From: Chrysemys picta bellii
Lineage: Eukaryota
DNA: 64,000 bases
Direction: 5' to 3'
Assembly (NCBI RefSeq): GCF_011386835.1
Contig: NC_088800.1
Location: 57,474,001 to 57,538,000 of the forward strand
Shown piece after piece: positions 1-64,000 of the stretch. How positions within the stretch are numbered: the stretch's first letter is position 1; every line of letters begins with the position of its first letter. Under the pieces are notes generated by a model, which had not been told where the DNA came from, did not search any database, and saw only the letters and a program-made list of their open reading frames with translations. The position numbers and the translations under genes were made by a program.

Positions 1-434
1 TCATACTGGGGATCGCTGGCATATGGAGGCATGGTCACCTGGAAAGATGCGCTGAGAGCACTACACGCCTTTCTGAGCAAACAGGAAGGGGATTTTCAAA
101 ATTCCCAGAGAATTTAAAGGGTGGGTCTGACGGTTGGTCACCTGAGGGCAGGGCAGTAGAGTTCAAAGTGATGACCAGAGTGGCTAGAACAGGCATTGTG
201 GGACACTTCAAGAGGCCAATCAGAGCACATTAATAGACCAGGATGTCTACACTGGCACTGTGGCACTCCAGCCGGGGCGCAGCAAGCATTATGCTTCTCA
301 TGGAGGTGGATTACCAGGAGCGCTCCAGCCGTGGAGTCCAGGCACTCTACGTGCCTTGCCAGTGTGGACGCGTCATGAGTTAGGGCACCCAGGGCTGCTT
401 TAATGCGCTCTAACTCACAAGTGTAGCCAAGCCC
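1..434 (-). mobile_element. Terminal part of a long Harbinger/PIF DNA transposon copy (truncated by window start), including the start of its Myb/SANT gene
   Basis: 1-434 aligns by eye with ~57690-58107 of the full element (GGAGGCATGGTCACCTGGAAAGAT..., Myb ATG on minus strand at 32). It ends in the TIR-like ...CAAGTGTAGCCAAGCCC at 434. Confidence 0.8.
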
Positions 435-583
435 ATAGCTTATGCCTCTCACGGAGGTGGAGTAATTATGCCAATGGGCGAGCGCTCTCCCATCAGCATA
501 GTGTGTCTTCACCAGATGCACTACAGCGGTGCAGCTGCATTGGTGGAGCTACTCCAATGTAGCATGGTAGTGTAGACTTGCCC
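435..583. mobile_element. Remnant of an older CTACAC-type Harbinger MITE, apparently the host of the preceding element
   Basis: Ends in GTAGTGTAGACTTGCCC, the same terminal motif as other MITEs in the window. Confidence 0.55.
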
Positions 584-914
584 ATAGTCTGAAGCCAGAG
601 GCGCAACTGTGTAGCCAGCATGACAGAGGAGTGCAAGAAAGAGATTTCTTCAAATGAATTACCAGGAATCATAAAAGACACCTATCAAATGATTAAAGGC
701 CACCCTGTAGCTCTCTGTCCTCTTGTGGGGTCTCAGAGTCATTCCCCAGGTTGTGGTCAGGAACATACACTCAATACACAGGATACATAATTCAATGTTT
801 CCGTTAAATACCCAAACCAACAATTATTAATAAGCACCTCCAACCACCCCTCTGCCACAGATACTTAAAAACAATGAGGAAACCCTGTGATTAACTGTGG
901 GAGAAAGGAGATGC

Positions 915-2313
915 TAAAGCCATCATAAATAGGGGAATGGTGAATAGGAGGAGGGAGGTGATCATGATGGTCCCTTCTGGCCCATAGTCTGTGAGATGTT
1001 ACCGCTGTATACAGCATTGGGGAGAGCGATGCTGGACTGCTGCATGCAGTTCTACAGTCTAGATTTGGAAAAGGATGTTGAAAAACTGGAGAAGGTGCAG
1101 AAGTGAGACACAAAAATTATTCAAGGACTGAAAAAAAGGCCTGATCATGAGAGACTTACGGAGCTTTATTATGCTGTACCTCTATGGGGAGACAATGTCA
1201 GGTGCTAAGGGGCTCTTTAATCTAAGGGAGTGGGAAGCAGAACAAGAGTCAATGCCTGAAAGTTAAAGCCAGATAAATTCAAATTAGACATCAGGAACAA
1301 ATGTTAGCAGTGAGGGTGATTAAGCATGGGAACAAACTAACCCAGGTGGATTCTTCATCTCTTAATGTCTTCACATCAAGATCTGATACCTTTCTGGAAG
1401 ATATGTTTTAGCCAAACACAAGTCATTGGATTCAGTGCAGCGGGAATGGGCCTGTGTTATGCATAGGGCCCTACCGAATTCACAATCCATTTTGGTCAAT
1501 TTCACAGTCATAGGAATTAAAAAATCATAAATTTCATGATTTCAGCTATTTAAATCTGAAATTTCACAGAGTTGTAATTGTAGGGGTCCTGACCCAAAAA
1601 GGAGTTGCGGGGTGGTTGCAAGGTTATTGTAGGGAGGGGGTTGCAATACTGCTACCCTTACTTCTGTGCTGCTGCTGGTGGTGGTGCTGCCTTCAGAGCT
1701 GGGAAGCTGGAGAGTGGCGGCTGCTGGCCAGGAGCCCAGCTCTGAAGCAGAGCTGCAGTCAGCAGCAACGCAGAAGGATGGTATGGTATGGTACCGTATT
1801 GCCATCCTTACTTCTGTGCTGCTGCCCACAGAGCTGGGCCCTCAGTCAGCAGCCGCCACTCTCCAGCCGCCCAGCTCTGAAGGCAGCAACGCAGAAGTCA
1901 GGGTGGCATGGTACGATATTGCCACCCTTACTTCTGCACTGCTGCTGGCAGGGCACTGTCTTCAGAACTGGGCACCCAGCCAACAACTGCCACTCTCCAG
2001 CTGCCCAACTCTGAAGGCAGCACAGAAGTAAGAGTGTCAATGCCACAACCCCCCTAAAATAACCCTGTGACCCCCCTACAATTCCCTTTTGGGTCAGGAC
2101 CCCCAATTTGAGAAACGCTGGTCTCCCCCGTGAAATCTGTATCGTATAGGGTAAAAGCATACTAAAGACCAGATTTCACATGGGGGGAGGGGGCGGGGAA
2201 GGGGGAGAACAGATTTCATGGTCCATTACATGTTTTTTATGGCCAGGAATTTGGTAGGGCCCTAGTTATGTGGAAGATCAGACTAGATAATCTAGTGGGC
2301 TCTTATGGCCTTA
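915..2313 (+). mobile_element. CR1 LINE 3' fragment, interrupted by a hAT element at 1464-2264
   Basis: Contains typical CR1 3' text (AAGGATGTTGAAAAACTGGAGAAGGTGCAG..., AAATTCAAATTAGACATCAGG..., GACTAGATAATCTAGTGGGCTC) that resumes after the hAT TSD. Confidence 0.75.
1464..2264. mobile_element. Non-autonomous hAT-type element with internal ~120-bp tandem repeats
   Basis: TIRs TAGGGCCCTACC...GGTAGGGCCCTA; 8-bp TSD GTTATGCA (1456-1463) / GTTATGTG (2265-2272); repeated unit GCCACCCTTACTTCTG...CTCTGAAGGCAGC. Confidence 0.85.
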
Positions 2314-2715
2314 AAATCCATTAATCTTGCCCTTCTGGTTCATTTCTTGCTTTCTGTTCCTTTCCCCTATTTAGAGGTTTGCATTGCCCTTGGGAATCTC
2401 TGTGATAGAATTAAATAGCCTCCATGCTAAATGTAAGGATTTTAATTTCTTCCCTTTTCACTTTACGCTCTTTTTGATGAGTCTCCTCATTTCTGGGAAG
2501 TTCCCCTTCATAAAAGTCAGTGTCTCTGGGCTAAATTTTGGTATCTTCCTTTGTAGATGTAGAACGTAATTACATTCTTTTCACTGTTGCTTAGTCCTAA
2601 ATAACATGCAGGAGATTGTTAAAAAGTAACTATAGTTGAGCCACTATGTCAAGAATAGCTTCCCCTCTTGAGTGCTCCACTACTAGCTGCTCCAAGAAGT
2701 GATTGTTTGAGACTG

Positions 2716-3124
2716 TTGTTTCCAGCCACGGGTACTGTACGCCAAGGAGGTACGCAGAGGCCTTCCAGGGGATACATCAACTCATCTAGATATTTGCCTA
2801 GTTTTACAACAGGCTACATAAAAAGCACTAGCAAAGTCAGTACAAACTAAAATTTCATACGGACAATGACTTGTTTATACTGCTCTATATACTATACACT
2901 GAAATGTAAGTACAATATTTATATTCCAAATGACTTATTTTATAATATATATGGTAAAAATGAGAAAGTCAGCAATTTTTCAGTGATAGTGTGCTGTGAC
3001 ACTTGTATTTTTATGTCTGATTTTGTAAGCAAGTAATTTCTAAGTGAGGTGAAACTTGTGGGTATGCAAGACAAATCAGACTCCTGAAAGGGGTACAGTA
3101 GTCTGGAAAGGTTGAGAGCCACTG
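2716..3124. mobile_element. hAT-Charlie-like non-autonomous element
   Basis: Right end GGTTGAGAGCCACTG resembles a Charlie-type TIR; the left end is degenerate. Confidence 0.6.
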
Positions 3125-3584
3125 CTTTAGAAGACAATTTAGAAACAGAGAAAAGAAATAGGAAGATTTAACAGGTTTCCTAAAACTCCAGACAAGGATT
3201 GTGGTCAACATCTCTGCTCCTCATGCGCAGGAAAATTAAAATGAGAGGGTTTTTTTTGCAATTTTTCAAAATTTGGCCAGTTTTGTCACACTTTAAAAAC
3301 AATTGTCATATTCTTCCCCATTCCACATTCAGCGAGTGTGGAAGACATTCTTTTTAAACATTAAATCATATCACTAAAATGGGGTCAACATTTTCTCTCT
3401 CCCCCTTTATGGGAAAATGAGAACTGCACTTTGTGTAATGAAAGAATCCAAGGAGAGTCTGTTCCTGGCTCATGCAAAACTATTAGCCACCCCTGAGAGC
3501 TGCATGGAGCAGGAAGGAGCCGGGCAAGATACAACATGATGCAGAAGCAGAGCCTACAGACTTATGAAACACAGAACACAGTGA

Positions 3585-3665
3585 ATACTTAATCCTGCCA
3601 TGCGTGCAGGGGACTGGACTAGATGACCTCTCAAGGTCCCTTCCAGACCTATGATTCTATGAATC
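3585..3665 (+). mobile_element. CR1 (or CR1-tailed SINE) extreme 3' end
   Basis: GGACTGGACTAGATGACCTCTCAAGGTCCCTTCCAG...ATGATTCTATGA, the CR1 3' hairpin plus terminal octamer repeat. Confidence 0.75.
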
Positions 3666-3842
3666 TGAGCTGACAGGCACGATGTGAGGATCCTACCTAG
3701 AGGGATTAAAGAGTTGTGGAATACATGGTTTGAACCACCACTGATGTTAAGGGAATGATTCCCACTGACTTTCTTTGATGGGTGCTGTCTTGGCCCCAGC
3801 ATAAGCAGTAAAACACTTTCAAGTCCCCCAAGATATCTACAG

Positions 3843-4059
3843 TAGTGGTTCTCAAACTTTTGTACTGTGACCCCTTTCACATAGCAAGCCTCTGAGTGCG
3901 ACCCCCCCTTATAAATTAAAAACACTTTTTTATATATTTAACACCATTATAAATGCTGGATGTAAAGCAGGGTTTGGGGTAGAGGCTGACAGCTCGCAAC
4001 CCCCATGTAATAACCTCGCGACCCCCTGAGTGGTCCCGACCCCAGTTTGAGAACCTCTG
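3843..4059. mobile_element. hAT-Charlie-like MITE
   Basis: TIRs TAGTGGTTCTCAAAC...GTTTGAGAACCTCTG; perfect 8-bp TSD ATCTACAG at 3835-3842 and 4060-4067. Confidence 0.85.
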
Positions 4060-7000
4060 ATCTACAGCCTTATGCTTCACCTTTCAGGTCAGGCTTACAT
4101 GTTAGTAACCAAAACTTTTTAAACTTGTGCTCTGAGCCTGCAGCTGTGACGCAGACAGAACCATCATTAAGGCAATCTGGTCCAAAGAGGGCTTGCAGGG
4201 TCACCCTTTTAGATGTCAATGAAAACCAGGAAATATTACCAAAAGATCCTAGACACGCATTATCCACCTTGTCCCAAAATTGAAATCCTCCGTTGAATTT
4301 GATAGTCCCTTTCTATAATTTGTTAAATTCCCTTTTTAATCTGATTATTCCAGGGTTAGCTCAGGCAAAGATTTCTAACTCAAGACCACCTGTTCTTAAT
4401 CTTTTACAAACTGGATTGAATCTTGTAATTTGAATATAATAAATGTTAAAAAGCGAGAAAAGATATTTGATACCCCTCCCCCAAACGTACTTGTTATTCT
4501 AACTTGTGTCTCCTTTGGGCATTTTGGCCATTTACCTGTGAGAAGAGGTGCAATCACAGAGCAGAGAATGAAGATGAGGCTTGTGAACATTTCACTCAGA
4601 CTCATTGTCTTTGTCCAGGTTCATGCCATGTAGTTGGGCTCTGAGTTTCCTCTTCCCGGAGAAGGAACACCATTCAGTCTATCCATGCTTTGAGCAATGT
4701 GGGGATTTTGAATCTCAGCAAAGACTTTGTGTAGATGTCACTGCAGAGTGGAAACTGATCCTGTAATGATCAAGCCAGGAACAGGCATCCTCCTGCCTAA
4801 ACATCCAGATGCATTGCTTAGGAGGGCGTGGCCGCAAGGAATGCCAGGGATAATTGCATACAATCATCTGCTTAAAGGGTTGTGCAATTGCCCAACTAGA
4901 ATAGACAAGGCTGTCCCTGTTTTAACTGAACAGCTACTACATGTATTAAGGTAGGCCACTGCACAGGTAAAACCAGATTATTTTGTCTATTCTATTGCCC
5001 AGACTACTAGCCCTGTAATTACCAAAGGTGAGGAGTATCCCTTCCTAGGTACCTCACAGACACTCGATGCTGATGGTGCTGTCAATAGTACCAATACTGC
5101 GGCACAGATCAACGTCATGAAGTTCTTCCTGGTTGCCTACATGCAGAACAATAACTCAGTGTTCGGGGAGTCTGTGGGACCCAGCACATCTCCCCAACCT
5201 GGTGTTGCAACAACTCCTGCCAGTGAGAAGGAAGGAGATACGAAGGCTCCACAAGCCTGGCAGACAGAATTGATGGTAACACCATTGTGAATTCCACTGT
5301 CAAGGTGACAGAAGGAGAGAGTGAGAACAGGGTGCAGGGAAAGGTTCAGGTGAGGTTGCCTGGTAGCAATCCGGCATGTCCCTTTTGTGGGGATCATACT
5401 GGAAAACCAGCAGCTCTGAATATTCATCTTAAATGTAACCACGGTGGGAAGAATGTGGAGTTTCAATGTTCCCTGTGTGAGAAAATGGATCTAAATCCCC
5501 AAGTGTAAGAGATTGACATCACAGGACTCAGCTGATGACTGGGTTTGTGAAGTGTGTGCCAGATAGTGTGGCACCAAATCAGGTATCTCTCAACACAAGA
5601 GACTAACCCAGCTGGCAGAGTGGTACACAACAAAGAATGAATCCAAGCCAGTCAACCTAAATACAACTCACTGTGTGGAAAACACAAGAGTTATTAGATG
5701 GCCCAAGAAGAGTTACCCCTTACCAATTTTGGCAATATATACTTGGGCCAGAAGTATATTAATAAACTCATTGCAAAAGAACTGATCACCAAATCTGCTA
5801 AGCAAATTGGTGACAAAAGGAGGATGCTTGGTCTAACCAACAAGGACTCTTAGCCAGGACATGGAGCCACCATTTGTTATCTGGAAGTAAGATCTGATGA
5901 GCCCCAAACCACAATGGGGCTCAAAATTAAGAAAGGCCTGAAGGATCATGGCCATGAGGACTTTGAGACTAACAGCCTTAGTGCATGGGTTGAAGGAGAC
6001 GTAATGTCAGGTCTCTAGTTGAAACAACTTCCACTGGAGTTCTCTCCTCCTTCCTAATGAGAGCGACAAAGCTGCAAAAGAGATCAAAAAGAAAGCCAAG
6101 ACCAACAAGGGGAGGAAGGAGAAATCTTGGATGAGAAAAAGAGCAGCTAAAAGAGGTACTTAACTGAGGTACCAACAGCTTCATGACAACGACAGGTGTA
6201 AACTTGCCTCTATCATCCTTGATGGCATTGAACTCCTCCAGCGCCAAGTCCCACTCAAATATGTCCACCATGTGTACAGGGATAAGTGGGAGATCAAAAC
6301 GCTCTTTGATGGGTTGGGCCAATTTAGATCTCATGTCAGGGCTGATAATTTGGCATTTAACATCCTAATATCAGCTAAGGAAGTATTAAGAACATAAAAG
6401 AGAAGAATGGCTCCAGGTCCTGATGGTATCAGTTTGAAAGTTCTTGTCCATGTGGACCCTAACAGAGATATGTTGGAGGGGCTATTCAACAAATGGCTGA
6501 TTACAAATCCTGATGGTATTAAGGAATGTCCATCACTACTGATCCCAAAAATGATGGCACCAGAGGAGCTCAAGGATATCGCGAATTGGAGGCCTCTTAT
6601 CATCATTTGCTGTGGCTTTTCGAGAATGTTGAAAACAGGCTGGCTAAAGTGTGCCCATTAAATGAGAAACACAAGGGTTTATTTTGGCACCTGGCTGCTC
6701 AGAAAACCTGAATGTTCTTCACATCATAGTGAAGCAGGCAAAGAAGGACAAAAAGCCTCAGGAAGTCATATTTATACATATAGCCAAGGAATTCAATTCA
6801 GTGTCCCATGATCACATCATCTGGGTGCTGTGGGGAACGGCTTGGACCAGCACATGGTGAACACTCTTAATGACTCCTATAGGAACATCCATACCCTTAT
6901 AGAAGTGGGGAAGGAGCTCACACCTCTCCATTGGTATCAGGGTCAAACAAGGGAACCCCACGTTACTACTGCTAATTATCCTACCTCTTGATCCTCTGAT

Positions 7001-7938
7001 ATCAGTGCTAGAAAAGTCTGGTAGAGGATTCTCGTATGGGGCACAGAAAGTGACAGCTCTCGCCTTTGCAGATGATTTGATCTTGCTCAGTGACTTGTGG
7101 GAAGGCATGAATGGGATCATTGACGTTCTGGAGTCCTTTTTTAGGCTATCCAGCCTGAAGGTGCAAGCTAGAAAATGCCACAGATTCTTCCTGAGTCCAA
7201 CTCACAGCTCATACACTGTCAACAACTGTGAAGCCTGGAAGATAGGTACAGATGGGCTGAATATGATAATACCATGCGGGAGTCTGAGAAATATGTTGGT
7301 GTGAAGGTTGATCTATGAAGTGAGTTCTTCAAAGCTGCACTGTCTGATAAACTTGACACCTGGCTTGAGAGGATTGATAGGATCCATCTCAAGCCTTTAC
7401 AAAAACTGACATGGTGAATGGCTTCACTGTCCCTCAGGTTATCTATCTGGCAGATCCATACTGATTGTAAGAGAACTTCACTATCTTCCCTCAATAACAG
7501 CATGAGGAGGGCCATTAAGGAGTGGCTTCTTCCCCTGGCCAACACCTGCATTCGTGCCAGATCCAGGGATGGAGGTCTGGGCGTGATGAGACTCTCTAGC
7601 CTCATCCCAGCTATTCAGGCAGGGTGATGGCATAGAGAATTGCATGTTCCAAAGATGAGACATTTCTGAGCACTGCATAGTATATTGAGGAGGAGTTCAG
7701 CAGACTGTGGCTGGCAGCATGTGGGAATGAAAAGGCAGCACCTGCGATAACAGATCAAGTTCTGTTCTTGGACAATATCAGAATACCATATAGTGTCTTT
7801 TACCCATTCAATGAGTGGGAGATGCTCATTCCCAGGATCAAGTACCCAATCCCCTGTAGCTGGACAGATGCAGACTTCTCTAATGGAAAGAACTACCATG
7901 CTAAGGAATCCGGGTCAAACATTTCATAATGATCCAGT

Positions 7939-9126
7939 TGTGATGGGTTGGATCACAGAAACCCCCTTGGGAGCTGCCACCCGATGTGCAAAGACTACCC
8001 CTGCTTCTGTTTTCCCTGCCAGCTCAAGACTCCAGCACCCTGTCTTGCTGAGCCAGACACTCCCGTCTGGCTCCAGACACAGACCCAGGGTCTGAATCAC
8101 TTGTCTCAAAGCTGCAAGTTTACCTGAAAACAGCTCGCAGTAGCGTGCTTGTCTTTAGCACTCAGATGCCCAACTCCCAATGGGGTCTAAACCCAGATAA
8201 ATCCGTTTTACCCTGCATAAAGCTTATGCAGGGCAAACTCATAAATTGTTCGCCCTCTATAACACTGATAGAGAGATATGCACAGCTGGTTTGCTCCCCC
8301 AGGTATTAATACATACTCTGAGTAAATTACTAAATAAAAAGTGATTTTATTAAATACAGACAGTAGGATTTAAGTGGTTCAAAGTAGTAACAGACAGAAC
8401 AAAGTAAGTCACCAAGCAAAATAAAATAAAATGCGCAACTCTATGCCTAATCAAACTAAATACAGATAATCTCACCCTCAGAGATGCTTCAGTAAGTTTT
8501 TCTCAGACTGGACATCTTCCAGGCCTGGGCACAATCCTTTCCCCTGGTACAGCTCTTGTTGCAGCTCAGGTGGTAGCTAGGGGATTCTTCATGATGGCTT
8601 CTCCCCCTCTCTCTTCTCTTCCCCCCTTTATATATCTTTTGCATAAGGCGGGAACTCTTTGTCTCTCTGGGTTTCCACCCCCCCTCACTGGAAAAGCACC
8701 AGGTTAAAGATGGATTCCAGTTCAGGTGACATGACCACATGTCACTGCAAGACTTCATTACTCACTTGCCAGCACACACATATACAGGAAGACTCACAGG
8801 TAAATACAGCCATCTGCAGACAATGGGAGTCATCAAGATTCCAAACCATCATTAATGGACCACACTTTACACAATTACAATAGGCCCTCAGAGTTACATT
8901 TTATATTTCTAGTTTTAGATACAAGAGTGGTACATTTATACAAATCAGATGATCATACTCAGTAGATTATAAGCTTTGTAATGATACCTTACAAGAGACC
9001 TTTTGCATGAAGCATATCCCAGTTACGTTACATTCACTTATTACCGTATTTTCTCTAAAACCAGCTCAGTTACATTATATTGATTATCAAGTTTTTATAA
9101 AACCATATAGACTGCACAACGTCACA
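7939..9126 (-). mobile_element. Solo LTR (Gypsy/ERV-like) inserted in the R2 ORF
   Basis: TGTGAT...GTCACA termini; 5-bp TSD CCAGT at 7934-7938 and 9127-9131; its minus-strand 5' end resembles the LTR fragment at 12569. Confidence 0.85.
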
Positions 9127-9270
9127 CCAGTCAGCTATGATTGGCTCAGGAACCACATGTGTTTCAGAGCACCAGTTTCCAACAGCCTTAAAGTTGAGAA
9201 TGAATGTGTATTCCACCCGGGAATATCTAAGGCATGGCAAAGACAATCCCTTAGTGAGGTACAGACACTG

Positions 9271-9708
9271 CATAATGGTGTGGGGGTCTAGAACCCAGGT
9301 CTGCAGAGCTGCTAGGCAGTTAGCATCTCCATGCTGTCACCTAGCAGCAGCTGTAATGAGCCTGCACTCCACTGCCCATGACCTGCTATGGACACAGACC
9401 ATGGAACATCCCACCTCAAGGGGTCTGACAGGCAGCAGCCCCAAAGCTTCTGTTTGGCTCCTCACCCTATGCAAACCTCACCTGTAGATGCCAGGACCAT
9501 TCCTTGATCAACTCCTGAACTCCTGGCTTCGACCTCAGATTGATTTGGACTTCGCCTTCTGACTCAGACTCTGAAACCTGACTTGGACTCTGACCCTTGG
9601 TATCGACCCTGGCCTGGAATCTGACTGTGCTCTTCTCCACTACTCCCTGCCTCAGAGTTGCCCCTGCTCTGACCCTTAGTCCTGACTGCATTTGTTGGGA
9701 TCCTGACA
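9271..9708. mobile_element. Second LTR-like insert splitting the R2 zinc knuckle
   Basis: Flanked by CACTG/CATTG near-TSD; ends ...CCTGACA; internal short repeats (GACCCTGGCCTGGAATCTGACT-like). Exact ends are uncertain. Confidence 0.55.
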
Positions 9709-9993
9709 CATTGTTCTGCTAAATATGAATCGTTATCTCACATTTTGGGACAATACCCAGCAGTCCAACATGCCTGCATAAGGAGGCATAATAAGATGTG
9801 TGAGATTTTGGTAAAAGAGGCAAGGAAACTTGAGTGAGTTGTATATCAGGAACCAAAACTACACACTGATGATGGCAAACTGAGAAAAACAGACTTTTTA
9901 TTTGCAAAGGATGGAACAGCCCATATGGTCGATGCCATTGTTTGTTTTGAATATAGGGAGAAAGCATTCATGAACGCAGTGGCAGAGAAAGTG

Positions 9994-10855
9994 TCGTATA
10001 TACTCGATCATAAGCCGGTTCGTTTATAAGCCGACCCCCCCACCAAGATGGATAAGTAAAAACTGAAAAATTTTATAACCCGTTTATAAGCCGACCCTAT
10101 AATTCAGGGGTCAGCAAACTTTGGCTCCTGGGCCATCAGGATAAGCCGCTGGTGGTCCGAAATGGTTTGTTTACCTCAAGCGTCCGCAGGCAAGGAGGTA
10201 AATCTAAGTAAACAAAGTGTCCCGGTGCGCCAGCTGCTTACCCTGACGGGCCAGGACAGCAACTGGTGGGGAAATTTTTTGGGGGGGAGAAGCTGGGAGT
10301 CAGGGGAGTAACCCCTGTGATCACCCACGACATGACCCCACCCCTAGCCTGGGACCCCCACATTCTCCCCATCCCATCCCTTCCCAACTTATCTGGGGAG
10401 GGCCAGGGGAAGATGTCTGTGACCTGACTAGAGCTGCTCCGGCAGGCTGGGCAGCGTGGCCGCAGCCTGTTCCGGTGGGCCAGACCAGGCGGCGCGGCTG
10501 CAGCATGTTCCAGTGGGCTGGACCTGGCAGCTTGGCCACAGCGTGCTCCGGCGCCCGGGCAGCGTGGCCACAGCCTGCTCTGGGGTGTGGGGCCGAGTGG
10601 TACAGCTGCAGCCTGCCAGCCCCAGAGCTGCAGCTGCTTTGGAGGCTGGGAGGAGAGCAGCATGGCCAGAAGTGGAGAGACTCTGGCCCCACCTCTTCCC
10701 TTCTGTCTCTGCTGGCTGTGTCTTCTTGCTCCCTCTTTTGGGGGGAGGGGCTGTGTCCTACCTCTCCCTCTCTATACTCGTTCATAAGCCGACCCCCATC
10801 TCTGGTGCTTCCCTTTTTTACTAAAAAAATTCGGCTTATGAACGAGTATATATGG
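9994..10855. mobile_element. Tc/mariner (Tc2-like) non-autonomous element with a captured hAT-like fragment
   Basis: TIRs (C)CGTATATACTCGATCATAAGCCG / CGGCTTATGAACGAGTATATATGG; TA TSD (right intact at 10856-10857, left mutated to TG); internal CAGGGGTCAGCAAACT at ~10105. Confidence 0.8.
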
Positions 10856-11277
10856 TACAATATTATCAGTCTGTGACTGAACAATTCAAAAAATTGACAG
10901 GGGCCAAACAGGTCACCTATGATGGTTTCCACACCGGTGTGAAAAGGAATGGCGTAAGATAAATGACAAGCTATTATCACATCTTGGGATGTTGAACTAC
11001 AGGCAAGGACAAGCAACTAGACTGTTCAATCAGAAAGCCCTGCTGTACTCCACAGATATCATCAACATCTTTGCCAGCATAGGGAAGGGTGCTGGCAACC
11101 CTGCTGATACCAAGCTTGATGGTACTCCAAGGCGACATGTAGAAATCTCCTAACAACTATACCCCTTAATTCATGACTCTGTTCACTGAACATGGCAAAC
11201 TGGGTTGGATGGGCCATCTGAAGTATAGCACTCCCCAAATAACCTGAAAAAGAAACCTGTGGAGAGAGGGGTTCAAA

Positions 11278-11825
11278 TAGCCAAATGCCTCATCATCTAA
11301 TTAGAGATGCACATGAATGGATGAACGAGATTCCCACTCTACCCACCTACTGTCTAGTGAAACCACAGCCAAGGGAACAGGCTTGGCAGAATCAGCCAGG
11401 AAAGAAGAGCTTGTTGAGCTTGATTCTAATCTGGCACTGTGAAGAGATATGAGAGGTGTAAAATAAGTGAGAGACCTCTGGGCTGCTGGTGAAATACCAC
11501 TACTCATCATTTTACTCACTTTACCTGGTGAGGTGGGCCCGGGGGGGGGGGGGGGGGGAAGCCCCGAGTTGCTCTTGCTTCTGGCTCCAAATGTCCAGTG
11601 TGTGCTGGGCGCAAAAGCTCCAGGGGCAGTGTCAGGTGGGGAGTTTGACTGGGCCAATACACCTGTCAAACTGTAACACAGATGTCCTAAAATGAGATCA
11701 GAAAGGACAGACACCTCCTGTGGACCAGAAGGGCAAAAAAACTCACTTGATCTTGATTTTAAGTACGAATACAGACTGTGAAAGCAGGGCCTCGTGATTC
11801 TTCTGGCTTTCTGGGTTTTAAGCAG

Positions 11826-11865
<40 letters not shown>

Positions 11866-12441
11866 ACATCCCAAGCATTCATAGCAACATGGTATTTTGA
11901 GCCTTCAATGCTGGCTCTTCCTAACATTGTGAAGCAGAATTTACCAACTATTGGATTATTCACCCACTAATAGGGAATGCGAGTTGGGTTTAGACTGCCA
12001 TGAGACAGGTTAGTTTTAGTCTACTGATAATGTGTCATTGCAATAGTAATCCTGCTTTGTACAAGAGGAACCGCAGGTTCAGACATTTGGTGTGAGTGCT
12101 TGGCTGAAGAGCTAATGGGGCAAGCTACCATCTGTGAGATTATGACTGAACCCCTCTAAATCAGAATTCCCCCTAAACACAAAGATACAGCGGTAACATG
12201 GAGCCTTGGTAAGCCCTGGATAGCAGACCACCCTTTCTGTGGAAGCAGGGCATAGTGCGGAGAGCCATTAGTGTCAGGACTGGAGTGTGGACAGAAGGGA
12301 ACTGCCCCTCACCCATAGTGCACCACATGGTCATGAGGATCCTTGTGCTAAACCATTCGTAGATGACCTGATTACGGGTCAGGATTTCATGTGCAGCAGA
12401 GCAGCTAACTTACTGCATTCTATTGAATGTCTGAATTTGTC
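11278..12441 (+). pseudogene. 28S rRNA pseudogene, 3'-terminal ~1.16 kb, from the R2 target site to the mature 3' end
   Basis: Starts TAGCCAAATGCCTCATCATCTAATT and includes AGAAAAGTTACCACAGGGATAACTGGCTTG, CACCCACTAATAGGGAA and CTAAACCATTCGTAGATGACCTG. It ends CTATTGAATGTC..TTTGTC. Pervasive CpG>TpG/CpA decay marks it as non-functional. Confidence 0.95.
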
Positions 12442-12568
12442 TCTATTAACTAGAGAAAGATAGATTTTAAGTAATTATAAGTGGCAAGGCCGAATAATCA
12501 GAATTAGTTACAAAAGAAATAAAAAGATAAGCACACAAGCTAATTCTTAAACTTTACCAAGTTAAGGG

Positions 12569-13195
12569 TGTGACGTTGCACTCCATATGCTTTATGGAAA
12601 TATGCTTATGAATATGACATAACTGGAATATGCTTTATGCTAAATAGCCCGTGTAGGGTGTCATTAGAAAGCTTGTAATCTACTAAGTATGTTCATCCTA
12701 TTTGTTTGCATGTATTATTTCTATATCTGGAGTTAGAAGAATAAGCCCTGGTCTACATGGGGGGGGGGGGAAATCGCTCTAAGTTACGCAACTTCAGCTA
12801 TGTGAATAACGTAGCTGAAGTCGACATACTTAGGTCGACTTACTGTGGTATCTGGAGTCAACTGTTGCTGCTCCCCCGTCGCTGGAGTACAGGAGTCGAC
12901 GGGAGAGGGCTTGGGGGTCGATTTATCGCGTCTAGATTAGACACGATAAATTGATCCCCACTGGATTGATCGCTGCCTGCCGATCCAGGGGGTAGTGTAG
13001 ACATACCCTAAGATATAAACTTGTATCACTGATGTAAACAGATTAAGTGGAGGCCTTAAGGGTGCTCCAGAAACAATCAGTTGTAAATGGCCTTAGTTAC
13101 TTGAAAGCCTTCCTGTGTACATGTGGGCCAGCCCATGGGGAATGGAGACTAGGGGTCTTACAGTGACATGTGACCATAACATGTCATAACCATAT
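12569..13195 (+). mobile_element. 5' fragment of an LTR related to the 7939-9126 solo LTR, interrupted by a MITE
   Basis: Begins TGTGACGTTGCACTCCATATG; similar to the reverse complement of ~8700-9126 (AAAGCTT.TAATCTACT.AGT.TG.TCATC, GACATGTGACCAT). Confidence 0.65.
12745..13008. mobile_element. Harbinger MITE
   Basis: GCCCTGGTCTACA...GTGTAGACATACCC with TAA TSD on both sides (12742-12744, 13009-13011); related to 41601-41881 in the opposite orientation. Confidence 0.85.
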
Positions 13196-13228
13196 AAAAG
13201 TAGTGAACATGAGGTATAGGGTGTCACA

Positions 13229-13600
13229 CCCTAACATTAGCAAGGGAAGCCCTATCTTTAGGAAAACTAACTAGGAGACCCCAATGGGCATCAGGCCTAA
13301 GCCTAGCACAGGAATCCCTACCCTTAGTGACCCTAACCCTAGCCCAGGGAGCCTTTAGCCTACCCTAGCCTTAGTAACCCTAGCTGGGGAACCGCAACGG
13401 GCACCAAGTCTAATCCTAGTCCTGAAATCACTACCCATAGTAACCCTGACCCTAGCCTGGGGGCCCTACCTTCTGTAACCCCAGCTGGGGGACCCCAAAG
13501 AGCCCCTGACCTAACCCTAGCCTAGGAATCCCTGTACATAGTACCCCTAAATCTACCCAGGGGAGACCCCCTTAGTATCCCTAACCCCAGCCCCCTTCCC
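13229..13600. repeat. Degenerate telomere-like (CCCTAA/CCCTAG/CCCTGA) repeat array
   Basis: Many variants such as GACCCTAACCCTAGCC, TAACCCTGACCCTAGCC and GACCTAACCCTAGCC. Confidence 0.6.
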
Positions 13601-13639
13601 CCCTCCACCCACTTCACCCTCTGCTGCACCTCCCCTGGC

Positions 13640-13910
13640 GGGCCCCAGCCCTGGCCTCCCTCCCAAGCCGCCAGCCCGCAGCCAATGGCTCCGGCCGGGC
13701 CTGGGGGCGGGGCGCTACCGGCGGCGGAAGGGCGGGCGGGGCGGAGCCAGGCGGCGTTTCCGTGCCGTGGCGGAGGAGCCGGCCGGGCCCAAAGTTGCTC
13801 CGTTTCAAGCGGTAGGTGCCGGGCTCGGCCCCCAGCCCGGGGCCCGCTTCCCCCGTGATTGTTGGGCCTGCTGCCCCTGCCCGAGCCACTCCCGCCCGGC
13901 GGGGGGACCG
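13640..13910 (+). promoter_or_regulatory. WDR24: WDR24 CpG-island promoter and probable non-coding exon 1
   Basis: CpG-rich; CCAAT at ~13682; GC boxes GGGCGGGCGGGGCGG; donor CG|GTAGGT at 13811; candidate acceptor TTTACAG| at 15750 leading to the ATG at 16203. Confidence 0.65.
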
Positions 13911-13914
13911 AGGA

Positions 13915-14430
13915 GAGGGGGCAGGGGTACGAAAGGGGGGGCAGGGGCTGCCGCGGGAGGGCGTGGGGGTAAGGAAGAGAGGTGGGGGGACCGAGGGGTG
14001 GGGGTAAGGAAGGGGCGGGAGTGTGAGGGGCTAAGGAAGGGGCGTGGGGATCGAGAGGAGGGGGGGGTAAGGAAGGGGCAGGACCGAGGAGGGGTGAGGG
14101 GGGTAAGAAAGAGAGATGGGGAAACTGGGAGGGCAGGGGGTAAGAAAGGGTCAAGGAGGGGGGGCAGGGAGACTGAGGGTAGGAGTTTGGGGGGGCAAGA
14201 AAGGGTCAAGGAGGGGGGGCAGGGAGACTGAGGGTAAGAGTTTGGGGGGGTAAGGAAGAGAGGAGGTGGGGACCGAGAGGAGGGGGCGGGGTGTAAGGAG
14301 GGAGCAGGGGGACTGAGGGGAGAGGGCAAGGAAAAGGAGCAGGGGGACTGATGGGAGGGGGCAGGGGTAAGGAAGGGGAGCCATGGGCTGCCAAGGGAGG
14401 AGGTGGAGATTAAGAAAGGGCTTGGGGGGA
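13915..14430 (+). repeat. G-rich purine low-complexity tract with a repeated GGGGTAAGGAAG unit
   Basis: About 8 copies of GGGGTAAG(G/A)AAG; strong G skew downstream of the inferred TSS. Confidence 0.75.
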
Positions 14431-14826
14431 GCTATTCTAAGCAGGGAGACCCAGGCTACTAGCCCTCTTGTAAAGAGCCCCATCACCCCAAACCGTCCAC
14501 CCTTCTGCTAGTCAGCTGCCCTTCTCTGTAGGGAGCACCAGACCCATGGCTGTAAAGGATCGGCAACCGACTGCTTTGTTGTCTTGGCCCCCCTCTCAAC
14601 GTGAGGTTCCAACCTCCAAGGCTGTGGTTGCCTGGAGAGGCAATTTTATCGTTACTTTGCTGTATGCTTTGGGGCACCTTGAGGAACGTTAGGGGGTAGA
14701 GGGTTGTGTGAAACCAGAATGTGTTCCTCACTGAGGTTTAGCAGCATGCCAAGGCTCCTTCCCATCCCTCAGGAAGATCTCAAAATGGATGAGAGGATTT
14801 AAATGCTGGTGAACAGTTATCTATAA

Positions 14827-15267
14827 CACGGTTTCTCAACCCGGGGTGGGGACCCAAAATTGGGTTGCCAGAATGTTTCAGAGGGTCTTGTGGCAGTTCC
14901 CATCCCAAAGGGGTGGCTGGGCTCACCTCCCTGCTCCAGGCACTGCAACCTCTGGAATCCCACTGCCACTTAGATGTGTCCGGGTGGCCAAATTTGAGTG
15001 AGTGGCACTGCAACCCCATGAGTCAGGTCACAACTCCTCTTCTACAATTTGGTCCCAGTGCTGCAACCCCAGAGTTTGCAATGCCTGGAGCGGAGAGCCA
15101 AGCCCAACAGCTCCACAGCACAAGAGCTGCCACTATGGGGTGAGTGCTGGGCAGGACCTGACTGAAACCCCACCCTATGGCCTCCACCCCCAGACTATTT
15201 ACGGGGTCCCGACAGGCCATATACATTTATAAATGGGTTGTGAGTCCAAAAAGGTCGAGAACCACTG
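14827..15267. mobile_element. hAT-Charlie-like non-autonomous element
   Basis: CACGGTTTCTCAACC...GGTCGAGAACCACTG; TSD ATCTATAA / ATCTAAAA. Confidence 0.8.
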
Positions 15268-16202
15268 ATCTAAAACCTCAGCTCGGTGATCCTGCTGCCC
15301 TGACTTCGTATTGGTGCCAGTGAGAAAGCACGAGAACTGTGTGGGAGGATGGCAAACATGGCTCTAAAATGAGGGATGCTTGGCATTTTCTCAGCAGAGA
15401 GGCCTAGGATGGGGGTTTGAACTCTAATTTCACCGCATTAGGTGGACCCTCCATGGTTGAGGTACGCTGTCAGTATGGAGAGCTTGCTCCATTGCTGCCT
15501 GTGCTGTAGTTGTGTGGATAACAAACACTGCCTCCCTCTATTGCAGTCACTCTTCAGCACTAAATTCAGTATTAGAACAAAAATGAAATTCTTTCTCTGG
15601 TGCTTGCACCAATTTGGGCATTATGACCTTATGATGAAGAAGTCTGCAGTCTAATCCTGTTATGTCTTGTATTACTGAACAGCTCATTGGCTCACTTCTG
15701 TCCTTATCCCTGCATTTTGCCTTCTGAGGGATTCTTCTCTTGCTTTACAGGCCCTTACTGACAGCTTCAGCAAGAGTTGTTCCTGCAAGTGGGGTATTTT
15801 CTCAGATATTTGAATTAAGAAGGAAACTGAAATCTCTGAAAGGTTAACATGGACTTACTGGAAAGTACATGCAGGGAGTGACCAAGGAGACACCAGGGCT
15901 GAATCTGAGCTACTCTGTTAAGTAAGTGGCTGTGCAGTAGTTTCTGTAGTTAAAGACTGATTGATTAATGTGATCAGGGAAAGTGATATGCAAGTCTGGT
16001 TGGAACAGTAGAAAGAGAATCCTAGATGCTGCATAAATTAATTCATTTGCTTTCAAGAAGGTTTTAATGAGGTCTGTAAGCAGTTGGTGGAAATGGACTC
16101 ACCTGTGAGAATGCTGCATGTGGAGATATAAGTCTCAAAGCCTTCTCTTTGGGCAGGGCATCCAGTGGTGTCTAAGGAGAGGAAGTCACACAGAGGACAA
16201 CC

Positions 16203-19200
16203 ATGGAGAAAATGGCCAGGGTTACCACTGCCCTTGGTGGCAACACCATCACTGGACGTACCATGTTCTGTCACCTGGATGCCCCTGCTAATGCCATCAG
16301 TGTGTGTCGTGATGCTGCTCAGGTGGTGGTAGCTGGCCGCAACATCTTTAAGATCTATTCAATTGATGAAGATCAGTTTGTGGAGAAGCTAAACTTGCGT
16401 GTTGGCCGTAAGCCATCCCTGAACTTCAGCTGTGCTGATGTGGTGTGGCATCAGATGGACGAGAACCTGTTGGCCACAGCAGCTACCAATGGTGTGGTGG
16501 TGACCTGGAACCTCGGGAAGCCATCCCGTAACAAACAGGACCAGCTGTTCACTGAACACAAGCGGACAGTTAACAAAGTGTGCTTCCATCCCACTGAGGT
16601 GTATATGCTCCTCAGTGGCTCCCAGGACGGCTATATGAAATGCTTTGACCTACGCAAGAAAGACTCTGTCAGCACCTTCTCTGGTAAGGGCTCTGGCCAT
16701 GTCTACAATGCAGAGCCTATGCTGGGATAGGCTGCATAGTGTAGACACAGTGTTAGCCGACAGGAGAGGAGTTCTTCCGGTGTAGTAACGTCATCTTCCC
16801 ATACAGCGTTAGCTAATGTGACAGAAGAGTGCATCTGTTGGCATAGCTATGTCACTAGGGCTGTGGTTTTTTTCACACTCATAACCAACATAGCTATGCC
16901 AGTATAAGTTTTAAGTTTAGACCAAGCCCCAATCTTGGGCCCACTTGGCCAGTGTTCTGTGCATTAGGATGCTTATTGCATATGCTGCAGGCTGGAGTTG
17001 TCAATTATCACCTTAAATAAGGGGAAACTACCAGACAATCCCCATGTTCCAGGCCTTTGTCCCTCTGATCTCTTTGTGCTTCATTGTGGTAAAGATTTAC
17101 CCCTTCTGGGGCTATGATGATACAAGCAAGGGATCGGGGGACAGATTCCCTGCTGGTGGGACTTCTAGTCTGTAGCAGCCAGTGATGTAAGCCTATGTCA
17201 TTATCATCTGGGGTCTCAGGCTCACGACATGCAGCTTTTTGGTCTGATTTGAAAATTGTCTGTAGCCGATGTCTAGAGCTGCATTATCTGTGTCAGTTGT
17301 TAGGGTGGTGTTAGAGCTGTTGGGGGAGGGTGGATCTACTTCCCATTGTCCTTGAATCATACCCTCTTTCCACCCACATCCCAACTCAGTTGCCCATATC
17401 TGGTGCCTTGAAGTCTGGGAGCTTAGGAAAGCAGCGGTTTTGATACCCAGTCAATAACTGTGTCAAGGGAGATAGACTAGGACAAAAAAAGTGTGACGGA
17501 CAGGTGCTGGATTGACAGCACTGAAGTTCTCTATTTATGGACTACGTAGGGCAGAAGCAGTGCCAGCTTTGCAAAGGAAACTGTTCTGAACCAGAGTGGT
17601 CACTGGTTTCCCTTGGAGCATTAGTAGAGGTGATTTCTGCTTTTCCTACACCCAGGGTGCACTGGGCTGAGTCCAGGAGAGAATCAAGCTGGCCTGCCAT
17701 TGGCAGCTTATTGTAAACCCTGTCTAGCAAATATGAGCGTTAACACCACCAGGGGGAATGACTTTGCTGGGGCCCTGTCGGATCTGGTCTACGTTCCTAT
17801 TGTCCCTCAGGCCAGTCGGAAAGCGTGCGTGATGTGCAGTTTAGCATCCGTGATTATTTCACCTTTGCTGCAACCTTTGAGAATGGGAACGTGCAGCTGT
17901 GGGACATCCGCCGGCCAGACCGCTACGAGAGGATGTTCACAGCTCACAATGGGCCTGTTTTCTGCTGTGACTGGCATCTAGAGGACAGGTATGTGCTATA
18001 CCTACCACCCCGGTTGAGCCCCACTCTGCTCATGGCGATCACTCTCTTGTCAAAAAATTCCTGAAGGTGGTGCCTTCACACAGTGGTTCTGTGAAAACTG
18101 TCCAGTGGGATGCTGAGAACTTGATGAGCACATGGCTCTCTCTTGAATATCGGACGGAGCAGCGTGGCTTATAAAACAAGTCACTCTTGCTGTTCTGTGG
18201 GATAGCCAGCAGTAACTAGTAAACCAGAAGTGAGCTGCTGGAACTGGGCAATATCGGGTATGTCCAGCGTGTTTCACCAACTTGATCAGCTCAGGGAGTG
18301 AGAGGGCTGCTTTAAAACACAAGATTGCTTGTGTCTTAGGCATGTTTGCCATGCTGCCATTAGGTATAAACTGAGATTCACCAGGAGGAAAAGTCAGATT
18401 TCCCAGTAAATAATTAATTTATACTAAAAAAAATGTTGCATGCAACTCCTGGACCCTGAACAGCCTCCTGGAACTCCTTGTCCATCTCATGCTGGGGAGC
18501 TATCTTCACAAGCTGAGAGAAGCATAAAGTACCTAAAATTAGCCTTTTTGTCCTCTGCTTTTATTCATGGGGGGGAAGAGGGGAATGGAAGCCCCTCTCA
18601 TTTTCACTGACTGAAATGCAAAGGGCAGTTTGCCTTAAATCGGGGAAACCAAATTTTCTCAACCAGGGGCTGGAGGGCCTCATCTAATCTGAATAAAATG
18701 GAAGATATTGCATCCTCCCTTTAGTTTAATATGCAGGTGTCGTTGTAAGAGCTACAGGTCCCAGCATGCACAGTTCCCTTTTGATATGGTTGGAATCTGC
18801 ACGCTGGGACCTGTAGTTTTGCTGAGCTATGCCTCCATGCTAAAAGAGAGGGTGCCCAAAGCCTGTGCTTGTTTAGTGCCATGTAGCTGGCAGGCAGCAC
18901 TTTGACCACCTGTAGCCTAAAAGGCTTGCATAAAAAGCCAATAATCCAAGATCAACTTCCAGGACATTTCTCCAGTAAACGTTTCTGCTTGTTCCTTTCT
19001 CCCTCCTGCCAGGGGCTGGCTGGCGACAGGAGGCCGAGATAAGATGGTGAAGGTCTGGGACATGAACACCAACAGGGCCAAAGAGATCTACTGCGTGCAA
19101 ACCATAGCCTCTGTGGCGAGGGTCAAGTGGCGGCCTGAGTGCAAGCACCACATCGCCACCTGCTCCATGATGGTGGACCACAACATCTACGTGTGGGATG

Positions 19201-22200
19201 TGCGGCGCCCCTTCATCCCGTCCGCCATGTTTGAAGAGCACAAGGACGTCACCACGGGTATCGTGTGGCGCCACCTGCACGATCCCTACTTCCTCCTCTC
19301 GGGCTCCAAGGACAGCACCCTTTACCAGCACATCTTCAAGGACGCCAGCCAGCCCATTGACAGGGCCAACCCTGAGGGCCTGTGCTACAGCCTCTTTGGG
19401 GACCTGGCCTTCGCAGCCAAAGAAAGCCTGATCTCCTCCGACTCCAACCGCAAGCCCTACATCGGGGACAGGCGGCATCCCATCTTCTTCAAGCGTAAGC
19501 TGGACCCCACGGAGCAGTTCGAGTACATCTCTTCTTCCAGTGCCCTGAGTGTCTTTGAGACAGACCTGGAGAGCGGCAGCATGGATTGGTTTGTGAGAAC
19601 GGCCAAGCAGTATGTGCTGGCGGGGAGACCCCTGGCAGAGCTGTGTGACCACAATGCCAAGGTAGCCAAAGAGCTTGACCGTGACCAGGTACGTGCAACC
19701 CTCTAACAGCCTGTGGGAAGGGAGAGGCAGGCTCTGCTTTTTATTAGCTAAGCCTTCAAGCCAAACTGGATGGCATAGGAAGCCTTGATTGTATGTATAG
19801 ACAGATACCATAGACATAAACTGTGGAGACAGGTCATGCGGGCTGCAGAGAATGTCTGGTTGTCTGCTGCCCTCTAATGGGAACAGCTATGCATAGTGTA
19901 AATTTACATACATTTATTGCATCTCTGTACTCAGCATGAGCTGTTTCTGGCTGCTAATGTTTGTTTTGACAGGGTGTCTCGTGAAATCTCATTGGCCAGA
20001 TTAATGCAGATTGGTTTGGAGGGAGTCCTGTCAGAAGGACTGTCCGTGCTGCCTGATGGGAGCAATGGCAAACTGCAGAGCACTGAGCTGGGGAGAGGAG
20101 AGGTGACTGGTGAGGTACTGCAGGCCTCCGTGTCAGCTCTGTCCTTATTTAACATCTCTGCTCTGGAACAGAGAGTAACCTGCACTTTCATTAAATTTGT
20201 AGGTGATGCTAAATTGGGAAGAGTTGTGAGGACAAGGAAATGATGCTAAACTGGATTTAGATCAGAAATGTAGGGAGAAAACAATACAGTGAGATCCCCC
20301 TTGGGCAAATGGTGGTGGGGACAGAGAGTGAAGAACGATCCTCCCCATACAGATTCAGTGGGGGCGGAGGGTGGAGGGGAACCTAACAGAATGCAGAAAA
20401 TGTGTTAGATGGGCTACAACACCACCAGATCCTAAAGACTGGTCCCTGCTCCAGAGGAAGGGGGAAAGGTCACTTACTGATATGCTAGACCTAGTGATCT
20501 GTTCTGAGTCTAATACGATTCAGTATTTTCATTAATGACTTGGATGATGGAATGGAGAGCATGCGTACAAAATTTACAGATGACACCAGGCTGGGAGGGG
20601 TTGCAAGCACTTTGGAAGACAGGATTAAAATTCAAAATGACCTTGATAAGAGAATTGGTCTGAAATTAACAAGATGAAATTCAATAAAAACGAGTGCAAG
20701 ATAAATCACATTCACAAATACAGAAGGGGAACAACTGGCTAGGCAGCAGTAATGCAGAAAAAGATCTGGGAGTTACAGTGGATCACAAATTGAATATGAG
20801 CCAACAATATTTTGCAAAAAATGCAAATATTATTATGGGGTGTATTAACAGGAGTGTCATATGCAATACATGGGAGGTATTTGTCAAGCTCTGTTCCACA
20901 GTTATGAGGCCTCAGCTGGAGTAGTGTGTCCAGTTTTGAGCACCACACTTTGAGAAAGTTGTGAGCAAATTGAGGAGAGTCCAGTCTGGAGGAAAACAAC
21001 AAAAATGATGAAAGGTTCAGAAAACCTGACCCAGGAGGAAAGGTTAAAAAGCTGGGTGTGTTTAGAGTCTTGAGACAAGACTGAGGCGGGACCTGATAAC
21101 AATCTTCAAATATGTTAAGGGCTGTTACAAAGAGGCCAGTAAACAATTGTTTTCCATGTCCACTGAAGGCAGAACAAGAAATAATGGGCTTAATCTGCAG
21201 TAAGGGAGATTTAGGTTTGATATTAGAAGGTTTTTCCTAAGGATAGCTAAGTACTGGAATAGGTTACCAAGGGAGCTTGTGGAATCCCTGTCATTGGAGG
21301 TTTTTAAGAACAGGTTGGACAGACACACTTGTCAGGGATGATCTAGGGTTAGTTGGTCTGGTCTCTCAGTGCAAGGGGCTGGATTAGATGACCTCTTGAG
21401 CTCTATGTTTCTATGATTCAATGTTGGTAAATCCCTGAGTATGGAAGCAGGGTTAGAGCTGGGAAGTGATTTGGAAATGTAGCTTGCCCAAGGGTTAAGC
21501 TCTTTCTGTTGTTTCTCTTTTCCTTTCTTTCCTCAAGAGTTGTTGCTGTGAGATGAGATGTGCTCCACTCCCTGCTAAGGCCACGGGCAGAAATGCACTG
21601 TCATCAGCATGTACCTAGCCCCTGCTAGTTGGGGGCTGACCTATGTCCTGTAGTCAGAGCTGTTCTGTCTTTTCTCCTCTCCCTTTGTCTCTGTCACATC
21701 TACTCCTCTTTAGATGTTTCTCTCCTGCCGTCCCCTCTACTATAGAGTGCCCCTTGGTGCAGTGGGTCTTACCTTGCTCCTGCACAGGAGGAGCAGAATA
21801 AAATGGATAAGGAGCAGAGGTAGTATTGTCTGGACTGGGCACAAATTCACTCATGTGCAAGGAGAGTTAAAAATAATGTAGAGCCCAACCAAGCACTGTT
21901 TGTGACAAGAAACTAACCCAAAGTAGAGCTCAGATCCCAGCACTCTGAGGGTGTTCTGATCCAGGGCCAGACTTGAGCTTGTCCCTCCTCGCGTAGCTGT
22001 GCTGATGTATCTGCACTGCTGGTGCTATCTTAGGTTGCTGCCAGTTCTGTTACCTGAGAGGGCAGGAAAGATCTAGGCAACATTGCAGGGTGGATAGAAA
22101 CTCTACATTGCAGCAGGTCCCCTCCCCACAGACACCACTGGTGAGTCAGTCAGCTTGGGCTCTGAACTGTGCTCCAGAAACCAACTTTCTGATGATGTTG

Positions 22201-25200
22201 CCTTGTTTGACAGACAGTGGTAACAATCTAACCCTTCCCCTCCTCCCTTCTCTCTCTCCCCCTGGGGGCAGGTTGCCCAGACATGGACAATGCTCCGAAT
22301 TATTTACTCCAGCCCTGGCACTGTGCCCTCTGCTAACCTGAACCACAGCCTGGGGAAAGGCAGTACCTCCCTCCCACTCATGAACAGGTGAGCAGTCTAA
22401 TCACGGCATCCCCTGACATGGCCCTGTTGGGAGGAAGTGGATGGGGAGGCCTGCACTGGCATACAGGGGATATGTGGAAACTTGACTGGCCGATAGGAAA
22501 GGGGGAACCATTTTGGAGATGGCTTCTTACACCAAGTTAGAGTCACTGCAGAGGAACTGGTTACTTCCCACTGATCTAAGTCAGATGAGCCTTCCCAGAG
22601 GGCCATCTCCTTCATTCCGATCAGTTGAAAGCAGAGTGGCAGCTGCTACTACGGCTTCTTTCAGTATGAAAAAGAAACGGGCTAATGTGGCTTGGCTTCT
22701 TTCCCAGCTTTAACCTGAAGGACATACCACCTGGGATAGGCAACGAGTCCAGATTGGAGCGCAGCAAAGGAGAGAGCCGATCCGAAAACATCCTCATGGA
22801 TTCTTCCTCCACCTTAATCAACAATGATGGTAACATTTCAACCGCGGGGTCAATGGAGCGTGCCAGTGGCTAGCTTGGTAATAGGAGTCCAAAATGCCCA
22901 CTGTTTGGGGTGCAATCCAGACAGTGAGGGGTTAAGTCACCGCCTGCCCTGTAACCTTGGATGCCTCAAATGCTTTGCTACTGTAACTCCCTGCTTGGGA
23001 CATTCACAGTCAGCAAAAAGCACGACCCTGTCAGCCTGCCAACAACACGCCATCATGCTCTGTGGTCTCTAGCTGCCTTGGTTACTACTCGCAGGGTGAC
23101 CCCAGCACCCTCCCAGTCATCTTCCCTGCTCCCAGCAGAGTGATGGCCCACAGCTACCCTTAACTGTGCCAGTGTTTCTCTGCTGTCAGGTATTGCTCTG
23201 GTCCTTTTGAGCCCAACTACCAGCCAGCAATTATCACAGACACTCTTTTTGTCTTGGTTATTGTTAGCAGGTGACACAACCTCTCACTGGTCTGCATTGC
23301 ACCATGACGCCATCATCCTGTTGGGATGCAGTTCTAGTGCCAGTTAGTGCTCCCCCTCCCGGGGAACTCTGTCCCAACAACACCAGCCAAATCATGTTGC
23401 AGAACCTCAGGCATTTTGATCAGTGAACGTATAAATTGTCTGCAGATCATTGGCCCAGTCTCTTGAGGCTGGAGTCTGTCACTCTGGAATGTGGGAGGAT
23501 TGGGATGGGACAGTGGATAGTGGTTAGAGCAGAGAACTGGGAGTCAGGACTGCTGGGTCTTGCTCCAGCCCTGTCATTGTGACATGCTGTGACACCCTTG
23601 ACATATCACTTCCCACACCTGTGTGCCTCAGTTTTCCCATCTGTGGAAGGGACAATGCTGCCGCCCTCCCTCTATGAAGCACTTTGAGGTCATTGGATAG
23701 AAGGTGCTTTACCAATGCAGAGCACTGTGCCTGTCTGTCCCACCTCCACTCCAGCCCCAGATCAGTTTGCTGAGGGTGAGTTGGCAGCTGGGCTGTGGTT
23801 TGTGAGCAGCCTGCATTTTCTGCCATAGCAGCACAGGAAAGTCCGACAAACTCTACTCCTGTAGGGGTATCCTGACTTGTCTTCTCTCTCTATCTCTCTC
23901 TGCTTCTCCTCCCCTTTCCGTGTTCATCCAGAGAATGAGGAGACAGAGGGCAGCGACGTCCCTGCGGACTATCTCCTGGGGGATGTGGAGGGGGATGAGG
24001 ATGAGTTGTACATGATGGACCATGAGAATCCCCATGGTGAGTTTGTTGTTCTGTGAATGCACACGCATGACTGCAGTGCAGCTGGGTCTCAGCAGAAGTT
24101 GCCTGTATGTACTCACTGCACTGGAGAGGATGCCAGATCCCTCCTTGACTCCTTTATCTGGTGGTGGTGTAATCGTGTCTGTCCCAGGATATTAAAAGAA
24201 CAAGGTGGGTGATATTACCAAAACCACCTTGTGTCGCCTTTATCCATGGCACTACCCCTGCTCACTGAAGAGGGCTTGTCTCTTTGCAGCTGAAGAGCAG
24301 GAATACATCCTCCCCCAGGAGGCCTTCCCCCTGCGCCATGAAATAGTGGACAACCCCTCAGCCCTGGACCACCTGCAGGACAAGGCAGACTCTCCTCATG
24401 TCAGTGGCAACGAGGCTGAGACTGTGTCCCTGACGCCTGTGGAGTCCTTCTCCCTCATCTCCATCTCCCACTCACTCTACGAGAACCGCCTGCCACCCGA
24501 CTTCTTCAGCCCCATCGTCCGGGACATGCTCCTCTTCTACGCTGAGCAGGGGGATGTGCAGATGGCAGTGTCCGTGCTCATCGTGCTAGGCGACCGGATC
24601 AAGAAAGAGATCGATGAGCAAACCCAGGTATAGCGCTATAGGGAGGAGCAATTCCCAGAGAGAGGCTTCTTCAGCAAAGCTGCTGCATATCCTCCCCCAG
24701 CAAACAGGGTTTGGAGACTCTCATAACAATCCTTTGTATTTATACAGAGTCTTTCATCCAGAAGACCCCACAGTGCTTTGCAAACTCTCGAGCGTGAAGC
24801 ACCAAGCACAGATGGGGGAAGGCATTCCTGACACACTAACTGAAAGGGAGGTGGTGGGTGTTGGCAGGGCCGGCTCTAGGCACCAGCAAAACAAACTGGT
24901 GCTCAGGGCGGCACATTTTTAGGGGCAGCTTGGCCGGCGCCAGAATGCCGCCCCTGCCGCCCCTAAAAATGTGCCCTGGCCGCCCTAGCTCACCTCCGCT
25001 GCTGCTGCTGCCGCTCGCGCGCCACGGTGCGCGAAACAGCTGATTCGTGCGCCGCTACTGGCCCTCCCTCCCAGGCTCTCAAGCCTGGGAGGGAGGGGGA
25101 GCAGCGGCGCGCAAATCAGTTGTTTCATGCGCCACGGCCGCTTGGGGTCTCCCCCTCCCTCCCAGGTTTGAGAGCCTGGGAGGGAGGGGGAGCAGCGGCA

Positions 25201-27165
25201 CGCGAATCAGCTGTTTCGCGCGCCGCAGACGCTCGGGATCTCCCCCTCCCTCCCAGGCTCTCAAACTTGGGAGAGAGGGAGAGATCCCGAGCGGCCGCAG
25301 CGCGCGAAACAACTGATTCGCGCGCCGCTGCTCCCCCACCCTCCGAGGCTTGAGAGTAATTTAAAAATGGGGGGGGGGGGGGGGGGCAAAATTGTTTTTG
25401 CTTGGGGCGGCAAAAATCCTAGAGCCGGCCCTGGGTGTTGGTCAAGGGCCTAGTCTGGTAACCTGTTCCCACACAGCTTGGGAGCGCTGTGCTGGAGAAT
25501 TGTCACAGAATATATAGTAAGACCAAGCCGCTGTAAATGAATAAGAAATAATGTTTCCAGCTGGAAAGGTACCACTGAGCAAGGAGTCCAGTTAGGCCAT
25601 CAGTCTTACGGACTGTGAGTTAAGAATTTCTTGGGAGCAAAGTGAATCATGCTTTTGGCTTTAGTTTCTCTCTGAGACAATACAAAGGCAGAAAGCTGCA
25701 GAGATCAGATCTTTTGGAATGTTACCATCCCAGCTAGCTGTAGAATAATCAATGCATGAAGTAGCTAGATGGTATACCCTTCTGCACCCCTCCTTGTTTG
25801 GACTAACATTTGATAGCCCCTTCTAAAGCTGATTTAACCTGAGACTGGAGTCATAGGGAGGGGGTTTGGGTTCAGTAACTGCCCACAGACCCTGATGTGA
25901 ACCAAGACTAATTTAGGTGTTTGCCCCCCCCTCCCCTGCCCTAGGAGCACTGGTACACCTCCTATATCGACCTGCTGCAGCGCTTCCAGCTCTGGAATAT
26001 CTCCAATGAGGTGATCAAACTGAGCACGTGCAGAGCCATCAATTGCCTCAACCAGGCCTCCACCACCCTGCACATCAACTGCAGCAACTGCAAGCGGCCG
26101 ATGAGCAACAAGGGCTGGATCTGCGACAGGTGAGATGCTTTAGGGTGGGGGGGGAGTGCGGTGGGTGCCTTCATTTTGCAAGGGTTTGTCTGGAGGTAGC
26201 TAATGCATTATCTTGAAGTAATGTAATCTCTTGCCCAGTTCAGTTTCCATTATTATTATTTGTTTGTACTCCAGTGGCACCCAGAGGCCGCAGTGGAGCT
26301 CACCCTATTGTGCTAGGCACTGTGCATACACCTACAAACAGGTCCTGCCCTGAAGAGCTTACTCTAAATACACCAAACACAAGGTAGAGGGAAAACCGAG
26401 GCAGAGAGAGGTGAAGTGACTTGCCCAAGGTTACACACCTGGCCAGTGGCAGCACTGGATATAGAGCCCACGTCCCCTGGCTCTCAGAGCACTGTCCTAA
26501 CCACTGAACCACACTGCAGAATGGAAACACAGTCTGCTGTTGGGGGTCCCTTGTGATCACTAATGATCTGTGCTGATTCTGAATGGTAAACAGTCTCCCA
26601 CGTGTGTTCCCAGCCTGACCTGGGTTAAAGCTTCCTTCCCATGGTTCTGTTGCTTCTTTATAAGCTATTTGATTTGTAGTTGATTTCATTGCTGTGAGGC
26701 ACCCAGTGTTGGGCCCAAATATTATGTTTTTCCTGCTCTTTTGGGTTTCTGGTTTATAAACTCCCAGCCTTGTGCCAGCCAGGGCTGATGATGATACTGA
26801 AGGAGTTAGAGTTTTGAGGTGTGGGCAGGGATTGACTGACCTCACACCCTGAGGAGTCTGCATTGATTGGAGGGGTTCCTTGATCCAGCTGGGAGCTGAG
26901 TGGTACATGCCAGGGTTTCACTGCCTGAGCTGGCCACTTGCCCCAGAGTGCTTTCTCTGCAGCTGATTCACCTGTAATCTTCTCTCTCTGGGCCAGGTGT
27001 CGGCAGTGTGCCAGCATGTGTGCTGTGTGCCACCATGTGGTGAAGGGCCTGTTTGTGTGGTGCCAGGGCTGCAGTCATGGTGGCCACCTGCAGCACATCA
27101 TGAAATGGCTAGAGACCAGTTCACACTGTCCAGCGGGCTGCGGTCACCTTTGCGAATACACCTGA
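16203..27165 (+). CDS. WDR24: GATOR2 complex protein WDR24 (WD40 repeats plus C-terminal zinc/RING region), 789 aa, 9 coding exons
   Basis: Exons 16203-16683, 17811-17988, 19013-19688, 22272-22387, 22708-22829, 23932-24036, 24290-24627, 25945-26129, 26997-27165. All introns are GT-AG with consistent phases (2370 nt). Peptides [13 protein letters not shown].., [44 protein letters not shown] at 27590. Confidence 0.97.
16695..16929. mobile_element. Old Harbinger MITE just inside the first coding intron of WDR24
   Basis: GGCCATGTCTACA...GTTTAGACCAAGCCC degenerate TIRs, starting 11 nt after the exon's donor site. Confidence 0.5.
19985..20245 (+). mobile_element. Ancient CR1 RT fragment
   Basis: Translates ..[10 protein letters not shown]...[13 protein letters not shown], a decayed LIKFADDTKLG motif. 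Confidence 0.55.
20500..21419 (+). mobile_element. CR1 LINE 3' fragment
   Basis: [18 protein letters not shown]-coding start; [18 protein letters not shown]; ends GGATTAGATGACCTCTTGAG...TTTCTATGATTC. Confidence 0.9.
23519..23715 (+). mobile_element. Ancient tRNA-derived CORE/MIR-like SINE
   Basis: GTGGTTAGAGCA..GGGAGTCAGGAC head and TGCCTCAGTTTTCCCATCTGT core. Similar copies at ~26300-26510(-), 28010-28200, 30015-30240, 35945-36090, 36330-36490(-), 39770-39900(-) and 62455-62760. Confidence 0.7.
24865..25433. mobile_element. Young CpG-rich non-autonomous hAT (Tip100/MER45-like ends) in WDR24 intron 7
   Basis: TIR CAGGGCCGGCTCTAG / CTAGAGCCGGCCCTG; perfect 8-bp TSD GGTGTTGG (24857-24864, 25434-25441); internal inverted and tandem repeats. 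Confidence 0.9.
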
Positions 27166-28849
27166 ACTGAAAGGAACCAACCCTCAGCTGATGAGAGGTG
27201 GGATTCAGTCCCTGACCTGCTTGGAACCAACAGGAGATTGATCGCTGGAGCCTCTTCTTGGATGGAGGTTTTGGAGGAGAGGCTGTCTTGGATTTTAGAG
27301 AGGAGGCATCTCTTGCAGTATGCTATCCTTGAACAGGATTGAGAGTGAGGCTGACTTTGCATAGGGAAGGTTCCTCCTCAGTGCTTGAAATACAGCAAAG
27401 CCTGCAACATCCAAGAGCCTTCCTGGACAGTTTTTCCTAGTCATTGTCTTCTATTTATTTTTGACTGGCGTGTAAATAATTTTGTATTAAAGGTACCAGA
27501 ATATCGTGTAAACATAGTTCTTTATAAACCAATCTAATGAACAAGACAGTCTGAGCCGGACTCTGAGCTACACCTTGATTTTTATACTGAATAAAAAAAG
27601 AACAAAGTAGCTTCAGTGAGTCACTTGTTTGTATGCAGCTGCCCACATTGAATACATCCAAGAACCCTGCTTTGTTCAGCTCTGGCTGCATGTGCATAGC
27701 ATCTTGGCTGATTCTCCTTGTGGAAAGGAATCTAATGATCAGTCCTGACCACAGTCTAATAAGCAACAATTCTTGGGAAAGGGAGTTTTTAACCCGATTC
27801 CCCAGCCCAGCCCCTAAATGCTGAGCATAAAGTAACCTGCAATTTCCTCTGGAAAAGGAAAATCAGACAGATTGCATGCTTCATAATGAATAAGGCACCA
27901 GCCTCTGGAGACTTAGAGAACAGTCCTGATTAATTCACCAATTCACTTGTGATTTCAGCTGAACATCCTCTTGTTCCTGGGGAATCTGGGGAGCTGAGAC
28001 TGATGCCTTGGGCTGAGCAGAATCTACTTAGTCCCAGAGCTAGGAGTCAGGAGTCACCACCCTGGTGTATGTGCTTAAACAAGTCACTTAACTTCCCCAA
28101 GCCTCCATTTTCCCAATCTGTTAAATGGGCCTAAGTATCAAACTACTTTCAAAGGGAACCAGTTAAGAATGAATGTTTATACAGTGCTTTGAAAATGCCA
28201 ACTATACAGCTATAAAGGCCCCCAAATTGGCTAGAATGGGGGGGGGGGAGAGGATGCCCCTTTGGAGCAGATGCTACCACCCTGTCCTCAGGGTCATAAA
28301 CTTGTACAACCTGCCCAATGAGCACCTGCATTGAAACCCTGATTAGCATGACCCACATTGTACTGACTTTCAAGTTATCTGTGCTTCTTGATGAGCCTCC
28401 TGCACAACCACACCACCTCTCTCTTTTGTGGATGCTGGCAGGAGCACATCCTAGGCTCCTGCTCTTCTTGAACAGAAACCTCCATCCTTGGGCCCCCTAA
28501 ATACTTTCACAGCCACAAGTTCTTGACATCCTTCCTCTAGCCCCTTGCCATGCTGGCCCAGCATAGGAGGGAAGAAGCAGCAGCAACCAACTAGCTTTTG
28601 CTTGTACTGATCCAGGCTGGGGTCAGTCTGAGAAAACCAGGTGGAAAAGGGGGGAGCACAAGCACATACATAGGAGGGGAAGAGTCAATGGGGCAGAACA
28701 CAGGCTAGAGGGGTTCAAAGCAGGTGGAGCTAGGCCTGAACCATGAAATCCCCCCTGCTGAGCAGGGGTGTTTGGCCTGTGGGAGGATGGGCTCTTGGTT
28801 CAGCCCATTTCCGGCTCTGAGACTAAAGATGTGGGTTAGCGGCTGGGGA

Positions 28850-29140
28850 CGCTTGTCAATGGCTGCTGGGTAATGTAGTCACCAGGCCACCTGTCCAATA
28901 GCAGCACGCGGCATCAGCCTCTCTTCCCCTTTCACCCCTTTGAGGGACCACGAATCGAAGTGTCTCCCAGATGCTTGCTGGGTAATGTAGTCCGCAGGCC
29001 ACCAGCCCACGCAGCAGCACGTGGCCTTCACAGCCACCCTGCCAGGTAGTGCTGAAAGGCGTAGGTGCGCGCGAGTCCCCGGGGGGGTGGGGGGAGGAGG
29101 CTGTGACATGCCTGGAATACAGCTCCCAGAATGCAATAGG
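28850..29140 (+). promoter_or_regulatory. JMJD8: JMJD8 promoter with a duplicated ZNF143/SBS-like module
   Basis: TGCTGGGTAATGTAGT (reverse of ACTACATTACCCAGCA) at 28864-28879 and 28976-28991; AATACAGCTCCCAGAATGCA at ~29116; locally CpG-rich; upstream of the ATG exon. Confidence 0.65.
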
Positions 29141-29499
29141 GTGGGGGGGTGCTCTAGGCTGAGACTTGCCGGCATCTGCAGCCGCACACAGAGAGAGATA
29201 GCTGAGCTGAGGCGTGGTGGTAGGGGCTGGAGGGGCCCTGGGATGTGGGAGGCGATACATGCAAGGCGAGGGAGGAGGGTTAAAGGGTCAGATAGGGATA
29301 CAGCAGGTATTAGCCTAGAGCTGGGGTGGGGGGTTAAATTCAGAGAGGAGATGGAAGGGAAAGAGCCAGAAGTGAGCCAACAGCTGGATTGATTCCCCTG
29401 CTGGCATTAGGGTATATTAGAACCTTTAACGTCCTGTCCTGCACTGTTCTCTCCCTAGCTTTTCTAGCCTGCTTCTCTGAGAGAATCTGACACCCCCAG

Positions 29500-32400
29500 A
29501 TGGCAGAGGGCTGCTGGAGGCAGATGGGATCATGGTGGCAATTCCTTCTCCTCTACATCCCATTGTCGCTGTCTGGAGACTTAGATTACCTGGAAGGAAA
29601 TGGGGGCTGGTAAGTAGGCAACCCATGCACACAAGTATTTTCTCAGTCTCTTCTGGGATCTAAAATGTCAGGTTTGGTCCACGTTCCCTCAGTGGATGTG
29701 CTGCCATGCAGAATGCTATGTTGACTCATGAGAGGTGTTCAGGGAAACCTCCAGTGCTGAAACCTCCAGGTCCTATTTATCACAATGTCAATACCTCGCC
29801 ACTCTCTCCACTCTGATCTTCACTGCATTCTGCTTGTCTCCTGACAGCTGGAGAATTGTATATTACCTGGAGGTTTGTATCCTGAAAGGAGGGTCTGTTG
29901 TTGACTGCTTAGCGTTTTGTAAGCAGGCCGTTGATCACCTTTTCCCCCAGGCATGGTCTTGGCCTGTGTCAGGAGAACTAGCTCTGCCTAGATGGCTCAG
30001 CTAGAGGCAGAGTTGCCTAGGGAGTAGAGTGAAGTACTAAGGATCGGGAAACCTGGGCTATGTTCTTGGTTCTGCCACTGACTCACACTATAACCACGGG
30101 CAGGTCGCTTATCCATTCCGTGCCTCAGTTTCTCAAATTGTTGATCATGATAATGGGATTTCCCTGCCTCCTGGGGGTTGTGAGGATCAATTCATGAATG
30201 TGGAGTGGCTGGGAGCAAGGCACTGGAGAAACTATTGAGCGTATAATGCCGAGTGCTCTTGTGGAGATGTCAAAGGCAGAGAGAAGGTTAGGTTTAGAAA
30301 TAAAAGGAGGAAATCTGGCCAGGGCTTAACGAAACGGGGAATGATGGCATTCTGAAATGGCTTATGTGGGGAAGGATTTCTCCACATCCCCCTACCCCAC
30401 ACTCAATGTGCAGCGGCACTCAAGCAAACAGAGTGTTGGGAATCATTAGGAAAGGGATAGATAATAAGACAGAAAATATCATATTGTCTCTGTATAAATC
30501 CATCTTGAATATTGTGTGCAGATGTGGTCACCCCATCTCAAAAAAGATGTATTGGAATTGGAAAAGGTTCAGAAAAGGGCAACCAAAATGATTAGAGATA
30601 TGGAACAGCTTCCGTATGAGGAGAAATTAATAAGACTGGGACCTTTCAGCTTGGAAAAGAGACGACTAAAGGGGGATATGATAGAGGTCTATAAAATCAT
30701 GACTGGTGTGGAGAAAGTAAATAAGTGTTATTTACTCCTTCTCATAACACAAGCACTAGGGGTCACCAAATGAAATTAATAGGCATCAGGTTTAAAACAA
30801 ACACAAGGCATTTCTTCACCCAACACACAGTCAACCTGTGGAACTCCTTGCCAGAAGATGTTGTGAAGGCCAAGACTATAATAGGGTTTACAAAAGAACT
30901 AGATAGGTTCATGGAGGATAGGTCCATCAATAGCTATAAGCCAGGATGGGCAGGGATGGTGTCCCTAGCCTCCATTTGCCAGAAGCTGGGAATGGGCAAC
31001 AGAGGATGGATCATTTGATGATTACCTGTTGTGTTCATTCCCTGTAAAGCACCTGCCATTGGCCAGTGTCAGAGACAGGATACTGGGCTAGATGGACCAT
31101 TGGTCTGACCCAGTGTGGCCGTTCTTATATTCTTATATATTAGGTGAGGCTCTTGAATTCTTTCTCCTTCTCCCCAGCCACGGAGCTTGGTTTAGTTTGA
31201 AACCAAGATTGAAAAGGCCCATAAGAACACAGTCCATCCCCGCACATTGGCAGTATCTAATGCCCTAGACACAGTGTGCATTGGGGTGGAACCGTTGCTA
31301 CCTCTGCTCTTAGCCTAGTTCTTAGCCAGTTGATTGAAGGAGCAGATACTTGGAGGGTCAGCAACCTCCCATGAACGGACTCAGACCAGGCATTCCCTGG
31401 GGGAGAGCAGACCTAGCTTGGAGTTGCCATGGAGAGAGAACTGGGCTTACAGCCTTGTTACTTATCACAATGGGCCAGTGGGCCAATCAGTGCCCCTCCT
31501 GCCATCTGCAAGGGGCTGACTAGAATATTTTGTTCCTCCTTTAAAGTGGCTGCCCCTACGGAGCTATCATGGCATCAGTTCCTTGACGCTCCCCACTGAG
31601 AAATCTGACAAATTCCCCAGGCCTCTTTCCATTGCTATTGCAACCCTTGGCACTGACCCCAATGTTGGAGTTAGTGTCTCTGGGTTAGAGGGGAAGGGAG
31701 TTGGCAGTGACCAGGTCCGATCTCCCCCTGCTTGGGTTGCTGATCCTTCCGGGGCTGATGTCACTTGCTGGGAAATGCTCAGGCTGGCAGTGATTGACGC
31801 TGAGGGCTCTGTCCCTTTCCTCACCCCAGGCTGACGAACAAGTACTTGGCTCTGATGGAAGAAGACCACTGCACTGTGGAGAGGAGAGACGCTTCCCTGA
31901 CCTACTCCCAGTTCATAGACCAGTAGGTGTGCTGCTTGCTTTGCTCTCCGGGGCTCGACCAGCCCCTTTCCTGTACCCAGCACTGCATGCAACCAGCATG
32001 GCTATTACTGGGGGAGGGAGGGGGATTCTCTGGGGTCTTCCCCTCGACATGCCTCCACAGGGTCCTAGCTATGCACAGGCCATTATGGAAATCTCATGGC
32101 ACCCACAGGGGTGCTGGATACCTTGGAACCAGTTAGGAATGGGGTTCTCTGTCAGCAGGCAACTTGCAGATCAGTGACCATACAACAGAATCTGATCAGA
32201 GCTTTCCATCTGCTGCTAGGAAGAGAAGTGACTCCCATAACGAGTCCCACAAGCCCAGCTTCTCCATTAGCCCTCTGCTGACCCAGCAGCATGCCAGCAC
32301 AGCGCATGCATCCCCACGCTGCCTGCACAGATATCTCTCCTTGCCCCCGGAGGTCCCATGACCTAGATCTGCCCTTGAGATGGTCTGTGAATGTGGCTGT

Positions 32401-35400
32401 CCTCAGCTTGCCCACCCACTGCCACTGAAGGTGCAAAGAATTTGAGTCTGAGCACCGAACAGCTCAGCCCATGTATCGGTCACATAAATCTGTTGCAGAG
32501 GTGGTAACAGCTGAATTTCACTGCAGCTAACACTAGTACTGTTAACCAAGGGCTCTGATGGGAGTGAGCTGGGTCTGTAGAATGTGCCAGGTCCCAGGGA
32601 GCCAGGAAAGTGTTTAATTTCCTTCTGTGTTTTCCAGATATGCCTTTTCCAGGCCTGTTGTTATCCAGGGGATCACGGACAACTCGGTAAGTGCTACATG
32701 CTCCCAGCTGTGATGTGCCCCTCCAGCCTGAGCCATCTCATTGTATGTAAGGAAACAGCCCCTTGGAGCCTCTCCGGCCTTTCCCCCAGACCAGGCTTAG
32801 TAGCCATGTTTGCCCTCCTGGCAGCCAGGCACATGCTCCGTATCTGGCTGGGAGTAACTTCTGCCAAAAGTGGAGATTGACAGTAGGGGACGCCATGATT
32901 TCTATTGATACTGACACTCCCTTCTCAGTCACATGGCTGCAGGGTGATGGGAAGTGGTGAAAGAGTTGAGCTGGGGGCGGTTCTGAGTGGAGACAGTCAG
33001 AGTAACCCAGGGAATCCATTTGGGAGGGGAAGGGAGGGGAGGAGAGTTCCCCTCCCCCCCCCCACCCGATGGATTCTGGAGCAGCCCCCCAGGATCCATT
33101 CTTAAGCAGGAAGCTCCATCCTATGGTGGCAACTGGACCAGCCCCAGGGCATCTCTGCATTGGTCTGTGTCCAGTTGGATTTGGGAACAAGAACGGCCAT
33201 CCTCTTTCGCTGGCAGCTCGAAAGCCAGATCTAGAGAGAGGAGGGCTGTCCTGTCGCTGCGCGGGCCCCCCCCCCCCCCTCAGGCCACGCTCCAAGCACC
33301 TCTGCCTTCCCAGGGCCCTTGTCACCTCTGCTCTGTGCTTGCAGGAATTCCAGGCGCTCTGCACAAGGAACAAGCTGCTGGCAGAGTTCGGGGACCGCCT
33401 GGTGCGTCTCAGCACTGCCAACACCTACTCCTACCATAAAGGTGCGGGGCTTGGCTCCAGGGCACATGCGCTGAGCTGCATTCTCACTGGGCTGGCTGTG
33501 CGGTGGGGGGCTGCTCCAGAGAGAGGTGGGGGGCAAAGAGGGGACAGACAATGCCTGTCTGCTTGGTCTCAGCCAATGCCTCCCTTCCTGCTGCCATGGC
33601 TGGTTGGTGACAGAAGATCTTGTCTGAGGCCCTGGATTTCGTTGTCCAGGGAACACAATAAGCCAGCCTTGCTCCTTTGCCTCCTCTCTCTTCCTGGCCA
33701 AAACCCCACTCTGTGCTCTTGGGCAAGTCGCTAGCCTTTGCTGTGCCTCAGTTTCTGCAGCTGTGAACTGAACACAATAGCACTTAGTCCCGGAGCTCTA
33801 GCATTGCACTTGGGCCGGGGGGAGGGTTTCAATGTTGCTCATTGGCAGGACAACAGGGACTTCCAGGCTGCTGGGCTGTGGCTCTGCAGGGGGAATGAGC
33901 TGGAGGAGGGTGGAGTGTTAGAGCCCTGCTGTGCCCCCTCGGCCCTGGCTGGGAAGGTAGGTCACACACCTTGGGGAAGGGCAGCCGTGAACTCTCTCCT
34001 CCCTCGCAGTGGACGTGCCATTCCAGGAGTACGTGGAGCACCTGCTGGAGCCTCAGGACCTGGCCTCCCTGGGCAGTGGTGAGTAGAGGGTTCCCCTGTT
34101 CAGGCTCTCCATGCACCCTCTTTAGTGCTCTGCCTCAGATTCATCCGTGTGGCTGAGAAATCCAGTTCTGGGTGGATTCCTAGGGGCCACCTCCTGGCCA
34201 GGGTTGTGCTTCCCTCCCCAGCCTGCATGCCCAGACAGACCAGAGCTCGTGCTCTCTGGGGGTTACCAATGTCTCTTTCTCCCCTCACCAGAGACACTCT
34301 ATTTCTTTGGAGACAATAACTTCACTGAGTGGGGCTCCCTCTTCCAGAAATACATGCCACCTCCGTTCCGGATTCCAGGCACCAGCGGGGCCTACAGCTT
34401 TGGGATCGCCGGTCAGTACCAACCTGGAAAGAGATGAGGGCAGGGGGAAGGAATGGACTGTAGGGGAATCCTTCCCAGGCTTAGATGGACACGTCAGCCC
34501 AGAAGCAATGGCCTAACCAGGCATGGTCCATCTGATCCCATCTCTGGTCTGTTTGCCCACAGGCTCTGGTTCTGGGGTTCCCTTTCACTGGCACGGCCCG
34601 GGTTATTCGGAGGTGATCTTCGGCCGGAAGGTGAGAGCTGGGTGGGGAGTGGATTGATTTACGGACCCTGGAAAAACCAGATGTTTCCGCGTCCATGGCC
34701 CTGCTGTGGAGCAGAGCACCCTCCTAGCAAAGTGGGGATTTGATCCAGGCAGCGGAGCATAGACTGTGCCAGGCCAGAGAGGACCCATGATCCCTTCGGC
34801 CTAGGGTGCTGTCTGCTGCAAGTGGCTGAGTCCTGAGGCTTTGGAGGAATGGGATATTTCCCCATAATGCATCTGGCCACTTGTACACACTGAGGGCCAG
34901 CGGTGGAGGTTCCTTGGTGACCCCTGTGTTCCCTGGACCCCACTGTGCTAGGTGCTGTACGCACACAGAACAAGACAACAGTCCATACCCCAGAGACCTT
35001 GCAATCAGGCAGTGAGGTTCCTATTCAGGTGTGACCCTCATGGGGGCATCTGTAAGAGCCCTAGCAGTTCCCCTTAGACAGCCACCCTCACATCCTTTCC
35101 AAGAGTGGAGGGAAGAAGGGGAATTGCTGGGCTTTGGGGGTAGGGAAGAGGGGTGCATCCATGAGTGGGGAGGAGGGGGGAGCCCACCCTGCAGGGAAGT
35201 AGAGATTTTCAGGTCTGCGGTGAAAGGGGACCCCATGCTAGGCAGAGCGGGGTGTTTGCTAAGAGCCCCTCTCTTTGCAGCGCTGGTTTCTCTATCCCCC
35301 TGAGAAAACCCCCGAGTTCCACCCCAACAAGACAACTCTAGCCTGGCTGCTGGACACATACCCATTTCTGCCGCCAGAGGACCGCCCTGTGGAGTGCACC

Positions 35401-38222
35401 ATTCACCCTGGCGAGGTCAGTCCTGCACCCTGGGGCCCAGTGAGCCAGCCAGCCCACCCCCTGCTGCAGCTGCTCAAGGGACCTGTGGAGTGCATCAGCT
35501 TGGAACGCCAGGGGCTTTGTGTCCAGAGAGAGCAGAGGGGGGAAGATTCTCTGGTGCTGCACAAGCAGCAGGGACCCTGACACCACAGTGTCTGGGATGG
35601 GATCCAGGAACCCCAGTACTGAAGCCAGGCTGTCAGAGGACCACGAATCCCAATGCCAGCACCTCTGCACCAGAGCCAGGATGCACGGTGACCAGGCATG
35701 CACACCAGACAGAAGGCAGGCTGTCACAGGAGCAGGTCCTGGGGCTGGGCTGGAGGGGCACCAGTCCCCTGATGCAGGCATTACCATGGGGGAGGCAGGC
35801 TCTGGGATGGGACAGGGGAGAAAACCGTTGAGAGTTACAGGCAGTGCCCAGCCAGGCCAGAAGGGGGAGCAGAGCTCAAGAGCCAGCCGGTAAATGTGCA
35901 GAGAGAAGTGTTGGATTAAAGCTCAGCAGAGAGAGGAAGGATGGGCCAGTGGGTTGGGCACTAGCCCAAGAGTTGGGAGATTGGGGTTCGATTTCCTGCT
36001 CTGCTCAAGGCATCCTGTGTGAACCTGGGCAAGTCCTGTAGCCTCTCGGGGGAGGGGAAATACATCAGAGATTGCAAGGTGCTCAGATACTGTGGTGATG
36101 GGGGCCTGCCAGGTACATGTCAGGGCTGGCATCTGTTCCTAGCTGGCTATCTGACATTACACAAGTCTCAGTCTCTTGGGGCCTCAGCTGGGAAATGCGG
36201 ACAGCACTTCCTACCCCCTGGGACTGTGGTTGGGCTCACTTGGCAATGCTGAGGGACTCAAATATTAGAGAGAGGTGTGCCATAAAGAAACCCTGAATGT
36301 TATGACATTGCATTTTGGCCCTCTTTAGTTTCATCTGTCAGAGGATCTCAAAGCACTTCATCTATAAATACATATGCACACACACTAAAGAATTCAGCCA
36401 CACACCCTAGCTCGGGAGGGAGGTCAGTACCAGTAATTCCCTTTTACAGATAGGAAAACGAAGGCTCAGAGATGGGGGACTTGCCCTGCCCCCAGCGGAG
36501 CTGCCTCCACGCTGGTGTGCGTGAACAAGTGACCTGCTGCGTAGCCTGTCTGCTACCCTGCCCCCCTTGTGTTTGGCTGCATTGCCACTTGGAGTTGCAC
36601 ATTTGGCACAGTTCGCAAGATGTTTGCAGGAGCAGAAATAGCTGTGTTCTCACCCACGCTGCCAGCTGGCTCTCGCACAGCTGTAGGGCCGTGGGCGGCA
36701 AGGAGAAGAACGGTGGGCCTCAGGACACCAACTGGCCCCTCCCTAGAATTGCAGTCACACAGTCTACAGCTCTGGGGCAGTATTCCCTCATTAACTCTGT
36801 ATAAAACTATTCCTGGCTGCCTTTGCGGGCATGTAGATTATCTGCACTGTAACACAGGATGCAGTCAGCTGTCAGTGTCTCTCTACTAGGCCACTGAGAG
36901 CACCTGTGGCCCTTTGGGTGAGGTACAGCCATTGTTTGGTGCCCACACAAATCTCAGTCTAAATAAAATGGGATAAAAGTCCAGCCAGAGCCCATGAAGA
37001 GCAGCACATCAGCTGCTGGCCAATGCTGGCTCAGTGCTGAGGCATTAGCAAGGCCGTGTGCCAATGAGTAAATACCCAGCTCTCAGCAGGGGCCTGTTTT
37101 CGGGGCAAATCAAATGGGTAGAGACACCACAGAGGAACAGCGAGGAGCAGTCGCAGCCACTTGGTACCTCTAATAACCAGCCACCAACTCACTGGAGATC
37201 CCCCTCGCTCAGGGTTTCATGCTACTGTCCAGCACCATAGTATCACAGTGCCTTCTGTGCAAACGCCATAGTGATAAAGTCCCTAGCAGCCATCAGCCTC
37301 CAGGTTGTAATAAGAGGGTGGGGGCTAGTAGCTGTCTTCCACTGAAGCCAATGCGAGTGACTTCTGGGATGATTTTGGCCTAGCCTAGCTGTAGAAGCTC
37401 GCTTATATGTGGGAGCAGGCAGCAGCTTTCTGCAGCACAAGATCTGATGAGCCTTCTCGCAGGGGAGGGCTGAGGCCTGTGTGAACCACTGCTCTAGAGC
37501 CATGGAGCACCAACAATTGAAAGGGGCTTGGGAGTGTATACCCTGCCAACAGAGGGTCCTAGTCTGATACAGGACAAGCGTTAGTAGCAGCATCAAGACA
37601 GCATTGGCTGCAGATTGAATGCCACTCCCAGGAGGCAGGGATGGTCAGAAAGGAGGGGCCCTGCAATGGTTGGGGGTAGAGGGGTAAGTGCAGAAGCCAA
37701 CTGGTGAATGAATAGGGAGGCTGGGCTGAGCACTGCCCTTGCTTTAACTATGACCCTCTAGTTGCGAGCACTAAACAGAGCATGTGGCCCTTGCCTAGCA
37801 TCTATACGGACGCAGAGGCTAAACCACAATGCCTGGGGGAGCTGGAGTCCGCCTGGACACACAGCACAGCTGCCTCAGCCTGCCACTGTCCCACCCTTAA
37901 TCCTCCCCCACAAATTTGCTGTGGAGTGGACAGGCCTATTCAGAGGCATTATGATGTAGGCAAGTGGCCAGTCAGCCTCAGAGAAACTCTCACTGGAAGC
38001 TCAGGTCACAGTTGACAGCCCAGGCTGCCAGCCGATTTCAACAGGTAGAGCCCATGCAAGAGGGCAGCTGTACCAAGGCTGCACAGCCACTGAAGGACCA
38101 GGCAAGCAGCTCCCCTTCCCCTGCTTCTGTCTCCTCTGCAGGTGCTGTATTTCCCTGATCGCTGGTGGCATGCCACCCTCAACTTGGACACGAGTGTCTT
38201 CATCTCCACCTTCCTGGGGTAG
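29500..38222 (+). CDS. JMJD8: JmjC domain-containing protein 8, 273 aa, 9 coding exons, hydrophobic N-terminus
   Basis: Exons 29500-29609, 31830-31922, 32638-32686, 33345-33441, 34010-34078, 34292-34411, 34563-34630, 35281-35415, 38142-38222 (822 nt, phases consistent). Peptides RLSTANTYSYHK, GSGVPFHWHGPG, RWFLYPPEKTPEFHPNKTTL, VLYFPDRWWHATLNLDTSVFISTFLG*. Confidence 0.95.
30415..31140 (+). mobile_element. CR1 LINE 3' fragment (different subfamily tail)
   Basis: WSPHLKKDVLELEKVQKRATKMIR; ends GGCTAGATGGACCATTGGTCTGACCCAGT...CGTTCTTATATTCTTAT. Confidence 0.9.
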
Positions 38223-38603
38223 CAGCTCAGGGCTCTGCCTACCTGCCAGCCCTTCCTCAGGAACTGAATTGTTCACTTCCCTCCCTCCAAAGCCCTGGGA
38301 TTCTGCTGGTGAATTCTAGCCATCTCTCTCCCCTATAACCCTGCAGGCAGCGTTGGACTCTGGGAATGGGGCTGATACAGCTCTAATCCATCTAGGATTG
38401 ATCCTGATCTGTGTGAGCACCCCCACCATTCTGTGATGCAGCAGCTACTGAGGTTGGGTTGGAGGGGGGAACCTGTCCCCTTTCTCCCATACAGCTGGTG
38501 GCATTTGCTGCTGTACTTACAACTCTGCACTTTCTGTTCCTCAGCTCCATGAGCCTGCCTGCTCACCCCACCCCCTTCCTTCACATCCTCTTGGTGTTTC
38601 TAA

Positions 38604-38853
38604 GGCCTTGGCTACACTGGCGCTGTACAGCACTGCAACTTGCTGCGCTCAGGGGTGTGAAATCGCCCCCCGAGCGCAGCGCTGTAAAGCGCCAGTGTAA
38701 TCAGCGCCCGCAGCGCTGCAAGCTATTCCCCTCGGAGAGGTGGAGTACTTGCAGCCTTGCGAGAGAGCTCTCGCAGCGCTGGTGGCGCGACTACACTCGC
38801 ACTTCACAGCGCTGCCGCGGCAGCACTGTGAATTCTCAAGTGTAGCCAAGGCC
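38604..38853. mobile_element. Harbinger MITE in the JMJD8 3'UTR, with TIRs identical to the 54201 element
   Basis: GGCCTTGGCTACACT...AGTGTAGCCAAGGCC; perfect TAA TSD; upstream of AATAAA at 38949. Confidence 0.9.
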
Positions 38854-41600
38854 TAAGATCTGAGGAACAGAGTCCATGGCAGAAGGCAGCTTCTGGCTCA
38901 AGCCTGGTCTCTAGGCAAGAGTGACATTACTATGTAGGCTCTTCTTTAAATAAACCATTGGTCAGTAGCACAGAACCAGCCACTCCAGTTCTAGAGCTAA
39001 ATCGCCAGGCATGGGGCTTAGTCTAGCCTCAGATGCCCTTGTATCTGCCCTTGGTGACCTTCCCTCAGCAGCTCTGCTGAGAGCTCATTTCCTGGTGCTC
39101 ATTCATGGGTGCAGGGGAAAATTGAAGGACCAGTTTCTGTTACCCAGGAATCCCCTGCAGCTGGGGGTGGTTGGGCCGGCTTTCACTTGAATGTTAATGT
39201 ACAAGCAGCAAAGGATACTTGAAATAAGAGTTTAGGTTAGTTATTGGGATTTTCCTATTTCAAGTCTGGATTAAAATAACTGCCTGCCTTCTCTCTGCAC
39301 TTGTCATGAGTGCCTTAGCATTGAATCCTACCACACCATAGCCAGCCTCTGACATAAGCACCTGCTACTTTTCCTCTCATTTACTCTTGGCCCCCAGGTA
39401 TGGTGGCAAATTCATCCCTGCCCTGCCATGCCCAGGATTATTCCACGACTGAATCTGGCTTAGGAGTTATTTTCACAATTGTTGTCCCCTGTCCCCGCCG
39501 ATGCAGAGCTTTTAGTGCTTTTCAACCAGCACCTTACACACAGATTCCGACTACACTGCAACTGGGAGGTGCGAGTGCCACATGCATAGATGGGAGCTAG
39601 CTTTGGTCAAGTAATAGCAGTGAAGCCACACCCACCATGAACCTCTAATACCTAATCAAGCAGCCACTGCCCATGCTGCCACTATCCTTCCTCAAACTGG
39701 ATCAAATCTAGCTCAGCTATGTCTACACAATCACCCCTCCTAACTGCAGTGCACAGACCCAAATAGCCTTATCCTGATTCTGCAAGTGGGGAAACTGAGG
39801 CAAGGATTTACAGATCCAGGGCAAGACTAGAAATAGATTCCTGCCCCAACCCAGAGTCCCTTCCATTGTAATGAGCACAGACCACACTGCCTCCCAGTAA
39901 CGCACTGTTAGAATAGGTCTTCTTGGGCTAGTCTGCACTAAAGGACAATTCTGCGAAACTGATGCAAGCTAGGGTGTTGCTTGACAGCCCCAGATAGCTC
40001 TGCATGGCATTTGGCTCCGTCAACCAGTATGTAGGTCACACAGTGCAGCTGCCACCTTGCAGGTAAGGCCTGGCCCCGCCCAGCAGTTGTGAAATGGCAC
40101 GAGGCCCTTGTCCAACTGACTCTGGAAGCAGTCAAGATTGAACACTGGGTGCCTTGAAAACAAATCTGAACAAACGGTCTCCATGCAGGGCAAAACACCT
40201 GCTTCCCTTCTTCTCTCAGTAATTGCTCTTGAGTTTGGAGAGGAGTTAGCCGAGAGAGGATGGCAAGAAAGATGAATTGGTTAGTTTGTAAAATGCTGTG
40301 GATGAGCCCCATGAATGATTCATGGGACAGAAGGCCAGGCCGGTGCTGACTCCTCCCCCGAGCCTGATGCAAGAATGAAAGGACACTTGATGGAATTAGA
40401 AAGACACCCTAACAGGCAATTCTCTCCTTTGCAGCCTGTCATTAACCTGGAGAACTCTTTGCCACAGATATCAGCCAGAGAACTCTTAATATGACTGAAA
40501 AAAATCACTGGGCACAGCAAAAGAAAAAATAGCATCTAGTGTTACATTAGCTAGGATAAAATGACAAAGGGCACCAGTCTTTCCATTTCAGAACACAGTA
40601 CAATGATCACCAACTGAGATCAACAGAACAGCAAGGTACACAGGGAACAGAGGAAACCTTGACTCAAAATAGGACAGCAGACTGGCTAGACAAGTGGTCT
40701 GCTGAGACTTCATTATATTCAAGTATCTTGCTATGTATATTGTCCCCTCTCAACAAAAGCTCTGTCTAATATACGTACCAGTGGCTAAGTGAGCAGGAGA
40801 CTTAGGACCCGGTCTTCATAAAGGCCAGTTTTCTTTCCCTCCTCCAGCTCCCTATAAACATCCAAGCAAATACCTGACCAGGTGGGCTAATGAGTTCATC
40901 TATAGATTCCTCCAACTGGCAGCAACACTGCTCAGCCACCTCCTTCTTCCTTGTGGGGAGGGACTGAGGCTACACCTTCACTGCCTTCTCCAGTTCTGGG
41001 AAGCACAAGAAGCTAGAAGCATTTCTTCTCTTACGATATGTAATGACCTACCCAACAAACAGGTTTTGCTTTGTATCAGTCTGAAAGCCCCTTCCTGGCC
41101 CTGAGATTGCACAACAGAGCAAAGATACTAATGTTAGCAGCTTTGCCCCCTCACAGCTCCTATAGTCTGAAACCCTTTGCAGCCACGGAAACGCCCCACA
41201 AGCCATCCTCTAGTTCAACAGAGAATTGTATCATGCACCAGAGGGTTTCTCCAAGTATCAAAATATAATCAATGTTCTCCCTAGGAAAAATCTGATCATC
41301 TGAAGGGAACAGAACTTCAAGCGGCAACAGAACAGGTTTAGAAATAAACAAAGCAAAAACCAGAGAACGCTCCCTGTTAGAGAACAGCCCTGCCCATGTG
41401 ATGCAATTGATGAGACATGGCATAGATAACACAATAAAAAGAACACTTAGATCCCCCCTGTGCAGGCATGCACGTGGCTGCCTCGCATGTGAAACTGCAG
41501 CTACCCTCATCTTTAACATGGAGGTACAGCCTCTGGAGACTACAGGACCAGCATGGCATGTTGCATCTTAATGCGTGCAGCCTACTGCACTCCTTACTAA

Positions 41601-41881
41601 GGGCTTGTCTTCACTACCCGCCTGGATCAGCGGGTAGAAATCGATCTCTCGGGGATAGAGTTATCGCGTCTCGTCGGGACGCGACAATCGATCCCTGAAT
41701 CGACGCGCGTACTCCATCAGCCCAGGTAGGAGTAAGCGCCGTCGACGGGGGAGCCACAGCGGTCGATTTGCCGCCGTCCTCACAGCGGGGTAAGTCGGAT
41801 CGGATACATCGAATTCAGCTACACTATTTGCGTATCTTAAATCGATCCCCCCCCCCCCCCCCCCCCAGTGTAGACCTAGCC
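41601..41881. mobile_element. Harbinger MITE (CpG-rich, young)
   Basis: GGGCTTGTCTTCAC...GTGTAGACCTAGCC; TAA TSD at 41598-41600 and 41882-41884. Confidence 0.85.
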
Positions 41882-43035
41882 TAAGAGAGATGTAGAGGTG
41901 CGCTCCACTTCTGCTCCCATATGCCACTGGGGGCTGCCTCTGCCCAGCCTCCACCAGCCTTTTCAAAGGAAAGATCCCTGCAATCATGAAACATTCAGAC
42001 TATTTAACACTTATTGCTGAAATATTTATTAACATTGGCAAACTTCTGGAGAGCGAACTCATGAAGCCAGGCAGTCTGCAGGCCAATCAGACATCAAGAC
42101 TTCCAACAGCCAAAACGCTTTAGGCCGATTTTTTTTTAAGGGTTTAATTAAAACAAACATGAACTTTCATCCAAGTGATTATCAGGGAACTACTGTCCCT
42201 GGGGCTGGAGAGTGGCCTCCCATGGGTCACGGCTTCCATCCTACAGGACAGTGGTTTCCCAGTACGAGCCCGCACGCCAGTCAACGTCCGTATAATATAT
42301 ATTTCATTTCCTTCCCCCAGCAAGTGGCTATTTACAGGAAAACATGAAGAGAACTACACTAGACAGACAGGAGATGTAGGAAGAAAGAAACACAAACTAT
42401 GTACAGAGGGAGGGAGTGGGGAATGCAGCTCAGCCTGGAGAACAGGAGAGCCCTTCCGAGCCAGCTCCTCGCTCGTCACAGTCTGGGCCCTCGCTGTAGG
42501 CACGGCTCCCACATCTCCCCAGGAGCAGGGCTTGTGCTGTGGGGAAAGGGAGTAGGCAGCTGTTTTTGTGGAGGAAAGTCGTTCTTTACAGCCAAGGATC
42601 TGAGGTGGGTTATGAAAAGCAGTGATGCTGGCTAGTACAGAGTGACACTGCTCTTCCAAAAGTGCTTCTGTGGATTGCCTCCAGTGCTGGGTCCTCAACA
42701 GGCGCTCCCTCTCTGCCTGCCTAAGGCAGTCTTGCTTCTGTCTATCATGTTGGGAGGTTACCAGGAGCCCAGGTGAGCAAGGAGCTGGAAGGACCCTCCA
42801 TGGCCCTGCTCAGTCAGTCTGGCCCAGCTGTGGTTTCTGGGAGATGAGATGATAATGCACTCTAGTCCAGCACTGCCAAGGGATCTCTGGGCATCCAGAG
42901 GAGAGAGAGAGAGACAAAGTGAGTAAGGCATGGTGCCAGCCCAGCATGCTCAGACAGCAGTCTATAGCAGAGCGTGCCTGTGCTGCCACAGCTGGGGCTG
43001 CGGTGAGGATCCAGAGGACTGTGCCCGCTCAGCCA

Positions 43036-53384
<10,349 letters not shown>

Positions 53385-53600
53385 GCCGCAGCGCAGCGCT
53401 CCCGTGCGGGGCCCGGCCGGATCCCTGCGGCCTCACACTGCGACAGCCCGGCCGGCCCTGCCCGAGCCCGCCTCCGCCCCGCCCGCAGCCAGCGGGACTT
53501 CCGGCGGGGCCGGGCCTGAGGGGAGGGCAGGTGAGATGGCGATGGAGACGGAGTCGGCGCTGAGGGGAGACCGAGGGAGCTACGGGGGAGGATCAGGAGG
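53385..53600. promoter_or_regulatory. Bidirectional CpG promoter for STUB1(-) and the Amun-like gene(+)
   Basis: CpG island; ETS/GABP motif ACTTCCGG at ~53498; GC boxes; plus-strand donor GCAG|GTGAGA at 53530 with a matching acceptor CTTTTAG| at 58351. Confidence 0.6.
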
Positions 53601-54070
53601 CTGGGCAGGGGAGGGAGGTCAGGGCTGAGGGGGCTGGGAGAGTTGGGGTGCTGAGGATGGGGTGGGAAGACTAGAGTGGGGCCAGGGGACTGAAGGGTGG
53701 GGCTAGGAAGATCAGGGCTGAGGGGGGTGGAGTGGGGGACAGGGGTGGGAGGGTCAGGAGGATGGAGTGGGGGAAGGTCAGGGCTGGGAGAGTTAGGGAG
53801 CCAAGGAGGCTGGGGTGAGGGGATAGAGTGGGGGTCAGGGGCTGAAGGATGGTGCTAGGAGGGTCAGAAAGGGTTGGGGGGGCTGAGGGGGTTGGAGTGG
53901 GGGACAGGGATGGGAAGGTCAGGGCTGGGAGAGTTAGGGAGCCAAGGAGGATGGGGTGAGGGGATAGAGTGGGAATCAGGGGGCTGAAGGGTGGGGCTAG
54001 GAGTATCAGGGCTGAGGGGTCTGAGGGGGTTCAGGGCGCCTGGGAGCTGAGGGGGTTGGAGGAGGAGGGG
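53590..54070 (+). repeat. G-rich low-complexity tract with a ~140-bp-period internal duplication
   Basis: GGTCAGGGCTGGGAGAGTTAGGGAGCCAAGGAGG..GGGGATAGAGTGGG occurs at ~53777 and ~53918. Confidence 0.7.
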
Positions 54071-54550
54071 TGGCAAGCTGAGGAGCTGGGTGGCAGGAGC
54101 AGGAATAGGGCGCTGCAGGGAAATAAAGATGAGTGCAGCAAGGGGCTAGGTTGGGCAAGGAGAGCTGCAGCTTCCTGGAGTGCAGGGAGAGCTAGGCTTA
54201 GGCCTTGGCTACACTTGCAGATGTACAGCGCTGTGAGTTAAACCTGACTTTGTGCAGCTGAGTATGGAAAGCGCTGCAGTCTGTCCACACTGACAGCTGC
54301 CCAGCGCACTGTCGTGGCCACATTTGCGGCAATTGCAGCGCTATTGGGAGCGGTGCATTATGGGCAGCTATCCCACAGAGCACCTTTTCCCATTCTGGCA
54401 CCATGGGTTGTGGGAAGGGGGCATGGGATTCTGGCTCCTGTCCCAATGCCCCATGATGCATCGCTTCGCATCCCAGAAATCCCTTTGTTTCCGTCCACCT
54501 TTGGTGCCATCTTTCAACAGTTTCTGTACAGCGCGATCTGTCTGCGGGAA

Positions 54551-55777
54551 ATGGAGTCCGAACTGCTGAGGCGTATGCTGACGAGTCTCGAAAGCACGTC
54601 ACGTTTGGCTGTTGAATTATTCCTTAAGATCCAAAGTGACAGTGAGGGTGAGGAGTCCGACGATGCTATCGAGCCGCATAACGCGTACGACATGAAATTG
54701 CTTGTGGCATTCACAGACATGCTCAGCACCGTGGAACGCCGCTTTTGGGCTCGGGAAACAAGCACCGAGTGGTGGGATCACATAGTCATGGAAGTCTGGG
54801 ATGACGAGCAGTGGCTGCAGAACTTTCGGATGAGAAAAGCCACTTTCATGGGACTGTGTGAGGAGCTCGCCCCCACCCTGCGGCGCAAGGACACGAGATT
54901 GAGAGCTGCCCTGCCAGTGGAGAAGCGGGTGGCTATTGCAATCTGGAAGCTGGCAATTCCAGACAGCTACCGGTCGGTCACAAACCAGTTTGGAGTGGGA
55001 AAGTTGACTGTTGGAATCGTGTTGATGCAAGTTTGCAAGGCCATTAATTGCATCCTACTCAGAAGAACCGTGACTCTGGGTAACGTGCAGGAAATAGTGG
55101 ATGGCTTTGCACAAATGGGGTTCCCTAACTGTGGAGCGGCAATAGATGGGACGCACATTCCTATTCTGGCACCACCCCACTTAGGATCCGAATACGTTAA
55201 TCGGAATGGGTATTGCTCTATGGTTCTCCAGGCGCTTGTGGATCACGGTGGGCATTTCATTGACTTTAACACAGGCTGGCCCGGAAAGGTGCATGACGCA
55301 CACATCTTTTGGAACACTTGGCTGTTCAGGAAGATGCAGGCCGGAAGATCACGGTAGGGGAAGTTGAAATGTCCATTGTGATCCTTAGAGATCCCGTTTA
55401 TCCGTTAATGCTGTGGCTCATGAAACCCTACACAGGGAGCCTTGACAGCAGCAAGGAACGGTTCAACTACAGGCTGAGCCGGTGCCGAATGACTGGAGTG
55501 TGCCTTTGGCCGTTTAAAAGCCCGCTGGCGATCTCTGTTTGGGAAGCTGGACTTGGCCGAAAACAGCCTCCCCACGGTTATATCCGTGTGCTGTGCCCTC
55601 CATAATATTTGGGAAGGGAAGGGTGAAAGCTTCACTCAGGCATGGACCTCTGAGGTTCAACACCTGGAGGCTGAATTTGCACAGCCAGAGAGCAGGGCTA
55701 TTACAGGGACCCAGTGCAGGGCTGCAAGGATTAGGGATGCCTTGAGGGAGCAATTGGAGGCTGAAAACCAGCAGTGA
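54551..55777 (+). pseudogene. Harbinger DDE transposase (HARBI1-like), two frameshifts
   Basis: FRMRKATFMGLCEEL, GAAIDGTHIPI, GWPGKVHDAHIF, VILRDPVYPL, ECAFG..CCALHNI. The frame breaks at ~55335 and ~55495. Confidence 0.92.
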
Positions 55778-55885
55778 TATCTGGTGCCCTGCACGGGAGT
55801 GAAGTGCAGTAGTTCCAATCTTTAGGAATCAGTGTTTGCTAAGCAGACTTGCAGTGCCTGTTTATTTCCTGGGCTAAGGAGGCTT

Positions 55886-57718
55886 TTACGTTATGCAATA
55901 ATAAAGAATGTTTTCAAAGCCAAAAATCCATTTATTGAAAAGAAACAAGGGGGTGGAGTGGGGAACAGTACAATCACAGATTCGCATATGTCTTGTCTGG
56001 TGTGCTGTGCAGTGAGTGCTGCACTTCAGGACAGCTATATTGCATGGTGATGGGGGTTGAGTGCAGAGGGTAAGGGTTGTGGTTTTCAGGGCTGGGTGGT
56101 GAAGATACTGGTGTTGGAGGCAGCGGGTGGAATGAAGAACACGGAAGTTGGGGAAAGTGGGTTGGAGGTGACAGTGGGGCACAATGGAAAGAGTTTTGGG
56201 ACAAGGGCTGTGTGGGGGGTGGCATTTGCGGTACTGCTCCTCTTTCTGCATGGCTAGCAGCTCCTGGATAGCATCTGCTTGGCGCTCCAGGATGCTTATG
56301 AGCCTATCAGTGCTTTGCTGCCGGTGCGCGGTGCTTTGCCACCGGTGCTCTGCGTTTTCCTGGCGGATCCTGCTTTCTCTCTCCCTCCAGTTCTGTGCTT
56401 TCTCATTCTCTTTAATAGATTGCCGCATCACTTCTTGCAGCATGTCTTCTTTGCTTTTTTGCGGTCTCTTCTTGAGTCTTTGCAGTCTCTGAGCAGGCGA
56501 TAAGAGGGACGGCTGAGGTCTCAAGGTTGATGCAGCTGTATAGGCAAAATGCAACATTTAACAGAGGCAGCATTGTTTATACCAGACAGTAATGAGTCTC
56601 CCAGCACTTAAGGAGTAGAAAACACACAGGGTCTACACAATAGCATAATTTTCCTGTCCGAAACAGAGCACACACATCCCACGGGAGCCTCAAAATGGTG
56701 AGTAAGGGGGACTGATTGTTTCAAGGCTGCACTGCCCTCTGGCTTTCTGTGCCTTGGGGAGCACCAACAGCTTCAGGAGGCACCTACACTGAACACTGTC
56801 CCAACATTTTCCACAGGAGTTCATCCTGGACGACATCTCGCTGCTGAGGATGACCTGGGAAGCAAGGGAGGGTCTTCTACTGCAATGCGGCTTCCGCCCT
56901 GGCCCATATGCAGCTTGCCTGTGTGCAGCAATGGTCCCCTCGTGACACAGTGGCGCGGACACGTTAGCCTGGCTGGGACAAGGACCACGGTGGCTCTCCC
57001 GATAAACCTGCGCAAGCGCATTGCACATGTTCTGGATGAGACATTCAAGGAGATTACCGAGGCCGATTACCACGATGTGATAAACCACATCAATGCACTA
57101 TTCCGCATCTAGGCATGCATGCCTAACCCTTCTCTCCTAAAGAGCCCGCACCGAAAAAATTCCTTCCCGGGAAAAAAAAAAAAAAAAAACCACTTACCGG
57201 GAACCTGCTCTTCTGTTTGTCCTCCACCAAGTACTGGCCGCTGCGGCTACCTTCCTCCTGGCTCGAGAAGAGCTCCTGGCTGCATTGCTCCAGGGATTCT
57301 GGGGTGTCTCCATCCGGCCCACCACCATCACTCCAGTTTTCCTCCTCCTCCTCTTCCTCCTCTCCCCCACCGGCTCTGAAGTGTCCATGGTGGTGCTCGG
57401 AGTGGAGGTGGGGTTAACCCCAAGTATCACATCCAGCTCTTTGTAGAATCGGCAGGTCGCAGGGGGAGCACCCGAGCGGCCGTTTGCGTCGCGGGCTTTG
57501 CGGTAGGCACTCCGCAGCTCCTTTACTTTAATCCTGCACTGCAGGGCGTCCTGGTCATGGCCCCTTTCCATCATGTCCTTTGATACCTTCCCAAAGGTAT
57601 CGTAATTCCTACGGCTGGAGCACTGCTGGGACTGTACAGCTTCCTCCCCCCAAACACTGAGGAGGTCCAGCAACTCGCCATTGCTCCATGCTGGGGCTCG
57701 CTTGGCGCGTGGAGGCAT
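55886..57718 (-). pseudogene. Harbinger Myb/SANT-like DNA-binding accessory gene (2 exons)
   Basis: ATG 57718, MPPRAKRAPAWSNGELLDLLSVWGE..QCRIKVKELRSAYRKARDAN..CRFYKELD; donor near 57197, acceptor near 56536; coiled-coil second exon. The acidic linker appears frameshifted and the 3' end is approximate. Confidence 0.85.
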
Positions 57719-58387
57719 GGTCACCTGGAAAGATTCGCTGATAGGATTCCACACCACGCCGGGCTGAGCAAACTGGAAGGGGATTTTTAAAATTCCCGGG
57801 GAATGTAAAGGGTGGGTCACATGGTTGGTTACCTGAGGCCAGGGCAGTAGAGTTTGAACTGATGACCAGAGTGGCTAGAACAGGCATTGTGGGATACTGC
57901 TGAATAATTCTGGAGGCCATTCACAGCGCATTGGGTGGCCACATTGGCGCCGCAATACTTGCTATTCCTCTTGGAGAGGTGGAGTACATGGAGCGCTGCA
58001 ACCACGGAGATACAGCGCTGCAAATGCTTTGCCAGTGTGGACGGGGAGTGAGTTACAGCGTTGGGGGGGCCTTTACAGCGCTGTAACTCGCAAGTGTAGC
58101 CAAGGCCTCAGAGGCAGCGCCTTGAGGGGGGCCATAAGGACCAAAGGTGCTAAGAGGTGGAGAGGCCTGCTGGAGAGCATGGTGGGGTGAAGAACGGGGG
58201 GTAAGGAGAGAAAGTTGACAGGGCAAGTAGAAGGTGAATGAAGTGAGGATGGGTTTGGGGTTGTAGGGAGGGGAGATAAGTATCAGCATTTTCTTCCCAT
58301 AAGGTCTCTATAGTTCCATTAGCATCAAGTCTGTTTGTCCTTCTCTTTTAGATGTTCTTCGTCCTCAGTGTCCTGGAGCCCTGAAAC

Positions 58388-61300
58388 ATGCCATTAAGTG
58401 GAGGCCTATATGGTTGTGAAGACCCCACCTACTGGAGGACAGTGTTTGATGTCTACTGGGATGTACTCAAAGCCAAAGGAAGCAGGCAGAAAAAACTTGC
58501 TGAGTTGGATAAATGGTAAATGCTCAAGCATTTAAGGTGGTTTCTTTTCTGCTGCATTATTCTCTCTAAGAGCACCACCTCATCATCTGTTGAGGAAGCA
58601 TACAGCTATGAGTCCTATCCATAGCAGCCTCTTTCAGTGTGAAATCCCTGCCAAATGTTCTTCATTAGTAGCAGCTGGGTCTTCAATAGCATGAGCTTCC
58701 TCTCAGCCAGTCAGTCCCAGCTGCAACTCCAGCAGCAAGAACATGTAGGTTCAAGACTATATTTTGACTCCTTGTCTGCCAACGGGTCTTTGTTTCAGGT
58801 ATCAGGAGGAGCTGCCAGTTGCTATTTCAGGAAGGAGAGAAAAATATCTGACACAGGCTGAAGTGGTGAAACTGATGGAATGGAAACTTGCTGTAAGTAG
58901 CTTTCCCAGATGAATTGCCATATGTAACATCTCAGCCATATAATCAAAGTGTTTGTGTAGTGGCAAGGAGGGTCTAAGGCAATGTTACAGCTTAAGTCGA
59001 CATAAACTATGTTGCTCAAGTGTGTGAATTAGCCATCCCCTTGAACGACATAATTTATGCCAATTTAAGCGCCAGCATGGAGAGCGCTGTGTCAGTGAGA
59101 AAGCTGCTACTGTTACTTGCAGGGGCTGGGGTAATTAGATTCACGATCCATAGAGTGACTATATTAGAGAGCTTACATTAGCACAGCTGCATCAGTGCTG
59201 CTGTAAACTCTCTAGTGTAGCCATAAGCTCAGAGCCTTGGGGTCTATAACATCATTTTCAATTGCTGGTGGTTTGGAGCTCTGCTGATTATATTGACTTT
59301 TTTTTTTAAACCTGTGTGAAAGAGTTTGATGCTGCCAGCCTTAAGGCCTCTGTAGTTAGCATCTATTTAATTCTGTTATTCATATTTTAAAGGTACTGCA
59401 GTCAAGGAAAACAATCCAGCCAAATCTTCTGGTCTGTCTGAACCATGCTTGATGCACGACTGGGGGAGGAGCAATGGTGTCTTTATGCTACCTTTTTGGC
59501 TCCTTAATTGAGGGGTTATTGTGCCCCCCCCCACACACACACACACCCCTTATAGAAGCCTCAGGCTTGCTGTAAGTTGCCGTCAGCTACCATAGCCCCA
59601 GGGGATTGTCCCAGCAATCCGGGATCTTGGGGGCATATGGCTTTTCTGCCACATGCAGTTGCCCAGCCTATGTCCCCTAAACAGGATCCTACAGTGGGAT
59701 GGCATAGAGTCACTCTGCCAGGTAGCAGCCTCCTCACCTTCTGAAGCTGAGGATTTGGCCCTTTATTTTAAAAAAGTTATCCTCTGTTTGCATTAGCAAT
59801 AACACATTAGAATATCAGAGCAGGAATATTTTTAAATCCAAGGTGCGCTATTTGTTTAACTTTTTGCATTTCACCCAGCTTGGTAAGTTTCCTCTGACTA
59901 GCACAACAGAGCTGTGTGTGGGTTTCCACTACAATAGGGGAATTATATTCAGTCACTTATTTATGAAACATTAATACTGTACACAACTCTTTACAAACAA
60001 GGAGGTGGATCCCTGCTGCATAATAATCAAATTATCATGGGCTGTTGACTCACAGGAAGAGGGTGATTAGTCCAAGTGTAATGGACAGGGTGGAAAAGTC
60101 AAAGGGAGTATTTAGGAGAGAGGAGCAGGAGGAATGTAAGGGACACGGTGGGGGGAGATGGTGGAAACAAAGGTAAGAAACTAGTGGCATTGTAATGGGA
60201 CAGAGGCTTGAAGATGTGGTCAGAGGAGCACATGCTTAGGTTTTGTCTACACTAGGAAAGAGGACAAGATGAAGCCCCTGAAGTGATGTGAGGAGTTGAG
60301 GTGATGTGCTCAGAGTGTGGGTTAGGAAACTTTAAATCCCACCCTCCAGCAAAACAAAATGTTGCTGGAAATCTTGTGTTTCATAAAATCGTGCACACCC
60401 TAGGGTTTTAAAAACAACACTTTTTCCCCCAAACAGAGCCTCAATTCTGAGCTTCAGCTCACTTGCCATTCTCCTTTTAGATAGTCACATAGCTTTTTCA
60501 TTTTCTGGACCAGGGGTAGGCAACCTATGGCACATGAGCTGATTTTCAGTGGCACTCACACTGCCCGGGTCCTGGCCACTGGTCTGGGGGGGCTCTGCAT
60601 TTTAATTTAATTTTAAATGAAGCTTCTTAAATATTTTAAAAACCTTATTTACTTTACATACAATAGTTTAGTTATATATTATAGACTTATAGAAAGAGAC
60701 CTTCTAAAAACACTAAAATGTATTACTGGCATGCAAAACCTTAAATTAGAGTGAATAAATGAAGACTCGGCACACCACTTCTGAAAGGTTACCGACCCCT
60801 GTTCTGGACCATGCTTGAGAATAAAGATCCCCACACTGGGGGTTTTCCTTCCAATCACAAAACATCTCAACTTGGAGAATGCCAGGAAGGGCTCTCCCTC
60901 TGGATCACTAGTGGCCCACAGACCATAGCTTGGGAACCTTCACTAAAAAGAAATATCCCTGGAAGGACTCATTATACTTTTCCCATATGTTGGAAAGAAA
61001 CTCATGGCCCCACGCTATTGAAACCCTTATTATAAAGGCCACTTTTAATTGCTGGTGCCCGTAAACTATAGACTTTTTCCTGTAGCAATGAGCTGTACTC
61101 ACTTGTAGAGCGAAGACGCTGAGCTCCTCAGGTTGGGATGTCCTTACCATGCTCTCTTCTCTCCTCCCATCTAGCGGGGAAAGTTTCGTCCTCGTCTGCA
61201 GCAGCTGGTGGCCACTAACTCCAGTGAAACGGTGGAGAGCTGTACAAGGAAAGCTTTCCAGCTCCTTCCAGACGTGGCAGCTGCCATTACTGAGCTGAGC

Positions 61301-62306
61301 CAGCTAAAGGCTGTGGGACCAGCCACAGCTTCGGGTAAGGAGTTGTGGGAGGGAGGGGATAAATCCAAGAGGGCCAGGGCCTGGCTATACCGTTAGGTAA
61401 GAAATGGGAAGATTGTTCAGATTTTCCACAGCACTGTGTAAATAGCACCACCCAAATGGTGCTAGTTAGAGTGGGTCTGAAATGCTGATCTTTCCTGGAT
61501 GATAAACACTTCTGGGAGACAGTATTGGCCCTAGAACTGAGCACTGGGGAAAAGAAAGGGGAAGCACCCACATCTGCAACCTGGTCTCAGTTTTTCCCCA
61601 ATCCAACAAGTAGCCAAACTTGTTTCCAATGGCCAGTTCTTAGAGAGAAGACCTTCGCATGTGCTTAGTGCTGTGGCTGGCAAAAGCAGCAAATCAAAGG
61701 AATCTGGCTTGCATGGGATGGAGCCTGCATATGAAGTTGTGGTTAGGTCTCTGGCTCAGTGTGTTTCCCCATGTGTTTGTGTAAAGTGGGGGCACATTCA
61801 CATGTGGGGGGGAATTAGAGACATGCTCAAACTACAAAATTGTAATCCTTATTTCAGTCCCCCTCTCCTCCCAAATTCAAGACTGTTCAGACACCCAGGG
61901 TTCTGGTTCAATCACATCTCTGCTGGGAATAAAGGTGAAACATACTTTTGGGTTCAGTTTCCATGATGTGTCCTGGAAGGTGGGGTCAGGAGTCTGATTC
62001 CAGGCATTCTGAGAGCCTGAACAAGGTGGGGGAAGCTGCATGTTTCTCCAAGACACGGGGCAGTCACTGTCATGCAGGCTGCGCCATGTCTCCTCTTCCT
62101 GCCCCCAACCTCTTTCTTTTCTCTGCTCAGCACCTTCCACTCTTCCCACTTAGCAATTCTAGCTGCAGGAGCCCCAGAGGCTGCGGCATTTATGGCAGAT
62201 GAAGCAATGGAGTCCATTCCAGGCCTCACCCCAATTCAATATACCCTCAAGCATTACATCCTCTACCTGGACAAGATCCAACTCTGTGTCAAGAAACTAA
62301 ACAAAG
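58388..62306 (+). CDS. Amun-like / zgc:112496-like uncharacterised protein with a helix-hairpin-helix motif (3' end beyond window)
   Basis: Exons 58388-58515, 58799-58892, 61175-61334, 62154-62306; GT-AG with consistent phases. Protein MPLSGGLYGCEDPTYWRTVFDVYWDVLK..LAELDKWYQEELP..LVKLMEWKL-type segment VVKLMEWKLARGKFRPRLQQLV..ELSQLKAVGPATASAIL..FMADEAM..IQYTLKHY. Confidence 0.88.
58975..59228. mobile_element. Degenerate Harbinger-type MITE
   Basis: Ends CTCTAGTGTAGCCATAAGC; internal TAAGTCGACATAA motif resembling other old CTACAC MITEs. Confidence 0.5.
60511..60801. mobile_element. hAT-Charlie-like MITE
   Basis: CAGGGGTAGGCAACCT...AGGTTACCGACCCCTG; perfect 8-bp TSD TTCTGGAC. Confidence 0.88.
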
Positions 62307-62805
62307 GTAAGGGTAGGCGGGGTCACTGCCACAGACCTCATAGGGGGTAGGGGAAGGAGGATCGCATCTCTCTGCTTTAGTTAAGTGTTTATGGTCTGAA
62401 TTTCAGAAATTATTTGAACTGCAATGAACCCTTTAGTGCGTACAGTAAGGTTGTCATTAGGATACAAGAAAACAGTGGTTAGCACAAATGACTGGGAGTC
62501 AGGACCCTGGATTCTATTCTTGTCTCTGCCACTGATTGCATGGCCTTGGCTAAATTACGTAGGTCCAGAGCCTCAGACATTTAAGCACTTAACTCCCATC
62601 AATGGGAGTTAGGCTCTTAAATACTTTTGAGGATCTGGGTCCTAGTTTCTCTGTGCTTCAGCTTCCCCCCATCTGTAAAATGAAAGTAACATTTACTCAC
62701 CTCTGCCCAGTGCATTGAGATCCTCAGATGAAAGTTGCCGAAAGTACAACATTGTTGATATCTGGCATTTCTGCATCAAGTGATTCATTGAAAAGCAAGT
62801 TAACT

Positions 62806-63324
62806 TAGGGTTACCATACGTCCGGATTTTCCCGGACATGTCCGGCTTTTGGGGGCTCAAATCCCCGTCCGGGGGGAAATCCCCAAAAGCCGGGCATGTC
62901 CGGAAAATCGGGAGGTCAGCCGGGCCGGCGGGGAGCCGGGCCGGCGGGGAGCCGGGCCCGCGGGGACCCCGGCCGGCGGGGAGCCGGGCCAGCCGGGCCG
63001 GCGGGGAGCCGGGCCCGCGGGGCCGGGAGCCGGGGGGTGCGCCGGGCCGCCGGGGGCCGGCAGTGCTGGGCGGGCCGGGGGTGGTCGGCCGGGGCCGGCA
63101 CCCCAGGGCCTGAGCTGACCCAGGCTGGAAACGCCGGGGGGCCAGCCTGGGCCGCGCCTCCTCCCCCCACACCCTCCTTACCTGCTTCAGGCTTCCCGCG
63201 AATCAAATATTCACGGGAAGCAGGGGAGGGGGCGGGGTTGGGCAGGGGTGTGGGCGGGGCTGGGGGCGGGGGCCGGGGGCCGTGGAGTGTCCTCCATTTG
63301 GAGGCACAAAATATGGTAACCCTA
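62806..63324. mobile_element. hAT (Blackjack-like ends) non-autonomous element with an extremely GC-rich internal repeat
   Basis: TIR TAGGGTTACCATA / TATGGTAACCCTA; flanking direct repeat GTTAACT; internal CCGGGCCGGCGGGGAG repeats. Confidence 0.85.
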
Positions 63325-64000
63325 GTTAACTGGTAGTCAAATTCAGGAAACAGAATTTCCTGGTTTCTTAGACCTGAACCTTGCAGTCACTGTAGAGCCA
63401 TTCTCAGCAGCGCCTGTATTGAAACAGCTGCTCTGCAAGATTTCCCTTATTAACCTTTCCTTGCCTTCTGTGCCCACCATGAATTTGCATTGCCTTTTCA
63501 TTCTCCCTTCAATTTTTGCTTGAAGTTGTGGCCAGCTCCATCTCCCTTCCCTGCTCCCCTGGTCTGTGTCGTCCTCCTGGGTTTCCAAAGGTCTCAGTGT
63601 GGCAATGATTTTGTCCACTAAGTTTTCCTGCCCTGCTGTACTGTAGAACCATAGCAGCAGTAGGACAATTGTAGGCCAGGATTGCAGAGATGTTCTCCTG
63701 CCCCAGCCCACGTGTACATCCATGAAACAACAGCAGTTTTTGATCTTTCCCTCCCTCCTAGTCTGGTATGACTGACATTCTCCACTCAGGAGAGGCTCAG
63801 AACTGGAATAGCAGGAGGGATGTTTGCAGGGCCAAAGTGAGGTGTATTGCCAAAGTTGTGTGGGAGCCCAGGAGAGATGCTGCAGATCTGGATCAACGTG
63901 CATTAGCAGAGTTGTGTGAGGGAAGTCTGTCTCATTCTGATCTGTACTATCAGCCTTTCACTTTACTGGGCCACATATCTTACCAAAAATTCATTTGGGA

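Follow-up and report, generated by a model that had tools for sequence, protein, structure and literature searches.

How does an R2 retrotransposon still joined to the 28S sequence downstream of it come to lie outside the rDNA, and does it record an RNA? The formation of the R2 RNA 3' end in vivo is still unsettled and bears on where R2 reverse transcription starts, a question that is now practical, with bird and turtle R2 proteins in use for gene insertion. In a 64-kb stretch of Chrysemys picta bellii contig NC_088800.1 (the window, whose own positions are used throughout) there is an orphan R2-28S chimera outside the rDNA, demonstrable from 4976 to 12441. The initial annotation had described such a chimera and proposed that both of its ends match an RNA, the 5' end lying where the R2 ribozyme cuts and the 3' end at the site of 28S maturation. 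The chimera itself is borne out, a decayed R2 (4976-11277) being joined to 1,164 bp of 28S. Its parts and surroundings are as follows.

4712..4975, + strand: possible R2 N-terminal coding remnant, sharing its frame with the first R2 protein hit
4976..7950, + strand: decayed R2 ORF, residues 60-1083 by tblastn, 70% at the DNA level to rDNA-borne R2 over 5018-7935, with many stops and frameshifts
about 5370-5500, + strand: N-terminal zinc fingers (Pfam)
about 6400-7300, + strand: reverse transcriptase (Pfam RVT_1)
7951..9154, unstranded: nested repeat insertion(s) later than R2, lacking R2 homology; boundaries approximate
9155..9271, + strand: R2 ORF piece, residues 1097-1135 (tblastn, 61.5% identity)
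9272..9708, unstranded: second nested insertion, a gap separating R2 protein pieces; boundaries approximate
9709..9999, + strand: R2 ORF piece from the C-terminal, endonuclease region, residues 1134-1230 (tblastn 66%), with a DNA match to rDNA-borne R2 at 9724-9992
10000..10854, unstranded: third nested insertion, in the gap between R2 pieces, with terminal inverted repeats (inverted TATACTCG(A/T)TCATAAGCCG termini)
10855..11277, + strand: end of the R2 ORF (to about 10991; tblastn residues 1228-1273) and 3'UTR, finishing ...GGGGTTCAAA
11278..12441, + strand: 3' 1,164 bp of 28S rRNA, beginning at the canonical R2 site (TAGCC...) and ending ...TTTGTC (Rfam and own-rDNA alignment)
12442..12560, unstranded: AT-rich downstream flank, not ETS-like, 27% GC, unique in the genome and not aligning to the present ETS
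12561..13235, unstranded: young repeat, 94-95% identical to other copies in the same genome, inserted after the R2-28S event
13600..13820, + strand: CpG-island promoter-like stretch (73% GC; CCAAT box, GC boxes, splice donor), context outside the fossil

The R2 part is interrupted by three later insertions, and tblastn with the ORF of the living R2 covers residues 60-1273 in pieces between 4976 and 10991. Stop-free pieces gave Pfam signals for zinc fingers and RVT_1, and zinc fingers, reverse transcriptase and C-terminal endonuclease region are all present in an ORF broken by stops and frameshifts. For the 3'UTR (10948-11277), alignments were obtained with an rDNA R2 that has a true 3' end (L034) and with orphan copies on C3 and C11. 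Within the first insertion, 7954-8465 shares 88% identity with a copy of a repeat that sits at another R2 position in L035. The initial annotation had counted a near-full-length R2 of about 4 kb net; of this, about 3.8 kb can be demonstrated, and a length of about 4.07 kb is reached only by counting the open frame at 4712-4951.

The canonical R2/28S join claimed at 11277/11278 was confirmed by both the Rfam LSU model and the alignment to the species' own rDNA. The junction, GGTTCAAA/TAGCC, is that of the canonical R2 site TTAAGG^TAGCC; in a local scan TAGCCAAAUGCC was placed directly after CUCUUAAGG of the Rfam LSU model, and the stretch ...GGTTCAAA/TAGCCAAATGCC, an R2-type 3' junction, also aligns to reference position 14050. 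Since the junction is canonical, R2 and 28S derive as one piece from an R2-occupied rDNA unit. The match to Rfam LSU_rRNA_eukarya spans 11387-12448 (587 bits), the local LSU scan extends to model position 3401/3401, and the own-genome 28S is 83% identical over 11278-12439. The 28S part had been said to run for about 1.16 kb to the mature 3' end at 12441. The length holds, and the end holds to within 0-13 nt: it is exact at 12441 only with a 13-nt deletion between two CTTTG repeats, and is otherwise 13 nt short. As in a tailless retrocopy, the 28S thus stops 0-13 nt from the mature RNA terminus, and neither ETS nor IGS follows it.

What does follow is the unique flank of 119 nt (12442-12560), whose 27% GC contrasts with 72% in the present 3'ETS, in agreement with the claimed lack of a GC-rich 3'ETS. 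Upstream 28S, 18S, 5.8S, ETS, IGS or other rRNA sequence was found nowhere else in the 64-kb window by Rfam and own-rDNA alignment. No poly(A) or other tail was seen. A target-site duplication was likewise not found: of the direct repeats shared by 4450-4990 and 12436-12475, the best scores at null level, with decay of about 12-17% and an approximate 5' boundary. The downstream flank has a marginal likeness to the R2 target (16/22, p about 0.05), and no upstream target mimic was seen. Farther out, the young repeat is split by a MITE (about 12742-13013) and is followed by a minisatellite (13236-13600) that matches dispersed arrays and not rDNA contigs. The promoter-like stretch at 13600-13820 we take to be the WDR24 5' exon, and the ORF at 16203-16730 presumably corresponds to WDR24, its product resembling the N-terminus of that protein.

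The 5' side is another matter. The claim that this end lies at the ribozyme cut is not supported, and the idea of an RNA match at both ends fails on this side: R2 homology begins at ORF residue 60, with neither a detectable ribozyme nor a 28S leader before it. No HDV-like ribozyme was detected in 4300-5400 at E<=10 and no HDV core motif was found, while the same scan detects the ribozyme of the living R2 (drz-agam-1, 27.7 bits, E 0.0012). The initial annotation had proposed folding this end; the fold of 4500-4760 was unremarkable (z = +0.8). Zebra-finch-type R2 ribozymes cut 28 nt upstream of the insertion, within 28S (PMC3774820). In this genome the P1' strand of both the living R2 and its short derivative is complementary to 28S positions -28 to -22/-23, and rDNA copies of the derivative bear a copied 24-25-nt 28S leader. 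From the cut site, the P1' pairing and these leaders, it follows that a full-length ribozyme-released retrocopy should start with about 25-28 nt of 28S. This leader (GGCGGGAGTAAC...) is absent: over 4000-5300 the best match to upstream 28S is 15/28, not above null. No upstream 28S was found in 1-20000 either; its claimed absence before the R2 stands, and the R2 is not enclosed on its 5' side by 28S.

The initial annotation placed the start at 4700, but upstream of 4976 there is no detectable R2 homology, and 4100-5017 is unique in the genome; neither the 5'UTR nor the N-terminus of the living R2 found a match in this region. Read in the R2 phase, 4712-4951 forms an open run of 80 codons and a single stop lies between it and 4976, versus seven stops in each of the other two frames; such open frames arise in 0.4-6% of random frames. 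No homology of 4712-4975 to any R2 was found, and HMMER with the 80 residues returned only PPR/TPR/LysM repeat proteins. The 5' boundary can be placed between about 4500 and 4976, and the 5' end of the insert is either truncated, in the 5'UTR or the N-terminal region, or decayed past recognition. The ribozyme may have been lost in either way.

We place a probability of roughly 0.6 on an RNA-defined 3' end as the best reading of the segment, and a reverse-transcribed R2+28S transcript as its most likely source. Of the RNA-copy interpretation first offered, the orphan chimera and the right end at the 28S terminus (0-13 nt) are retained and the RNA-matched 5' end is not. An RNA intermediate is favoured because the right end coincides with the mature 28S terminus to this precision, with no spacer and no upstream 28S. 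An R2 at the normal 28S site would have been transcribed within pre-rRNA, giving an RNA made of R2 and the whole downstream half of 28S, with a 3' end from ordinary 28S maturation or a few nt away. Reverse transcription would have begun at or near this end, the product being joined to a non-rDNA site upstream of WDR24. The most economical candidate for the enzyme is R2's own protein, which presumably would bind the R2 3'UTR carried by that RNA and, where the target lacks 28S homology, may begin from the RNA terminus and not from the R2/28S junction; another LINE acting in trans could also have been responsible. The insert would then have decayed neutrally, to a non-CpG divergence of about 12%, and have received the three nested repeats. 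Its 28S part is now at a non-CpG K2P distance of 0.116, with 51% of CpG positions changed and GC lowered from 55% to 47%. If turtle neutral rates of 0.5-1e-9 per site per year are assumed, its age would be roughly 100-230 Myr. On this reading the fossil is a dead, very old retrocopy without function.

Other R2 copies also lie outside the rDNA of this genome. They carry 0, 4, 164 or 226 nt of downstream 28S (none in C3a, 4 nt in C11, 226 nt in C1), and together with the fossil they show that vertebrate R2 is imperfectly confined to the rDNA. The initial annotation had proposed a search for other R2+28S copies ending at the 28S terminus: orphans with 28S tails exist, but those bearing longer tails stop within 28S (+164, +226) and not at its terminus, of which the fossil is the single instance. 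A different case is C16b (C16:13.518-13.526 Mb; L035/L047), about 110 kb from the live rDNA array, where a degenerate R2-occupied unit runs into ETS/IGS-like sequence at 75-81% identity. It is a DNA-level rDNA relic, and because it continues into ETS/IGS, such relics are recognisable in this genome; the continuity into upstream 28S, 3'ETS or IGS that is detectable there is not seen in the window.

It is nevertheless conceivable, if unlikely, that the segment is itself a DNA-level fragment of an R2-occupied unit (an orphon, extrachromosomal rDNA or filler DNA at a break), with breakpoints that fell by chance in the R2 5' region and at the 28S end, or with a short ETS stub since decayed. There is neither a target-site duplication nor a tail, the 28S end is defined only to within 13 nt, and orphan pieces of a DNA-level or unprocessed kind do occur in this genome (the ETS/IGS of C16b; C3b, with 183 nt of upstream 28S). 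Moreover, an old DNA fragment would likewise lose its homology at the 28S end, since 28S is conserved and the fast-evolving spacers turn over, so that the coincidence with the terminus could be partly an artefact of detection. The sole counter to such fading is the AT-richness of the 119-nt flank, at 27% against 72% GC in the ETS, a gap far wider than the fall seen in the adjoining 28S. Against a DNA fragment in general, there is no upstream 28S, a conserved sequence that would be seen, and a chance breakpoint within 13 nt of the terminus has a probability of about 1%, allowing for three 28S-tailed orphans. The exact 28S end and the canonical junction would also be accounted for in two steps, by a 5'-truncated, tailless 28S retropseudogene that held the R2 site and later received an R2, the upstream stub being lost as the 5' junction formed. 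The available part of one survey reports ten human 5'-truncated, tailless 28S retropseudogenes, and outside mammals tailless retropseudogenes solely in the green anole, with none in chicken or platypus, and makes no mention of turtles (PMC5322556). In this turtle, C3b is a small orphan 28S piece with an R2-derived element. This history needs two rare events and a deletion. Nothing of the upstream 28S survives, even though that side of the site is recognised by A-clade R2 proteins (PMC12203849), and we consider a two-step origin distinctly unlikely.

The complete form of the original proposal, in which the segment would be the entire image of a ribozyme-released R2 RNA running from the HDV-like cut to the 28S maturation site, gains something from a net length of 3.8-4.07 kb, near the approximately 4.29 kb of the living element, and from an R2 frame open back to 4712. 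It is decidedly improbable in view of the 5' results: no ribozyme detected by a scan that finds the control, the unremarkable fold, the missing 25-28-nt leader and the lack of homology to the living 5'UTR or N-terminus. Finally, mis-assembly is a classic hazard with rDNA and R2, and nucleolar organisers move in evolution, so that two more origins must be weighed, a chimera made in assembly and the last trace of an organiser once present at this locus. The heavy decay (17% divergence from present rDNA) and the three nested repeats exclude a mis-join with present-day rDNA reads. The 28S-end/flank stretch is present in sequencing runs of eight organism labels from nine studies, all of its sampled words occur in four runs labelled otherwise than the probable source sample, and every label found in the run search holds the insert's 3' junction stretch. 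An assembly chimera, which the initial annotation had named as a refuting outcome, is therefore very unlikely; with no further rRNA piece in 64 kb, we find this pair of explanations hardly credible.

The preferred reading, an RNA-defined 3' end, would make the fossil circumstantial genomic evidence that R2 RNA can stay joined to the 3' half of 28S up to its matured end, and, equally circumstantially, that such an RNA can be copied to a new locus. Since there is one old copy and its 5' end is not fixed, it offers no proof but a hypothesis and a search image; orphan R2+28S copies could be tabulated by the end point of their 28S tails. A bolder and rather improbable version sees in the fossil a full or almost full image of the R2 template RNA in vivo, freed from pre-rRNA on its 5' side, never separated from the downstream 28S and ending at the mature 28S terminus, where the R2 reverse transcriptase started at a nicked foreign site. 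If true, this would be the first genomic record of R2 particles carrying the entire downstream half of 28S, and the 3' end of R2 RNA would be defined simply by rRNA 3'-end maturation.

In LINE-1 3' transduction, read-through RNA carries downstream flanking DNA to a new locus. The likeness lies in an element RNA that outruns the element, with host sequence copied along; however, L1 relies on a poly(A) site downstream, and its insertions have an A tail and a target-site duplication, whereas rRNA maturation would set the end of the fossil, in which no tail or duplication is seen. The C16 relic shares with the fossil an old R2 joined to downstream 28S off the live array, but runs on into ETS/IGS. 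Tailless retropseudogenes are reverse-transcribed from non-polyadenylated RNAs, 5'-truncated 28S among them, and lack an A tail as the fossil does; in the available part of the report they are attributed to relaxed L1, the defining set is 3'-truncated internally and flanked by target-site duplications, and none is described there as R2-fused (Noll et al. 2015, PMC5322556). In Drosophila, the rDNA-specific elements R1 and R2 also occur off 28S, and some R1 insertions at non-28S sites bear as many as 14 nt of downstream 28S, taken as evidence that 28S is retained at the 3' end of the template RNA (Stage & Eickbush 2009, PMC2718515). There the tail is at most 14 nt and documented for R1, whereas the turtle fossil, very old and in a vertebrate, has 1,164 nt reaching the 28S end. 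In vitro, R2 RNA with 28S after its 3'UTR was a competent, even preferred template, as cited in a later account (Luan & Eickbush 1996, via PMC12203849). Those tails were short and the target native, while in the fossil reverse transcription would have started, in a foreign target, from the terminus of a 1.16-kb tail.

The R2-28S fusion described in the initial annotation was borne out. The window carries a decayed R2 of ~3.8 kb net (~4.07 kb counting the in-phase open stretch 4712-4951; the living, rDNA-borne R2 element measures ~4.29 kb), followed at the canonical junction 11277/11278 by 28S sequence. Rfam returned a single rRNA match in the 64-kb window, LSU_rRNA_eukarya at 11387-12448 (587 bits). 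In a local Rfam scan the 28S match reached model position 3401/3401, and TAGCCAAAUGCC of the window came immediately after CUCUUAAGG of the model, which is the R2 insertion site. When aligned with rDNA of the same genome, for which contig C61 was the reference, positions 11278-12439 showed 83% identity to 28S. No 18S, 5.8S, upstream 28S, ETS or IGS was found elsewhere in window positions 1-20000, and the claimed absence of upstream 28S therefore stands. At the DNA level, 5018-7935 is 70% identical to the rDNA-borne R2, with a second match at 9724-9992. At the protein level the match covers residues 60-1273 of the living R2 ORF, which is intact, 1,310 aa long and RVT_1-positive. The gaps between the pieces are three later repeat insertions.

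R2 pieces and downstream repeats (window positions; protein matches are from the living R2 ORF compared with the window)
4976-7925, R2 protein match
9155-9271, R2 protein match
9709-9999, R2 protein match
10855-10991, R2 protein match
10948-11277, R2 3'UTR, alignable to L034, an rDNA R2 whose 3' end is genuine
12561-13235, young repeat, after a 119-nt unique flank
13236-13600, CCCTAGCC-type minisatellite, directly upstream of a CpG island

Relative to present rDNA, 10.7% of non-CpG sites in the 28S part have changed (K2P 0.116), as have 51% of CpG positions, with G>A and C>T predominating; the R2 ORF has about one stop per 35-70 codons in addition to frameshifts. If neutral sites in turtles change at 0.5-1e-9 per site per year, as we assume, the insertion dates back roughly 100-230 Myr. 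A 411-bp stretch across the 28S end and its flank was present in sequencing runs of eight organism labels from nine studies, with every sampled word recovered in four runs labelled differently from the probable source sample; the 5' region of the window likewise occurs in runs under several organism labels.

In present-day rDNA, 28S terminates in ...GAAAGTCAGCCTTTGACACAAGACTTTGTC and is followed by an ETS of 72% GC. In the window it terminates in ...GAATGTCTGAATTTGTC, followed by TCTATTAAC..., and this end can be aligned in two ways: with a 13-nt deletion between two CTTTG repeats, the true terminus being kept, or with the 28S halting 13 nt before the terminus. Judging from the aligned sequence, the end is 0-13 nt from the mature terminus under either alignment. 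The stop at the mature 3' end claimed at first thus holds within that range, its exactness depending on the assumed 13-nt deletion. The missing GC-rich 3'ETS was also confirmed, as the 119 nt after the 28S, unique in the genome, have 27% GC against the 72% of the present ETS, while the GC content of the adjoining 28S dropped merely from 55% to 47%. The start of the ETS gave no signal in the downstream flank (p = 0.62), and the TCT after TTTGTC, identical to the first three ETS bases, is uninformative. The minisatellite after the young repeat has relatives on ordinary chromosomes (C13, C9 and C4) and not on rDNA contigs, and a CpG-island promoter-like stretch comes after it. The 28S end and flank TGTCTCTATTAACTAGAGAAA (12438-12459) match the native R2 target TGACTCTCTTAAGGTAGCCAAA at 16/22 positions with one gap, a marginal likeness (p ~0.05; 5% of random 50-nt windows do as well) that is only a lead. 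Farther on, at 13950-14360, tandem repeats rich in G (periods 55-62, GC skew 0.64) directly follow what we presume to be the first exon of WDR24.

The other end of the copy did not follow the initial annotation, which had placed it at a ribozyme cut. Positions 4100-5017 are unique in the genome and have no similarity to the 184-nt 5'UTR and first 59 codons of the living R2. No 5'UTR or N-terminal homology was found to the R2 copies on C15, C24 and C16 (the C16b copy listed below), and the 5' region showed no similarity to the short R2 derivative of this genome. This missing homology is weak evidence, because alignments between R2 lineages end at shared conservation boundaries (window ~5010 or ~5292). 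Neither Smith-Waterman nor ungapped alignment of 4000-5300 with the final 60 nt of upstream 28S rose above the null, the best match to a 28S leader being 15/28. Neither Rfam (E<=10) nor a motif search detected an HDV-like ribozyme in the 5' region, the fold of 4500-4760 is unremarkable (MFE z = +0.8), and no target-site duplication was detectable around the insert. As a positive control, Rfam drz-agam-1 (HDV-like) found the living turtle R2 ribozyme (27.7 bits, E 0.0012), with the core CCTCCCCGTGG followed by TCCCGCT pairing with 28S -28..-22. With no leader, HDV-like hit, notable fold or target-site duplication detected, a ribozyme-cut 5' end is unsupported; the copy is 5'-truncated, or its 5' end is unreadable. 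A template jump onto 28S upstream of R2, suggested by the 10-nt match AAGACTTTGT at 4721-4730, was dismissed as chance, because 4100-5000 scored below the null in local alignment with the 28S 3' half. The 80-residue open frame at 4712-4951, run with HMMER against 1.8 billion proteins, hit only PPR, TPR and LysM repeat proteins, and we regard these hits as spurious. Several sequencing runs guessed to be RNA contain about a quarter of the words sampled from 4450-5100, so that transcription may extend over part of the sequence at the R2 5' end or upstream of it.

Ribozymes of the zebra-finch-type R2 cleave within 28S, 28 nt upstream of the insertion site (PMC3774820). The painted turtle genome (G000) has a ~800-bp non-autonomous R2 derivative without an ORF, which occupies the R2 site of rDNA units and combines a 5' R2-type ribozyme core (AACCTCCCCGCGGTGCCCGCCGG) with an R2-like 3'UTR.

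rDNA copies of the ~800-bp R2 derivative
L051, G000:C201:59064-62087
L052, G000:C201:75901-78924
L053, C447:26337-29360

At their 5' junction, marked here by a slash, these rDNA copies carry 24-25 nt of copied 28S leader (AAGG/(G)CGGGAGTAACTATGACTCTCTTAA; AAGG/(G)CGGGAG...CTCTTAA), which fits ribozyme cleavage at ~-28 and full-length reverse transcription. Because they carry this leader, ribozyme-released R2-type RNA would start here with ~25-28 nt of 28S that are copied into DNA. The derivative resembles SIDE elements, which have so far been reported from Drosophila (PMC3414825), and has one copy outside rDNA (C3b, listed below). As for longer R2 copies, the one in the rDNA of C61 (L025+L026, G000:C61:49760-54049) has an intact ORF (1,313 aa open), is 3'-truncated, lacks the 3'UTR and runs into a 284-bp duplicate of the 28S stretch immediately preceding the insertion site; in the C105 and C125 copies the 3' end is preserved and the frame is open for 1,329 aa. 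Intact ORFs of ~1,272-1,316 aa also form a large family dispersed over many chromosomes (e.g. C10:74069352-74072540 and C6:121571044-121574232); they are 37% identical to the R2 protein in residues 181-999 and 45% identical in residues 1058-1274. First-look candidates numbered 33,275; of ~30 dispersed copies scored, only two contained stops. The family looks like a relative of R2 that lives outside rDNA, was active recently and may be of R4/Dong type.

Other R2 copies outside live rDNA arrays
C3a, L027:5523-7008 (C3:156.447 Mb), old R2 3' fragment, no 28S behind
C11, L045:5295-5705, minus strand (C11:65.908 Mb), GGTTCAAA-ending lineage, then TAGC only
C1, L030:3994-6903, minus strand (C1:97.227 Mb), 5'-truncated R2 with 226 nt of 28S at the canonical site
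C3b, L046:4118-4912 (C3:70.878 Mb), short R2 derivative within a 28S piece, -183 to +164
C16b, L035:3304-8965 and L047:128-1650 (C16:13.517-13.526 Mb), degenerate R2-occupied rDNA unit

Among the R2 pieces compared, only the window's copy has a 28S tail that reaches the terminus. C11 and C3a, both old R2 3' fragments at off-target sites, share the lineage of the window's copy (71-79% identity). The C1 orphan is younger and of a different R2 lineage; its 28S, 96.8% identical to rDNA, ends inside the gene at ...GCTGGTGA, and no target-site duplication was found there. Upstream of C11, C3a and C1, no sequence resembles the 28S target to a significant degree.

It is probable (about 0.6) that the window's copy derives from an RNA intermediate that owed its 3' end to 28S maturation. 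This reading fits because the right end is at the mature 28S terminus, with no spacer behind it and no upstream 28S. As the junction is canonical, R2 and 28S would have left an occupied rDNA unit together, as a single piece; the RNA, its 3' end formed by 28S maturation, would then have been copied into a non-rDNA site. The simplest enzyme would be R2's own protein, which presumably binds the 3'UTR of the same RNA and, off target, would act without the 28S homology that normally fixes the start at the junction. The initial annotation saw an RNA at both ends: the 3' side is supported (0-13 nt from the terminus, no spacer), the 5' side, with neither leader nor ribozyme detected, is not. That fuller version, in which the 5' end is an intact ribozyme cut, falls within the RNA reading, and we give it little credence.

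A DNA fragment of an R2-occupied unit would need a chance breakpoint near the terminus or an ETS stub no longer recognisable; we consider it unlikely. What a DNA-level relic looks like is seen in C16b, which is recognisable as such and serves as a contrast to the window's copy: its old R2 and 28S run on into ETS/IGS-like sequence (75-81% identity), ~110 kb from the rDNA array of the same chromosome, its 28S (90% identity) being broken at ~position 870 by other repeats. Tailless retropseudogenes, 5'-truncated 28S among them, are described in PMC5322556, and such a 28S copy, hit later by R2, would also end at the terminus; it would have had to lose its upstream stub, and this order of events seems quite improbable. 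Assembly from present-day rDNA reads is impossible in view of the 28S divergence, the stops and frameshifts of the R2 ORF and the three repeat insertions since, and an artefact of this kind or a NOR relic is hardly credible.

The window's copy is a single ancient fossil, for which half of the original claim fails, and it bears on the way in which R2 RNA acquires its 3' end. No published R2 copy with the whole downstream 28S came up in full-text literature searches. Among the known relatives of this finding is L1 3' transduction. In vitro, 28S-tailed R2 templates can be used, according to work cited in PMC12203849. Insertions of R1 and R2 outside 28S are known in Drosophila, where R1 carries at most 14 nt of downstream 28S (PMC2718515), whereas the copy described here carries the entire downstream 28S in a vertebrate host; what is new is this scale and the end point.
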